Part shown: positions 1 through 64,000 of the stretch, piece by piece
Layout of the letters: each line of letters begins with the position of its first letter
Numbering within the stretch: the first letter of the stretch is position 1
Source of the DNA: Zootoca vivipara
Taxonomy: Eukaryota
Direction: 5' to 3'
DNA: 64,000 bases
NCBI RefSeq assembly: GCF_963506605.1
Contig: NC_083285.1
Span: 71,982,001-72,046,000, forward strand
Notes under the pieces: generated by a model
Told to the model about the DNA's origin: nothing
Database searches by the model: none
What the model saw: the letters and a program-made list of their open reading frames with translations, nothing else
Made by a program: the position numbers and the translations under genes

Positions 1-1630
1 TCACTTTCACTAATAGTTGTTGTGAGGATCTTGGTTCTTGGCTTCTGTGAGTATAAGAAACTGCTAATCCACCTAAGACCACTTTCCAGATGTTTCCTTT
101 CAACATACAAACACCTGAAGACTCCCTTTTATGTTGGACTCCCTTTTCAGTTAGAAATCTTTCAAAGTTATTAGAGGTAAATTCACCTCCTCTGTTTGAC
201 TGCACTCCAGTTATCTTTGCATCATATTTTGCTTCCACCCAGTTTACAAAATTCGCAAACCTCTATTTAGCTTCTCCTTTAACAAATAAATGAACCCCAA
301 ATGCAAGAAATTGTCAACAATTATAAGATTAAATTTAGCTCCTCACAGAGTTTTCTGGAATGGATCTGCTCAATCTATATGCAGAAGTTCTAGAACTCGC
401 TTAGGATTTCTTTCACATTTTGTGTTAATTGGAGCTGTTGTTGATTTACACTCCCTCAGCATTTACAGAGTCTACCTTTACAATGTGGGCAGAGAAACAC
501 CCCCTTTTCCTCTGTAATTTTCTTTCTCTATCTGTAGATTTGTAATCCAAATGTTTCCTGGGGCAATTTCCTTTAAGGTGATTGCCTGATCCACAGTTGT
601 AGCACCTACAGATTCCATAAACTTTCAATGTGTTGTCACTCTTTCTTTCTTCTACATTCACTTCTTTATTTTGGCTTGTTGAAACAGCTCTCTGCCATCT
701 TCCCTTGCTCCTGTCTTCTTTCCCATTCATATAGTTGCTGCCTGCTGTTTTTCTCACGTGCAAATTCTTTAAAGTAGTCCAAACTTCTTCTGCAGTTAAC
801 AGCCCTCTAACAGTCAGTAACTGGCTGTCTTCCAGATCAATAATTATTGTGTCTCTTGCTCTCTCCTCTCTGTGAAGCCATTCAGGAGAAAGTAAAAGTA
901 AAAAAAGGTAAAGGACCCCTGGACAGTTAAGTCCAGTCAAAGGTGACTGTGGGGTTGCGGTGCTCATCTCGCTTTCAGGCCAAGGGAGCTGGCGTTTGTC
1001 CACAGACAGCTTTCCGGGTCATGTGGCCAACAGGACTATACCACTTCTGGTGCAACGGGACACTGTGACAGAAACCAGAGCGCATGGAAACACCATTTAC
1101 ATTCCTGCTGCGGCAATACCTATTTATCTACTTGCACTGGCATGCTTTCGAACTACTAGGTTGGCAGAAGCTAGGACATAATAATGGGAGCTCACCCCAT
1201 TAAGGGGATTCGAACTGCCGACCTTCTGATTGGCAAGCTCAAGAGGCTCAGTGGTTTAGACCACAGCGCCACCAGCTCCCTTCTCAGGAGAAGGAGGGTC
1301 TGAAGGTGGGTCATTCATACAGGGTCTCCAGAGCAGCATCTCCATCTTGGCACACCAACTGGCATAATTATTTTCTGTTAGTTTCTCCATACTCAGAGAC
1401 ACAGACATCATGAAACTTGCTTGCTTCCCTCCTGCAGTTAAACGTTCTGCAGCTTCCAAAACCACTTAGCCACATAGGATTCACAGACCCCCTTTGCCCC
1501 CGAGTTATCTGCAAAAATTTCCTTGACTGTGATGAGTTCAGATTGCTGGTTTCCAAAGTGTGGGGTTGATTTCAGGAATTCTCTTATTGCTCTCTAGTGC
1601 TACCTGCTGCCCACCCTGGGCCCATAACCT
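1..1630 (-). mobile_element. Degenerate, internally deleted Ty1/copia LTR retrotransposon (internal region)
   Basis: Minus strand shows a copia-type PBS GGTTATGGGCCCA (1617-1629), gag N-terminus MEKLTENNYASWCAKMEMLL, zinc knuckle CYNCGSGNHLKGNC, and integrase-core remnants (KITGVQSNRGGEFTSNNFERFLTEKGVQH) near 130-290, with stops and frameshifts. Confidence 0.8.
896..1280 (-). mobile_element. Sauria SINE inserted in copia gag
   Basis: Sauria SINE sequence (tRNA-like head, GGGGTCCTTTACCTTT tail); TSD TCAGGAGAA at 882-890 and 1284-1292. Confidence 0.85.
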
Positions 1631-1631
1631 T

Positions 1632-2242
1632 TGTTGGTTGTGCTTCTGCAGCACAGCAGGTTCCCCTCGGACCCCAGTGCTGAAGTAACCACTTCTCAGA
1701 GAGACTGAGGAAGATGAGTTTTTCATTCAGAGGTAGCATTTAGATGAGCCAACAGGCAACCAGTCTAATGTAAGGATTTAATACAAAGTCTCATTCTCTC
1801 ACATACAAGAGGGTGCAGTCCTTTAAGTACAAGAAAATGGTGCACTTGTTACAGGAGTCCAAGGTTGCTTGCCTGTCACTTTGTTCTCCTGGTAGCAGAG
1901 GATGCTTCCTAGCAGAAAGTTCTCCAGTCTCTTTCACTCTGCAGCAATTCACCCAGCCAGCTGTAATCCTCCTGCTGCAGGTCCCTGACAAAATGCTTGA
2001 CATTCACACTATCTCCTCAACCTCCGACAAACTCTGCATTATCCTCTCACACCCAACTCTACACCTCTGCTAGCTTGCATACACAGTTCCCTTTTAAGGA
2101 GACTGTTCACGAGAGTCACAAGACAAAACACACTGACTCAGAAGCTGGACCTTAGTTATAGCCACCTGTTTCACAGCTGTCGCAGTTAACTCCTTTATGT
2201 AATTTATCCTTTGTAAAACACAATGGTAACACATATACCAAC
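1632..2242 (-). mobile_element. Probable 5' LTR of the copia element
   Basis: Begins TGTTGG right next to the PBS and ends ...CCAACA; distal end uncertain because a SINE inserted there. Confidence 0.5.
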
Positions 2243-2271
2243 AATGTGTTGGTATATTGGTAACAATGGTT

Positions 2272-2630
2272 GGGACGCGGGTGGCGCTGTGGTCTAAACT
2301 GCAGAGCCTAGGGCTTGCTGATCAGAAGGTCAGAAGGTTGGCGGTTTGAATCCCCATGATGGGATGAGCTCCTGTTGCTTGGTCCCTGCTCCTGCCAACC
2401 TAGCAGTTCGAAAGCATGTCAAAGTGCAAGTAGATAAATATGTACCGCTTCGGTGGGAAGGTAAATGGCATTTCCGTGCACTGCTCTGGTTCGCCAGAAG
2501 CGGCTTTGCCATGCTGGCCACATGACCTGGAAGCTGTACGCCGGCTCCCTCAGCCAGTAAAGCGAGATGAGCGCCGCAACCCCAGAGTTGTTCGCAACTG
2601 GACCTAACGATCAGGGGTCCCTTTACCTTT
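2272..2630 (+). mobile_element. Sauria SINE, full length
   Basis: GGGACGCGGGTGGCGCTGTGG...GGGGTCCCTTTACCTTT; 13-bp TSD TATACCAACAATG at 2234-2246 and 2630-2642. Confidence 0.9.
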
Positions 2631-2668
2631 ATACCAACAATGACTTTTTGAGCAACCTTTTTGGAGAG

Positions 2669-3088
2669 TGTCAGGAGTATGGGCAGGAGTCAGGCTCTGG
2701 GGCCTGTAGTGCTTTGTAGGACTGGGGCCTGCCTCAGCTTGTGCTGGAGAAGCAAGGAGTGGCCACTCAGGTGAGGCCACTTGATACTCACTGCACCTGG
2801 TGGCAGGAACTGGGAGGGATAAAAGCTCAGTGTTTCCCTTCAGCTCTTTGCCACAGCAACGCTATTCCCGCCTTGTTGCATCTGGCCTCTTGCTCCTTGC
2901 TCCTTGGACCCTCGCCCTGCCGACGCCTTGCTCCTTGACTCCCAGACCTTCGCCTCCTCCTTGACCCTGCGACTGCCTGCTGCTGGACCCTCAGCCCTGC
3001 ACCTGTTCCTGCTTCTACACCACCATCTTGCCTCTGGTCCTGACGTCCTCAGCCAGGGCTTCAACCGCCCGCTGACCGGACTGTGACA
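2669..3088 (+). mobile_element. Solo LTR (420 bp)
   Basis: TGTCA...TGACA termini, 5-bp TSD GAGAG (2664-2668, 3089-3093), TATA-like GATAAAAG near 2818. Confidence 0.75.
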
Positions 3089-3815
3089 GAGAGGCACCAT
3101 AGCCTGATTTGCATGTGGAAGGAAAGAAAGAAAGAAAGAAAGAAGGAAAGAAATCCAAGTTCCATCCCTGGCATCTCACCTAGCAGGTGGTGAGAAAGAC
3201 CCTTCTCTGCCTGAGGTTTGGGAGAGCTGGGACTAGGCTCAAAAGCTATTCTGGGCTGGATGAACCTGACCTGGTCCAAAGCCTTGGGCAAGTCACCCAA
3301 CAGGTGCCAAACAATGATGGCTCTTGTCATAGTGCCCGGCCAAAATGTCTCGTTTTAACACTGCAAGGACTAACAAGGAGACTGTGGTCTGAAGATAAGT
3401 AAGACTATACCTATCCTGCCCTGTGCTGAGGTGCAAAGGAGATCTGCTTCAATGCATTTCTGAAGTTGGGAGAGGGGTGGGCAGCCCCCAGGCAGCTGTG
3501 AGAGAATCTGAGGCTGAAGGAGGGGGTGTTTCCTCACCTTTCCTCCAAGCAATGGGTGCTGGTGGTGCTGGCAGTGGGGACAAGTCTGGAGAACGGAGGT
3601 TTCTGTTAATATGGGCCCTGCTAAACCTGAGGAACTATCAGCAGCAGCAGCAATCCTGAGGAAGGAGCAGAGCAGCTGCCATGAAGGGCAAGCTCAATTC
3701 TGTGCCACTTTGTAGAAACGTCTTGAACATTTTTGCCCCACCAGAGTGTCAGTCATGCGAGACGTTGGCCTCTTGGATGATGGACTCTCCTGAAAAGCTA
3801 AAAGGCAAAAAGGAC

Positions 3816-3984
3816 ACTCAAGAGAAGAACTCTGGTGTCACAATGGAAGTGGAATCATCACATTGTTGAAAATGGAAGGTGTCCCAAGAGCAGAAAACCA
3901 TCAGAACCATCAGAACCATGGGCTCAAGAGAAGAAGTCTGGTGTCACAATGGAGGTGGAATCATCGCATTGTTGAAAATGGAAG
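3816..3984. repeat. Imperfect ~62-bp direct repeat
   Basis: CTCAAGAGAAGAA(C/G)TCTGGTGTCACAATGGA...GTTGAAAATGGAAG at ~3816 and ~3923. Confidence 0.7.
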
Positions 3985-4411
3985 AGAGGAGCCCTACTGT
4001 TCTAGGCCAAAGCCCCCACCCCAAGCCCTGACCACTTTGTCCACACAGGCAGAATTGGGAACACTTCTACAAAGCTGCAGAACTCTCCAAGATGGAGAGC
4101 ATCTTACTGCGAGTCCTGGAGGACCTGCTCCCTGCCCAGAGGTGTACTTAAGGGTTAGTGAATTTGGCCCCCGCCAAGGGTGCTGGCCTGGGGGGAGAAA
4201 GAATCACATTGCTGCTTGGCCCCCTTGGGTTGCTGGTGGTGGGCCGAGGGCAGTGGGAGAGCAGACGGGATCTTACTGGAACTTGAAGACTGGGCAGGTG
4301 AGGGGCTTAGTTCTGAGTAAATGGGCCCAGGAGTAGGCTGGGAAGCTGAACTGCCCAGCTCTTCCCAAACCCCTTGATTCCCATCCACCTTTGCCATGTG
4401 AAATGTTTTAA

Positions 4412-4558
4412 CAATGACTTTGTAGCAAGGGCATCTCTCTCTCCCTGACCTCCACTCCCAAATCTCCATTTCGGCTCTTATTTCAATGACTTTGTAGCAA
4501 GGGCATCTCTCTCTCCCTGCCCCCCACTCCCAAATCTCCATTTCGGCTCTTATTTCAC
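4412..4558. repeat. Tandem duplication, ~73-bp unit x2
   Basis: CAATGACTTTGTAGCAAGGGCATCTCTCTCTCCCTG...GGCTCTTATTT repeated head to tail. Confidence 0.8.
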
Positions 4559-5742
4559 CTCTTCCGTTTTCAGACAAGACTTTGGTCAAAGGAAGAGAGA
4601 GAAGAACAGGAAGCCCTTCTTGGGAGCCTCCTTGGGAGGCTTCTAAACAGAGGTTGGATGACCATCTGCCATGGAGACTTGAGGCAAACAGGAGAACCTA
4701 AAGAATGTACAGGACTTGTTGGCGTGCAAAGAGGAGATGTAGTGGTGGAGGAGAGGAAAACTGAGACAGACAAAGAAAGCTGTTTTGTTGATGTAAGAAA
4801 TAAATGCCTTTATGGTTGGAGAAGATGGGGCACTATCACAAATGGTGGGCTTCAAAGGGAGAGAGATGAATGCATAGCAAGAAGCTTCAGGGTCACTAAT
4901 AACTGTTGTGAGGAAGAATTGGGGAAAGTGCAGAAATAAGGGCTATAATATTAAGATTGTTATAAGCAAAAATCTGCCCGTATTCCCTTATGGGGTACAC
5001 AAGAGCCCTTATTGGGTTCTCCATCGGTCGGAGATATAAGAGAGGCCAACCAGAGAATTTTGAGAACCAAAGCCTTTAATTTTGCTGTTGCAACAGGGTC
5101 CTTCCCCTCACGCAGGAGAACAAGGAAGGAACCCAGAAGAAAAGAGAACCTCCACTTTTATCAGTTTTCCCATCACCAAGAAACACCCCCAATACATCAT
5201 TCCTACATCACAGCTATGTAATCAATACCTCACAAAAAAGGAGGGTTCAAGGTAGAAATCTGAAGATCTGATGGAATCCTGGGAAAGAATGGAACAACGA
5301 GAAATGGACAGTTCTGGACTTCTAATGAGAATAAAAAATTAAGAACTACTTTGGGGCAGAAAAAGATGAATCTGTGGTGTCTGAGAAGAATTGCGTTTGG
5401 CAGACTGCTTAGCAACTCTTTAATGTGATACAGCTAGGTGTTTTGCTGTAGTGTGTGCTTCAAATAATTGGAATGATTATAATATATATAATTGGCAGAT
5501 GGAGAATTAGAAGTCCCTCTTTCTTCTTATTCTCTTTCTTTTTTAATTTAGCTGTTTTTGACTCTTAGAAGTCCTCTAGCTTGGATTGATGAAGACATAC
5601 ACAGGAAGGGGACAGATGGAAGATGGGGGCCCCAAGTGGAAGGCAGGGAAAGAAAGGATCTCCTGGGGGGGGAGAAGCAGAAGCTCCCAGGTGAAAGCAG
5701 GGAGGGTCTACCTTTCTGTGTATGGATAAAGACAGGATGTAA

Positions 5743-6507
5743 TTGATGGCAGAAAGTGAGGAGGAATTAAAGAACCTTTTAATGAGGGTGAAAGAGGAGA
5801 GCGCAAAATATGGTCCTGAAGCTCAACATCAAAAAACCCAAGATCATGGCCACTGGTCCCATCACCTCCTGGCAAATAGAAGGGGAAGATATGGAGGCAG
5901 TGAGAGATTTTACTTTCTTGGGCTCCTTGATCACTGCAGATGGTGACAGCAGTCACGAAATTAAAAGACGCCTGCTTCTTGGGAGAAAAGCAATGACAAA
6001 CCTGGACAGCATCTTAAAAAGCAGAGACATCACCTTGCCGACAAAGGTCCGTATAGTTAAAGCTATGGTTTTCCCAGTAGTGATGTATGGAAGTGAGAGC
6101 TGGACCATAAAGAAGGCTGATCGCCGGAGAATTGATGCTTTTGAATGATGGTGCTGGAGGAGACTCTTGAGAGTCCCATGGACTGCAAGAAGATCAAACC
6201 TATCCATTCTGAAGGAAATCAGCCCTGAGTGCTCACTGGAAGGACAGATCCTGAAGCTGAGGCTCCAATACTTTGGGCAGCTCATAAAAAGAGAAGACTC
6301 CCTGGAAAAGACCCTGATGTTGGGAAAGATTGAGGGCACTAGGAGAAGGGGACGACAGAGGACGAGATGGTTGGACAGTGTTCTCGAAGCTACGAACATG
6401 AGTTTGACCAAACTGCGGGAGGCAGTGGAAGACAGGAGTGCCTGGCGTGCTATGGTCCATGGGGTCACAAAGAGTCGGACACGACTAAACAACAACAACA
6501 ACAACAA
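5743..6507 (+). mobile_element. RTE-BovB LINE, 5'-truncated, disrupted
   Basis: BovB RT C-terminus (MAESEEELKNLLMRVKEES...HGVTKSRTRL), frameshift and stop, (CAA)n tail. Confidence 0.95.
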
Positions 6508-6625
6508 TTATCCATCTGAATTTTGCCCTAACACCATCATATCGCGAAAGTCATTCAAGGCTGCCACAGGCATCATATTATTACAATAATCCTTTAAATA
6601 TTTCTATACATATCCCATTTCCTAA

Positions 6626-6801
6626 CAAAATAAAAATAAAATAGAAAAATTCCTTCCAGTAGCATCTTAAGAGACCAACCACGTTTGTGATTGGTATCTG
6701 AAGAAGTGTGCATGCACACGAAAGCTCATACCAATGACAAACTTAGTTGGTCTCTAAGTGCTACTGGAAGGAATTTTTCTATTTTATTTCTATTTTGTTT
6801 C
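6626..6801 (+). mobile_element. Penelope-derived fold-back mini-element with hammerhead (left part; tail resumes at 14744-14769)
   Basis: Inverted arms 6626-6697 and 6728-6800 around CTGAAGAAGTGTGCATGCACACGAAAGCTC; outer TSD CCATTTCCTAA at 6615-6625 and 14770-14780. Confidence 0.8.
6691..6734 (+). ncRNA. Minimal type I hammerhead ribozyme motif (Penelope-associated)
   Basis: Helix I TTGGTAT/ATACCAA, core CUGAAGA(+A), helix II GTGTGC/GCACAC, GAAA, palindromic AGCU helix III, predicted cleavage after C. Confidence 0.75.
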
Positions 6802-8799
6802 TTATAGCAAAATTCCAGCTTAAACTGAAGAAAGTAGGAAAACCCACTGGGCCAGTAAGATACAATCTGAATCAAATCCCTTATGAATTCACAGTGGAAG
6901 TGAGGAACAGGTTTAAGGATTTAGATTTGGTGGACAGAGTGCCTGAAGAACTATGGATGGAGGCTCGTAACATTATACAGGAGGCAGCAACGAAAACCAT
7001 CCCAAGGAAAAGGAAATGCAAGAAAGCAAAATGGCTGTCCAACGAGGCCTTACAAATAGCGGAGGAGAGGAGGCAAGCAAAATGCAAGGGAGATAGGGAA
7101 AGATACAGGAAACTGAATGCAGATTTCCAAAAAGCAGCAAGGAGAGACAAGAGGGTCTTCTTAAATGAGCAATGCAAAGAAATAGAGGAAAACAATAGAA
7201 TGGGGAAAACCAGAGATCTGTTCAAGAAAATTGGAGATATGAAAGGAACATTTCGTACAAAGATTACCATAATCAAGGACAAAAGTGGTAAGGACCTAAC
7301 AGAAGCAGAAGACATCAAGAAGAGGTGGCAAGAATACACAGAGGAATTATACCAGAAAGATATGGAGGTCTCGTACACCCCAGGTAGTGTGGTTGCTGAC
7401 CTTGAGCCAGACATCTTGGAGAGTGAAGTCAAATGGGCCTTAGAAAGCACTGCTAATAACAAGGCCAGTGGAAGTGATGATATTCCAGCTGAACTATTTA
7501 AAATTTTAAAAGATGATGCTGTTAAGGTGCTACACCCAATATGCCAGCAAGTTTGGAAAACTCAGCAATGGCCAGAGGATTGGAGAAGATCAGTCTACAT
7601 CCCAATTCCAAAGAAGGGCAGTGCCAAAGAATGCTCCAACTACCGCACAATTGCGCTCATTTCACACGCTAGCAAGGTTATGCTTAAAATTCTACAAGGC
7701 AGGCTTAGGCAGTATGTGGACCGAGAACTCCCAGAAGTGCAAGCTGGATTTCGAAAGGGCAGAGGAACCAGAGACCAAATAGCAAACATGCGCTGGATTA
7801 TGGAGAAAGCTAGAGAGTTCCAGAAAAACGTCTACTTCTGCTTCATTGACTATGCAAAAGCCTTTGACTGTGTCGACCACAGCAAACTATGGCAAGTTCT
7901 TAAAGAAATGGGAGTGCCTAATCACCTCATCTGTCTCCTGAGAAATCTCTATGTGGGACAAGAAGCTACAGTTAGAACTGGATATGGAACAACTGATTGG
8001 TTCAAAATTGGGAAAGGAGTACGACAAGGTTGTATATTGTCTCCCTGCTTATTTAACTTATATGCAGAATTCATCATGCGAAAGGCTGGACTAGATGAAT
8101 CCCAAGCCGGAATTAAGATTGCCGGAAGAAATATCAACAACCTCAGATATGCAGATGACACAACCTTGATGGCAGAAAGCGAGGAGGAATTAAAGAACCT
8201 TTTAATGAGGGTGAAAGAGGAGAGCGCAAATTATGGTCTGAAGCTCAACATCAAAAAACCAAGATCATGGCCACCGGTCCCATCACCTCCTGGCAAATAG
8301 AAGGGGAAGAAATGGAGGCAGTGAGAGATTTTACTTTCTTGGGCTCCTTGATCACTGCAGATGGTGACAGCAGTCACGAAATTAAAAGACGCCTGCTTCT
8401 TGGGAGAAAAGCAATGACAAACCTAGACAGCATCTTAAAAAGCAGAGACATCACCTTGCCGACAAAGGTCCGTATAGTTAAAGCTATGGTTTTCCCAGTA
8501 GTGATGTATGGAAGTGAGAGCTGGACCATAAAGAAGGCTGATCGCCGAAGAATTGATGCTTTTGAATTATGGTGCTGGAGGAGACTCTTGAGAGTCCCAT
8601 GGACTGCTAGAAGATCAAACCTATCCATTCTTAAGGAAATCAGCCCTGAGTGCTCCCTGGAAGGACAGATCGTGAAGCTGAGGCTCCAATACTTTGGCCA
8701 CCTCATGAGAAGAGAAGAATCCTTGGAAAAGACCCTGATGTTGGGAAAGATTGAGGGCACTAGGAGAAGGGGACGACAGAGGACAAGATGGTTGGACAG

Positions 8800-9227
8800 T
8801 GTGAGGGACAGGGGATATCGCGAAGTCCCTCCCCTCCTGAGTTCAAGCCCGTCCCCGAGCAAAGGGGAAAGCAGGGAGAGTTCCGATTCCAGTGGGGAAG
8901 CAGGAAGTCGTGTCCGAGGCTCAGGCAAGGTAGAGGAGCCAGGGTCCCAGGTGGGACAGGAAGGGGCAAGCAAGGGGGGAAGACCCATCCCTCCAACTCC
9001 AGAATTACGCAGGAAGAGGAGGGGCAAGAGGATGGGTCTGCCAAAGCTTTTGTGTTGGAGAAAGACGCGCCAAAAGCCATTAGGAGGTTCTGAAACCGAC
9101 TGACAACATCGCTCCGTGTAAATAGCAATGACTTGAGCACTGTAAATACGCAGCACCAATAAAAGAATAAAATGCAGAGCTGCGTAGCGTCGTTACTCTG
9201 AAGTAGTCCACTCCGGCCACTGTGACA
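8800..9227 (+). repeat. 5' LTR
   Basis: TGTGAGGG...TGTGACA; two AATAAA at ~9158-9172. Confidence 0.95.
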
Positions 9228-9269
9228 GCAACCTCCTAATCATTTTTGGGCTACTTCGGAGTTGCCGGG

Positions 9270-10496
9270 ATGAGCGTGTCCGAGGCGGAGAAGTGGCGGC
9301 AGATCGCTGAGCAAGCCCAGCTAGAACTGCAACAGCTGTCGCTGCAGGCGCAGGGAGAATTGAAGGCAGCTAAAGAGGAGACTAAGAAGGTCCAGGACGA
9401 CCGGCTACAACTTGCGGAACAGGTGAGAGAGCTCCAGGAAAAAGAGCAGCATTTAAGGGCGGTGGCGGTAGACCTCCAAAACAAGCTGGATGCAGAGAAA
9501 AACAAGGCGGGAGGGGCTCCCCAAGTCCAAGTGCTGCCAGGAAGGAGAGCAGGGACCCTTGTAAGCAAGTTCAATGGAGACCCGAAGGAGTTTCAGGGCT
9601 TTGAGACTGAGATCGTGTATGCTCTTGAGCTGCACCAGAATGAGTTCCCCGATGATGAGCACAGAGTAGCGTTTATTGTGGAACATCTCACCGGAGCAGC
9701 CAGGGAGTGGCTAAGACCATTAATCGCAACCAAGAATCCTTGCATGAAAAATGTCCAACAATTTCTAGAAGGTTTGAGGACGATGTATTCGTCCGATAGT
9801 CATTTGGACCAGACTAAGGAGGAACTGCATAATTTACGCCAAGGAAATATGACAGTTCGCGCATATTGGGCGAAATTCACCATGCTGGTGCACAGACTGG
9901 GGTGGGTTTTGGATTCGCCTCCCATGCAAGCTGCGTTTTACTTGGGTTTGAGCGAGGAGGTGAAGGATGAACTCTCGAGAGGTCCAAAGCCCAGTACTAT
10001 GGATCAGCTGAGCAAAGCAGCTCTGGCGGTGGGGGTGAGGCAGGAATCCCGGTGGAACGACAAGCAAGCGACGCGCGCAAAGCGGGCTTGGTTCCCACGG
10101 TCGCAGGAGAAGCCACTCCCTCAACAACCCTTTCAGGCCACGCCTGGAGCCAGCCAGGACCAGGAGCCCATGCAGATTGATAGCGCGCGCGCGCGGGCTT
10201 TTCAAACCCCAGCGGCGCCAAGACGCAAGGAGGGAAGGGGCGGGAATTGCTTTCTCTGCAACTCACCCCAGCATCTCGTCAGAGACTGCCCACATCGCAG
10301 GGAGTGGCAAGGAAAGGCGGGAACGGTGGTGCCCTCCCCCACTGACGCAGCACCACAGCAGGGAAACGGGAAAGCCTGGCTGCAGGAGACAAGGGGCAGC
10401 AGCCAGGCACAGTCAGCAGACAACAGCCCCAGCCCGCCCACCCGCACAGAGAGGAGCAGAGCCAGCCCACCCCTCCCAGAGCAGGAGTGGTTCTAG
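9270..10496 (+). CDS. gag: Gag (coiled-coil N-terminus, capsid, CCHC zinc knuckle)
   Basis: First ATG at 9270 (ORF track opens at TTG 9246); FNGDPKEFQGF, LRQGNMTVRAYWAKF, EPMQID, CFLCNSPQHLVRDC. Confidence 0.93.
   Translation: MSVSEAEKWRQIAEQAQLELQQLSLQAQGELKAAKEETKKVQDDRLQLAEQVRELQEKEQHLRAVAVDLQNKLDAEKNKAGGAPQVQVLPGRRAGTLVSKFNGDPKEFQGFETEIVYALELHQNEFPDDEHRVAFIVEHLTGAAREWLRPLIATKNPCMKNVQQFLEGLRTMYSSDSHLDQTKEELHNLRQGNMTVRAYWAKFTMLVHRLGWVLDSPPMQAAFYLGLSEEVKDELSRGPKPSTMDQLSKAALAVGVRQESRWNDKQATRAKRAWFPRSQEKPLPQQPFQATPGASQDQEPMQIDSARARAFQTPAAPRRKEGRGGNCFLCNSPQHLVRDCPHRREWQGKAGTVVPSPTDAAPQQGNGKAWLQETRGSSQAQSADNSPSPPTRTERSRASPPLPEQEWF
10361..10432 (+). promoter_or_regulatory. -1 ribosomal frameshift signal (G GGA AAC plus stem-loop/pseudoknot)
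   Basis: Heptamer in the correct gag phase, 6-nt spacer, perfect 10-bp stem 10374-10383/10399-10408. Confidence 0.85.
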
Positions 10497-13400
10497 AAGT
10501 GACGCTAACGCTCCCAAATGGCTATCCCCTGACGGTCCTCGCCTTAATTGACAGTGGGGCGTCCGCCAACTTCTTCTCGAGAAGCTTTGCAGAAGAGCAC
10601 CAAATCCAGCTTTTGCAGTTGGATTTTCCTCTGCACGTAGCAACCATTGACGGCAGGGAGCTGCTGGGAGGGGCCATCACACATCAAACCCCCCCCATGA
10701 GAATGACGGTGGGAAGGCACTCAGAGACACTGGCGTTCAACGTCACCACCATCTCAGACCCCCCCATCGTCTTGGGCATGAGCTGGCTGGCGCGCCACGA
10801 CCCCTCCATCAGTTGGCACCAGAGGTGCATCACGTTTGGGTCAGACTTTTGTCTGGAACATTGCATGCAGCACCAACCAGGGGAGGGGCCTCCGATAGCC
10901 ACGGTGGCCACCATGCATATCAAAGGGGGTGAGGCAATACCCAAGCAGTACTGGGACCTGCAGGAGGTCTTCAGCGAAGCGGAGTCCGACCACCTACCCC
11001 CGCACAGGCCTTTTGACTGCCAGATCAACCTGGTGCCAGGGGCGACGATACCCCCAGCCAAGCTGTACGCCATGTCAGACCAGGAGCTGGAGGATCTGCG
11101 CGCTTTCATCGACAAGAACCTCAAGCGGGGGTTCATAAGGGAAAGCAAGGCAGCAGGGGGCAGCCCGGTCTTCTGGGTGGACAAGAAAGACACGCAACAG
11201 CGCCGTCTTGTGGTGGACTTTAGACGGCTGAATTCGGTGACAGAGCCCGTGGCTTTCCCCATGCCCAGAGTGGATGATCTCCTGACAGCGGCACGCAGGG
11301 GCAAGATTTTCACCAAGCTGGACCTAAGGGGGGCGTACAACTTGATCAGGATCCGGGAAGGAGATGAATGGAAAACCACGATGTTCACGCCTCTGGGCTC
11401 TTTTGAATATCTGGTGATGCCCTTCGGTTTGCAAGGGGGCTCAGCATGCTTCCAGGCCTTCATGCACCACGTCCTGGGGTCCCTCCTCTTCAGGAAATGC
11501 TTGGTCTTCCTAGATGACATCCTTATCTACTCGAATGACCCAGTGCAGCATGTGAAAGATGTCAGAGAGGTGTTGCAACGCCTGAAGGAGAACCACCTGT
11601 ATGTGAAGCTGGAGAAGTGCAAGTTTCACACCAAAGAGGTGGACTTCCTGGGCTACAAGCTGTCAGACAAGGGGCTGGCGATGGACAAGGACAAGGTGCA
11701 GGCCATCCTGGACTGGCACAGCCCCAGGACGCGCAAAGATGCCCAACGCCTACTAGGCTTCGCTAACTTCTACAGGAAGTTCATCAAGAACTTCTCTCGC
11801 GTTACGGCTCCCATCACGGACTGCCTGAGAGGCAAGCAGAAGTTCAAGTGGACACCAGAGGCGCAAGCAGCGTTCGAAAGCCTCAAGAGAGTGTTCGCCT
11901 CAGACCAAAACCTGTTCCATGTGGTGCAGGACGCGCCCCTACGCATTGAGACAGATGCTTCTGAAAAAGCTGTGGGCGCAATTTTGTTGCAACTGGACGC
12001 CAACAGGGAGTGGAGACCCTGTGCCTTCTTCTCCAGGAAGCTGACACAGCCTGAACGCAACTACACAGTGTTTGATAGGGAACTTCTTGCGATCTACGCT
12101 GCGTTCCAGCACTGGCGACACTTCCTGGTGGGCGCGAAGCACCCCATCCAGGTGTGCACAGACCACAAGAACCTGGAGTTCTGGAGAACTGCCAGGGTGC
12201 TCAACCAGCGGCAGATACGGTGGGCAGAGTTCTTCTCGAACTTCAACTTCTCCATCCACTACATCCCGGGGGAGCAGAATGTCAGGGCGGATGCCCTCTC
12301 CCGCAAGCCAGAGTACATGGAGGAGGAGGCGCCACCAGCCCCAAGGCACATTTTCCCCCCGTCGGCATGGTCCTGCGGAGCAGCTGTGGTGAGCGAGGCA
12401 GAACTCACAGCACTGACGGCAGCGGATGAATTTGCCAACCGCATCTTCAGAGAACTGAGAGGGGGGAGGGAGCAGGCAAAAGACTTTGCAGAACGCAGAG
12501 GGCTGCTTTTCTACAAGGGTGCGCTGTACCTACCCACCACCCAGCTCCGACGTACGGTCCTCAAGCAGATGCACGACAACCCTACAGCGGGGCATTTTGG
12601 AAGGGACAAAACCGCTCACCTAGTCATGAGACACTTCTGGTGGCCAGGGGTGCGGGAAGATGTTCGAGACTATGTAAGGGGCTGTACCACCTGCCAGCGG
12701 GCGAAGGTGGTCAGAGCAGCGCCACCAGGGTTGCTGGAGCCCTTAGCCACACCACACAGGCCGTGGGAAGTGGTGTCCATGGACTTCATCACAGATCTGC
12801 CTTCGTCCAGGGGTAAGACTGCAGTGTTGGTGGTGGTGGACCTTATGTCCAAAATGTGTCACTTTATACCGTGTGCCAGGGCAGTCTCGGCAGAAGAGAC
12901 AGCCAAACTGTTTGTTGATCACATTTTCAGACTGCATGGATTACCTTTAAGGGTTATTTCGGATCGTGGCCGCCAATTTGTTTCCAGGTTCTGGCGGCGG
13001 CTCATGAACCTCCTGCAGGTGGAGGTCAGCTTGTCGACGGCTAGACACCCGCAGACCAACGGACAAGCGGAGAGGGTCAACGCCATTCTGCAGCAGTACC
13101 TGAGATGCTACGTCAGCCAGCGGCAAACGGACTGGGTGGATCGCTTGCCACTAGCAGAATTTGCCTACAACAATGCAGTGCACGTCTCCACAGGGGTGTC
13201 GCCCTTTAAGGCCAATTACGGGCGCGACCTCAGATCTTTCCCAGAGAGGGAGAGGGAGGAGGAGGAGGAGGAGGGCCCACAGGCTGAGGATTGGGCAGAG
13301 GAACTGGAGACGGTGCACCAGCAGCTCAGAGACCACTTGGAGAGGGCCAAGGAAGCGTACAAAAAGGGGGCAGATCGCCACAGGCGACAAGGGGAGGTCA

Positions 13401-14488
13401 TCAGGGTGGGGGACAAGGTGTGGTTGTCCTCGGAGGGCCTTCCCACCAGAGGGAGGTGCAAAAAGCTGGCACCCAAAAGGCTGGGCCCCTTCACGGTCAC
13501 GCAACAGGTAAACCCGGTGGCATACAGGCTGGCACTGCCAGAGGACATGAGGGTGCATCCAGTGTTTCATAGATCGCTGCTGTCGCCGTACAGGGAAAGC
13601 AGCAGGCTCCGAGACAGCGAACAAACCCCCGAGGGAGGGGGGGAGAGGGAAGGCAGGGAGCAACTCAATGAGGCCACGGCCATCCTGGATTCAAGGTGGG
13701 GGGTGGGGGGACTGGAGTACCTCATGGCATGGGAGGATGCTCCACCGTCCCAGAATGAATGGGTCCCAGCCACTCAGATACAGGAGGAATTCTTGGTGGA
13801 AGAATTTCACGCCCTCTTTCCCCACAGACCCAAGCCCTGGCACATGGAAAGGGAGGGGGAGGAGGAGGAGGCACGGGAGAGCAGCTCACCATGGCGCTGG
13901 GAAGCGGAGTTTGAGGAACCAGAGGATGAGGTATGGGTGTCACCGAGATCCACCCAGTCAGAGGAAGGAGCAGATTGGCAGAACGTTTTTACCCCCACCA
14001 GCTCTGACGCCACGGACTTTTTGGGATTCCCGTCCGCCCAGGCGGAAGGGGGGGGCTCGCAGGACTGGGGGGAGGTATTCACACCAACGGGCTCGGAGAG
14101 CACTGAGTTCTTAGGCTTCCAGTCGTCACCGACACATGGGGGGGGCCTGGGGAGGGGTGAAGGAGAGCTTGGGAGGGGGGTGGATGTGAGGGACAGGGGA
14201 TATCGCGAAGTCCCTCCCCTCCTGAGTTCAAGCCCGTCCCCGAGCAAAGGGGAAAGCAGGGAGAGTTCCGATTCCAGTGGGGAAGCAGGAAGTCGTGTCC
14301 GAGGCTCAGGCAAGGTAGAGGAGCCAGGGTCCCAGGTGGGACAGGAAGGGGCAAGCAAGGGGGGAAGACCCATCCCTCCAACTCCAGAATTACGCAGGAA
14401 GAGGAGGGGCAAGAGGATGGGTCTGCCAAAGCTTTTGTGTTGGAGAAAGACGCGCCAAAAGCCATTAGGAGGTTCTGAAACCGACTGA
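10361..14488 (+). CDS. pol: Pol (protease-RT-RNase H-integrase-chromodomain), reached by -1 frameshift
   Basis: ALIDSGAS, YLVMPFGL, FLDDILIYS, ETDAS/TDHKNL, HHCC, DFITDLP/SDRG/QTNGQAE, GPF, chromodomain ILDSR..EYLMAW..NEW; frame open from the slippery site at 10361. Confidence 0.95.
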   Translation, partial: GKRESLAAGDKGQQPGTVSRQQPQPAHPHREEQSQPTPPRAGVVLEVTLTLPNGYPLTVLALIDSGASANFFSRSFAEEHQIQLLQLDFPLHVATIDGRELLGGAITHQTPPMRMTVGRHSETLAFNVTTISDPPIVLGMSWLARHDPSISWHQRCITFGSDFCLEHCMQHQPGEGPPIATVATMHIKGGEAIPKQYWDLQEVFSEAESDHLPPHRPFDCQINLVPGATIPPAKLYAMSDQELEDLRAFIDKNLKRGFIRESKAAGGSPVFWVDKKDTQQRRLVVDFRRLNSVTEPVAFPMPRVDDLLTAARRGKIFTKLDLRGAYNLIRIREGDEWKTTMFTPLGSFEYLVMPFGLQGGSACFQAFMHHVLGSLLFRKCLVFLDDILIYSNDPVQHVKDVREVLQRLKENHLYVKLEKCKFHTKEVDFLGYKLSDKGLAMDKDKVQAILDWHSPRTRKDAQRLLGFANFYRKFIKNFSRVTAPITDCLRGKQKFKWTPEAQAAFESLKRVFASDQNLFHVVQDAPLRIETDASEKAVGAILLQLDANREWRPCAFFSRKLTQPERNYTVFDRELLAIYAAFQHWRHFLVGAKHPIQVCTDHKNLEFWRTARVLNQRQIRWAEFFSNFNFSIHYIPGEQNVRADALSRKPEYMEEEAPPAPRHIFPPSAWSCGAAVVSEAELTALTAADEFANRIFRELRGGREQAKDFAERRGLLFYKGALYLPTTQLRRTVLKQMHDNPTAGHFGRDKTAHLVMRHFWWPGVREDVRDYVRGCTTCQRAKVVRAAPPGLLEPLATPHRPWEVVSMDFITDLPSSRGKTAVLVVVDLMSKMCHFIPCARAVSAEETAKLFVDHIFRLHGLPLRVISDRGRQFVSRFWRRLMNLLQVEVSLSTARHPQTNGQAERVNAILQQYLRCYVSQRQTDWVDRLPLAEFAYNNAVHVSTGVSPFKANYGRDLRSFPEREREEEEEEGPQAEDWAEELETVHQQLRDHLERAKEAYKKGADRHRRQGEVIRVGDKVWLSSEGLPTRGRCKKLAPKRLGPFTVTQQVNPVAYRLALPEDMRVHPVFHRSLLSPYRESSRLRDSEQTPEGGGEREGREQLNEATAILDSRWGVGGLEYLMAWEDAPPSQNEWVPATQIQEEFLVEEFHALFPHRPKPWHMEREGEEEEARESSSPWRWEAEFEEPEDEVWVSPRSTQSEEGADWQNVFTPTSSDATDFLGFPSAQAEGGGSQDWGEVFTPTGSESTEFLGFQSSPTHGGGLGRGEGELGRGVDVRDRGYREVPPLLSSSPSPSKGESRESSDSSGEAGSRVRGSGKVEEPGSQVGQEGASKGGRPIPPTPELRRKRRGKRMGLPKLLCWRKTRQKPLGGSETD

Positions 14489-14612
14489 CAACATCGCTCC
14501 GTGTAAATAGCAATGACTTGAGCACTGTAAATACGCAGCACCAATAAAAGAATAAAATGCAGAGCTGCGTAGCGTCGTTACTCTGAAGTAGTCCACTCCG
14601 GCCACTGTGACA
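14185..14612 (+). repeat. 3' LTR
   Basis: Matches the 5' LTR; preceded by a polypurine tract. Confidence 0.95.
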
Positions 14613-14789
14613 GACAGTGTTCTCGAAGCTACGAACATGAGTTTGACCAAATTGCGGGAGGCAGTGGAAGACAGGAGTGCCTGGCGTGCTATGGTCCATG
14701 GGGTCACGAAGAGTCGGACACGACTAAACGACAATTTTGTTTCAACGGCAGACAAACACGGCTACCTAACCATTTCCTAATGAACTTTT

Positions 14790-15813
14790 GATTGGTGTGT
14801 AAAATGCGGGCTAGAAAATGCTATCATTCAGTGGATTTGTAGCTAGCTGACTGACCGAACCCAAAGGGTGCTCATCAATGGCTCCTCCTCATCCTGGAGA
14901 CTAGTGGGGTCTTATTCAACATCTTTATCAATGACTTGGCTGATGGGCTTGAGGGCATCCTGAGCAAGTTTGCAGATGACACCAAATTGGGAGGGGTGGC
15001 TAATACCCCCCCCCCCGAGGACAGGATCACACTTCAAAATGACCTTAACAGATTAGAGAACTGGGCCAAAGCAAACAAGATGTTTTTTAACAGGGAAAAA
15101 TGTAAAGCACTACACTATGAAAGGCACAAATACAGGATGGGTGACACCTGGCTTGAGAGCAGTACGTGTGAAAAGGATTTAGGAGTCTTGGTAGACCACA
15201 AACTTGACATGAGTCAACAGTGTGATGCAGCAGCTAAAAAGCCAATGCAATTCTGAGCTGCATCAATAGGAGTATAGCATCTAGATCAAGGGAAGTAATA
15301 GTACCACTGTATTCTGCTCTGGTCAGACCTCACCTGGAGTACTGTGTCCAGTTCTGGGCACCTCAGTTCAAGAAGGATACTGACAAGCTGGAACGTGTCC
15401 AGAGGAGGGCAACCAAAATGGTCAAAGGCCTGGAAACAATGCCTTATGAAGAACGGCTTAGGGAGCTGGGTATGTTTAGCCTGGAGAAGAGAAGGTTAAG
15501 GGGTGATATGATAGCCATGCTCAAATATATACAAGGATGTCATATGGAAGAGGGTGAAAGGTTGTTTTCTGCTGCTCCAGAGAAGCGGACACGGAGCAAT
15601 GGATTCAAGCTACAAGAAAGAGGATTCCACCTAAACATTAGGAAGAACTTCCTGACAGTAAGAGCTGTTCGACAGTGGAATTTGCTGCCAAGGAGGGTGG
15701 TGGAGTCTCCTTCTTTGGAGGTCTTTAAGCAGAGGCCTGACAGCCATCTGTCAGGAATGCTTTGATGGTGTTTCCTGCTTGGCAGGGGGTTGGACTGGAT
15801 GATTCCATGATTC
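14790..15813 (+). mobile_element. CR1 LINE 3' fragment
   Basis: [36 protein letters not shown]; GATTCCATGATTC terminal repeat. Confidence 0.92.
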
Positions 15814-16059
15814 CTTTTTTTTTTTTTGTTCTTGTTAACTACGCTGTTTTTATTTTGCATGTCTTTCTTTTTCCAATTCATCTTTATTGGTTTTTAACAA
15901 CAGGAATAACTTTCTTGACACAAAATCCTAGCGTCCAGTTTCCGTTTCTTGTTGATGTGCCTGTGTTTCTAAATCCTCAGAAAGAAAAACCAAGATCTCT
16001 TCTTCATCCTTCGACTCGTTCACATTCTAATTCCCTCCGTGAGTGAGTTCCTTTTGCAT

Positions 16060-16520
16060 TCATTTCTAGGCTGCCCGCTGCCCGGCGATCGAGCCTCCTT
16101 CTCCCCGGATCCTGCAGGGGGGGAGCTGGGCGCGCCCGGCTTGACAAGGGTTACAATGAACGGAGCGGGATTCCTAGAGGGAACCGGAAAGGAAGGCGGA
16201 GCCGGAAGCCCCGCCCTCCGCGTCTCTTCCTGCGACCCTTCCGTGAGTCTCTCTCGGCCCCGGGATCGAAGCGGTTGGCAGGGGGAGTCTGGCCGGCCTC
16301 CGCACAGCCCCGGGACAAGGCCGCCAGGTCGCAGCTCCAGCCTGGCTCGGGGGGGGGGGGGCTGGGAAGGAAGGAAGCGAAGCCCGGCCTGGCGGGAAGG
16401 GGGCGGGCGGAGGGTTCGAGACCCACTGGTTTCCCTCCCTCACCTGCCTTGGCTGGCCAGGTGAAGCCATTCCCGGGATTCCTGGGCGAGAGCTCCCCAG
16501 AAGGAGCCTGAGGTGTGTCC
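16060..16520 (+). promoter_or_regulatory. CpG island, probable promoter/first exon of the KRAB-ZNF gene
   Basis: GC- and CpG-dense; ETS motif CCGGAAG and GC box CCCGCCC at ~16202-16217; candidate donor cc/GTGAGT near 16243. Confidence 0.65.
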
Positions 16521-19099
16521 CCTGCCAGACACCCTAGAACGAGGATCATAGGAGTAACAAAGGATCCAAAGAAGTAGGCCGAATCTTCATGTTATTTGTA
16601 TATAACAAAAATAGCACAATAAATGGGCAAGAATATCTCCGGCATGTGGTTTATTACTAGTGGTCAATATATGAGTTCTTGGTTCATGAATTGGTTTAAA
16701 CCGAAACAAAACAGCATGTTGTGGCTGCTTTAGGTGAGATTCCTGCATTGCAGGGGGTTGGACTAAATGACCATCAGGGTCCCTGGCAACTCTATGATTC
16801 TATGAAAAGGGAGATAGGATAGAACAGAGTCAACAGAGAACGTTCTAGGGCTGGGTGATGTCTAGTTTTCAGCGTTTTAATATAGCATACCAATATATCA
16901 CAGTGTCTGAAATTAGCCTGGAACTGTGGAAAAGCAAATGAAAACTAGCAACTACTACTACTTAGGGGTCTAAAACGGATACATTTTTAATTACCTTTAG
17001 CATATTGTTGCAGCAGTTATTTTATAGGACATATAATTTAAAAATTAGCACATTTTCTCTAAAGCTGTAGAAGTAATAAGTAGCATGGATATCAAAGGTA
17101 AGGTAAGAGAATGTTCCCCCCAAAATTAATTACATTACTAAACAAGAAAAAAGCCAATTCTCTGTCTCACTTAGATGTTAAAATATTATTCACTATTGAG
17201 TCTCAATTGAATTTGTATATACATCCCAGAACACCAGTTATTTGATTGTTTGGTGATTTTCTTTTATAAACCAGTTCAAACTAGAAAGAATGGACAAAAT
17301 TTTACCAAACAAAAATTTATTTTTAAAAATGCATATATTTTGCCAGGAAAAATTGAATTTTGGTGTTCTCTGGCAATCAAGAGACACACAAAAGGAGAGC
17401 GGAGGGAAGAGGCTTAAACAACAGGACAAAGTTTATTTTATTTTATTAATGTAATAGCCTGAGAAGTAATAACCCCTGTTATTAGTCAGAAGTAATAACC
17501 CCAGTTTATTTTTCCATCGGACTAGCTGCTGCTTCCAAGAGAGCTCCGGCTGAGGGCAGCAGTCGTTCAAAAGACAGGAAAGGACTTGGGGAGGCAAGGA
17601 GGAAAGGGCTTCCTGCTCTTGCGAGGCCTCTGGCAAAAGTTGGGGATCAGGAGGCGCCTGCAGGCGGACCCTGCCATCTGAGAGAGCCTGGAGAAGGAGC
17701 AAGGAAGGGAGAAAGGGGCTCCCAGCAAGAAGCCCAGAGCCGCCTCGGACCAGCCTCTCCCTCCATCACCTACCAGCTTGACCCATGCACTGAAAACAAG
17801 AAGCTGATGGTTTCTCTGTTCCTGAGGAAAGGTCCTGGGTTGGCTGCTTTCTTCAGCACCTGCTCTTCTGGTTTGCTGCCCCTCACAGGAGGCAGGGAAG
17901 AGCTGAGTTGACAGAGCAACAGGGGCGGCAGGAATCACGAAAAGCAAGGACCAGCTTCACAGTTTCCCCCACATGGTCACTTTTTACATAGGGCCAGCAC
18001 TCTTTGTCATTCACGCTATATTGCCACGTTGAATGTTATGAAACCTCTACCATGATGTGGACTTCAGACTGGTTTTGGATGATGTACCGATTTATCATCC
18101 AGCCCTAGTCTGGAGCCCTTGTGTTTGTGCTTGTTGGAGATTCATTCCCCGTGTGCAGTCATGGGTTTGTTGTCTATCACATGACTGTATATATTTACAT
18201 TTCACAGAATGGGAAGTGTCGTAGACAGGGTGTCTGTCTTACTGTGTCCTTTGTTCTTTCTCTTTGCTGTCTGATGCTAGAGAGAGAGGGATCAATGTTG
18301 CAGTGCTCCATGTGTGTTTTATATGTAAATAAAGTAGATTAGCCAAAATTCTGAGTTCGGTTACGCAACTGCGCAAATCTCTGTGGATCCCAAGTGTACT
18401 GATGTCTTCTGACATCAGTCGTTGTGATGTTCAGCTAAGGAATGCTTTTGAAGCTCCCGAATGCCCAGGAGGGAGGGAAAATGCCAGTCGGGCATGTGTC
18501 TCTGCCAAGGTTCTACTTGCGAGTAGAACATCCTGACAGTGCTTAGATTAAGTAAGAGTAATGGTGGAACGGATTCCCTCAAGAGGTGCTGGACCCCTTC
18601 CTGGGAAACTTTGAAGCAGAGGTTGGAGGGCCATGGATGCTTTAATTGAGATTCCTGCATTGCAGAGGGTTAGACAATAATCCTCAGGGTCTCTTCCAAG
18701 TCTATGATTGTATGTCACTAGTATTATTTATCAGTTGTTGTTGTATTTCAATATTGATTGTTGAATGCTACATTGGCTTCTAAGCAGTTGACAAACAATA
18801 GTAAACAGTGGCCATGTACCTAATCAGTTCCCTCAATTGCACAATGAGGGTTTCCCCCCTAAAACAGTGCACAGGGAGAAAAGAACACAATGTGGAGCTC
18901 TACCCATTTAAACAAAGATTTCCATCATTAAAATACACAATAAAATTATTCCATTAAATGTTAAATAAGCATCCATAATTAAAATGTGCAGCAAAACAAT
19001 CCCATTAAAACAACACAGCAAAGAACAGGCGGAAAACAACAGACCAAAGTATAGTAGATATTTTTTATGCTATCTAAGACAAAGACCTTTTTCTTTTAG

Positions 19100-19226
19100 G
19101 GTCCAGTGTATTTTGAAGATGTAGCTACTTGTTTCACAGATGAGGAGTGGGCGTTGCTGGATCCTGACCAGAGAGCTCTGCCTAAGGAAGTCATGGAGGA
19201 GAATCGGGGGATCTTGGGCTTTCTTG
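19100..19226 (+). CDS. KRAB-A exon of KRAB-ZNF gene
   Basis: ttttag acceptor, 127-bp exon [42 protein letters not shown], gtaagg donor; phase 1 joins in frame to 23891. Start-codon exon not identified. Confidence 0.88.
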
Positions 19227-19382
19227 GTAAGGCTTGGTTGGATCATAATATCTGTTTTTAAATTCAAGACCTATATCTATGTGATGAACTTCCCACTTAC
19301 ACAATCTGGGATTCTAACACCCCGCACAGCTTACCTCGAATGGAAGGCTATCTACCGCTTTTCTGTGATTATTCTTCCTCCA

Positions 19383-21337
19383 TAGTTCTGGTTACAGGTA
19401 GGTAGCCGTGTTGGTCTGGATCGAAGTAAAATAAAAAAATTCCTTCAGTAGCACCTTAAAGACCAACTAAGTTTTTATTTTGGTATGAGCTTTCGTGTGC
19501 ATGCACACTTCTTCAGATACAGTGAAATGGAAGTTTCCAGGCACTTATGTAGAGAAGGGGTGGGGAGGGGTGGGGATGGGGAGGGGGGATCACTCAGAAG
19601 GGTGGTGGAAATGGGTGATTGACTGACTGATAGCTGTTGATGACCGCAAACGACTGCAAATGGTTTTGCATGAAAAAGCAAGGGTTGAGATGGCTGAAGA
19701 TCGCTTATCATGTATAATGAGATAAGAACCCGATATCTCTGTTCAAACCAGGTCCCTCCATGGTTTTGAGCTTGGTGATAAGTTGCAATTCAGCAACTTC
19801 TCTTTCCAGTCTATTTCTGAAATTCTTTTGTAGTAAGACAGCTACTTTGAGATCTTGTATAGAATGTCCTGGGAGATTGAAGTGTTCTCCTACTGGTTTT
19901 TCTGTCTTCTGGTTCCTGATGTCAGATTTATGTCCATTTATCCTTTGGCGTAGGGTTTGGCCTGTTTGTCCAATATAGAGAGCTGAAGGGCACTGTTGGC
20001 ATTTGATGGCATACACAATGTTAGAGGATGAGCAATTAAATAGTCCTGAGATGGTATGTTGGATGTTGTTGGGGCCAGTAATGGTGTTGTCTGGGTGTAT
20101 GTGGCAGCAAAGTTGGCATCTGGGTTTATTGCAGGCTCTGGTACCAGTGTCCATGTTAAGTCTGGTGGTTGTATTATTGTGGGTGAGGAGTTGTTTAAGA
20201 TTGGGTGGCTGTCTGTAGGCAATGAAAGGTCTTCCTCCCAGAGCTTGAGAAAGGGAGCGGTCATTGTCCAGGAGAGGCTGTAGATCTCTGATGATGCGTT
20301 GTACTGTTTTAGCTTGGGAGCTGTATGTGATGACTAGTGGTGTTCTGTTATTTTCTTTTTTGGGTCTGTCTTGCAGCAGGTTCTCTCTAGGTATCTGTCT
20401 GGCTCTGTTGATCTGTTGTTTAACTTCATCAGGTGGATATTTTAGTTCTAAAAAGGTTTGCTGTAGATCTCTTAGGTGAGATTCTCTGTCTGTAGAGTTG
20501 GAACAGATGCGGTTGTAACGTAAGGCCTGGCTGTATACGATGGATTGTTTGGTATGTTTGGGATGGTAGCTAGAAGCATGTAGATATGTTTGTCTGTCAG
20601 TTGGTTTTCTGTATAAGGTGGTGTCTATACGTCCATCCTGTATTTTTATAGTAGTGTCCAAAAAATGTATTTCTTGCATAGATTGGTTCATTGTTAGGTT
20701 GATGGTGGGGTGAAAGTCATTGAATGTCTGGTGGAAGGTTTCCAGGGTCTGTTGTCCATGTGTCCAGATAATAAAAATATCGTCAATGTATCGCAGGTAC
20801 AGGAGAGGTTTGAGTGGGTAGGAGTTAAGGAAACGTTGTTCTAAATCTGCCATGAAGATGTTGGCATACTGTGGGGCCATGCGGGTGCCCATGGCTGTGC
20901 CGCTGATCTGGAGGAACAGGTCATCACCAAATTTGAAGTGGTTGTGGGTAAGGACAAAGTGGCAGAGTTTGGTAGCAAAGTCCGCTGTGGTTTTATCTGA
21001 AATGGTGTTCCTTATGGCTTGTAAACCATCATTGTGTGGGATGTTGGTATATAGAGATTCCACATCCATAGTGGCTAGTATAGTATTGTTAGGAAGATTG
21101 TTCAAATATTGTATTTTCCTCAGAAAATCTGTGGTGTCACGTACGTAGCTGGGAGCACTAATAGCATATGGTTTCAGAACAGAGTCCATATAGCCGGAAA
21201 CACCCACTGTAATGGTGCCAATACCTGAGATGATGGGGCGTCCTGGGTTTCCTGGTTTGTGTATTTTGGGTAGAAGATAGAAAGTTCCTGGCCGAGGTTC
21301 CGCTGGTGTGTTTGTGAGGATCTGTTCTTGGATGTGT
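19383..21337 (-). mobile_element. Penelope-like element (Neptune-type), 5'-truncated, left arm of palindrome
   Basis: ORF to 19708 with RT (MDVESLYTNIP, GTAMG, RYIDD), Cys-rich linker, GIY-YIG (VYAIKC..LYIGQT); 3' region with hammerhead at 19483-19520. Confidence 0.93.
19483..19520 (-). ncRNA. Minimal hammerhead ribozyme motif
   Basis: Reverse complement of GTATCTGAAGAAGTGTGCATGCACACGAAAGCTCATAC. Confidence 0.7.
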
Positions 21338-21359
21338 ACACATCCAAGAACAGATGTGT

Positions 21360-23267
21360 ACACATCCAAGAACAGATCCTCACAAACACACCAGCGGAAC
21401 CTCGGCCAGGAACTTTCTATCTTCTACCCAAAATACACAAACCAGGAAACCCAGGACGCCCCATCATCTCAGGTATTGGCACCATTACAGTGGGTGTTTC
21501 CGGCTATATGGACTCTGTTCTGAAACCATATGCTATTAGTGCTCCCAGCTACGTACGTGACACCACAGATTTTCTGAGGAAAATACAATATTTGAACAAT
21601 CTTCCTAACAATACTATACTAGCCACTATGGATGTGGAATCTCTATATACCAACATCCCACACAATGATGGTTTACAAGCCATAAGGAACACCATTTCAG
21701 ATAAAACCACAGCGGACTTTGCTACCAAACTCTGCCACTTTGTCCTTACCCACAACCACTTCAAATTTGGTGATGACCTGTTCCTCCAGATCAGCGGCAC
21801 AGCCATGGGCACCCGCATGGCCCCACAGTATGCCAACATCTTCATGGCAGATTTAGAACAACGTTTCCTTAACTCCTACCCACTCAAACCTCTCCTGTAC
21901 CTGCGATACATTGACGATATTTTTATTATCTGGACACATGGACAACAGACCCTGGAAACCTTCCACCAGACATTCAATGACTTTCACCCCACCATCAACC
22001 TAACAATGAACCAATCTATGCAAGAAATACATTTTTTGGACACTACTATAAAAATACAGGATGGACGTATAGACACCACCTTATACAGAAAACCAACTGA
22101 CAGACAAACATATCTACATGCTTCTAGCTACCATCCCAAACATACCAAACAATCCATCGTATACAGCCAGGCCTTACGTTACAACCGCATCTGTTCCAAC
22201 TCTACAGACAGAGAATCTCACCTAAGAGATCTACAGCAAACCTTTTTAGAACTAAAATATCCACCTGATGAAGTTAAACAACAGATCAACAGAGCCAGAC
22301 AGATACCTAGAGAGAACCTGCTGCAAGACAGACCCAAAAAAGAAAATAACAGAACACCACTAGTCATCACATACAGCTCCCAAGCTAAAACAGTACAACG
22401 CATCATCAGAGATCTACAGCCTCTCCTGGACAATGACCGCTCCCTTTCTCAAGCTCTGGGAGGAAGACCTTTCATTGCCTACAGACAGCCACCCAATCTT
22501 AAACAACTCCTCACCCACAATAATACAACCACCAGACTTAACATGGACACTGGTACCAGAGCCTGCAATAAACCCAGATGCCAACTTTGCTGCCACATAC
22601 ACCCAGACAACACCATTACTGGCCCCAACAACATCCAACATACCATCTCAGGACTATTTAATTGCTCATCCTCTAACATTGTGTATGCCATCAAATGCCA
22701 ACAGTGCCCTTCAGCTCTCTATATTGGACAAACAGGCCAAACCCTACGCCAAAGGATAAATGGACATAAATCTGACATCAGGAACCAGAAGACAGAAAAA
22801 CCAGTAGGAGAACACTTCAATCTCCCAGGACATTCTATACAAGATCTCAAAGTAGCTGTCTTACTACAAAAGAATTTCAGAAATAGACTGGAAAGAGAAG
22901 TTGCTGAATTGCAACTTATCACCAAGCTCAAAACCATGGAGGGACCTGGTTTGAACAGAGATATCGGATTCTTATCTCATTATACATGATAAGCGATCTT
23001 CAGCCATCTCAACCCTTGCTTTTTCATGCAAAACCATTTGCAGTCGTTTGCGGTCATCAACAGCTATCAGTCAGTCAATCACCCATTTCCACCACCCTTC
23101 TGAGTGATCCCCCCTCCCCATCCCCACCCCTCCCCACCCCTTCTCTACATAAGTGCCTGGAAACTTCCATTTCACTGTATCTGAAGAAGTGTGCATGCAC
23201 ACGAAAGCTCATACCAAAATAAAAACTTAGTTGGTCTTTAAGGTGCTACTGAAGGAATTTTTTTATT
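21360..23267 (+). mobile_element. Penelope-like element (Neptune-type), 5'-truncated, right arm of palindrome
   Basis: Reverse complement of the left arm; ORF ends 22989; TSD ATTATTCTTCCTCCA at 19368-19382 and 23265-23279 flanks the pair. Confidence 0.93.
23177..23214 (+). ncRNA. Minimal hammerhead ribozyme motif
   Basis: GTAT-CTGAAGA-A-GTGTGC-AT-GCACAC-GAAA-GCTC-ATAC. Confidence 0.7.
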
Positions 23268-23868
23268 ATTCTTCCTCCAGTTATGCCTTTTTAATCATGA
23301 TCAGGCTGAACTTCTTAGTCCTTTTTTGATGGGGAAGTGGAAGTAGCTTCTGTCCGGTTTTTTGTTTTTGCTTCCGTCAGTTTTTGGTTGACCAAAGAGA
23401 CAATTGACTTTGGAGATGGAGTGGATTTCATGAGCCAAACAAAATCCATCCCAGGAACGAGCCAGACTTTTCAAATCTCAGGTTCCCATAAATATGTCAG
23501 TGAATGCCAGGCAATAAAGGCAGTGAACCCTATAGTACAGACAGAGCTTGCCAAACTTTTCATATTGGTGACACATTTTTTGGGACATGCATCATTTTGC
23601 AACACAGTAATTCAGTTTTGCATCATTTCGTGACACAGTAATTCAGTTTTACAAGCAACTAACCCCTTTCTAGCCCCAGGAGGAGCGTGGGATGTGTTTG
23701 TGCAAAAGAGCTACACACTGCAGTTGATACGCTAATATGTCGCAGAACACAGTTTGGAAAGCTCTGTAGTAAGACCTCATGACTAATGCCCCTCAGTTCT
23801 TCCTCTATCACAAGTGTTCATTAGCATTGTTCAATAATTTGGGGCTCCATTTCTTCCTGAGGCTCTAA

Positions 23869-25719
<1,851 letters not shown>

Positions 25720-25845
25720 GTAAAAGGTTGTTGTTGTTTTACATCTTTATTGGTTTTTCTATTGATTTACAACCACCCTTTTCATACACGTCAACATTCA
25801 CTATAAACAATTGAAATCTCTCAACATTCCACCATTGAACATGTA

Positions 25846-26179
25846 AAGGTAAAGGGACCCCTGACCATTAGGTCCAGTTGTGACCGACTCTGGGGTTGTG
25901 GCGCTCATCTCGCGTTATTGGCCGAGGGAGCTGGCGTACAGCTTCCAGGTCATGTGGCCAGCATGACAAAGCCGCTTCTGGTGAACCAGAGCAGCACACG
26001 GAAATGCCGTTTACCTATTTATCTACTTGCACTTTGACATGCTTTCGAACTGCTAGGTGGGCAGGAGCTGGGACCGAGCAACGGAAGCTCACCCCATCAT
26101 GGGGATTCAAACAGCCAACTTTCTGATCGACAAGCCCTAGGCTCTGTGGTTTAACCCACAGCGCCACCCGCATCTCTAT
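25846..26179 (-). mobile_element. Sauria SINE
   Basis: Matches the other copies; TSD ATTGAACATGTA at 25834-25845 and 26180-26191. Confidence 0.88.
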
Positions 26180-26399
26180 ATTGAACATGTATGCATAAAC
26201 AAAAAATAAAATAAAAATTATGTTACTTATCTACTTATGTTGTTACTTTGTTTGCACTGGACTTCCTTCCACCTCTTCCTAGGGTCCATAGAATTCTTTG
26301 TTGTATGCCTTTCCAGTTGTATCTAATCTTTTATTTACCATCGTTTCCACTGTTTCTACTGGTTATCTTTACAAGAGTCAATCTAGCCCAGTCAAAAAT

Positions 26400-26720
26400 T
26401 TTAAATCACTGCAGTAATCTTTCAGATATTTTAAAAAATTACTCCAATTGCTCTTAACTTTTTGGTACTCTTGGTCTCTTAACTGCCCTGTCAGCTTATC
26501 CATCTCTGCATATTCCATCAGTTTCGCTCTTTGTTGGAATTTGGTCTCCTTTCCAGTTTTGTGCTGTCAATACTCTTGCTGCCGTGGTGGCTTACATAAA
26601 TAACTTCTTCAGATCTTTGGGGAATCTCACCCTCAATGATTCCTAGAAGGAAAGCTTCTGGCTTTTTGGGAAACGATAATTTAAACATCTTCTTTAACTC
26701 ATTGTATCCCATAATTCTAT
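26400..26720 (-). mobile_element. Degenerate L1-like LINE ORF2 C-terminal fragment
   Basis: ELKKMFKLSFPKKPEAFLLGII resembles squamate L1-clade ORF2 ends; heavily decayed. Confidence 0.45.
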
Positions 26721-26761
26721 TTTTTTACATCTCTACCATGCATGATACATTGTTCCTACTG

Positions 26762-27095
26762 CTGGTCTGAATAGAGACATTGGATTCTTATAAATTATAC
26801 ATCTCACCCCTTGCTTTTTCCTGTAAGACCAATTGCAGTTGTTAACAGTCGTCAACAGGCTTACCACACCTATCAGCGAATCACCCATTCCCACCACCCT
26901 TCTGAGTAATACCCCTCCCCACCCTCTCACTAAATATAAGGGCCTGGTGACTTTTGTTTCTGTGTATCTGAAGAAGTGCATGCACGTGAAAGCTCATACC
27001 AATGACAAACTTAGTCGGTCTCTAAGGTGCTACTGGAAGGAATTTTTTAATTTTGTTTCGACTATGGCAGACCAGCACGGCTACCTACCTGGAAC
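26762..27095 (+). mobile_element. Penelope 3' fragment with degenerate hammerhead
   Basis: End of ORF (GLNRDIGFL), 3' region, CTGAAGAAGTGCATGCACGTGAAAGCTCATACC, GGCTACCTACCTG tail. Confidence 0.85.
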
Positions 27096-27694
27096 ACCCT
27101 TAATGTAAACGGACTGTGCTTGAATGTACTGTCACTACTGGAGAGGGAGAACTTCAATATAATGGTTTTGCAAGTTTTTATTTTATTTTAAAAAATGCAA
27201 AAGTTGCCTGACTGGGTCATCAATGCTCTGCCCTGGCAGCCAGTGCAGTCAGGCCAGGATCCATGTAATAGGCTCAGACCATCTTGTCGCAGTAAGCAAC
27301 CTGGCTGCTTAATTCTGCACAGCTGAAGTTTCCCAACCATCTTCAGATGCAGCTCCAAGTATAACATGTTCCAGTAATCTAACCTAGGGATTTGGGGTTA
27401 GAGTTAGGGGTTCACTAGCTGGAGCTGCACTGAATCCCCCTGAAACCTTCAATCCAGAGCCATTGCAGTGGAAATAGTGTCAGCTGCTCCTTGCAGTCTC
27501 CTCTGGGCTCCCCATCTGGCTGTGGCAGGGAGGGCAGAGCCAAGAGCCATGGGCCGTGACTGGCCTTCTGAAGGTTGAGCCCACCAGGGCTTGGCCTTGA
27601 GGGCCAGACCTTTGCTTGGGTCCCACAGGGTTGAAGATCCTTCTTCACCTCACCGAGTTGCAGGCCAGCTGGGTCTCTGGTCCCACCTAGCCAG

Positions 27695-28316
27695 CAGGGC
27701 CGGCATGTCCATTTAGACAAACTAGGCAGCTGCCTAGGGCGCCAAAATGAAGGGGGCGCTGGCCAGCCTGCCCCCCGGTGCTGCCTGGGGCTGCCTCCAC
27801 TGTGGCTGTCAGCTGTTGAGCGGCTTCAGGCCGATATCCTGAGGCGTGCGCGTGCCTCCGGAGAGCGGCCTGAAGCCGCTCAACAGCTGACAGCCGCAGT
27901 GGAGGTGGCCACCCCAGGCTCGCGCTCCCAGCATTAAGCTCCGGAGGCGCGCGGGGAGCGTGAGGCTGGGGCTGCCTCCTCCACGCCTGTCACTGTTGAG
28001 CAGCTTCAGGCCGCTATCCCGAGGCACGCGCGTGCCTCAGGGGAGCGGCCTGAAGCCGCTCAACAGGCAGCTGCCCCAGACTTGCGCTCCCAGCGTGAGG
28101 GGAGTGCGAGCCTGGGGTCACCTCNNNNNNNNNNNNNNNNNNNNNNNNNNNNNNNNNNNNNNNNNNNNNNNNNNNNNNNNNNNNNNNNNNNNNNNNNNNN
28201 NNNNNNNNNNNNNNNNNNNNNNNNNNNNNNNNNNNNNNNNNNNNNNNNNNNNNNNNNNNNNNNNNNNNNNGAAGGTGATCTTGCCTAGGGCGCAAAAAAC
28301 CCTAGCACCAGCCCTG
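27695..28316. mobile_element. Non-autonomous hAT-like element with internal GC-rich hairpin repeats (spans the assembly gap)
   Basis: Termini CAGGGCCGG/CCAGCCCTG; 8-bp TSD CTAGCCAG at 27687-27694 and 28317-28324. Confidence 0.75.
28125..28270. other. Assembly gap (146 N)
   Basis: Run of N. Confidence 1.
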
Positions 28317-29758
28317 CTAGCCAGGGATCCCCAAACCCACTTGCTCCCTAGACCTTCTTGGAGGTCCCAGTTTCTGCCTCTAGCCGGGAGTCTGCCACAA
28401 GACTCTTTGATCGTTCTTACCGCTGAGACATGAGGTGATTTGGTCTCTCTGAATTGCTGTACTGTGCCCCTGCACTTACAGTGTTACAATTTCTCAACTG
28501 CCCACATTGAAATTTTCATCAGTTTTATCATCTGCATCCCAGCAGAGAGATTCAATCCAAACTGGATCTCTCTCAGTTCCTCTTGGCTTTCTCCCCCTTG
28601 ATAAGTTTAAAAGCTGCTCTGCCACCGTTTTTATTTTTGGTGCCAGCAGTAGTCTGGTTCTATCCCTGGTTGAAGGGGAGCCTGCCCCTTTTCTACAGGC
28701 CCAGCTTGCCCCAGCTTGTTTCTCAGTGCCTAACAAATCCAAACTCCTCCTCCTGACCCCACCGTCTCCTCCACACATTAAGACCACAGAGTCTGCCTGG
28801 CTTTGTGGCATGGAACTGGCAGCATTTCAGAGAAAGCTACCTTGCAGGTCCTGGCTTCCAGTATCCTATTGAGCAACCTAAATTTGGCTCCTAGGACCTT
28901 GTGACTACATCTTCCCATGTCTTTGGTGCTAACATGCCCCATAACCACTGACTCCTCCCCAGTACTATCTAGCCAGGCTATCTAGGTGACAAGCGACCTC
29001 CTCAGCTCTTGCACCAAGCAGGCAATCTGGCCTGCAGTCTGTCCATTCATTGCATATCCAACTATGTAGATTCTGAGTGATTTCCCTGTCTCCCTGCAAA
29101 GTGAGCTGGAGTCTGGCTAGAGGAACAGTGGGCATGGTATCATGATAGGGGATAAATTTCTCATTCCAGATGTTACCAGAAAGATGATGGTTAATTGCAG
29201 GCAGATGTTTCCATAGTATCCAGCGACCAGGTGGCTCATCAAGGCAAGACAGTTTGAGCATATCACACAGATCCTAGCCTGACTGCCCTGGCTGCCATTT
29301 AGTTTCCAGGCCCAATTCAGAGCGCTGATTTTAACCTATAAAGCCTTAAATGGCACCTAACACCAGAGAAAATGGCCATTTTTAAAGCTCAAGCACAGAG
29401 ACATGGGGTCAGAAGGGCCCTGGGTCGTTCTCTGTCCAAGCACAGCAGTTCTGCTCCTAGCCAGACTACTCTTTTGCTGCAGTACGTGGGCATTTATGAC
29501 TGCAGTGGGAAATTTATGGTCTCACCCATCATGCACCTGATCCCCATTGACCAACCCTGCTTAAACCCAGCAGTGCCCTTTAACCTAAGAGGAGAGATGT
29601 GTGTTGGTTGATCTAGCTATCTTGTGGTACCACATCTGTCATTTGAGTTCCCCCCTCACCTGACAGCTTCAGGAAGGCAGTTGCATCTGATGCAGGGAGA
29701 AAGGGCACAGCCTCTTCCTCAGCACTGCAGACCTGGTCCTTTGAAGGGATAATAGACT

Positions 29759-29852
29759 CTGAAGAAGTGTGCATGCACAAGAAAGCTCATACCAATGACA
29801 AACTCAGTTGGTCTCTAAGGTGCTACTGGAAGGAGTTTTTTTTATTTTGTTT
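29759..29852 (+). mobile_element. Short Penelope end beginning at the hammerhead core
   Basis: TCTGAAGAAGTGTGCATGCACAAGAAAGCTCATACC...GCTACTGGAAGG. Confidence 0.75.
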
Positions 29853-30618
29853 AGGAAAACTTCATAATAGGATGTACCAGAAGTAATAAGCAGGAGAAAG
29901 TCAGTCAGGAAACAATGGGAATATTATAGGATGTGTTCCAATTTTAAATTGACTGCAAACTTGGGGCCCATTTTCCAATCTCTCTGACATTTGTAAGTCA
30001 CCCCAGAAATCTGTCACTAGTTGTCTGTGTAAGGTCTTGAGTTTAGACAAGAGCTGGGAGCTGAGTGGTGGGAGAGATGGCAGGAAGCATGAAGGTAGAC
30101 TGTGAGAGACTATGGAGTTTATGGTGTGTATGTGTGTGGCAGTGCATCGCTGCTGTCACAGCAAGATCACATGTGGGAGAAGGGATCTTTTCTGGTGTGT
30201 GTGTGTGTGTGCCCATACAGCTCCTTGCCAGGGGTGCAAGGGACCTAGGAACGCTTCTGCACTTCCCTGCAAATTATGATGGGATGATGATGATGCTTAA
30301 CTTAATTCTGTTCTTTCTATTCACCCATCAAACAAGAAAAGAGTTTTGTTTATGTTCAATTTATTGGAAATTTTCAAGCAGAGAGGCTTGCAATCCAGAG
30401 CAAGATGACTGACCAGCCCAGACACACTTTAAAAAAAACAATCACTTCCCCTCATTCATATAGAAAGAGGGCCATTTCCCTCCCCCATGGGGTGTGGCAC
30501 AATATGCAAATGCTAGTGCAGGAAGCAGCAGCTGGATTTTGATTATATGGCAGTAGGTAGACGTTTCATCAAAGGGGATCTCGAGAGAAATGCTGGAATT
30601 CATTCAGGACCATGGAAC

Positions 30619-33600
30619 TCAGAGTCTGCAACCTCTTGTCCACTTTGAGAGATTTTTTCCTTTGCAATGTTTCTTCCAAGCATACCTAAAAGTCAGAATG
30701 AGAGCAAAAAATGAAGCGAGGGAAGCCACATGACTTCCAAGCAACTACAAGGGAGATGGATCTTCTTTAAAAGCTCCACCACATTTCCAAGTGAGGCATT
30801 TGTGTCGGCTACAGAGTATTTCTTCCTGTTCATTGTCTCTGCTGATGATTATTTTTGGTGGTCAACGGGAAATCTACCTATTAACAGCCCATGATGCCCT
30901 GCTAGCAAAATGTTGCTTCCCATCCTCCATGGAACTTTACTGCTCAGTCATGGACAGAGCTGCTGAGCTTCTCAATGGCCTCATTCCTTGAGTCAGAATG
31001 ACTGGATCTGTCTGTATCCACCACCCACGTGCCGGTTCCTGACTAGGGGCTTCCAGATTTCACGGTCTTGCCCACGTAACCATTTGGCAACCACTATGGG
31101 ACTTTTCAGGGTTTCGCTTTGGTTTTTTTTTAGAAGTGTGAATTTGTTTTATGTGTTTTATGTTATGTGTGCTGATCAACGCACAGTCTTTGCAGTAAGG
31201 CTCTGTTCTGATGGCATGAGTATAACAATGGCCAGTAAATTCTTATCTGCTGCAGCCTTCACCCGCCTTCACAGCCATTGTAACATACCGCTTGTGTTAT
31301 GTACTGAGCTGAATCATAGAACAATAGGATCCAGAATCAGCAGTCTGATTGGTCCGCAGGAGCCACCCAATCCAAATTCCAGGTGGAAGTGAATCTGCAA
31401 CCTGATTGGCCTGCAGGAGCAGCCAATCAGGCGGCTGGCAGAAGTGAATCCGCAACCTGATTGGCCTGCAGGAGCAGCCAATCAGGCTGCTGGCAGAAGT
31501 CAATCCACAAACTGATTGGTCCACAGGTGTAGCCCTGAAGTAGCCAATCACGCAAAGCCCATTGTGTAAATAATGTATATAAGCAGATGGTTTTGGGGAA
31601 AGGGCATTCTTCTCTTCTTCTCCTTGATGACTACGAGCGGAATAAAGAGCATGAAATTCACTCTTGACTCCGAGTATATTTCAGCTTGTTATCTTCCTTT
31701 TGTTCTGCTGTTGGATTATTCTTTGTGTAGCTCCTTCCCTTTGACCGTACTGCCTTGGGTGACCCTGCTGGGAGTACGGGACTCCCAACAGCTTCGCTCA
31801 CAAGGGTCATGCAAGCCCACGAGGGAGAATCCCATTCAGAGGCACATTGTGCCTAGCAATGGAGGTGGAACAGAGTCACTGTGGCTGCTAAGCATGGGTA
31901 GCTTTCTGTGAAAGACCTCCAAGCAAACTTGGGAATGAACCATCTGCCCCAGGATTTCGCTCCAGCCCATGGCAGAACTTAGACTCTCTCCTCCTTTCCT
32001 GCATTCCAATTTATTTATTACTACATTTATACCCCACCTTTTCTCCAAGGAGCTCAAGGTGGCATACATGGTTAGACAAACACTGTGGGGCAGGCTGGGC
32101 TGTGAGACAGTGACTGACTCAATGTCAACCTTTGAACTTCCTGGCTGAATCAGGATTTGATCTCTGGTCTCCCAGTTCCTCTCTTACACATTGGCTCAGT
32201 TGCCAAATCATTTCCTTAAATCCCCACCAAGACAGCTACTAACAGCTCTTACCGGTAGTAGCCACCAGCCACCCAGGTGTTTGCTGAGTGGCTGGCTTTG
32301 TGATGTGGGTGGGGCTGTGGTCATTTCCTAGCTTCCAGCACGATGCTGCCAGTTACTCAGAGGAAGGGGGGAAATGCAGCACAGGGTCCCAGAGCAGTGG
32401 GGGCACTACTGGCTGTACATTGAAGGAAGCATCATCTTTAGCCCTTGACAGTGCCTATTGAGGAAGGTCAAGTGGAACCATCTTTCTCTACACAGTTATG
32501 TGAACTGACAACTTGGCTGGTATTGAATGTTCCAAGCACTGAGATATAAGCACTTACCATGCATTCATCCCTTGGGGGTCACGGACAATCCTCTTGGCAC
32601 AGTTAATATCATTTGTGATGTCATCATTTAAGAACGCTGGCAAAGATTTGTCAGAAAGCAAATGAGGTTACTGGGGATTCCTAAAATGCAAATCCCAGAA
32701 TACAAACACCCCCAAGGTTGCAGGGGCTGCCTCTGGACTGTGGAATGCCTTTTCCTAGAGGTCCAGCCAACACTAAGCTTGAATACTTTTGGGGAGCACT
32801 TAAAGCGTTTCCCGCTTGAGCTGGCATTCAAACATTATAGCACCAAGCAGGGGATCCCTTCTAGTCAGCTGCATTCTAGCCAGAGAAAGAAATCAGTTCT
32901 TTATAAATGGCCCATTTCATCCTCCATCCAGACAAGCAAGGTCACAGTTCCAGGACACATTGCACCCAGGTAAAAGCAGGAGGATACAGAGCAGAGGCAG
33001 TGGGACAGCATGGCCTAGTGAGAGGTCATGGCCTAGGGCAGGGGGTCAGCAAACATTTTCAGCAGGGGGCCAGTCCACTGTCCCTCAGATCTTGTGGGGG
33101 GCTGGACTATATTTCGGGGAAAAAAATATGAACAAATTCCTATGCCCCCCACAAATAACCCAGAGATGCATTTTAAATAAAAGGACACATTCTACTCATG
33201 TAAAAACATGCTGATTCCCGGACCATCCGTGGGCCGGATTTAGAAGGTGATTGGGCTGCATCCGGCCCCCGGGCCTTAGTTTGGGGACCCCTGGCCTAGG
33301 GCAATGTTTCCGAGTTTGTGGGTTGCGACCTGCAAGTGGGCAGCCAAACCAGTTGAAGTGGTTCAGTTGCTTGAGTGCTTTCTCCCCCTGTTGAAATACT
33401 TTGGTAAGGAGTGCTAGGACCTTTGTTCACACAGCTGCCTGCCTCCAGATTACTTGAAATGAAAGGTTGGGAAAGAAAGGAAGGAGCTGTGGGGTTATCC
33501 CTGTGTGCCCAGGCTGCTGCTGCTGCTGCCTGCCAGCAAGCAGTGAGCGCCTTGTTTGCATGGTAAGTAAGGCTAAATGGAATGGAGGGGTGGGGAGGAG

Positions 33601-36075
33601 CAGCAGGGATGCCCCGGCACATTCAGGATTCTGCTATCCCCCAACCACCAGCAGGTGCCTCTTTTGCCTTGTGCTGGGGACGTTTTCTTTAAAAAGGGAT
33701 GGAAAAGTAAAGGAGAGGGAGAGGTCTCCTTGCTGGGTCAGGGGAATGTTGCTGCCCGCTAGGTGGTGCTGTTGGCAGATGGTTCTTGAGCTTTATGAAG
33801 ATGCTTTTTAGAATTGGGAGTTTAGTGCTCAAGTACGGAAATGTGTGTGTGACTGTGAGAGAGACGTGCAAGTTGTGTGAGGAAGGTGGGAGAGATGTAT
33901 TTGTGATGTGTGTGTGTGTGTGATGGAGGGAGGGAGGGACAGATTTACATGTTGTTTCATGCAAGTGAGAAAAAGGGGTTACATGTATGTGTGCTCAGAA
34001 GGGAAGATATGTACAGTACTTGAGCGGAGAGGGAGAGCAGTCTGTGTCTCTGAGGGGCTGAGGTGTGGTGTGGGGGGCCAGGGGGGGCTATTGCCCCAGC
34101 ACACATTTTTGAGGGTGTGCTATCAGGAATCCCCACAAGCCCTGGCAGCTGAGGCACACTGGCAGACAGGTTGGTCTGGTGGGCAGGTGGGTGGAGGCAG
34201 CAGTCAAAGAGCCTGTTGGAGGCAGGCTCCATCCACCCTCTGCGGGGGCTCTGCAGACCACCTCCTGGTGCCCGCCCCAACCACCCAGTCCACCAGGTGA
34301 AGGGGGTGGCAACCCACACTACGCTAATGGTGAGGGGGGAGGAATGCACACATGCACATGTGGTGCATATGAGAGAGAGAGAGATCGAGATCGAGATCTG
34401 AGTGTTTGTATATCTGTGCGGTATAAGGTGGAGCGAGAGACACAAAACTTGCATGTATGTCTGTGGTCTGTATGTGCGAGGGCATGTGTGTGCTCTGTGT
34501 GTATGCAATAGTGTCGTCTGGCTACCTTGTGTAGATTTTCCTGGTACAAGGAGTGCTCCCTGGTGTTATTGGACAACAGCAGTACCAGTGTGTACGTTTG
34601 CATGTAAAAACAACTTTAAGTGACACAGTCAGGAGAAACAGGGCACAGCTGGCTTCCCATGGTAAACCTGGAAGTTTGGGGGGAGGGAAGCAGCAATGAC
34701 TGTACTGTACTCTCTACAATTTCCCCTATGCTCACCCCAATGGCTTTAACTTAAACAAATAAATGGAAATTACTATGTGAAACATTTTGAATTTCATTAT
34801 GTAGTTCCAATTTTTATTATTAACTGTGTCATTAAAAGTTAACCACAAACTCAACAAAGAAGGGGGCACAGGAAGAGAGAAGTGTGGGAGACACATTTTA
34901 AATTTATTAAGATATTAGTACCAGCATTTCTGGAAGTCCAAAATTCATTTGACAATAAATCTGTAGTCACCATGTCTTTTAAGTTTGGATTTGTGGGTCA
35001 CCATACCAAAAACATTGGGGACCACTGACTAAGGACAGTCCTGAGAGCTGGACAGATACACCTGGGCACCCCCAGGTTGTGGATTTATTTTCTTTTTTCT
35101 TTTAATCCAGCAGTTATTTTGTGGGAAATTCTCCTGAATGACAGCTTTGTATGCATTTTTCTGTAATCTAATGCACTTTTGTATGTAATTTTTGTAAATA
35201 TATCTATTTATAGGCATACTGTGCCCAATGCAGTTCAAAGAATGTGCTGTGTGTTTGTCTGTGTATTATTTCATAAAGTGCAAATTAGGTAGATTCACCT
35301 TCAAATGTGAACTGAATTAAAGAAGTGGAAGCTAGCATTCCCTATAGTATCAAGTTGCTTACCATAGCAGGAGATGCTACACCCATTGGCTGTTGGGCGA
35401 TGTCCATTGTCGCACCACCAGCGGCTGCTTATCTGAAAGATTCCATACTCACGATTGCCGCTGGAGGTTTGTGGCCCCATGAGTCTGGTGTTAAATGAGC
35501 TTTGATGATAAGCGGCACAGATCCCTGGAACAAAGCGAACAAGAAAAGGGTTACAATTTGGGTACACGCTGGGTGTGCAATCTCTTTTTTTTTGTCAAAG
35601 TTGCAGCATTTTGAAACAGAATAATTTAAAAACATTCTTACAATGTTCACGGTAAAAGCTGTCTGTAACGTCTAAACCCCCCCCCCAAATGGTCCTAAAT
35701 AGAAATTTTTTTCATAATCTCACATTAGTAAGGAGGATAAATTTGGTTTGGTTTGGCCCTTTAGATGTGCAGTGAGGTGAATCTTTTTATGTCTGCTTCT
35801 TGATCTTTCAAAGATTAATGAGAGTTCGGACATTCTGATGGGCAGCAGGGTTTGTGTGAACCATTTCCTGAAAAGCAGTCCCCATTTCTACTTTGCCTCA
35901 AAACACCAGAAATAGCAAAGAAAGGAGGAGCGAACTCACAGTTGGCCAGGCTGACGCCACGATATCCATCCATCCCAGCCCGTTTCAATCGCGCAGCCAG
36001 TTCACATCTCCCAAACACTTTGGCTTCATTCCCTGCAAGGAGGAGGCAGAAGAGGGTGAGGGCCAGAACCATCAT
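30619..36075 (-). CDS. c-type lysozyme-like paralog A (147 aa, cationic, E35Q/D52E); exons 36075-35940, 35524-35363, 32636-32558, 30685-30619
   Basis: Exons of 136/162/79/67 bp with GT-AG sites splice to [147 protein letters not shown]; 8 Cys; AATAAA at 30365-30360. Confidence 0.93.
31295..31683 (+). mobile_element. Solo LTR (389 bp, CCAAT-rich) in intron 3 of lysozyme A
   Basis: TGTTA...TTTCA, TSD GCTTG (31290-31294, 31684-31688), 55-bp internal repeats, TATA and AATAAA; same family as 63584-63962. Confidence 0.88.
33039..33293 (+). mobile_element. hAT (Charlie-like) MITE
   Basis: CAGGGG(G)TC...GACCCCTG termini, 8-bp TSD GCCTAGGG. Confidence 0.85.
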
Positions 36076-36126
36076 CTCTGCGATTCTCTGGAGAGAGATG
36101 CTTGGATTCCCTGGGGTCCCCAGTGG

Positions 36127-36134
36127 CTTTTGTA
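36127..36134 (-). promoter_or_regulatory. Variant TATA box (TACAAAAG) of lysozyme A
   Basis: Same position and flanks as TATAAAAG of paralog B. Confidence 0.55.
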
Positions 36135-37174
36135 GACCAAAAATTTGGGCAGAGTCCAGATGGTAAGCAGAACACTGATGGGGGGTGGAATAAATATTGA
36201 CAGTAACCCCGCTCCCTGCAAAAAAAAACCAAAAAACAGACACATGGTGCAATTCTGTTTTGATATATGATTAGGAAATATCTCCATATTTATTTATCAT
36301 TTTAAATGGAAGAGATTAAAGCAGGCAGCATATATGCGCTTAAAGACATAGCATCTGTGTAATAGTAAATAATTACCTAATAGGGAAAAAGGCAGACTCC
36401 TGGGACAGAGGGACATTGTCCTGCTGTAAGGGCTGAGGAGCCCAGACTCACTGGAACAAACTCTGGGGTTGGGGCAAATGTCGAGAATGCTTTAAAATGC
36501 TTTAAAATAGTTTTTAATCTGGGCCGTTTTAGTTTTAGTTAGTTAGTTAGTTTGTTTTGTTTTCCTCTGTTGGGGGTGGGATAAACATTTAGTTGGGGCT
36601 GGGGATTAGTTTAATTTTAGTATAGCTGTAAATTCTTGTTGTTGTTTTTTAAAAATTAGTTTCTACTGTTTTATTGGTTTATTGTATAGGTCCCTCTACT
36701 TATAGGTGGATGGAGGACTGTTGAAACCTTGTGGGAAGCCAAATATCTTTTACAGGAGAGTTGTCACAAAGGACCCTGCAGGGCAGAAGAACATGAGAAG
36801 AGCCATCTGGATTTGAGTAATTCTCTTGTGCAAAATCCTTCAGATCCACATCTCATACCATCATTTCTGACTGCCTGGGCTTTCTCTCCACCATCTGCAG
36901 CTCAATGGCTTGTCTCCAAATCCACAAATTGACTCCTGATTCCTCTCTTCTCCCTGGACAATGGTGGACGTTGATCTTTAAAATTTCAGTGATGCCTGGT
37001 GCAAGGACAAAACTCAGCACCCCTACCCCACACCTCATGTGGGAAAACATTGCCCTAAACCCATCTCTGCCCCAGGAACCACCAAATCTGTTCTGAGAGT
37101 CATTCCAATCTTTAGAGCAGATTTTGAGGTTACCTGGGGGAGTCTTCAGTGGAGAGGAGGGAAATGTCCTATAC

Positions 37175-37334
37175 AAAGCAACATAAAAAGATTCCTTCCA
37201 GTAGCACCTTAGAGACCAACTAAGTTTGTCATTGGTACAGTATGAGCTTTCATGTGTCTCTAAGGTGCTACTGGAAGGAATTTTTTAATTTTGTTTCGAC
37301 TACGGCAGACCAACACGGCTACCTACCTGTAACT
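37175..37334. mobile_element. Penelope fold-back mini-element
   Basis: Inverted copies of the Penelope end, partial hammerhead at the centre, GGCTACCTACCTGTAAC tail on the right. Confidence 0.8.
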
Positions 37335-37689
37335 CTACCAAGCAGTAATCTCTTGCCTGAACATGACAGCAGCCTTGGAAACAACCAAATCATTCCAGCA
37401 ACAAACTTTTCTATGCCATTGATCATACTCTCTATATCCATTTTTCCAAAGGAAGGGCAGGTATAATCCTCTCTTTTCCCTGAATGCTCCTTGATCACCA
37501 ACCTGCTGCTTTCTGAACTGGTCTGAATGTGTGTGTTGTGCTCTTTGTATTTTACTTGTAGTGCTGAATCAACACTTTGTTTTGATATTGTTGGCAATGG
37601 CAGGCATTGGCATAAAATTGTGTGCATTGTTGTGAATCTATGTGTCTGTGGGAGAGAGATGGGGGCTCAGAAAAGGGACACTCCAAAGT

Positions 37690-38191
37690 GAGGATATGGC
37701 CAACTATCACCCAGTCTCAAATCTTCCATTCTTGGGCAAGATGATTGAGCGGGTGGTTACTGAACAACTCCAGGCATGCCTGGAGGATGTGGACCATTTG
37801 AATCCCTTCCCATCAGGATTGAGGCCTCATCATGGGACTGAATCTGCCTTGGACGAGCTGCTTGATGATCTCTGGCAAGCTAGGGACAAAATTAAAAGCT
37901 GTTTCCTAGTTCTGCTGGATCTCTCAGCAGCCTTTGATACCATTGACCATGACATCCTTCTGGAATGTCTAGAGGAGCTGGGAGCTGGGGGCACTGTTAT
38001 ACGGTGGTTCCGCTCCTTCCTCCTGGGCCATGTCCAGAAAGCGGTGTTGGGAGATGAGTGTTCAGACCCCTGGGCTCTCACTTGTGGGGTGCCTCAGGGT
38101 TCTGTTCTCTCCCCCATGCTTTTTAACATCTATATGAAGCCGCTGGGAGAGATCATCAGGGGGTTTGGGCTGGGTGTTCATCAGTATGCGG

Positions 38192-38226
<35 letters not shown>

Positions 38227-39770
38227 TTATTATTTATACCCCGCCCATCTGGCCGGGTTCCCCCAGCCACTCTGGGCGGCTTCCAAAAAAACAGAAATTC
38301 TAAAATACAGAAATCTATCAAACATTAAAAGCTTCCCTAAACAGGGCTGCCTTGAGATGCCTTCTAAAGGTCTGGAAATTGTTCTCTTTGACCTCTAGTG
38401 GGAGGGCATTCCACAGGGTGGGTGCCACTACCGAGAAGGCCCTCTGCCTGGTTCCCTGTAACTTGGCTTCTCGTAATGAGGGAACCGCCAGAAGGCCCTC
38501 GGAGCTAGACCTCAGTGTCCGGGCAGAACGATGGGGGTGGAGACGCTCCTTCAGGATGATACCCAGCTCTACCTCTCTTTTAAATCAGAACCAGTGAAGG
38601 CGGTGAAGGTCCTGTGTGTCTGGAGGCGGATGGAGGGTGGATGGCGGTTAACAGATTGAGGTTGAATCCTGACAAGACAGAAGTGCTGTTTTGGGGGGGA
38701 CAGGGGACGGGCTGGTGTGGAGGACTCTCTGGTCCTGAATGGGGTAACTGTGCCCGGCGCACAGCCTGGGAGTCATTTTGTCCATGGAGGTGCAGGTTAA
38801 TTCTGTATCCAGGGCAGCTGTCTACCAGCTCCATCTGGTATGCAGGCTGAGACCCTCCCTGCCCACAGACTGTCCCAGTAGACCTGAAGGAGCGTCTCCA
38901 CCCCCAATGTTCAGCCCAGACACTGAGGTCCAGCTCCGAGGGCCTTCTGGCAGTTCCCTCCCTGTGAGAAGTGAGGTTACAGGGAACCAGGCAGAGGTCC
39001 TTCTCAGTAGTGATGCCCACCATGTGGAACGTCCTCCCATCAGATTGTGGGAATGTTCAGGGTTGCAGGAGAGGATATATTGTTTATTAATATCCTTCCT
39101 AACTTGCACTAGCAAGTTCCTTTACTTAGCAGAGTTTACATTCCCCTTCTCACGCACAGCAGAAAGCTGGTTGCAGGCTTGTTAGAACCTCTTACTATTA
39201 TGCAATTCAATCTGGCTCAGATTGAATTGTATGTTCTTGGTCAGATCCCCTTTTAAACTTTACTCACGATCAGGCAGAGCACAGTGTGATCCCTGAAGGC
39301 AGGCTTTAGGCTTAAAGTTACAAACTTATACTAACAGGTTTACCCCATAAGGGAGATGACCTGGGGGACTGTTTGACTGGCAGCCAGCAGTCCAGGAAGT
39401 TTGCAGAAGAAGATCAAAGAGAGAGAGAGAGGTGGCTGCGTGACTTGTCCTTTCACCAGGTCCGGGAAGGTCACGCCCACCCACTAGTCACATGCAAGGA
39501 AGGATACTCCAGGCCAGGAGGAACAGGATGTTTCGACTGGCTGGAGTAACATCCCCTTGCATGTCCACTCTAGCAAAACAAGGAATATTGTATTTGACTG
39601 CTCCCAGTGGATTACAACCCACACAGATGTCAAGGAAATAAACAACTATCTGACTTTTAGAAGACATCTGAAGGCAGCTCTGTTTAGGGAAGTTTTTAAT
39701 GTTTGATGTTTTATTGTGTTTTTAATATTCTGTTGGGAGCTGCACAGAGTGGGCAGGGTATAAATAATAA
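37690..39770 (+). mobile_element. L2-type LINE fragment with nested insertions
   Basis: [41 protein letters not shown]; interrupted by an inverted 3' end of the same family (~38192-38555) and by a solo LTR. Confidence 0.85.
39046..39623 (-). mobile_element. Solo LTR (578 bp) inside L2
   Basis: TGTGGG...CCCACA termini; TSD CAGAT at 39041-39045 and 39624-39628; strand inferred from TTTATT near 39083. Confidence 0.8.
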
Positions 39771-40486
39771 GTTGTTGTCATAATCTCTGTTCCAAGACAG
39801 TTCACTCTGCTCTATCAAGAAATTCCTCATCTTTCCCATTAGCTCAAAGTGTGGGTAGGTGGGCCTCAAGTTGCTGTACCTCCTCTTCCAGCAAGACAAC
39901 CAGCTTGTGCTTGCTGGAGGAGTAATTTTGCGTATTCACAGGTAGGAGGACAAACATGGAATGAGCGTAGCCAAGGGGTGGGGTAATCTGACCTCAAAAG
40001 CTCAACAAAAATCCTGGCTATGCCCATGAAATATGGCACAGATATTCCTTATCATTCATGTCTCTTGGTCCAATGTACACTGTGAAGTAGCACTCCGGGT
40101 CTCCCTCTCAAACTCCTGGATTTGAGCTCCCAGAGACTGCAAACAGCTAAAGAGAACTGTGCTGAATCGAAACAAACAGCAATGGGGTTTTCTATGGAAT
40201 GCTATTTGTTCTGATTTAGAACTAAAGAACAGGTTTCCGAGGGGAAAGCAGCAGGGCCAAGGCAAAACCTATGTCTAGAAAGCACAAGCAGAAAACTTCC
40301 TGACCTGTGCTTTCCAGGTACGGGTCAGGTGAAAGTGTTGACAGGCTCTGTATCTACACAGGTTGTACCTCCTAGAGACTAGCATGGTTATAAAAGTAAT
40401 CAGCAATTCATCAGCTTGCCCATGCTGGTTATTGGACACTATTACACAGGTATTGTGGTGCAGCCCAACTTGCCTCTCAATTTCCT

Positions 40487-40755
40487 GGCAACCTAGCAGT
40501 TCGAAAGCAAGCCAGCGCAAGTAAATAAATAGGTACTGCTGTGGCGGGAAGGTAAATGGTGTTTACATGTGCTCTGGCTTCAGCCACGGTGTTCAGTTGC
40601 GCCAGAAGTGGTTTAGTCCTTCTGGCCACATGAGCTGGAAAGCTGTCTGGGGACAAACACCAGCTCCCTCAGCCTGAAAGCAAGATGAGCGCTGCAACCC
40701 CATAGCCACCTTTGACTGGACTTAACCATCCTGGGGTCCTTTACCTTTTTTACCT
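40487..40755 (+). mobile_element. Sauria SINE, 5'-truncated
   Basis: CAACCTAGCAGTTCGAAAGC...GGGGTCCTTTACCTTT. Confidence 0.8.
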
Positions 40756-41152
40756 TACCTCTCAATTATGTAACAACAACAACAATTCTTCTTCCTTAAT
40801 AACCAATAAGTACTCAGTGGAATCAGGGAACAGAGCAATGTTTGATTGCTTCTTGCTTTTTGCCCCTCCCATTCACCCATCAAACAGGAAAAGAGTTTTA
40901 ACTGGACTCAATTTATTGAAGTTCTTAAAGCAGAGAAGCCAAGAATGCCAAGCAAGACCTCCAGACACATTTTTTTTTATTTAAAAATGCACTCTCTCCT
41001 TCCTGTAGAAAGAGAGCTATTCTACTGCACCATAGGAGTTACAGTATGTAAATGCTTGTATGGAAACAAGCAGCTGGATTTTGATTGTAGAGATCACTTT
41101 CACTGAAGGGGAAATCCAGAGAAATGCTGCATCTCATACAGGACTATGGAGC

Positions 41153-44100
41153 TCAAAGGCTGCAGCCAATTGTCCACTCAGAGAGATCCTTTCCTTTGCA
41201 ATGGTTCTTCCAAGCAACCCTGAAAGAAAAAAATTGAAAGCAAAAAATGAGGATGGTGGGGAGTAATGCGACAGCTCTTTGGACTGCTATGGGTGAAATG
41301 GATTGCTTTTAAAAACCTCCGAAAGCTTCCCAGTGAGGCATCAGCTGCTCATTCCCTCTTGCTGTTCACTGTGTGACCTTGACTGGGCCAGACTAACCAT
41401 AGAATCACATCATGTTTTGCCCCCTGGCCCCCCTCCTGCTCCCCTGCCATCTATTAAAAACCCATCCCTGATTTCTTTTCTTTTCTTTTCTTTTAACAAC
41501 ACAGGGACTCGTGCAATTTACAAGACACACCATGGCCTCTCCAAGAAATAAATCATTCCCAAGTTCATGTTACATACATTAAAGTTGCCAAATGCCAATA
41601 ACTGTCCTTGTATTTAGTTTTACAAGATGCATGTGTAACAAGGTTCTGCCAGTGGTGTAAAATGATTGTCATTTTTTCTTTTCCTTGCATAATCTGCATT
41701 TTAAGGACAATTTTCTTTCTATTGCTAAAATCCAAACCGTTCTGTACTGTACTGTCAAGTTTAGGCTACCCAGATTTCCCCCCTGTCAGGTGATGATTTG
41801 TCCGGCTACAATTAGCAAATGCAAAATTAAGTCCTTGATAAGCTTATTATACCCTGTAAACATAGAAAGCAAAAAACATTCTGGAGTGAATTCAAGATTA
41901 TCACTTGTAATGCTAATCAGTTCCCTTTGGACATTAGACCAGAACCTTCATATTGAGGTGCATTTCCATCAGAAGAATGACCAGTGTTGGTGGTCAATGT
42001 AGAGTCTACCTATCCACACCCCAGAATGGCCTGATGGAACCTCATTTGTCATGGAACTTTAAGCATTCTAAAGACCAGCTTTCTCAAAGCAGGTGCCCTC
42101 TGTATATTTTGGACTACAACTCCCATCATCCATGTCTGTTGGCTGCACTGGCTGAAGGTGATGGAAATTAGAGTTCAAACTATTGGGAAGGTGCCAAGCT
42201 GGGAAAAGCTGCTCAAGATCCTTGTATTTGTATCCATTCTCCTAGTTTTCTCATAAACCACTTTTTAACCCCCCAGGACGAAGAACAAATGGAAAAGCTG
42301 CAGTACATGAACCTAATAAGAGCCTGGCTGGGTCAGGTGGAAAGACTATCTATTGCAGCTCCTGAACCGCTTGCTGTGCTGTGCGATGCTATGCCTTGTA
42401 GTGGCCTTGAACATAAGAACATGTTCCCCAACAATTTGCCAGGTATCAGACTCTCACACTGGCTCAGGACTGCAATACCTCAAAGACCACCTCTCTCAAT
42501 ATGAACTGTGACCAGAACCTTGTATTGATCATCTGAGGCCCCTCTAGATGTAATAATAATAATCTGCTTATTTACAGCTACTGTTTCTGGGTATGAGGAA
42601 GCAAGGGGAAATCTTTAAAATAGTTTCAGTTTCCCAAAGTCATCTGCCCCAGGGTTTCCCCCCAATCAGCAACCAAACTCATACTGCCTCATCCTTTCCT
42701 ACATTACAATCTATTTATTATTATACCTATATTCCACATTTCCTTCAAGGCACTCGGGGTGGCCTATGTGGTTCTCCCCTCTCTCTTTCTTATCTTTTCA
42801 AGAACCTTGTGAGGTAGATGAGGCTGAGAGACCAAGTATCAGCCCGTGAGCTTGCAGTGGCATAGCATGGGAGGGCACAGGGGCAGTTGCTGTGGGTGCA
42901 CAATTGTTAAAGGTAAAGATAAAGGGGACCCCTGACCATTAGGTCCAGTCATGACCGACTCTGGAGTTGCGGCGCTCATCTCGTGTTATTGGCCGAGGGA
43001 GCCGGTGTACAGCTTCCAGGTCATGTGGCCAGCATGACAAAGCTGCTTCTGGCAAACCAGAGCAGCACATGGAAACAATGTTTATACCTATTTACCTACT
43101 TGCACTTTGACAAGCTTTCGAACTGCTAGGTTGGCAGGAGCTGGGACCGAGCAACGGGAGCTCACCCCGTCACGGGGATTCGAACCGCCGACCTTCTGAT
43201 CAGCAAGCCCTAGGCTCTGTGGTTTAACTCACAACGCCACCCACGTCACTTGTTAGGGGTGGAAAATTTTAACACCCAGTGCTGCCTCAATACAGCTGTG
43301 CCCTTCTGTTGCTGGGCTCTCTTGAAAATGGTTTCTCCATGTGAACCCAGGAAGAGACCTCTCCAGACAACAGAAAAACTCTTCTAATCCCTGCAACTGC
43401 AATCTCCTGCGTGACACCAACACTGTTAGGCAGTGTGCATGTGTACTTCAAGCATTTCCCTTCCTCCCACTGACCCCTCTGCACGGCCCGGGTGCTGGCA
43501 ACCCGTGCTATGCCACTGTAAGCCAGGATTTGAACTTAGGCCTGTCAGGTCCATCACTTTTAACCACTGCTGTACAGTTGTTAGACTGTTCCCTTAAACT
43601 CACACCTGGATACTTACAGCTCCCAATAGGCAACAGCCACCAAAAGCCACTGCTGTACGTTTAAGGAAGCACCTTGGAGGCATCACCAGTGTCTAGTAAG
43701 GAAGAATCTTTAGCTGCTAGCTGCAACAAAGCCTGGTGAAAGACACATCCCTATGCAGTCACAACGATCGAAATCTCAGCTGCTATTGAGTCTTGGCAGC
43801 AGTGAGAAGTTAGCAAGACTCACCAGGCATCCATCCCTTGGGGGTCACGAACGACTGTCTTAGCACACTCAATGTCATCTGTGATGTTGTCATCTGTGAA
43901 AGCTGTTGAAAAAAATAGCAGAAAGAAAAGGAGGGTATTTGGTTTTCTAAAGAGCTTCTTTCCAACCCCATAAAGCAAATCCTGCCTTTGCACTCAGGAA
44001 GGATACATTGGGTTGCCTCAGAATCGTGGAAGTGCTTTCCCCTTCAAACTCAAAGCCAGAATACTTTGGGTGGGTTAATGGAGAAGACTCTTTATGCAGC

Positions 44101-45476
44101 CAGCTGCAGTAGCCACAGAACAGCCAGAGTTTTCAACCCCCATCTTGTCTCTTTATCCTCCAGACAGGCAAGCAAGGAGGTCTCATCACAGTTCAAGCGC
44201 CCATTCAGGTGAAGCACTTGAGCGGGACACAGAACAGGGCCGTGAGAGAGGGCATGGGCAAGGGAAAGTCATGAGAGGTGGACAGATATGTCTGGAAGGC
44301 CACATTTGCCCTGTGTGGGGGTTATGTGTTTGTGTGTTAATTATAGTGACTACAAGTTCAAGAGAAATGTTTTCCCTCTCCCCTCATCATGTGTGCCCTG
44401 TGCCCTTGCCAAATCTGCTTCAGAGTGTCAGGGGGACACACCCCCCCCCCACCCTTATAACAGATTGAGGAGTCGTGCTGGGAGAGGAGAGGGGCATGAT
44501 CTTCCAGTGAGGAAACAGAAATCCTTGGCTTATGGAACATTTATTTAGTGCTGTGTTGGATTCCACCCTTTGCTGGCTACTCAGTAACAGCTGTAGGAAT
44601 CATAATAGTGCTACTTATTCACACAATTAATTCACCTTACTCAAACCATTCCGGCTGTCATCATGTATGGGTGAAGGCCTGAAAATGCATTTTCTTACAC
44701 TAGAATCATGGAGGGCTAAAGAGTGTGTCTGGGAATAGGTAGTGGGGGTTTTTTTTGGGACTGCCTCCCCTTCCATCCTTGACTGAAGTTTGGAGAAAGG
44801 GGAGCAGAAGAAGCCGATGTGTTGATGATGGTTTCCAATAAGAACTGGATCTGGGGGCGAAGAGGAAGCAATTCTTCAGAACTATTCAACAGAGAGGGAC
44901 AGGTAATGGTTTTTATTTGCTTCTCCTGCAAGACTCAGTTGTTGGCAAGGAACAGGGCACGAACTTCAGTTTGTTCTTCACCCTATTATCTTATTTGCAC
45001 TTCCTGAAATAATATGCCATCTTAAAGACAGATATCTTTCAAAAGAGAACAACATAGAAAGATGCATTACATTAGTTACAGTTGCATACAAATGTATGTA
45101 TATTAGGAGAAATGCAACCAAAAATGCAAATGAATGTGCTACTCTTAAAAAAAACAAAACAATTTTAGGCAGAAATATGGAGAACTGAACTTTAGACAGG
45201 GAAAATGAGAAACTGCCTTACTGGAAGGCCACTTCTAAATGGCCATTGCTGTAGTGGTGGAGTTGCAAGGGTGAGGCAAGGGACACAGGAGTAGGATGTA
45301 TGAGCAACAGATCAGACCTCTCTCTAGGGCACCACAGACACCAGGAATAAACAAGACAATAGCCATGCATTAGTTACTATCACTGTATGGCGGGGTGGAA
45401 GTGGGTATGATAGCATCTCATGCCATTCAGTACAAGTGTGGAAGTCAGAACTTGTTCAGTGAGAGGATTTAATATT

Positions 45477-45507
<31 letters not shown>

Positions 45508-48500
45508 TTTATACCCCCCCCCCCACCATCTGGCATACATCACTCTGGTGAGACTGTGGGCAGGGGGGATCTCAGCCTGCGTACCAGATGGAGCTGGTAG
45601 ACAGCTGCCCTGGACACAGAACTGACCTGTGCCTCCATGGACAGTTGGGAGTCCAAAATGTCTCCCAGGCTGCGCACCTGGTCCTTCAGGGGCAGAGTTA
45701 CCCCATTCAGGACCAGGGAGCCCCACACACCTGCCCACCCCCTTTGGCTGATTAAACAATCTAGAGCCTTTTAAACAATAATAATATTATAATATTAACA
45801 ATAATAGTATTAACAATAATAATGACAGGAATGGACAGATTTGTCCTCCGTTGTTGCTTCTGTGAACCAGTGACAAGGCAGGTCTCCCAAGCATGCTGGC
45901 CTCACCTTCTGGACTGCAGGGAGCCTGGTCCCTCCGAGATGGCTGGTGGGTCAGGGCAACAAGAGAGAAGCCCGAGGTTGTTGAGGTGGGCAAAGCAAGG
46001 CTAGGCCTGTCCCTGGTCTTCGCTTATTAGAACAGAGACACAAGTTGGAATGTCTTGGGGGTGGGTGGCAATAGGAATGTAGTGATAAGGTGGGGAATGA
46101 GGTTTCTAAGTGAGGGTGTGGATTGCAGTGGGAGAATGGGAACTGAAGGGAGACAAACGGGTTGCTCCCTTCAAAAACACAACCCATTCTCTTTGGGAAA
46201 TCGCAGAGACCTTTTGTTAGCCTTCTGTATGACACCAAGTTGCTTACCACTGCAGGAGATTCTGCATCCATTGGCTGTTTCGCCCTGTTGATTGTCACAC
46301 CAATAGCGGCTGTTTATTTGAAAAACCCCATAGTCCTGACTGCCATCTGTGTTTGGTGGCCCCACAGCACTACTTTCGTATTTGCTTTCATGGTAAGCTG
46401 TGCAGATCCCTGGAACAAAGTGAGAAGGGAAAGGGCAGAGGAGAGAGGAAACAACTTGAAAGCATTCTCTCAGTTAACTGTAGCAAATGTGTGTGACTTA
46501 AAAACAAAACAGCACTGAAAAGAAACATTTAGAGGTTATGCATTGGATTCAGGCAAAGCCTGAACAGAACTTGACTAATCTGGGCTTTCGCCAAGAATGA
46601 GTGGAGGCAGCCCTGGACTGCTGCAGATATGGGGCTATTGGCTGGGGCATCAAGCAGGGAGAAGGAGAGGCAGGGAACTCTAACACAGGGGTCTGCAAAC
46701 TTTTTCAGCAGGGGGCTGGTCCACTGTCCCTCAGACCTTTGGGGGGGGCGGACTATATATATATATATTTTGGGGGGGATGAAAAAATTCCTATGCCCCA
46801 CAAATAACCTAGAGATGCATTTTAAATAAAAGGACACATTCTACTCATGTAAAAACACGTTGATTCCTGGACCGTCTGGGCCGGATTGAGAAGGCGATTG
46901 GGCCACATCCAGCCCCTGGGCCTTAGGTTGCCTACCCATGCCCTAGCACTTGTAAACCAGCACCCAGGAGAAATGAATCCTCCGTTTATCAGCTGATGAG
47001 CAAAGGATTTGATGCTGCTGTGCTCTGGAGTATTGTGCTTTGCAAAGCAGCCCCCCCCCCGACTGAATCCTCAATGAAGTTGGAAGCAGAGAGGAGACAT
47101 AGCTCTTAGAATCACAGAATGATAGAAGTGTAGAGTTGGAAGAATCATCTAGTCCAACCCCCTGCAGTGCTAAAGTATCCATGGCCATCCAACCTCTGCT
47201 TAAAAACTCCCTATAAACTCCCTTCATGGATCAATGCCTTGTCGTGGCGAAGGGGCTTGAATAACTCAGAGAAGCTATGAGCTATGCCATGCAGGGCCAC
47301 CCAAGATGGACAGGTCATAGTGGAGAGTTTTGACTAAACGTGATCCACCTGGAGAAGGAACTGGCAAGCCACTCCAGTATCCCTGCCAAGAAAACTCCAT
47401 GGACAAAGACAACAGGCATATAAAAGTTATGACGCTGGAAGATGAGCCCCTCAGGTCGGAAGGCGTCCAACATGCTACTGAGGAAGAGCGGAGGACAAGT
47501 ACAAGTAGATTCAGAGCTGATGAAGCGGCTGGGCCAAAGCCGAAAGGACGCTCAGTTGCGGATATGCCTGGAAGCGAAAGGAAAGTCCGATGCTGTAAAG
47601 AAAAATATTGCATAGGAACCTGGAATGTAAAATTTTTAAAAGATGATGCTGTTAAGGTGCTACACCCAATATGCCAGCAAGTTTGGAAAACTCAGCAATG
47701 GCCAGAGGATTGGAGAAGATCAGTCTACATCCCAATTCCAAAGAAGGGCAGTGCCAAAGAATGCTCCAACTACCGCACAATTGTGCTCATTTCACACGCT
47801 AGCAAGGTTATGCTTAAAATTCTACAAGGCAGGCTTAGGCAGTATGTGGACTGAGAACTCCCAGAAGTGCAAGCTGGATGTCGAAAGGGCAGAGGAACCA
47901 GAGACCAAATAGCAAACATGTGCTGGATTATGGAGAAAGCTAGAGAGTTCCAGAAAAACGTCTACTTCTGCTTCATTGACTATGCAAAAGCCTTTGACTG
48001 TGTCGACCACAGCAAACTATGGCAAGTTCTTAAAGAAATGGGAGTGCCTGATCACCTCATCTGTCTCCTGAGAAATCTCTATGTGGGACAAGAAGCTACA
48101 GTTAGAACTGGATATGGAACAACTGATTGGTTCAAAATTGGGAAAGGAGTACGACAAGGTTGTATATTGTCTCCCTGCTTATTTAACTTATATGCAGAAT
48201 TCATCATGCGAAAGGCTGGACTAGATGAATCCCAAGCAGGAATTAAGATTGCCGGAAGAAATATCAACAACCTCAGATATGCAGATGACACAACCTTGAT
48301 GGCAGAAAGTGAGGAGGAATTAAAGAACCTATTAATGAGGGTGAAAGAGGAGAGCGCAAAATATGGTCTGAAGCTCAACATCAAAAAAACCAAGATCATG
48401 GCCACTGGTCCCACCACCGCCTGGCAAATAGAAGGTGAAGAAATGGAAGCAGTGAGAGATTTTACTTTCTTGGGCTCCTTGATCACTGCAGATGGTGACA

Positions 48501-50485
48501 GCAGTCACGAAATTAAAAGACGCCTGCTTCTTGGGAGAAAAGCAATGACAAACCTAGACAGCATCTTAAAAAGCAGAGACATCACCTTGCCGACAAAGGT
48601 CCGTATAGTTAAAGCTATGGTTTTCCCAGTAGTGATGTATGGAAGTGAGAGCTGGACCATAAAGAAGGCTGATCGCCAAAGAATTAATGCTTTTGAATTA
48701 TGGTGCTGGAGGAGACTCTTGAGAGTCCCATGGACTGCTAGAAGATCAAACCTATCCATTCTTAAGGAAATCAGCCCTGAGTGCTCCCTGGAAGGACAGA
48801 TCGTGAAGTTGAGGCTCCAATACTTTGGCCACCTCATGAGAAGAGAAGAATCCTTGGAAAAGACCCTGATGTTGGGAAAGATTGAGGGCACTAGGAGAAG
48901 GGGACGACAGAGGACCAGATGGTTGGACAGTGTTCTCGAAGCTACGAACATGAGTTTGACCAAACTGCGGGAGGCAGTGCAAGACAGGAGTGCCTGGCGT
49001 GCTATGGTCCATGGGGTCACGAAGAGTCGGACACGACTAAACGACTAAACAACAACAAACAACATAAAGGAGATTCCTCTACCTTCTGAGGGAGACTGTT
49101 CTACTGTCAAACAGCTCTTACCATCAGTACTAGTTACAGGTAGGTAGCCATATTGGTCTGATGCAGTCAAAACAAAATAAAAATAAAAAAATCCTTCCAG
49201 TAGCACCTTAGAGACCAACTATGTTTGGCATAGGTATGAGCTGGTATTTGAAGAAGTGTGCATGCACACGAAAGCTCATACCTATGGCAAACTTAGTTGG
49301 TCTCTAAGGTGCTACTGGAAGCTCTTACCATCAGGAATCACTTCTCCTTTCTTGTAACTTGAATCCATTGGTTTGGGTTCTACTCTCTGGAGCAGGAGTG
49401 AACAAGCTTGCTCCATCTTCCATGGGACAGCCCTTTAGATATTTGAAGACAGCTATCATATCTTCTCTCAGTCTCCACTTATCCAGGCCAAACATACCCA
49501 ACTCCCACAACCATTCCTCATAAAGCTTGGTTTCCAGATCCTTGGTGATCTTGCTCGTGAATATCCAACTTGTGAATATCCTTCTTAAATTGTGGTGCCC
49601 AGAGCTGGACACAGTGGAGCATACTAGTTGGGTAAGAGAGCTGGAGGGGTGGATCACATCTGGCAATCAATGTTCCCCTTTGCTTTCAGATAGTACATGG
49701 GTTGTTGTTTGTTGTTGTTTAGTCGTTTAGTCGAGTCCGACTCTTCATGACCCCATGGACCAGAGCACGCCAGGCACTCCTGTCTTCCACTGGCTCCCGC
49801 AGTTTGATCAGACTCATGTTGGTGGCTTCGAGAACACTGTCCAACCATCTTGTCCTCTGTCGTCCCCTTCTCCTAGTGGTTCCCTCGCTACGAGAAGCCA
49901 AGTTACAGGGAACCAGGCAGAGGGCCTTCTCGGTGGTGGCACCCACCCTGTGGAATGCCCTCCCACCAGAGGTCAAAGAGAACAACAATTACCAGACCTT
50001 TAGAAGGCATCTCAAGGCAGCCCTGTTTAGGAAAGCTTTTAATGTTTGATTTCTGTATTTTAATGTTTTGTTGGAAGCCGCCCAGAGTGGCTGGGGGAAC
50101 CTGGCCAGATGGGCGGGGTATAAATAAATTATTATTATTATTAACAATCCAGGGGTCCTTTACTTCTTTTTTTATTGGCATTATTTTCTGCACTCCCACC
50201 CCACTAGTATGTTTAATTAGGGTTTCAAAAACTCCAGTTAAACTTTAGCCTCAAACTGAAAATGATTCTGGGCTGAATCCTGGTTGGGCAGGATTTGTCC
50301 CCAAACACCTAAAATGGCCAAGATTGAGGGAAAGGAAGAGCAAACTCACAGTCGGCCAGGCTGATGCCGTGGTATTGATCCAGTCCATGCTGTTTCAGAA
50401 GTGCAGCCAGTTCACATTTCTCAAACACTTTGCCTTCCTTCACTGAAATGAGGAGGCAGAAGAGCGTGAGGACCAAAACCTTCAT
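41153..50485 (-). CDS. c-type lysozyme paralog B (147 aa, calcium-binding type, acidic); exons 50485-50350, 46409-46248, 43902-43824, 41219-41153
   Basis: Exons of 136/162/79/67 bp splice to MKVLVLTLFCLLISVKEG-KVFEKCELAALLKQHGLDQYHGISLADWICTAYHESKYESSAVGPPNTDGSQDYGVFQINSRYWCDNQQGETANGCRISCSAFTDDNITDDIECAKTVVRDPQGMDAWVAWKNHCKGKDLSEWTIGCSL; catalytic E and D intact; AATAAA at 40917-40912. Confidence 0.94.
42909..43249 (-). mobile_element. Sauria SINE
   Basis: Near full-length match to the other copies. Confidence 0.88.
45475..45735 (-). mobile_element. L2-type fragment
   Basis: LKDQVRSLGDILDSQLSMEAQVSSVSRAAVYQLHLVRRLR; (CAA)n adjacent. Confidence 0.75.
46686..46940 (+). mobile_element. hAT MITE, same family as 33039-33293
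   Basis: Shared internal sequence; degenerate TSD CTCTAACA/CCCTAGCA. Confidence 0.8.
47226..49064 (+). mobile_element. RTE-BovB LINE with 5' end retained and endonuclease region deleted
   Basis: 5' UTR plus MTLEDEPLRSEG...IGTWNV joined directly to KFLKDDAVKVL (~47630); stop at 47852; RT to 49048; (CAA)n tail. Confidence 0.93.
49066..49625 (-). mobile_element. CR1 3' fragment (3' terminus at ~47105-47210), interrupted by BovB and a Penelope mini-element
   Basis: LGMFGLDKWRLREDMIAVFKYLKG; AGAATC-type terminal repeats near 47110. Confidence 0.8.
49128..49319. mobile_element. Penelope fold-back mini-element with hammerhead (C3>U)
   Basis: Inverted arms; 15-bp TSD AGCTCTTACCATCAG at 49113-49127 and 49320-49334. 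Confidence 0.85.
49700..50143. mobile_element. BovB 3' end (minus, 49700-49876) abutting an L2-type 3' end (plus, 49877-50143)
   Basis: (TTG)n tail with RTRWLDSVLEATNMSL; L2 3' end with (TTA)n tail. Confidence 0.8.
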
Positions 50486-50534
50486 CTCTGCAGCTCCCTG
50501 GCGTGATGTTTGAGTTCTCTTGGATTCCTAGTGG

Positions 50535-50542
50535 CTTTTATA
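50535..50542 (-). promoter_or_regulatory. TATA box of lysozyme B
   Basis: TATAAAAG about 50 nt upstream of the ATG. Confidence 0.75.
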
Positions 50543-51695
50543 GTCCAGAGTTCCTGGAGTGTCCAAATGGTAAACAGGATGGTGATTGTGATATGTGCAT
50601 GTGTGGCAATAGCAAAAAATGTTGCAGTTCTGAGTTGAGCTGTAAAGTAAGAAGCATGTATCAAAGCACACAAAACAAAGCCTCAACATTTACTCATCAT
50701 GGAATAAAATTAAAATAGGCAGGAAAACTGAACACAGAATCACAAGTTTTGGATGTGCCTTAATCAACAAATCATTTAATCATCCATTGCCACATATTAC
50801 ATGAGAGATGATACAATCTCATATCTATATTCCCAGAGGCTGGAATCCCAGAATACTCCAACTATAATTTTGCCTCCCAGCAACTACAGTTTAAGGGTTG
50901 AACTGTTGTGGCTCCAGAGGTGATATATACAACCAACCAGCTTGGTTGGTTTCACACAAGGTTAGATTACTTATCTTAGAACATTTGAGTAATTCTTTTA
51001 AAAATAAATACATTACCAGGAAACCCCCCCAATTGTCTCTATTTTCCAGTGACATCCCTGATTTAGAGAAGTTGTCCTGGTTTCTGATTTGATCCCAGAA
51101 TGTCCCACTTTTCCTTAGGATGTCCCTATTTTCATCAGAGAAATGTTGGAGGGTATGGAGTTATCTGACCCCCCAAGCCATCTGAAGGCAATCCTGTACA
51201 GGGAAGTTTCTTACGTTTAATGTTTTATTGTGTTTTAATATATGTTGGAAGCTGCCCAGAGTGGCTGGGGCAACCCAGAAAGATGTGTGGGATATAAATA
51301 GGAAAATTATCATTATGGAATGGGACATTCCTATTTTCATTAGATAAATGTTGGAGGTATGCATTACAAAACCCGGCATCTGAATAGGGTTCTCTTGCAG
51401 CAGGGCCTTTTCTCTGTTGATTTTGTAGCTGGGCAATTTCTCATTTTCTGCACATATCTTATTGCTGTCTCCCAGGATACTTGGAGGTAAGGTCCAACAG
51501 CATCTATCCCTCTCCTCTGCCACCCAAACAGCCTGAGCTGCACATTTTGGGGATTTGGGGTTCAGGGGCTTGCACAAGGGAGTCTGGGGGTGGAAATTAT
51601 TGTGAGGCAACCAATAGACAGAGAAAAAAGAGAAGCTTTCTGGAGACAAAAAAGGGACCAGTATAGAACTTTAATATCACAGCCATGAACAATGT

Positions 51696-51795
51696 GTATA
51701 TCTGAAGAAGTGTGCATGCACACGAAAGCTTATACCCAGAACAAACTTAGTTGGTCTCTAAGATGCTACTGGACAAAAAAATTGAATATATAATT
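51696..51795 (+). mobile_element. ~100-bp Penelope hammerhead insertion
   Basis: Begins GTATATCTGAAGAAG; 16-bp TSD CAGCCATGAACAATGT at 51680-51695 and 51796-51811. Confidence 0.85.
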
Positions 51796-52290
51796 CAGCC
51801 ATGAACAATGTTATTCTTGGCCAGCTGCCCTCTGCTTTTAGAGCTCTGCTCTGTTATTCTATTGCGGTGGCTCTCAAAGGGTGTGGTGGGAAACAAGGGC
51901 ATGGTGGCAGACGATGGCAACTGGGGTGGGAAGATTCAAGGACAATCAATATTATATTTGGGGAAGGATTCGTGTTCTCATGTAGCTGCATAGTTTTATA
52001 TTTTCTGGATGTCCCATTATCATATTATAAAGTAGTTGTGTTCCAAGTTATAAATCAAGCACTGCTAGTTGTTTCCCTCCCCTGTCTCATGTAATTCTTA
52101 TCAATAAAAAATTCAGTGTAGTGCAAGCAAATTTCTATTCTGAAAGTGTGCCCAAGAGAAATAAAGTTTGAGATCCACTATTCAGTGATTGAAGGAGACT
52201 AGGAGTAGAAGGATTTGTCCATTTTGGTTTCCTCAGTTTCACAGTTTTCCAATCTCAAATTCAGTTCATGACATTTCTGCAGCAATTTGC

Positions 52291-52327
<37 letters not shown>

Positions 52328-52397
52328 TCCTAATGAAAATTCATCAGTATTTTAGTGTGATTTTCTCAAAAAAACACATTTCTGTATTCACTTTGAA

Positions 52398-52560
52398 GTT
52401 GTTGTTGTTGTTGTTGTTGTTTAGTCGTTTAGTCGTGTCCGACTCTTCGTGACCCCATGGACCATAGCACGCCAGGCACTCCTGTCTTGCACTGCCTCCC
52501 GCAGTTTGGTCAAACTCATGTTCGTAGCTTCGAGAACACTGTCCAACCATCTTGTCCTCT
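52398..52560 (-). mobile_element. BovB 3' end
   Basis: (TTG)n tail and BovB 3' sequence. Confidence 0.88.
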
Positions 52561-53456
52561 GTACTTTGAAATTATGTACACATTTTTGAAAGCATTTTCC
52601 TCTAATAGAAGGCATTTTTGTATGTTATTTTCACTAATACATTAATCTTTATGCACACTTTCTTTAATATATGCATTTTTGCAAACCTTGGTTGGAGAAG
52701 TGCAACACAACATTCAGGTAAGGGCAGATTTCAAAGGGTACCTGTGTTTCAATTTGTGTACTGTGTCATAAGGTGTGAATAGATTTGTCTTTAAAATGCT
52801 AATGAAATTGAATACCTCCCCCCATTCCTACTGGAGACCGGTAACATCAACCCTCCAAGTTTCCCTATTTTCCAGGGATGTCCAAGTTTTACAGAAGTTG
52901 TCCCAGTTTCTGATTTGATCCTAGAATGTCCCGCTTTTCCTTAGGGTGCCCCTATTTTATCAGAGAAATGTTGGAGGGTATGGAGTTACCCAACCCTTGA
53001 GCCATCTGAATAGTATAGGGACTTTAAAAAAATGTTTAATGTTTTATTATGTTTTTATATGTCTTGGAAGCTGCCCAAAGTGGCAACCCAGTCAGTTGGG
53101 TGGGGTATAAATAGTAAAATTCTTATTCTTATTCTTATTCTTGAATAGGACATCTCTATTTTCATCAGAGAAATGCTGAAGGGTGTGTAACATTTCCCCA
53201 AAGAAAGCTGAAGGCATTTCAAAAGAGGGATCATTTCTTGTAACATGCAACACTCCCTTACATCCAGTTTCACCAGCTTGTTCAGGTGTTTTTTGGGTTT
53301 TTTTCCATTGTTGCAAAACCTGAATGAACAGTCTATTTCCAATGTGCCACTTTTGCATGTGTTCATTCCTAAGTCCTTTCTTCTCTGTTGCCTTATTTGC
53401 CTTAAAAAATTCCACAAACCTTCATATTTAAACATATCTCTGAACATATTGACCTA

Positions 53457-53545
53457 AAATAAAAAAATACCTTCAGTAGCACCTTAAAGACCAACTAAGT
53501 TTTTATTTTGGTATGAGCTTTCGTGTGCATGCACACTTCTTCAGA
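53457..53545 (-). mobile_element. 89-bp Penelope hammerhead insertion
   Basis: Begins TCTGAAGAAG on the minus strand; 11-bp TSD ATATTGACCTA at 53446-53456 and 53546-53556. Confidence 0.85.
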
Positions 53546-55675
53546 ATATTGACCTATTTATTGATTATACATCCTGCTGGGGGTTTTTTTGCACAAAGTT
53601 TGTGAGCAAAGTAGACAACATTAACTAGTCACTGAGCATTCATTCTGAATATTTTTGGGGGAGCTTATTTGAGGTTGCATCAAACAATTGCTGACCTCCA
53701 TTTTCCAGTGCATTTCTCTACCACTTTCTGTATTGCAAAAAGTCTGGGGTTTTGGTGGGGGGGGCAGGGGGAGAAGAGGAAATATAATTTTGCAAAATAA
53801 TGCCCAATCAACTTTTGCCAAATCAACAATTGCAAAACCTGAATATGTTGGTATATGATTGAATTCCAACTGAAAGGAGTGAAAATATGAAAGTGTTCCT
53901 AACCCAGGTCTGAATCCAACGTCTGTTGTGCTTCCTGGCTGTTCCTTCAACAGTCCCTTTCTAGACTACTTTTATAGCAAAACTATGCATTTTATTCTGC
54001 AGTGCACAATTGAAAATGCCTTCTTGAGTGGAGAGCTGCATTGCAACATTTGGAGAAGGGTGAAATCGGAAGGATCTGCACATTAGCCCAGGAGCTGCAG
54101 GCTGGGTCAGAGCAAGTCAGGTCAGTTCATACGGGAAATTGCAAACAACTTCTCTATCTGTCCTGAACTGAACAGAGGAGACTCCGGGGGATGTTTCTCG
54201 GATGAAGGGTCACATTCCCTTCTGAGGGCCAAACGCAAGTGGTGGGCGAGGCCAGAAGCAAAAGCAGGAGAACAGTGACTATACCTTTTGCATTTGTACA
54301 GATTAGTTTCTACACACACTCACACACCCTTCTTTATGCCCCTTTCAAGGAAGCAAGAGTCATTTTCAGTCTTTGAGGACACATTCCAGCCAGGACAAAG
54401 CACTCAAGGAAGGGTGCAAAGCATGGGCAGTGAGGGGCCCGGCAGAGTCCTGGTGTGAAATGAAGCCAGAATGCTTCTGAATAAGAGCTAGAGGGAGAGG
54501 AACAGAGTCCAGTCAAAAGTCCTAGCTGAGCCCCTGGCAACCTTGTGGTGCACAGGTTCTATATCTCTCTAGCATACCATCATTTCTCCCATGCTCTAAC
54601 GCTGCTTGCAAAGTTCATACTAATATGAGCTTCAGTTTGGTGAATGCACATCCACCCAGAGTTGGGCTTAAATTTGCTCAGAAAATAATTTCCATTTTTC
54701 TGAGGGTTTTCTTTTAGGGGTTCTCCCTGAACTGATGGAAAATTTCAGCCACATGCCACCATCATCCTGAGAGTATTTAGCAAAATAGCCCACACCAATT
54801 TCCCCCCCAAAAGTGGAGAATAGGGATCCACTGTAAACATTGCTCACTCTTATTTTTGACAGCAGGAATGGGTTTGTCTTCTGTCCCTTTCTACCTTAGC
54901 CCATTGCTTCATTCGTCTAACAACATGAATTCACAAAATAGTAAATAGTACCCCTCCTTACTAACTGAGCTGAAATTTCTTAGAAGAGAATTTTCTTTTT
55001 TTGCCTCCTCCCCAACTCTTTCAAAATTCCACTGGCCACCAGAGAACATGCACACATACGCCAGTTTGCTGCTCACAAACAGGGTGGATAATTTTGGAGG
55101 CTAGTTTTGCTCATGTGCAGAAAAAAATATCCCACAAGGTGATTGCTCATAGGGGTTACATGAACTGAATCTGGTAAAGGAAAGTGAGTTTTCCATAGCT
55201 GCAAAGTGTTTTTCCGCTGTGTGAAACCTTCCTTCGCCCATGGCTTTGTAGATCTGCTTCACTACTAATACTGCACCACAGTAGTTACATACTGCAGTTA
55301 TAACTACTGTGGTGCATGAGAGAATATTGCCATACACAAATTGGTGGGCTTATTTTTTGGCAGGTTTGGCCTCATTTTTTCACTGTATTCTAATTGGCTT
55401 ATGTTATAGGTAGCTGTTTTGACTGGGTTTGTGTGTGAGAGAGTGTCCTTGGTTTTTCTTCCATAACATGGGTAATTTGTGGTTCTCGTTATAGTTTCAC
55501 AGAATTCTCATGTGCACCTAGGCCCCTCAAAATGGGTGACTCCTGGACTAGAGGGTCAAACCCACAATGACAGTTCAGGTTTACTAATGCTCTTACATAC
55601 CGGTATTTCTGCTCATGGCATTCATAACTGATGTAGGTCTATGTCACTTTGTGTTAATTCCGCTACAGATCAGGG

Positions 55676-56629
55676 ATGGGTCATGATCCTTCTATCAACT
55701 GTACCATGGTGACCGAGTTTGTCCTGTTGGGGTTCACTAGTCACCCAGGCTTGGCTCGACTGCTCTTTGGACTCTTCCTCCTGATGTTTGCCGTGACCTT
55801 GGCAGGCAACGGGCTGATTATGACTGTGGTGTGGACTGATCCTCTCCTCCATACCCCCATGTACCTCTTCCTGGGCAGCCTTTCATGCTCTGAGACAGCC
55901 TACACTCTGGTGGTCATACCACAAATGCTTGGTGACCTGCTGGCTCCCCAGAGGCCCTTTCCCTTGGCATCGTGTGCGGCTCAGATGTTCTTCTTTGTGG
56001 CCTTAGGGGTGGCTGACTGTCTGCTGTTGACAGCCATGGCATGGGATCGCTATGTGGCCATCTGTCACCCACTACACTATGGGGCCTTCATGAGCCAACG
56101 GATTTGTTGGTGCTTAGTGATGGGGTCTGTCTGTGGTGGTTTCATTCTTTCTTCCTTCCTCACTGGAGTGATTTTCTCTTTGCCATTTTGTGCGCCCAAC
56201 CATATCCCCCATTTCTTCTGTGACATCCCTCCTGTGCTGAGCAGGATATGTCCTGGCTATGGAACTATGGAAATTCTCGTTACAACCTTGGTTGCCATGA
56301 TCCTCATCATCCCTTTCTCCTTCATCATGCTGTCTTACGGGTGCATTTTGATGGCTTCCTTGCACATGAGCTCGTCTCAGTACTGTCGCAAGGCCTTCTC
56401 CACCTGTGGAGCCCACTTGACAGTGGTCTTTCTTCACTATGGCTGTGCCATCTTCTCATATGCCAGACCCAAAGGCAGCTATATTGAAGGCCAGGACCAT
56501 ATCCTTGCGGTGTCTTACACTGTTCTCATTCCCATGCTCAACCCTCTGATCTACACTCTAAGGAACAATGAAGTGAAGGGAGCCCTTAGGAAGATGATGT
56601 GCCGGGGTTGCCTTATTCCTAAGGGGTAG
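55676..56629 (+). CDS. Olfactory receptor, intact (317 aa, class II, family-10-like)
   Basis: Single exon; LHTPMYLFL, MAWDRYVAICHPLHY, HFFCD, KAFSTCGAHL, PMLNPLIYTLRN; N-glycan sequon NCT. Confidence 0.96.
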   Translation: MGHDPSINCTMVTEFVLLGFTSHPGLARLLFGLFLLMFAVTLAGNGLIMTVVWTDPLLHTPMYLFLGSLSCSETAYTLVVIPQMLGDLLAPQRPFPLASCAAQMFFFVALGVADCLLLTAMAWDRYVAICHPLHYGAFMSQRICWCLVMGSVCGGFILSSFLTGVIFSLPFCAPNHIPHFFCDIPPVLSRICPGYGTMEILVTTLVAMILIIPFSFIMLSYGCILMASLHMSSSQYCRKAFSTCGAHLTVVFLHYGCAIFSYARPKGSYIEGQDHILAVSYTVLIPMLNPLIYTLRNNEVKGALRKMMCRGCLIPKG

Positions 56630-57040
56630 AGGAAATGTTCCACTGAAAATTAGGTGGAATCTTCTTTCTTGTAGTTTGAATCCATTGCTCTGCATCCGCT
56701 TCTCTGGGGCAGCAGAAAACAACCTTTCTCCCTCCTCTATATGACATCCTAGATCAAGGAGGGAGAAAGGTTGTTTTCTGCTGCTCCAGAGAAGCGGACA
56801 CGGAGCAATGGATTCAAACTACAAACTACAAGAAAGAAGATTCCACCTAAACATTAGGAAGAACGTCCTGACAGTAAGAGCTGTTCGACAGTGGAATTTG
56901 CTGCCAAGGAGTGTGGTGGAAGTCTCCTTCTTTGGAGGTCTTTAAGCAGAGGCTTGACAGCCATATGTCAAGAATGCTTTGATGGTGTTTCCTGCTTGGC
57001 AGGGGGTTGGACTGGATGGCCCTTGATTCTATGATTCTAT
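56630..57040. mobile_element. CR1 3' end with inverted duplication
   Basis: Minus arm ~56649-56744, plus arm ~56757-57040 ending GATTCTATGATTCTATG. Confidence 0.85.
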
Positions 57041-57814
57041 GGTGTGGGGTTAAAAGTGTGATTGTGTTTTACTATCTGTTTTTGATGATGTGTGTTCTAA
57101 CGCCTTTGTGAACTGGTCTGATATTTTTCTACAGGGAAGCTGCTATCCTGTTGTTGGATAGGGTTGGGCTGTTACCTGGGAGACCAGCGTTCGAACCCCC
57201 TTCAGCCATGAAGCTCATGAGTGACCTTAGGCCATTCACCATCTTATAGTCTAACCATGTACACCACCTTGAGCTCATGGGGGTGAGGGGAGGCGGCTTA
57301 TAAATAAAATGAATAAATAAAAATAAAAAGCTTGTCTTAGTTGTGTTCTTGACAACTATAATCATGCATTGTCTGGGTCTGGTGCTTGGTTACGCACTTC
57401 CAGGGTGCCAAGCCCTGGGGCCCAGCAAGAAGACAGCAGGAAGATGAGGGCTGAGGAGAGGACTTTGGGAACAATTACTTCCCAAACACTTCCCTCCCCC
57501 TCCTCTGCCTAGTTTTGTGAGGCGTAAGGGGTTGATACCATCTGCTCCATGAAGCCCACAAGGTTCAAGGTAGAGTGAGACTCTAGAGGGAACCATAATT
57601 AAGATTACAATGTTTTAAAACAGCCCTCCTCAGCCTGCTGCTCTCCAGCTATTTTGGTCTACAACTCCCATCAGCCCCAGCCAGTATGGGTAAGAGTGAG
57701 AGCTGGAGGGAGATGTAGTCCAGCACCAACTGGGAGTGGACAGCATGTAGGTGAAAACTGTTTTGGAATGTTTCCAATGTCCCTCTGTTCTACGATATAA
57801 GACACTTGGAACAC

Positions 57815-58425
57815 AGTTCTCTTTCTCAAGCTCTGGGAGGAAGACCTTTCATTGCCTACAGACAGCCACCCAATCTTAAACAACTTCTCACCCACAATAA
57901 TACCACCACCAGACTTAACATGGACACTGGTACCAGAGCCTGCAATAAACCCAGATGCCAACTTTGCTGCCACATACACCCGGACAACACCATCACTGGC
58001 CCCAACAACATCCAACATACCATCTCAGGACTATTTAATTGCTCATCTTCTAACATTGTGTATGCCATCAAATGCCAACAGTGCCCTTCAGCGCTCTATA
58101 TTGGACAAACAGGCCAAACCCTACGCCAAAGGATAAATGGACATAAATCTGACATCAGGAATCACAAGACAGAGAAACCAGTAGGAGAACACTTCAATCT
58201 CCCAGGACATTCTATACAAGATCTCAAAGTAGCTGTCTTATTACGGAAAATTTTCAGAAACAGACTGGAAAGAGAAGTTGCTGAATTACAACTCATTACC
58301 AAGCTTAAAACCATGGAGAGACCTGGTCTGAATAAGGACATTGGATTCTTATCTCATTATACTGTACATGATAAAGCTTTCTTCGGCCATCTCACCCCAT
58401 GCTTTTTCCTGCAAGACCAATTGCA
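57815..58425 (+). mobile_element. Penelope fragment (linker plus GIY-YIG)
   Basis: Near-identical to 22445-23040. Confidence 0.92.
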
Positions 58426-59344
58426 GCTCTACCTCTCTTTCAAATCAGGACCAGTGAAGGCGGTGAAGGTCCTGTGTGAGTGCCTGGAGGCGGTTGGAGG
58501 ATGGATGGTGGCTAACAGATTGAGGCTGAATCCTGACAAGACAGAAGTACTGTTTCTGGGGGACAGGAGGCGGGCAGGTGTGGAGGACTCCCTGGTCCTG
58601 AATGGGGTAACTGTGCCCCTGAAGGACCAGGTGCGCAGCCTGGGAGTCATTCTGGACTCACAGCTGTCCATGGAGGCGCAGGTCAATTCTGTGTCCAGGG
58701 CAACTGTCTATCAACTCCACCTGGTACACAGGATGAGACCCTCCCTGCCCGCAGATTGTCTTGCCAGAGTGGTCCATGCTCTGGTCATCTCCCGCTTGGA
58801 CTACTGCAATGCGCTCTACATGGGGCTACCTTTGAAGGCGACCCAGAAACTACAACTAATCCAGAATGCGGCAGCTAGACTGGTGACTGGGAGCGGCCGC
58901 TGAGACCACATAACACCAGTCTTGAAAGATCTACATTGGCTCCCAGTATGTTTCCGAGCACAGTTCAAAGTGTTGGTGCTGACCTTTAAAGCCCTAAATG
59001 GCCTCGGTCCAGTATACCTGAAGGAGCGTCTCCACCCCCATCGTTCTGCCCGGACACTGAGGTCCAGTACCGAGGGCCTTCTGACGGTTCCCTTGTTGCG
59101 AGAAGCCAAGTTGCAGGGAACCAGGCAGAGGGCCTTCTCGGTGGTGGCGCCTGTCCTGTGGAACACCCTCCCATCAGATGTCAAAGAGAAAAACAGCTAC
59201 CAGATTTTTAGAAGACATCTGAAGGCAGCCCTGTTTAGGGAGGCTTTTAATGTTTAATAGATTACTGTATTTTATTTTTCTGTTGGAAGCTGCCCAGAGT
59301 GGTTGGGGAAACCCAGCCAGATATGTGGGGTATAAATAATTTAA

Positions 59345-59393
<49 letters not shown>
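58426..59393 (+). mobile_element. L2-type LINE 3' half
   Basis: LRLNPDKTEVL, SRLDYCNALY, LHWLPV; (TTA)n tail. Confidence 0.88.
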
Positions 59394-59396
<3 letters not shown>

Positions 59397-59706
59397 TGAG
59401 ACCGACACTGGCTTCCCATCTGCTAGTGGGTCAAGTTCTTGCACACTTATATAGTGTCCAAAGCCCTGAGAAGTTGGACCAGGGTGGTCCAACTGTTCAG
59501 GCCAAGTGGACTACAAGGGTACTTTGACACTGAACCCATGGGCCACACGATGAATTAAATTTCCAAATCTTTAATTAAAGTGTTTGCAATATAGTTAAAA
59601 CACACAATTAGTATATTTAATTGAATAGATTTAAAGTATGTATTAAATAAAAGCTGCCCAGAGTGGCTGGGGAAACCCAGCCAGATGGGCGGGGTATAAA
59701 TAATAA

Positions 59707-59754
<48 letters not shown>

Positions 59755-60466
59755 GAAATCAGATTGTGTTTATGGCTGTTTGTAAGATAACATGGTTGCC
59801 TGAGAGCCCCCTTTGGATGGCAAGGCCAGAGGATTCCTCCCCAGAGGTGGCAAGGGGCCAAAGGAGATCCTCTCTGGCTCTCCATCGAGATGCTCTTAAA
59901 TGCCTGACAAGCATCCAGTGCCGTCCAGTGTTTTACTGTCAGACTCTGCATAAAGAAAGAAATAGCCCAGAATTTCACGGGTGGGACTAAGCTGTACTCT
60001 CTTTGCATACAACTATTACAGAATCATGCTGGCGACAAGAAATAGAATTAACTGCTTAGTTGACTCATGCCTAGGAATTGTCTGGGCATGAGAGGGGCAA
60101 TCGCTGGGCTTGACCCAAATCTCCCCAGGATAACAATGGTCTTTCATGATTTTCCAATACAGTATATTGGTCTCAAGTTACTCAAGGGGTTTAAATGTCA
60201 ACAACAAAATGACACTTAACTTTTATTTAAAAAATGATTTGTAGTTCTGTATTTTTATATGAATTTATATTGCCTTTTTCTTTCCTGGTTATGTCTTATG
60301 TAAACTGCTTAAAGATTTCTTTTTACATAACTGGTATAATTCATATTAATATGCCCAATTCCAATGTTATGATGTGCCATTTTTTGTGTTCTGCTCTGTT
60401 ACTGCTTTGTTGTATGCTGCTTTCAATGCCATATGGATAAAAATATGTCTTTAAAAATCCATTCAA

Positions 60467-60521
60467 ATACATACATACATACATACATACATACATACAT
60501 ACATACATACATACATACATA
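60467..60521. repeat. (ATAC)n microsatellite
   Basis: About 13 perfect units. Confidence 0.95.
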
Positions 60522-62836
60522 ATACCCCATAGGAAGTTGGTTCTTAATTGCCTGTCTGGGACATATTCTCAGAGGTATGAAGTCTGTACATAAAACTTTT
60601 GAAATCTCTCAGGGATATAAAGACTCATGATAAATGAGTTTTCAAGTTTTAATTATAAAAATTGTTATTTTCTAGTCACACACAGAGATTGGATTTTACA
60701 GTATTCTGTTCAGATGGGGGTCTAGATTTGATGGTTCCTCAGGCCATAAAGACAAGAATTAACCACTTATGATCAGAAACTTGGTTGAGAAGATTGATTC
60801 AGCTTTCCATTGTTGCCATTTGAATCAGCAGAGATATTCTGGTCCCCCACCCCCCAATATTGTTAACACAGCCTAATTACCGTAAGTCAGATGATATAAA
60901 AAGTGTTTTTTTGTTTTTCATGGTTTTCTCAAACATTTGCTGTTTCTTAAGACTGGTGTGATAACCAGAAGAGTATTTTATTTATTCTTTAATTTAATCA
61001 AAATATTTGAAATCCCCTCGTGATGTTCGTGGATTAGATCTTCTTATGTTCTTTTAGAACTACCTATTCCTAAAGCTGCAATTATAGGCACATTGACTTG
61101 GGAGGAATCCGCAGGGTGGTTAATGTAACTTAATTTTAAAGAAATGTGTATGAGATTAGGCTGCACAGGGCTATTTGATTCAGCTCCATCAGGCAACCTA
61201 TTTCCCTTTCAACAAATGTTATCCAACAGGACACCGCATAAGGTAAATATTTCAAGTTTCTTTTGTATGTATTTTACATTTTTAGTCAGAAATTTAAACT
61301 GTAATATAGCAAGCTGACTTTAGTAATTGATTCTTTTAGGAGAACACCCATTTCCCCCCATTAGAGATATTCACCACCCTATTAATACCACACAATATCA
61401 TACTATAGTCACACCCACAGCATACATTTAAAGTACCTGGCTATACCCCCCAAATTTGCACTTTCTGAATCAATATGAGAACTGAAGCACAGCCATCTTC
61501 CAGAACTTGCACTTGTCCAGATTTTGTGGTGCAGTTCTCTAAGCAAGCAATGCTCACAAAAATGCCCATATTAGGAGAAAATGTATGTAAAAAGAATATA
61601 GATCTGATAATATAGAATATAGAACAAACAAAAATGCATTATATATAGGGAAGGTGCTTGCACAAATGTGTACATTAGTCAAAATTGCATACAAAATTTA
61701 TTTTTTAGGATTTTTTTATTTTTTTAGGAGAAATTCAGACTAAAATGCTAAAGAATTTTTCATGAGGATAGTTTTAAAAAAATTATGCAAATTGTAGCAG
61801 ACTTGTGGAGAACTGAATTTAAGATGGGGAAAATGAGAACCTGAGAGAACCAAACATGACAATTTCTTCCATCTGTATTTGGATGTGACCCCTATGACTG
61901 TAAGAATTTTTGTGACAGCCAATAAAACATTAGAGAATGGTATGTCCACTGCTACATGTGGAGTACAACATAAAATAGGACAATTAACAAGTTCACGTTA
62001 GTCAAATATCATGCTTGTTACCTCTGATAGTACCAACATGTACATGGAGAGAAAGGAATGAATGCTGGTCTAGGAGAAAGGTAATACAAAACAGCAAGGG
62101 AGTGGGAATCCTCATTCAGATGTTGTGGCCACAAAGGTGCTTCTTAGCACTTAACTCCTTTCTGGGTCGCTTTAATTTGCAAGGAGCACTTACAGTAGTG
62201 GCACAAATGCATGGCCCTCCTGCATATGGTTGGACATCAGCCCTAGCCAGGATGGTCAGGGATGATGGGAGTTGTAGTCCAGCAACATCTGGAGAGTCAC
62301 AGATTTCCCTAGAACATTTAAATACACTGTATATATGATATCTGCATATGGGGTGGATTTGTACCACTATTGTATGCCGCAGGATTGGGGTTTCATAACC
62401 ATGCTCCAAGGATACATTTTCCACACAGAGTGTAATTTTTTTCACATAGAAATGTGTACCGGTATATTAGGAAAAATTAGAGCCAATATGCTGATGAAAT
62501 TTCACAAGGGCTTTTAAATCAATCAATCACAAACTAATGTTGATATATGGAGAACTGAATTTAAAACTGAAAAGGTTTAGAAATAGTGAGAAATTGAAAT
62601 TGAAATATTCATTCATCCCTAGTTCAACAGAAAATGGAAAAAAATGTTCCCCAATAATTATTTGATGACATTATGAAATAAGCATTTCACCATTATAAAA
62701 TTATCATTTTTTATTTTTTATTTTTAATTTTAATGTATTTAGTCTTGTTGTTGAGTTGTATTTTAACTAGTTGTTTTATATTTGGTGTTAGCCTCTCTGA
62801 GCCTGGCCTTGGCTGGGGAGGGTGGGCTATAAATAA

Positions 62837-62888
<52 letters not shown>

Positions 62889-62999
62889 TCACCAACAATA
62901 ATGGTGATGGGATTGAGTCACACTCCAATTACTATAGTTTGGGGGCATCTTTACTATCCCGGCAGATAATTCCACATCTTGGGAAGAATTTACAACGTC

Positions 63000-63583
63000 A
63001 TGGTTCCTGAAGATGATAATGAAACGACACCAGAGACCTTCCTACTGACTGGGCTTTCCAGCCAGCCACTCATGCGCAAGGTGCTCTTTGTTGTCTTTCT
63101 CTTCCTCTATCTAATGACTCTTATTGGGAATGGCCTTATTGTCCTCTTGATCGTAGCAGATCCTCACCTCCTCACCCCCATGTATTTCTTTATAGGCAAC
63201 CTCTCCCTTCTTGACATCTGCTATACTACCAGCACAGTCCCACAGATGCTGGCCCTCAGCTTCACGGATAGGCCCACTATTTCCAATGCCAGATGTTTTG
63301 CCCAGATGTGTATCTCGCTCTTCCTTGGAACGACAGAATGCATTCTGTTGGCTGCCATGGCTTATGACCGCTTTGTGGCGATCTGCATGCCACTCCACTA
63401 TACGCTGATCATGAACAGAAGGCTGTGTGGCTGTCTGGCTGTCTCCTCGTGGGTCTTGGCCTCCCTGTTGACCCTTGTACCATCCTTCACCATGAAGATC
63501 AAACTATGTGGGCACAATGTCATCAACCATTTTGCATGTGAAGTTCAGGCTGTTGTGAAACTAGCATGTTCTGATATCTCAGC
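63000..63583 (+). pseudogene. Olfactory receptor interrupted by an LTR retrotransposon
   Basis: ATG at 63000; LLTPMYFFIGNLS, MAYDRFVAICMPLHY, NHFACE, KLACSDIS, then LTR sequence; TM5-7 not in the window. Confidence 0.9.
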
Positions 63584-64000
63584 TGAAATGTACTCGGAGT
63601 CGAGAGTGAATTTCATGCTCTTTATTCAGCTCATAGTCATCAAGGAGAAGAGGAGAAGAAGAAGAATGGCTCTTTTCCCAAAACCATCTGCTTATATACA
63701 TTATTTACACAATGGGCCTTGCGTGATTGGCTACTTCAGGGCTACACCTGTGGGCCAATTATATTGTGGATTGACTTCTGCCTGCAGCCTGATTGGCTGC
63801 TCCTACAGGCCAATCAGGTAGCAGATTCACTTCTGCCAGCCGCCTGATTGGCTGCTCCAGCAGGCCAATCAGGTTGCGGATTCACTTCCACCTGGAGTTG
63901 GATTGGGTAGCTCCCGCTGTTTCTGAATCCTATTGTTCTAGGATTCAGCTCAGTACATAACACCCCTCCCCTCTAAGTTCCAGTCCTGCCCGGGAAGTTG
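63584..64000 (-). mobile_element. 3' LTR (63584-63962) plus PPT of an LTR retrotransposon continuing beyond the window
   Basis: Reverse complement of the 31295-31683 LTR family; PPT AGAGGGGGAGGGG adjacent at ~63963-63975. Confidence 0.88.

Follow-up and report, generated by a model that had tools for sequence, protein, structure and literature searches.

An intact retrotransposon in the window (the whole stretch of 64,000 nucleotides of Zootoca vivipara DNA that was analysed) carries in its Pol tail, between the chromodomain and the 3' LTR, two tandem motif units of the form W-x-x-V-F-x9-F-L-G-F, spaced by 90 nt. The motifs are under selection at the protein level, they recur in two lineages of related elements, and no carrier has an intact methyl-lysine cage in a chromodomain. 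The explanation that we prefer, with a probability of about 0.47, is that these selected motifs, which have the layout of the host TIMs, would bind the IBD of LEDGF/HRP2 and tether integration broadly to chromatin, not sharply to genes. A role in chromatin tethering during integration, when all its versions are taken together, is probable.

The element and its family

The window element is an intact chromoviral Ty3/Gypsy element inside an RTE/BovB-like LINE, with LTRs, gag, the order protease, RT, RNase H and integrase, and a C-terminal integrase chromodomain. On the forward strand, the 5' target-site duplication GACAG (8795..8799), which lies within the LINE, is followed by a 5' LTR of 428 nt bounded by TG...CA (8800..9227), showing no difference from the 3' LTR (14185..14612), after which the GACAG duplication is found again (14613..14617). 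Elements of the Tf1/sushi group have a priming site complementary to their own LTR rather than to a tRNA, and this is the case here: the 11 nt primer-binding site (9230..9240) pairs with LTR positions 9079-9089 and no tRNA-type primer site is present, an arrangement of self-priming type that we take to be Tf1-type. The gag ORF (9240..10496) contains Retrotrans_gag, Ty3_capsid and a zinc knuckle. The pol ORF (10346..14488; 1380 aa) encodes protease, RT, RNase H, integrase, SH3, chromodomain and tail; the integrase SH3_Tf2-1 domain spans aa 1022-1083 (13409..13594) and the chromodomain aa 1110-1155 (13673..13810), the latter scoring 27.2 bits with Pfam Chromo (cut-off 25.1). A purine-rich tract (14161..14184) lies upstream of the 3' LTR, and about 100 codons of the pol 3' end run inside this LTR (14185-14488). 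Near the Pol C-terminus the LTR encodes a basic stretch and LLCW (14393..14443), which, with the variants LSW and LNW, is common to related families and kept across the divergent P0003, P0004, P0179, P0181 and P0006; we regard it as a candidate second motif in the Pol end.

The family is young. In the host genome, the tail is 100% identical in all 150 scored protein matches and in all 40 scored DNA matches, and the identical copies are spread over four contigs (C1-C4), most of them with the full 1380-aa frame. The identical LTRs together with the 150 identical tails indicate a very recent burst of amplification. In three raw RNA runs, the coverage of the element was patchy, on both strands and mostly by reads 95-99% alike, in which autonomous and read-through transcription are inseparable.

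As for the rest of the window, two tandem, nearly identical ORFs of 571 aa on the reverse strand (19708-22989) encode what we take to be a Penelope-type RT with GIY-YIG. A C2H2 zinc-finger array (23869-25719, forward strand), a lysozyme-like exon (35815-36270, reverse strand) and two olfactory-receptor-like ORFs (55658-56629 and 62970-63821, forward strand) were labelled by eye, and a GC-rich stretch is found around 16000-16500.

Sequence and selection of the tandem motifs

Motif 1 (WQNVFTPTSSDATDFLGF, 13976-14029, aa 1211-1228) and motif 2 (WGEVFTPTGSESTEFLGF, 14066-14119, aa 1241-1258) are both in the pol frame, and the initial annotation, which had reported two FxGF copies at this spacing behind the chromodomain, had located them correctly. 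Each copy starts with a W-x-x-V-F anchor (W1211/V1214/F1215 and W1241/V1244/F1245, respectively) whose spacing is that of a short helix, as a pattern only. The anchor is followed by a linker of 9 residues, of which 2 are Asp/Glu (Asp in motif 1, Glu in motif 2) and 5 Ser/Thr, and by the terminal FLGF; one S/T-x-x-D/E site of CK2 type is found per copy, at T1218 and T1248. Folding of the tail from its single sequence gave a mean pLDDT of 39.9, uninformative on the anchor helix.

It had also been noted at the outset that the residues are kept while the codons diverge. Indeed, 13 of the 19 aligned residues are identical between the two copies, and the same codon is used in only 2 of these 13. The values of pS (0.92) and pN (0.20) between copies indicate that the constraint acts on the protein, and in four comparisons of subfamilies of the host genome the motifs likewise gave pN (0.02-0.20) lower than pS (0.18-0.80). 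When the tail was shuffled, the full pattern appeared at least once in 16 of 100,000 shuffles and twice in none of 100,000, figures that are overstated as the pattern was defined post hoc. The tail is acidic and of low complexity, and many relatives have FLGF in their RT region as well, without a TIM-like role there; both observations would fit a neutral tail in which a duplication arose by chance, or a constraint acting on DNA or RNA. Against this, synonymous sites between the copies are near saturation with the residues retained, and the motif recurs both across families only 60-70% identical in the integrase and in a separate lineage. This explanation is largely refuted and we consider it extremely improbable.

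The resemblance to (E/D)xExFxGF proposed in the initial annotation stands only in part: the three-part layout is there, but the strict consensus D/E-x-E-x-F-x-G-F (PMC8022399, in the passages available) is missed by both window copies, which have Thr at the second Glu. Among the relatives, 5 of the 12 examined fit the strict form (P0025, P0177, P0179, P0182 and P0325). We class the window motifs as TIM-like: all three parts of a TIM are present as a pattern, which makes them candidate members.

Distribution among relatives

Relatives were gathered with two queries, the SH3/chromodomain/tail region and the integrase core, blind to the motif; in the 135 obtained, everything after the SH3 domain was scanned for FxGF, some records being truncated. 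Tail carriers were 11 of the 135, all from Podarcis or Anolis, and the named elements nearest to the window element are from Podarcis. Over 136 tails, including that of the window, FxGF was seen 13 times versus 1.07 expected from shuffles. The complete layout of anchor, acidic Ser/Thr linker and FxGF is found again in families of Podarcis and Anolis, several families having two motifs per tail. A search of the representative library gave 6 more carriers among 149 new proteins, three of them from Podarcis; five further FxGF matches in this library fall in the RT region. The expectation that the motif would be kept in related squamate and fish elements was borne out for squamates, with divergent Podarcis and Anolis families carrying it, but not for fish: the FxGF tail was absent from all named fish and amphibian relatives, as well as from the snake and fungal ones and from several lizard families, among records of which some are truncated.

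In an alignment of 15 element motifs, the last anchor Phe is present in all 15, the Gly and the last Phe of FxGF are invariant, and the first Phe is found in 14. The middle position of FxGF varies freely among L, W, I, R, Q, H, E and V around the conserved F, G and F; within the subfamilies of the host genome it is L, W or I, with the remainder unchanged. In one Podarcis family (P0005-P0007, P0030-P0032 and P0184) the linker has no acidic residues and only Ser/Thr, so that any binding there would need phosphorylation.

In the integrase trees the Anolis carriers fall outside the main clade of carriers, and the sisters of that clade are motif-less. A single clade of all 11 carriers was rejected (p-AU 0.00165, on a quick tree of 31 rows), and a 54-row integrase tree agreed on the separate position of the Anolis carriers; this leaves two gains, an exchange of tails, or one gain followed by several losses. 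In the Anolis elements P0025 and P0119 the motif follows a GDSVM stretch, which elsewhere is sited where the tail enters the LTR; judging from the protein, the motif of these two elements may be encoded by the LTR.

Similarity to host motifs that bind LEDGF and HRP2

In the passages available of a TND review (PMC9987994), a TIM is a short helix of hydrophobic residues joined by an acidic Ser/Thr linker (8-16 residues, phosphorylated by CK2) to FxGF; this last part is essential for binding to LEDGF and HRP2 and specific to these two. This specificity narrows the list of partners first proposed, which comprised the domains of LEDGF (PSIP1), HRP2 (HDGFL2), IWS1, TFIIS and MED26: of that list LEDGF and HRP2 stand. 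The host FxGF TIMs, namely JPO2/CDCA7L, MLL1, IWS1, POGZ and fly JIL-1 (compared through the accessible parts of PMC9987994, PMC8022399 and 10.1101/624023, and PDB entries 6EMO and 5YI9), have, as here, an i/i+4 hydrophobic anchor, an acidic Ser/Thr linker of 8-9 residues and FxGF. In particular, the anchor spacing of the element motifs matches that described for F129/F133 of MLL1 (PMC8022399). Unlike the host TIMs, the element motif sits on the Pol of a mobile element, and in the window copies acidic residues are few and the second Glu is replaced by Thr.

To search the PDB (177,635 sequences), queries were built from element motifs only, with no host sequences. The best match of the Anolis motif was the LEDGF IBD-JPO2 M1 fusion (E 0.06). 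A profile of the 15 element motifs returned five matches in total, three of them unrelated, with JPO2 M1 in first place (E 0.59) and JPO2 M2 in fourth (E 3.3); JPO2 likewise has a tandem motif pair, and the profile retrieved both members. These E-values are weak, and the weight of the evidence is in which entries surface. The window tail alone gave no PDB match at E up to 10, and the ESM Atlas search gave no usable match. The host genome encodes HRP2 IBD exons, one of which is 97% identical to a lacertid protein; the same search, with its one match to HRP2, did not pick up a PSIP1/LEDGF exon.

Judging from the motif pattern, we consider it quite probable that the tail binds the LEDGF/HRP2 domain and that binding is tuned by phosphorylation and avidity. 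The W/L-x-x-V/I-F part would enter one pocket of the IBD as a short helix, and FxGF would fill a second. Phosphorylation of the Ser/Thr linker would bring in the charge for which other families use Asp/Glu, and would act as a switch; avidity would come from the tandem arrangement of the motifs on a multimeric integrase.

The conserved unit could instead bind another partner, through what we take to be an Atg8/LIR-type W-x-x-V motif, a nucleoporin-like FG contact or a protease cleavage site. It is true that both window copies start with D-W-x-x-V, the LIR pattern, and that copy 1 ends in F-P. However, the Anolis, P0182, P0325 and L101 motifs have Leu or Phe at the Trp position, the Pro is not kept, and what is kept is F..F-x-G-F, in the order F-x-G-F and not F-x-F-G. 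Given this pattern of conservation, we discarded the LIR, FG-repeat and protease-site readings, and a different partner seems to us improbable.

The chromodomain and its methyl-lysine cage

The three-aromatic cage is intact in none of the 12 motif carriers versus 101 of the 118 other elements, the remaining 17 non-carriers having no full cage; this correlation rests on only two independent lineages. In the window the cage positions are N/W/A instead of aromatic/W/aromatic, so the chromodomain is not of type I, which reads H3K9me; one carrier keeps two of the three residues, and the Anolis pair has no chromodomain. The cage-less chromodomain of the window is itself under purifying selection (pN 0.02-0.07 versus pS 0.40-0.71), and such strong conservation means that it was not simply replaced.

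According to the passages available of PMC6317226, the cage binds methylated H3K9, and the partner of the cage-less type II domains is unknown. The chromoviruses with type II chromodomains described there share with the window element an integrase C-terminal chromodomain without the first and third cage residues; they are plant elements, and FxGF is not mentioned in those passages. We suggest that the PWWP domain of LEDGF/HRP2 would provide the contact with chromatin that, in the sister families, is given by the methyl-lysine-reading chromodomain.

Insertion sites

Of the 127 carrier copies listed for contigs C1-C3, 40 were surveyed over flanks of 10 kb. These were compared with 40 random sites on C1-C3 and with all 37 copies, at least 97% alike, of a second young family of the same genome (L087-L091 and others), in which the cage is intact and FxGF absent. 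GC, CpG o/e and strand skew were alike in the three sets of flanks, skew being computed without 3 carrier and 2 control rows that had too little unique sequence. CpG-island-like windows were found in 5 of 40 carriers, 3 of 37 copies of the cage-intact family and 12 of 40 random sites.

Host exons were sought with a simple picker based on frequency tables; on a test locus, three of its five best candidates were HRP2 exons. The 684 top candidates were run through Pfam, and three wholly repetitive flanks without candidates were scored as misses. An exon lay within 10 kb in 6-7 of 40 carriers, 8-9 of 40 random sites and 10 of 37 copies of the motif-less family, where the upper counts (7 and 9) include a doubtful coiled-coil match. 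Exon proximity was thus not enriched among these surviving copies, at low power (Fisher p 0.77 versus random, 0.26 versus the motif-less family). Twice the random rate is unlikely: if the true rate were 0.4, at most 7 of 40 would be seen with p 0.002, the baseline being taken as exact. Smaller effects, or purging by selection, may remain.

These data bear on the proposal of the initial annotation that the motif tethers integration to transcribed gene bodies, which found no support in exon proximity, GC or skew. In its strongest form, the motifs would bind LEDGF/HRP2 and steer integration into gene bodies as in HIV, with selection against intronic insertions masking the bias. The motif evidence would be the same as for the broad tether, and the accessible part of PMC9987994 states that LEDGF/HRP2 are readers of H3K36me2/3 and that they bias the integration of lentiviruses to active genes. 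Moreover, some carrier copies lie less than 10 kb from dynein, titin-like, HECT, WD40, EGF and adenylate-cyclase exons, and carrier flanks are not repeat-rich when compared to random ones (p 0.15), as those of the cage-intact family are (p 0.001-0.002), the two families showing no significant difference between them (p 0.09). The exon counts given above speak against it, and the survey leans negative on gene-body integration as in lentiviruses; we consider this version unlikely. In addition, HRP2 is reported to favour silent marks (PMC4797281, in the passages available), so that binding to HRP2 need not mean gene bodies. The broad tether fits the flank data better than a strong targeting of gene bodies does.

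The strong motif evidence, joined to the lack of a targeting signature in the flanks, could also be explained if the motifs bound LEDGF, HRP2 or a different TND with a function unrelated to targeting, such as integrase stability or nuclear retention, recruitment of repair, or escape from silencing. HRP2 and LEDGF act in homologous-recombination repair (PMC4797281), and a fly LEDGF-domain protein stabilises its own FxGF partner (10.1101/624023), as given in the accessible parts of these sources. On the other hand, the motif is placed where LTR elements carry targeting modules, and in both lineages it accompanies the loss of the cage or of the entire chromodomain. We judge such a role to be slightly less likely still than strong gene-body targeting, and we retain the broad tether to chromatin as the preferred explanation.

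On C1-C3, 51 of the 127 carrier copies are in the terminal tenth of a chromosome end (p 2e-7). The control family, with 11 of 37 so placed, does not differ (Fisher p 0.19), and the enrichment is therefore not credited to the motif. In the 3' flanks of L001-L060, 49 of them distinct, a weak site preference was observed, with T rare at +1 and A/T at +7/+8.

Comparison with known systems

Integrase-tail motifs that recruit host factors and LEDGF-binding motifs are each known, and their combination appears to be undescribed. The initial annotation knew of no description of such a motif for chromoviruses, and our search agrees: no FxGF or TND-binding motif in a retrotransposon was found in the titles and abstract starts of the open-access papers returned. 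In the passages available of the TND review (PMC9987994), lentiviruses are the sole LEDGF/HRP2 hijackers mentioned and the string 'transpos' is absent. The pogo and Passer transposases were considered as described carriers of a LEDGF motif and discarded, as the main texts of PMC9976928 and PMC7386202 have no mention of LEDGF.

If our explanation is true, a genomic retrotransposon has reached the LEDGF/HRP2 domain by a copied host motif, which would be a case of convergence, and the carriers would show in nature how a single integrase scaffold can acquire and shed targeting modules. It would also be a concrete lead on how elements with cage-less chromodomains engage chromatin. Since motif-bearing and motif-less families are active in the same genome, the effect on insertion sites is testable with population data. 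In its widest form, which we advance tentatively and at slightly less than even chances, lizard chromoviruses would twice have swapped methyl-lysine reading by the chromodomain for mimicry of a LEDGF/HRP2 motif. They would have come upon the tether of HIV by an unrelated, phospho-switchable linear motif, and would be the first endogenous LTR elements to hijack these proteins for insertion placement.

Lentiviruses engage LEDGF through a folded surface of the integrase core and not through a linear FxGF motif. The host domain that they use for LEDGF/HRP2 tethering (PMC9987994 and PMC9065133, in the parts available) is the same predicted for the window integrase. They show a clear gene-body bias, whereas none is evident among the surviving copies here. 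Targeting motifs on the integrase tail are known for Ty5, which binds Sir4, and for MLV, which binds BET proteins. In Ty1, a short motif of the unstructured integrase C-terminus recruits AC40 (PMC7459421, in the passages available), and for the window element we propose that a host chromatin factor is recruited in a like manner. With respect to the tails of Ty1, Ty5 and MLV, the element described here would have another host partner, shows no evident sharp insertion window, and combines its motifs with a cage-less but conserved chromodomain.

Follow-up and report, generated by a model that had tools for sequence, protein, structure and literature searches.

An intron of a KRAB-zinc-finger (KRAB-ZNF) gene carries two head-to-head copies of a 5′-truncated Penelope-like element (PLE), and this pair proved to be a real, single-event, young and polymorphic insertion as well as a typical member of a class that is common in its genome. 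The layout of the insert is already known. An inverted 5′-truncated copy, a tail on one side and a target site duplication (TSD) form a published hallmark of endonuclease-bearing (EN+) PLEs in the accessible parts of two papers (PMC3846280; PMC8557442), and the insert has all three. The same parts bear out the remark in a preliminary description of this DNA that inverted segments are known for PLEs, and they describe the one-sided tail as the PLE tail and hence no quirk of this insert. What is of interest is the pattern across the family, and we lean towards a reading in which both nicked target ends prime cDNA at two start sites and one of the cDNAs folds back and meets the other.

The insert and its host intron

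All coordinates are positions within the window, the whole 64-kb stretch of DNA that was analysed (position 1 is its first letter), and are collected in Table 1. Pfam matches to the KRAB exon and the C2H2 array confirmed the earlier placement of the insert inside a KRAB-ZNF intron, and after the intron acceptor frame 2 stays open for 608 aa. The intron bounds are fixed by a contig of run X1, in which 19226 is followed at once by the sequence that begins at 23891; the kind of this run is a guess only, and the contig is therefore RNA or a retrocopy.

A contig of run X15, from another sample and another study than X1, covers 19219-19382 and then reads on as 23280 onward. This empty site, with its single TSD, shows the insertion to be real and polymorphic; the insertion is also young, since the empty allele lies in another sample and the arms are 99.7-99.9% identical to an intact tandem unit. 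This evidence comes from one contig of one run among the four compared with the locus: in the raw reads of X20 and X21 (~6% read) there was no depth over 19278-19367, and X1 lacks the intron there. The preliminary description had proposed genotyping an empty allele, had read the pair as one event and had thought it probably very young; the single-TSD empty site and the near-identity of the arms to an intact unit agree with it on each count.

Table 1. Features of the insert and its host gene, as positions within the window
Feature	Position	Strand	Basis or remark
KRAB-A exon, host KRAB-zinc-finger gene	19101..19226	+	Pfam KRAB, E 9e-16
Host intron, GT..AG	19227..23890	+	Sequence; 4,664 nt with insert, 767 nt without
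TSD, left copy, 15 bp, ATTATTCTTCCTCCA	19368..19382	.	Sequence; single in empty allele
Tailed arm	19383..21338	-	Unit 1076-3031; alleles 1254T, 1819A, 2685G
One-sided tail, 47 nt	19383..19429	-	Unit 2985-3031
Mirror of candidate hammerhead-like core	19491-19516	.	Left arm
Mirror copy of truncated ORF	19708-21339	-	Same ORF, in left arm
Apex joint	21334..21377	.	Sequence of assembly; fold plus restart, net loop 21345-21352
Open 5′-truncated ORF	21358..22989	+	About residues 359-901 of intact protein; RT, CX4CxxC linker, GIY-YIG with CCHH
Tailless arm	21359..23267	+	Unit 1076-2984; alleles 1254T, 1819A, 2685A
Candidate hammerhead-like core CTGAAGA - stem - GAAA, pLTR	23181..23206	+	Known motif; accessible part of PMC4209133
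TSD, right copy, 15 bp, ATTATTCTTCCTCCA	23265..23279	.	Sequence
C2H2 zinc-finger exon, host gene	23891..25718 (end approximate)	+	~20 zf-C2H2 matches; 84-bp repeats

The arms mirror each other about an axis at coordinate sum 42697. Their stems (19430-21344 and 21353-23267, 1,915 bp each) are perfect except for one mismatch, 19729 C versus 22968 A, and leave an unpaired loop of 8 nt between them. The first nucleotide of both arms is position 1076 of a 3,030-bp unit. At the other end, the final 3 nt of the tailless arm (ATT) are common to the TSD, while the tail of its partner reaches one base into the start codon of the next unit and shares 4 nt of microhomology with the TSD (TGGA); this tail is the longest among 45 tailed ends measured (mode 3023). 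These measurements upheld the earlier account of two head-to-head arms of ~1.9 kb truncated at the same nucleotide, a 15-bp TSD around the pair, a single arm mismatch and a tail on the left arm only.

The assignment of the insert to a 5′-truncated RT/GIY-YIG Penelope element was likewise confirmed, with RT (PF00078) and GIY-YIG (PF01541) above cut-offs both in the arm and in the intact ORF of L040, a 3,030-bp tandem unit that encodes 901 aa. Each arm differs from the L040 unit at two or three positions. Units of this length stand in tandem, the pLTR arrangement, in L039/L040 and others. The truncated ORF is without the N-terminus and the DKG motif. Between RT and endonuclease (EN) lies a linker, CNKPRCQLC, at residue 761, and the endonuclease has a CCHH motif (C805xxC...H...H), which is an EN+ PLE feature in the accessible part of PMC8557442. 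By these domains and motifs the element is a 5′-truncated EN+ PLE. It is probably of the Neptune/Nematis linker type and not Poseidon, an assignment made by features because those of the linker match the scheme of PMC8557442, in whose accessible part Penelope and Poseidon are without a CX2-5CxxC linker; the 901-aa protein has one. Rfam gave no hammerhead match at E<=1 for the pLTR, in which only the candidate core motif is visible. The assembly holds 12,882 exact copies of a pLTR 42-mer, spread across several subfamilies, and 895 of an internal 40-mer. Within the linker type we take the element to be Neptune (vertebrate elements) rather than Nematis.

Mirrored copies across the family

We surveyed sister loci by position. 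Of the 895 internal matches the first 100, which span the whole of contig C1 and 29 Mb of C2, gave 83 loci; a locus needs one arm of ~650 nt or more to enter this sample. Another 15 loci were added by likeness to an arm of the insert (the insert included) and six by the 2685A allele, and these sets, being biased, were kept out of frequencies. The head-to-head set leaves out L139 and L195, which are old or internal fragments, and the variant counts leave out L208, a more diverged copy. A sample drawn with the pLTR probe (60 of 69 regions used) served descriptively, with four of its regions entering the positional census.

Head-to-head copies made up about a third of the positional sample (31/83). 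Nine of these 31 were symmetric to within 40 nt, against a permutation mean of 1.3, and none of 20,000 shuffles reached nine; the enlarged set, biased additions included, holds 17 symmetric loci among 52. Exactly one end was tailed at 29 of the 31 positional loci and at 50 of all 52, with two tails at none and no tail at two. Single-arm copies were tailed in 19 cases and tailless in 24 (n = 43). All 46 measured tailless ends fall within unit 2970-2988 and the tailed ends within 3011-3031; junction microhomology across the measured loci is 0-5 nt. Eight sampled mirrors are longer than the insert (4.0-5.6 kb and ~8.2 kb), and extrapolation from 9/83 puts the number of symmetric mirrors in the assembly, which has roughly 740 long loci, at ~80. 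Such mirrors being common, the insert counts as typical of its class, and the view that a mirror of this length is extreme is not supported; L031 is a loop-free mirror of equal length. The preliminary description had proposed a genome-wide inverted-repeat scan for this family, and within the positional sample mirrors are common.

The preliminary description had also expected such a palindrome to be unstable, which the comparison did not bear out. Of eight head-to-head loci that have the 2685A allele, 0-1 are long mirrors, and of 29 that lack it, nine are (Fisher p 0.16-0.40); the difference is not significant, and age-dependent loss of mirrors is not supported. The same numbers bear on the idea that all head-to-head copies were born as perfect mirrors whose centres were later trimmed or homogenised by palindrome repair, the insert being one not yet revised. 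Long palindromes in the mouse germ line undergo central revision, and revision would explain both the alleles shared in asymmetric pairs and the central microhomologies. We nonetheless consider it improbable, given that it is common for the two arms of an asymmetric pair not to diverge at all (L037, L047, L076), that many second arms are only 20-80 nt long and that the loss of mirrors in the 2685A group is not significant; it also concerns asymmetric loci and not the origin of the insert.

The apex, whose structure was read from the assembly, is a zero-loop fold on a native TA at 21337-21338, where the native sequence runs ...CTACCCC|TACACATCC. The left arm stops on this TA and the sense strand restarts at the same TA; 17 sense nt further on, a second restart via GAT microhomology duplicates 22 nt in tandem (21334-21355 / 21356-21377). 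The near-zero spacer described earlier therefore holds as to its tiny size, an 8-nt net loop, but is not a spacer; it is a zero-loop fold plus a duplication. A native 8-bp palindrome, GTGTACAC, was ruled out as forcing the apex, since the GTG before TACAC is not native. Rfam miRNA-precursor matches at the apex lay under the gathering score and mirror the hairpin.

Only two loci in the assembly fold at that TA, the insert (19368-23279) and L031, which lies on another contig and has neither duplication nor loop. Neither derives from the other: the flanks differ, the TSDs measure 15 bp in the insert and 13 bp in L031, the tails end at different positions, and the haplotypes are 1254T/1819A in the insert and 1269T/2018G in L031, which is therefore an independent insertion. 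Unit 1076 was not supported as a truncation hot spot: just two loci begin there, the other two matches of the 1076 pattern are point variants that continue upstream, and the RNA fold around the position is weak (-9.5 kcal/mol over 140 nt). The chance that another among ~80 mirrors would share the fold site is roughly 3-20%, and the coincidence with L031 is weak evidence for a hot spot.

Zero-loop folds are typical of chimeric long reads, and the apex is known only from the assembly. We nevertheless regard it as hardly credible that a single-arm insertion was doubled by an artefact of assembly or of read fold-back. The mirror ends at the family-typical start site and excludes the flank, an allele of its own marks the right arm, the TSD and the unique flanks match the empty allele without a break, and 46 loci show the structure within TSDs of 11-16 bp. 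The earlier view that this is no fold-back read artefact is supported.

Origin of the two arms

Solo copies use either end, which marks the tailless end as a place where copying starts and not just one where it runs off. Of 37 asymmetric loci, 21 have the tail on the shorter arm, and in 8 of 12 looped near-symmetric loci the further-reaching arm is tailless and therefore cannot have templated the tail of the other. Solo ends, tails on shorter arms and tailless longer arms together imply that both target ends must prime on RNA.

These observations weigh most heavily on pure self-priming, in which one strand folds back, copies itself and joins the target by microhomology. Taken alone the insert fits this well: the tailed arm would come first, fold on the TA and jump by ATT to the target 47 nt short. 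PLE junction palindromes are read as self-priming in the accessible part of PMC3846280, which comes close to this account but places it on an antisense template. Pure fold-back cannot, however, explain tails on shorter arms or tailless arms that reach further, where the other arm cannot have served as template; nor does it explain why tailless ends keep to the narrow 2970-2988 window that solo copies also use, or why a family allele sits on one arm. As a family-wide rule it is largely refuted, and for the insert we judge it unlikely.

The arm ends must also be coupled, because symmetry is in excess (9/31 vs 1.3) and alleles are shared: the two arms of a locus agree at 35 of 56 variant sites, as against 2.7% for arms paired across loci. 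The 1254T allele is found at only three places in the assembly, two of them the insert's own arms. Shared private variants were considered as first-strand RT errors and not supported in that role; 714A of L036, the only one tested, has a third copy at another locus. For the same reason shared rare alleles are no proof of self-copying, and that they may simply be source haplotypes speaks against the mechanism we favour.

The lone mismatch of the insert is a common family allele: 2685A (22968 A) has 562 exact 41-mer matches in the assembly and occurs in 25 of 104 loci, and a common family allele on one arm only is also seen at L031, L160 and L210. Across the survey, five of 21 arm mismatches coincide with alleles seen in other loci (expected 0.1-1). 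Mismatches lie distal to all shared variants in eight of ten informative loci (expected 3.9, p 0.009), and in the insert the mismatch is distal to the shared 1254T and 1819A. This test rests on 10 loci, of which two, L155 and L170, are contrary, a point against the favoured mechanism. Gene conversion, recurrent mutation or an assembly consensus error could also have produced the mismatch of the insert. At L188 and L211 the sequence mirrors for 80-115 nt from the apex and then jumps to a shorter distal piece. We favour fold-back combined with a second cDNA because of these jumps, the family-allele mismatches and their distal positions.

A strong rival, if in our estimate a rather unlikely one, keeps dual priming and dispenses with fold-back. 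Two full cDNAs, one per nick, would be made from the same RNA or from two RNAs moved together by a dimer, run off at one and the same position and be joined centrally by microhomology end-joining with templated insertion. One end of each kind, shared haplotypes and symmetry would all follow. Symmetry modulo one tandem unit (2728/2738 at L172, 2890/2889 at L164) fits a common RNA 5′ end, and the 1-6 nt overlaps and local templated insertions at centre junctions fit the joining. A single RNA, however, would not leave a family allele on one arm only, as at the insert, L031, L160 and L210; RNAs of different source would not share 1254T and 1819A; and distal-only mismatches are not predicted.

For the insert, where the TSD, the empty allele, a tailed and a tailless end, a shared rare haplotype and a fold-plus-restart apex are on record, we infer the following course under fold-back with a second cDNA. 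A staggered 15-nt double nick would open the target, and cDNA would be primed at both nicks, one at the tail start site and one ~45 nt inside. One cDNA would stop at unit 1076, fold back on TA, slip once to give the 22-nt duplication and act as its own template up to the point of meeting the cDNA primed at the other nick. That second cDNA would supply the distal part of one arm, and if it came from a different family RNA the lone mismatch would result. The fold-back may be the work of either RT or host end-joining. The order of events is invisible in finished insertions, which likewise counts against the favoured mechanism. Tentatively, PLE integration may in general be an obligate two-ended priming, in which a dimer would serve one start site per subunit, the first cDNA might fold over and be extended on itself as far as the second, possibly made on other RNA, and the ~80 multi-kilobase, near-perfect palindromes that this family would thus have written into the genome would each record the first-made strand.

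The insert itself is a 5′-truncated, dead copy that would place a 1.9-kb hairpin in the host pre-mRNA. The motif AATAAA, where premature polyadenylation might occur, stands at 19430, 20770, 22567 and 23218. The insert is valuable because it marks an extremely young burst, with many copies 99.9-100% identical, intact tandem sources and polymorphism. The final steps of PLE integration are "yet to be validated" (PMC11167929), and the burst makes completion of integration and formation of head-to-head, one-tailed copies testable from sequence. Polymorphic multi-kilobase palindromes would also let the stability of palindromes be measured directly in the germ line of a vertebrate, and the polymorphic insert makes the effect of a 1.9-kb intronic hairpin on a KRAB-ZNF transcript measurable.

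Comparison with known systems

A literature search, with supplements and subscription papers (e.g. Arkhipova 2006; Evgen'ev and Arkhipova 2005) outside its scope, returned neither a survey of PLE mirrors at the kilobase scale nor an explicit model of PLE integration from two ends. Pen2a_Av is similar in its head-to-head arrangement, single TSD, one-end tail and palindromic junction, as far as the accessible parts of PMC3846280 and the scheme in PMC8557442 describe it. Its published tail is 30-40 bp, whereas the tail here is 47 nt, and the examples given in those parts are an inverted pLTR of ~180-210 bp or an unspecified 5′-truncated copy, whereas here both arms are 1.9 kb long, extend into RT and start at the same nucleotide.

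In vitro, PAc (Poseidon, Anolis carolinensis) nicks both strands and extends them from two RT start sites, one on either side of the tail, and the protein is predicted to be a dimer (PMC11167929). Our element resembles PAc in having two 3′ end classes ~40 nt apart, both strands cut and extended, and tandem sources. It is of a different clade, Poseidon being without the CX2-5CxxC linker in the accessible part of PMC8557442, and its start sites lie just upstream of the ORF start, in contrast to 111-118 nt inside it in PAc (PMC11167929). That the in vitro model is of the Poseidon clade while the element here has a Neptune/Nematis linker speaks against the favoured mechanism, as does priming without target homology in PMC11167929 versus 0-5 nt of microhomology at these junctions. 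The main text of PMC11167929 does not discuss inverted insertions.

LINE-1 twin priming, in the accessible parts of PMC11702581 and 10.1101/2024.08.27.596794, shares with our reading that both ends prime, that inversions are joined by microhomology and that the TSD is kept. In LINE-1 the second priming takes place within the RNA, and the defining feature is that the two pieces lie side by side with almost no overlap, whereas here both arms cover unit 1076-2984; both cDNAs would start at the 3′ end and span the same sequence, giving a mirror.

Other long mirrors and tandem arrays

At a second locus of the family, L031, we found an independent zero-loop palindrome of 3.8 kb that folds on the same TA as the insert studied here. 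Its single arm mismatch, 2155A in unit coordinates, lies on the arm without the one-sided tail and is also a common family allele. A longer mirror of about 8.2 kb occurs at L147, where each arm exceeds one full unit and thus covers the complete ORF region, and where further family pieces adjoin both ends. The L039/L040 array comprises three full units of 3,030 bp, all identical and with their ORFs intact, and a fourth, 5'-truncated unit, and probably represents an active type of source. Further family tandems are present at L048, L057 and L204.

Positions of family loci elsewhere in the assembly and of features in the window
Position	Feature	Remarks
L031 2811-6678	Palindrome	G000:C13:22.127-22.131 Mb
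L147 425-8617	Mirror	G000:C1:27.745-27.753 Mb
L039/L040	Tandem array	G000:C2:103.027-103.037 Mb
L110 2466-4888	Mini-unit array
L124 1525-2870	Stepwise-broken arm
L188 2194-2390	Symmetric apex with captured piece
Window 6634-6793	Older short head-to-head stub	related subfamily
Window 37176-37333	Older short head-to-head stub	related subfamily
Window 49121-49317	Older short head-to-head stub	related subfamily
Window 26800-27095	Solo pseudo-LTR (pLTR) piece
Window 29758-29848	Solo pLTR piece
Window 51699-51771	Solo pLTR piece
Window 53455-53545	Solo pLTR piece	99%; short direct repeat apparently on both sides
Window 57818-58426	Internal family fragment	93%
Window 8800-9228, 14185-14613	429-bp direct repeat	copies identical
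Window 7496-8802, 47625-48933	1.3-kb repeat	98%

Other features of the window

One copy of the 429-bp direct repeat adjoins the first copy of the 1.3-kb repeat. Within the KRAB exon, nearly all aligned reads and contigs carry A at 19182 versus C in the window, which may reflect paralogue mapping or an allele.

Rearranged copies and centre joints

L110 holds four tandem mini-units of 598 bp, in each of which the 3' end is joined to the initial 79 nt of the ORF; the array may be a non-autonomous derivative that resembles retrozymes. One arm at L124 is interrupted again and again by deletions of about 22-36 nt, with a single longer one of 90 nt, a stepped pattern resembling serial template skips. 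At L188, a 110-nt piece of the pLTR-ORF junction was captured between the arms, and the apex is symmetric (1263/1263). The apexes of L033, L046, L049, L054 and L061 contain locally templated insertions of 14-47 nt, some iterated, which we take to resemble polymerase-theta joints.

Follow-up and report, generated by a model that had tools for sequence, protein, structure and literature searches.

Neighbouring c-type lysozyme genes A and B in Zootoca vivipara, with both catalytic residues replaced in A and retained in B

A tandem pair of lysozyme genes

The window analyzed here is a 64-kb stretch of the 72-Mb Zootoca chromosome, and all positions are given within it. Two intact c-type lysozyme genes of Zootoca vivipara, gene A (36075-30619) and gene B (50485-41153), lie in tandem on its minus strand (Table 1). 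Each has coding exons of 136/162/79/67 nt, the four-exon coding plan of the lysozyme family, with GT-AG at all introns (including the GT donor of gene A exon 1), and each comprises 147 codons plus a stop. The TATA-like box upstream reads TACAAAA in A versus TATAAAA in B. When the exon pieces of A were compared with the window by tblastn, only two copies, A and B, were found. The first-pass annotation had described intact reading frames, canonical exon sizes and eight Cys in both genes, and the exon, splice-site and Cys counts obtained here agree with that description.

Searches were run exon by exon, and the full-length database proteins were used thereafter. Both genes are already modelled in RefSeq as "lysozyme C, milk isozyme-like" (A, XP_034972592.1, P0028; B, XP_034972602.1, P0012), and every exon piece matches its protein exactly and in order, exon 1 of A being an exact substring of XP_034972592.1. 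Against the Pfam Lys profile (PF00062, GH22; cut-off 27 bits), A scored 160.6 bits and B scored 156.7 bits; exon 1 of A alone gave 23.7 bits, and exon 2 alone gave 51.3 bits for A and 53.9 bits for B. Besides A and B, the 64-kb window holds only olfactory receptor (OR) and KRAB-ZNF genes, and neither KANSL2 (C12orf41) nor CCNT1 lies within it. A Penelope-like palindrome is located between the KRAB exon and the finger exon of the flanking ZNF gene.

Table 1. Exons of the two lysozyme genes and flanking genes, in positions of the 64-kb window
Feature	Position	Strand	Remarks
Gene A exon 1 (CDS part)	35940..36075	-	ATG, 18-aa signal peptide, mature residues 1-27 and first base of Trp28
Gene A exon 2, active-site exon	35363..35524	-	162 nt; Gln35, Leu42, Thr47, Asn51, Glu53, Ser60
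Gene A exon 3	32558..32636	-	79 nt; Ca loop LNDDITND (Asn85, Asn90)
Gene A exon 4 (CDS part, stop TGA)	30619..30685	-	Tyr109, Asn119, cationic C-terminal tail
Gene B exon 1 (CDS part)	50350..50485	-	TATAAAA box upstream; exact substring of XP_034972602.1
Gene B exon 2	46248..46409	-	162 nt; Glu35 and Asp53 kept
Gene B exon 3	43824..43902	-	79 nt; Ca loop TDDNITDD (Asp85, Asn87, Asp90, Asp91, as in canine milk lysozyme)
Gene B exon 4 (CDS part, stop TGA)	41153..41219	-	
KRAB-ZNF gene	19106..25719	+	KRAB-A exon 19106-19258 (Pfam KRAB 56 bits), 20-finger exon 23902-25719
Olfactory receptor gene, intact	55676..56629	+	90% cluster mates in other lacertids named "olfactory receptor 10R2-like"
Second OR-like ORF	62979..63821	+	OR profile matched to position 166/280 only; disrupted or truncated

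Active site, calcium loop and charge

The best solved relatives of A are the mammalian Ca-binding milk lysozymes (Lysc1; canine and equine; PDB 2z2e, 1el1, 1qqy and 2cwi), the canine proteins being closest, and A aligns with them without gaps over 129 residues. The four-exon structure is likewise that of Lysc1 (PMC3141428), although identity to Sorex Lysc1 is only 51-54%. HMMER alignments to the solved lysozymes place Gln at Glu35 and Glu at hen Asp52 (position 53) in A, whereas B retains Glu35 and Asp53. Compared with milk lysozyme, B has the same Glu35, Asp53 and DDN..DD Ca loop, but both catalytic carboxylates are missing from A, as are two of the Ca ligands. The loops read LNDDITND in A, TDDNITDD in B and LDDNIDDD in canine milk lysozyme; at ligand sites 85/90/91 (canine numbering), A has N85/N90/D91, and Zootoca B has D85/D90/D91, as does the canine protein. 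Furthermore, an exon-wise count of the mature proteins gave 20 K/R, 8 D/E and a net charge of +12 for A, and 11 K/R, 19 D/E and a net charge of -8 for B, with 8 Cys in each. The alignments, the loop sequences and the recount, which gave identical figures, all uphold what the first-pass annotation had proposed, namely loss of Glu35 and Asp52 in A and their retention in B, two Ca-loop Asp-to-Asn replacements in A with a D..DD loop kept in B, and hand-counted charges of about +12 and -8.

The lysozyme fold, four disulfides and sugar-cleft tryptophans are preserved in A. The Cys columns are invariant across 49 aligned sequences, the AF2 model of A has a mean pLDDT of 91.7, and comparison of this model with hen lysozyme by Foldseek gave a TM of 0.95-0.96 and an rmsd of 1.0-1.2 Å. 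Around the catalytic Asp, the residues that hold it in hen lysozyme (Asn46, Ser50 and Asn59) are changed in A to Thr47, Asn51 and Ser60.

On these sequence comparisons, we consider it probable that A is a conserved, muramidase-dead, secreted cationic lysozyme-like protein and that B is a working acidic Ca-site muramidase. B is predicted to be secreted, with Glu35, Asp53 and a complete Ca2+ site formed by Asp85/90/91. A would be a secreted pseudo-enzyme in which the general acid Glu35 has become Gln and the nucleophile Asp53 has become Glu, two Ca ligands have become Asn, and the surface charge has increased to +12. Judged from these residues, A would be without peptidoglycan turnover, and selection would keep it for a non-hydrolytic role, most likely the binding of cell-wall glycan (peptidoglycan or chitin) and/or cationic, non-muramidase killing of microbes. 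E35Q serves experimenters as an inactivating change (PMC6887759), and a catalytically inactive lysozyme is described as antibacterial through its cationic character (PMC2587705). The hen lysozyme mutants E35Q, D52N, D52S and E35A (PDB 3ok0, 3ojp, 1lsy and 1h6m) have the same fold with catalytic sites replaced and are used as inactive forms; unlike these single laboratory changes, A is natural and combines eight co-varying changes with a large gain in charge. As for B, the full Asp85/90/91 triad is present in Zootoca only, B of Podarcis, Lacerta and Rhineura reading TNDDITDD (Asn85), and the Ca-site prediction leans on a triad absent from B's own orthologs.

Relationships, conservation and expression of gene A

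In the family tree, A was nested (100/99) in a lacertid-only clade with the catalytic paralogs C-3 and D, which reside on contigs of 64 and 59 Mb rather than on the 72-Mb contig of A and B. A is 81% identical to C-3 and 62% identical to B, and the amphisbaenian Rhineura carries a separate ortholog of B. The squamate clade was sister to Sorex Lysc1 (99/92) and apart from crocodilian, echidna and fish LYZ, in a tree that holds one Lysc1 sequence (Sorex) and no LALBA. The first-pass annotation had proposed that A and B arose by the split of one tandem pair within the Ca-binding lysozyme lineage. The matches to canine milk lysozyme and the sister position of Sorex Lysc1 favor the lineage; the split, however, is not supported as worded, because A nests with C-3 and D. 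Since A groups with dispersed catalytic paralogs and B groups with its own Rhineura ortholog, catalytic loss appears to have come later, within a family whose members are dispersed, and A and B would be neighbours of which neither derived from the other. The window would thus hold two GH22 genes from a squamate expansion of the Ca-binding milk-isozyme lineage. Within the window, dN/dS between A and B is 0.46, a value that says little.

Lysozyme c is a model for enzyme mechanism and convergent evolution, and alpha-lactalbumin (LALBA) is the classic example of enzyme-fold recruitment. LALBA, itself non-catalytic, belongs to the same Pfam family as A and derives from a Ca-binding lysozyme; it lacks Glu35 and carries Glu at the Asp52 position, as does A. 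A could accordingly be viewed as the squamate counterpart of LALBA, a regulatory subunit with its origin in a Ca-binding lysozyme gene of the LALBA/Lysc1 locus, and this would fit both the sister position of the squamate clade to mammalian Lysc1 and the OR and KRAB-ZNF genes flanking the pair, as Lysc1 adjoins Lalba among OR genes (PMC3141428). Such an origin is nevertheless highly improbable. The position of A with catalytic paralogs inside a lacertid-only clade, in a tree without LALBA, points to a recent and independent loss; A has a charge of +12 and a degraded Ca site, whereas LALBA, described as acidic and Ca-binding (PMC7565966), needs its Ca site; the OR neighbours are named 10R2-like; and PMC3141428 presents LALBA as known from mammals only and reports no non-mammalian ortholog. 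By charge, Ca site and tree position, A is not a LALBA counterpart. Synteny of the locus with LALBA/Lysc1, if present, would bear on the origin of the lactalbumin lineage.

Replaced catalytic residues also characterize SPACA3/SLLP1, SPACA5 and LYZL4, which are c-type lysozyme paralogs with non-bacteriolytic roles (PMC5104373). Among these sperm proteins, Glu52 is found, as in A, in squamate SPACA3-like sequences (A35/E52) and in primate SPACA5 (E35/E52). They differ from A in forming a clade separate from, and older than, the squamate milk-isozyme-like clade (in a quick tree with weak support and open forks), in lacking the T47/N51/S60 package, and in not being notably cationic (SPACA5, -6 to -7).

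The Gln35/Glu53 (Q/E) state of A is not private to this assembly, as it is carried by A in 5/5 lacertid species. Q35, L42, T47, N51, E53, S60, Y109 and N119 are invariant across the five proteins, and intact frames, intact splice sites and all 8 Cys are likewise found in each species. Identity between Zootoca and other lacertids is 89-92% for A, 90-95% for catalytic C-3 and 92.5-95% for B; the divergence of A was counted as falling in the same range as that of the catalytic paralogs, which argues against decay.

Decay is nonetheless the reading to which the RNA data could point. In three RNA-seq runs (X20, X21 and X22; approximately 6% of each read; tissue not given), there were zero A-specific reads, and no reads on gene A exon 1, while the C-3-like paralog was well covered. 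Reads on the exons of A bear paralog letters, with the paralog's letter at diagnostic position 35376 in 100/100 (X20), 57/57 (X21) and 17/17 (X22) reads, and the exon 2/3 joint at the exact positions of gene A is visible in reads of a paralog. These results, together with the altered TATA-like box, are consistent with A being silent and in the course of decaying into a pseudogene, its open frame a leftover and its likeness to C-3 the result of recent copying. We regard this as quite improbable, given the intact gene structure in all five lacertids, a divergence in the range of the catalytic paralogs with eight derived sites invariant, and the existence of RefSeq models, including Podarcis records with an alternative first exon; moreover, the RNA sampling was shallow.

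Recurrence of the Q/E state in snakes and scorpions

The Q/E state appears again in Centruroides scorpions and, among snakes, in viperids and elapids, with the same companion changes around the catalytic Asp in each lineage (T47, N51 and S60, alongside a bulky residue at position 42). Lacertid A has 15 derived sites and the snake Q/E forms have 13; 8 of these coincide, 6 with the identical residue, compared to an expectation of ~1.5-2 (hypergeometric p 4e-6; 3e-5 on variable sites only). In scorpions the origin is independent: there, the Q/E proteins join a catalytic scorpion lysozyme (95/86), and this group falls within an arthropod clade (95/98). In other squamate paralogs that have lost catalytic residues, by contrast, the replacements are scattered (V35, K35, T35, H53, G53 and N53).

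This pattern is relevant to whether A might still be an enzyme with a retuned site, in which the longer Glu53 (in place of Asp), the smaller Thr47/Ser60 and the new Asn51 rebuild the nucleophile pocket to give a slow glycosidase or transglycosylase, activity on another substrate, or a covalent trap. The changes fall precisely on the surroundings of the nucleophile, and their recurrence as one set in lacertids, snakes and scorpions, compared with the scattered replacements above, resembles design rather than decay; concerted change near Glu53 fits a retuned site as readily as a dead one. In addition, the title of PDB 1h6m names a covalent glycosyl-enzyme intermediate of hen lysozyme, which was reportedly made in the E35Q background. 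However, Gln35 cannot act as general acid/base, no alternative acid was identified in A, and E35Q is itself used as an inactivating variant, which makes continued catalysis by A unlikely and leaves a muramidase-dead A as the preferred reading.

For the eight-site package of snakes, the source may be convergence, or an old Q/E paralog that gene conversion with neighbouring paralogs has homogenised at its remaining residues; for scorpions, convergence would be the explanation. A bolder proposal, which we advance tentatively and think doubtful, is that the package (Gln35, Glu52/53, Ser59/60 and a bulky residue 42, to which squamates add Thr47 and Asn51) is a convergent functional redesign of the active site that arose independently in lacertids, snakes (possibly twice) and scorpions, turning a hydrolase into a non-turnover binder or trap of cell-wall glycan or into an enzyme that works by a novel mechanism. 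If true, lysozyme would supply a second textbook example of molecular convergence, with turnover being lost this time. The natural swap in A of both catalytic residues and of the nucleophile's hydrogen-bond platform is intact in every lacertid examined, and its recurrence in snakes and scorpions makes it directly testable how a glycosidase turns non-catalytic and how repeatable that change is. It also indicates that the many squamate genes annotated as "lysozyme C, milk isozyme-like" are a functional mixture, which matters for the annotation of reptile innate immunity.

Recurrent replacement has a precedent in the stomach lysozymes of ruminants, langurs and hoatzin, in which the same replacements recur in independent lineages. 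Those lysozymes remain active and are adapted to acid and pepsin, whereas the recurring Q/E set takes away the catalytic pair.

Residues and predicted function of the two genes

The two minus-strand lysozyme genes of the window, A (Gln35/Glu53, cationic) and its neighbour B (Glu35/Asp53, acidic), were compared with database sequences by homology searches run exon by exon, and later work used the full-length database proteins P0028 (A) and P0012 (B). These proteins hold each exon piece exactly, in order and one residue apart at split codons; the models of A and B equal XP_034972592.1 and XP_034972602.1 respectively, both RefSeq 'lysozyme C, milk isozyme-like' of Zootoca vivipara. All introns are bounded by GT-AG, and the exon models together with the exon-wise counts bear out the first-pass annotation of two intact genes with canonical exon sizes and eight Cys each. 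A tblastn search of the window with the exon pieces of A revealed no further lysozyme copy above noise. A, B and the OR gene of the window lie on the same 72,123,690-base contig. Both genes are already annotated; the missing catalytic pair of A is not. For the A orthologs of Podarcis lilfordi and P. muralis (P0032 and P0033), the annotation includes 152-aa forms whose first exon and signal peptide differ.

Features of the window and their coordinates
Feature	Coordinates	Strand	Description
Gene A, CDS exons	36075-35940, 35524-35363, 32636-32558, 30685-30619	minus	136/162/79/67 nt; complete c-type lysozyme
Gene B, CDS exons	50485-50350, 46409-46248, 43902-43824, 41219-41153	minus	136/162/79/67 nt; complete c-type lysozyme
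TATA-like box of A	~36125-36135		TACAAAA, versus TATAAAA in B
TATA-like box of B	~50535-50545		TATAAAA
Ca loop of B	43874-43894		TDDNITDD
Second OR ORF	62979-63821		OR profile match only to position 166 of 280, then unrelated sequence
LTR element	9246-14488		long open gag-pol
Penelope-like ORFs	19708-22989		near-perfect inverted pair of 553-aa ORFs within KRAB-ZNF intron
LINE reverse-transcriptase ORFs	6747-9103, 47330-49048		one within intron 1 of gene B

The residues, Ca loops and hand-counted charges given earlier were reproduced, and that observation is therefore confirmed in full. Exon by exon, the mature part of A adds up to 20 K/R and 8 D/E (net +12) and that of B to 11 K/R and 19 D/E (net -8), each with eight Cys. 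In HMMER alignments to solved lysozymes, A has Gln opposite Glu35 and Glu opposite Asp52, and B retains both catalytic residues. The best solved relative of full-length A is canine milk lysozyme, to which it aligns without gaps; numbered after this protein, the catalytic residues are 35 and 53, and Ca is bound by Asp85, Asp90 and Asp91. The Ca loop of B (D85 D86 N87 .. D90 D91) is the same as the canine one, and that of A (N85 D86 D87 .. N90 D91) has two ligand Asp replaced by Asn. Among the B orthologs compared, the full Ca triad is present only in Zootoca, as Podarcis, Lacerta and Rhineura (P0025, P0026, P0014) have TNDDITDD, with Asp and Asn exchanged at 85 and 87. The disulfides of A and its cleft residues Trp63, Trp64, Trp108 and Trp111 are kept, and its AF2 model (mean pLDDT 91.7; mature domain 93-99) matches hen lysozyme with a TM of 0.95-0.96 and an rmsd of 1.0-1.2 Å.

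From the residues observed, B is predicted to be a secreted, acidic muramidase of the Ca-binding type, and A is a secreted protein of lysozyme fold in which the disulfides and cleft Trp persist and the general acid is missing. E35Q is the change that experimenters make to inactivate such enzymes, according to the available text of PMC6887759, and action of lysozyme on bacteria without catalysis, via its cationic character, is described in the available portions of PMC2587705 and PMC1933452. The charge of +12 would fit this antibacterial route, and the retained cleft would fit a protein that binds peptidoglycan or chitin and does not turn it over. We consider it reasonably probable that A is a conserved, muramidase-dead, cationic binder or antimicrobial. 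The changes around Glu53 would also suit an enzyme that has been retuned and not lost, and the inactivating effect sought with E35Q speaks against it; this alternative seems unlikely.

Distribution of the Gln35/Glu53 state and family history

The possibility that the Gln35/Glu53 pair (Q/E, as opposed to the catalytic E/D state) is private to this assembly, raised with the initial proposal, did not hold, as all five lacertid species compared and several snakes carry it. HQS and REYG are present in 8 of 8 proteins of the 90% cluster of A, isoforms included, from Zootoca, Lacerta agilis, Podarcis raffonei, P. lilfordi and P. muralis; among snakes, Protobothrops, three Crotalus species and Laticauda share the pair, and Pseudonaja is Q/Q. 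Gln35 was found in 16 of 87 tabulated lysozyme rows, 15 of them with Glu53, in a table whose retrieval by words shared with A favours A-like sequences. The retrieved proteins of Salvator, Rhineura, Pogona, Tiliqua, Elgaria, Eublepharis and Gekko included no Q/E form, a weak result since this retrieval depends on annotation. Catalytic replacements were common among the proteins fetched, and the annotated 'lysozymes' of squamates appear, from their residues, to be functionally mixed. Scattered losses of one or both catalytic residues (K35, V35, T35, A35, H53, G53, N53, Y53) were seen in many other squamate 'milk isozyme-like' paralogs, among them the snake and anguid proteins P0055, P0064, P0065, P0086, P0062, P0061, P0011 and P0188.

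A first tree was built from 72 rows chosen from 245 proteins, leaving out OR proteins (P0016-24), fragments and isoforms (P0003, 5, 8, 13, 27, 32-34, 39-42, 67) and redundant fish and primate rows (P0071, 72, 75-77, 79, 80, 84, 85, 87, 89, 91, 92), and keeping only 11 protein-representative matches to the B query. For a 57-row tree and the constraint tests, 15 further long-branch or partial rows were removed (P0237, 96, 213, 176, 188, 208, 173, 195, 177, 94, 95, 83, 90, 10, 93). The trees contain no sequence of LALBA (alpha-lactalbumin). In the 57-row tree, one clade (98/93) takes in all squamate 'milk-isozyme-like' proteins and is sister to Sorex Lysc1, a mammalian Ca-binding milk lysozyme (99/92); crocodilian, echidna and fish lysozyme C fall elsewhere. 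Inside this clade, B groups with the other lacertid B proteins and that of the amphisbaenian Rhineura (100/98), and A groups with C-3 and D, two catalytic lacertid paralog groups on other contigs (100/99). C-3 is 81% identical to A and lies on a 64-Mb contig, and D in P. lilfordi is on a contig of 59 Mb; between A and its neighbour B identity is only 62% (dS ~0.52 and dN/dS 0.46 within the window, summed exon by exon). A sister relationship of A and B was rejected by both trees. Because A groups with C-3 and D and is less similar to B, the first-pass reading of one tandem pair split into two roles is not borne out, and the loss of the catalytic pair came after A had separated from these two groups. 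In snakes, too, the Q/E proteins sit among catalytic paralogs: the elapid Q/Q form falls with elapid E/D proteins and the viperid Q/E forms beside Vipera. In snakes and Rhineura the paralogs are on one large contig (five listed proteins in Erythrolamprus, three in Vipera), and the snake Q/E genes share a contig with SPACA3-like genes; lacertid A/B, C-3 and D are on three different contigs.

Possible convergence or gene conversion of the recurring changes

Derived sites were defined for lacertid A against C-3 and other squamates, and for the snake Q/E proteins against catalytic snake paralogs. There are 15 such sites in lacertid A and 13 in snake Q/E, and 8 coincide (35, 42, 47, 51, 53, 60, 109, 119), 6 of them with the identical residue (Q35, T47, N51, E53, S60, N119); chance alone would give about 1.5-2 coincidences (p 4e-6; 3e-5 if only variable sites are counted). 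Canine positions 47, 51 and 60 correspond in the gapless alignment to hen Asn46, Ser50 and Asn59, which we take to be hydrogen-bond partners of Asp52, and residue 109 presumably adjoins the pocket of Glu35.

Constraining lacertid A and snake Q/E to one clade cost 40 lnL with all columns and was not rejected (p-AU 0.08), and without the 8 shared columns such an orthologous clade was rejected at a cost of 79 lnL (p-AU 0.002), both p-AU values being optimistic, since the choice of group and of columns to drop was made with the data already seen. Outside the 8 columns, the protein is thus at odds with common descent of these sequences. Two options are left, which the constraint tests do not separate: the changes arose convergently, or gene conversion homogenised an old Q/E paralog everywhere but at the selected sites. 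Selection on these co-occurring changes is required under both. The finding would be of greater interest if their convergence proves functional.

The 'lysozyme c-1-like' proteins of Centruroides vittatus (P0094) and C. sculpturatus (P0269) have Q35/F42/E52/S59, and the Centruroides Q/E lysozyme is sister to a catalytic scorpion lysozyme (95/86), within an arthropod clade (95/98). Convergence is thus certainly possible. Squamate contamination or gene transfer was rejected for the scorpion form, which is present in two Centruroides genomes (860- and 603-kb contigs) and groups with a catalytic scorpion lysozyme. P0095, from a Logan contig, is a scorpion-type c lysozyme that also has Gln35, Phe42, Glu52 and Ser59, matching the set of changes in squamate A. 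Across exons 3 and 4 and the 3' half of exon 2, C-3 and A agree in at least 95% of their DNA; upstream of 35444 they differ sharply, a mosaic compatible with gene conversion.

Insect lysozyme-like proteins are a further non-catalytic case. Non-catalytic paralogs of lysozyme (LALBA, SPACA3, LYZL4, SPACA5) are well known, as the available text of PMC5104373 describes. No literature on a squamate Q35/E53 (E35Q/D52E) lysozyme or on the recurring changes was found, though the supplementary anole gene tables or trees of PMC3141428 could mention such residues.

Expression and flanking genes

Among indexed RNA runs, none containing the stretch was found, and small-share matches (X6 checked) sit on intronic repeats and not on exons. 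Three raw RNA-seq runs with the same species label (X20-X22; ~6% of each read) and one contig set were mapped to 30500-36150. Reads fell on exons 2-4 and crossed the exon 2/3 joint as modelled (32636|35363; 96, 56 and 17 reads), with none on exon 1. All reads differed from the window at 35376 (100/100, 57/57 and 17/17), nearly all also at 35374, 35428 and 32597, and the deviant letters translate to R, S, N60 and V, as in the C-3 paralog P0002. Because the reads carry C-3 letters and lose fit at 35443/35444, where A and C-3 part, they are paralog transcripts. Expression of A, which the initial proposal presupposed, was therefore not seen, with 0 A-specific reads in these samples of unstated tissue; silence of A does not follow from such shallow sampling. 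A silent, decaying gene would agree with this count, and A is as similar between Zootoca and the other lacertids (89-92%) as catalytic C-3 (90-95%) and B (92.5-95%), all in the same range; we regard decay as improbable. In X22, a second variant was seen at 32569 and 32590.

The flanks are as described in the first-pass annotation, with a KRAB exon (Pfam KRAB, 56 bits), a 20-finger exon and two OR ORFs; the KRAB exon was found via the ORF list and Pfam, a regular expression for the KRAB box giving no match. In the available text of PMC3141428, mammalian Lysc1 is described as a neighbour of Lalba and C12orf41 in an OR gene setting, OR genes are poor synteny markers, and no non-mammalian ortholog of Lalba or other lysozyme-like genes is assignable. 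The window contains no marker diagnostic of the LALBA locus, and no LALBA was recognised among the single-domain matches read from the protein representatives (B query), most of the matches being multi-domain proteins, presumably of invertebrates. A LALBA-homologous locus would be consistent with the OR/KRAB-ZNF surroundings and with Lysc1 as the sister of the squamate clade. Judged by tree place, charge and Ca site, A itself is not a LALBA counterpart, and a LALBA-like role for it is highly improbable. The cluster mates of the window's OR are named '10R2-like', and the second OR ORF is probably disrupted by an insertion.
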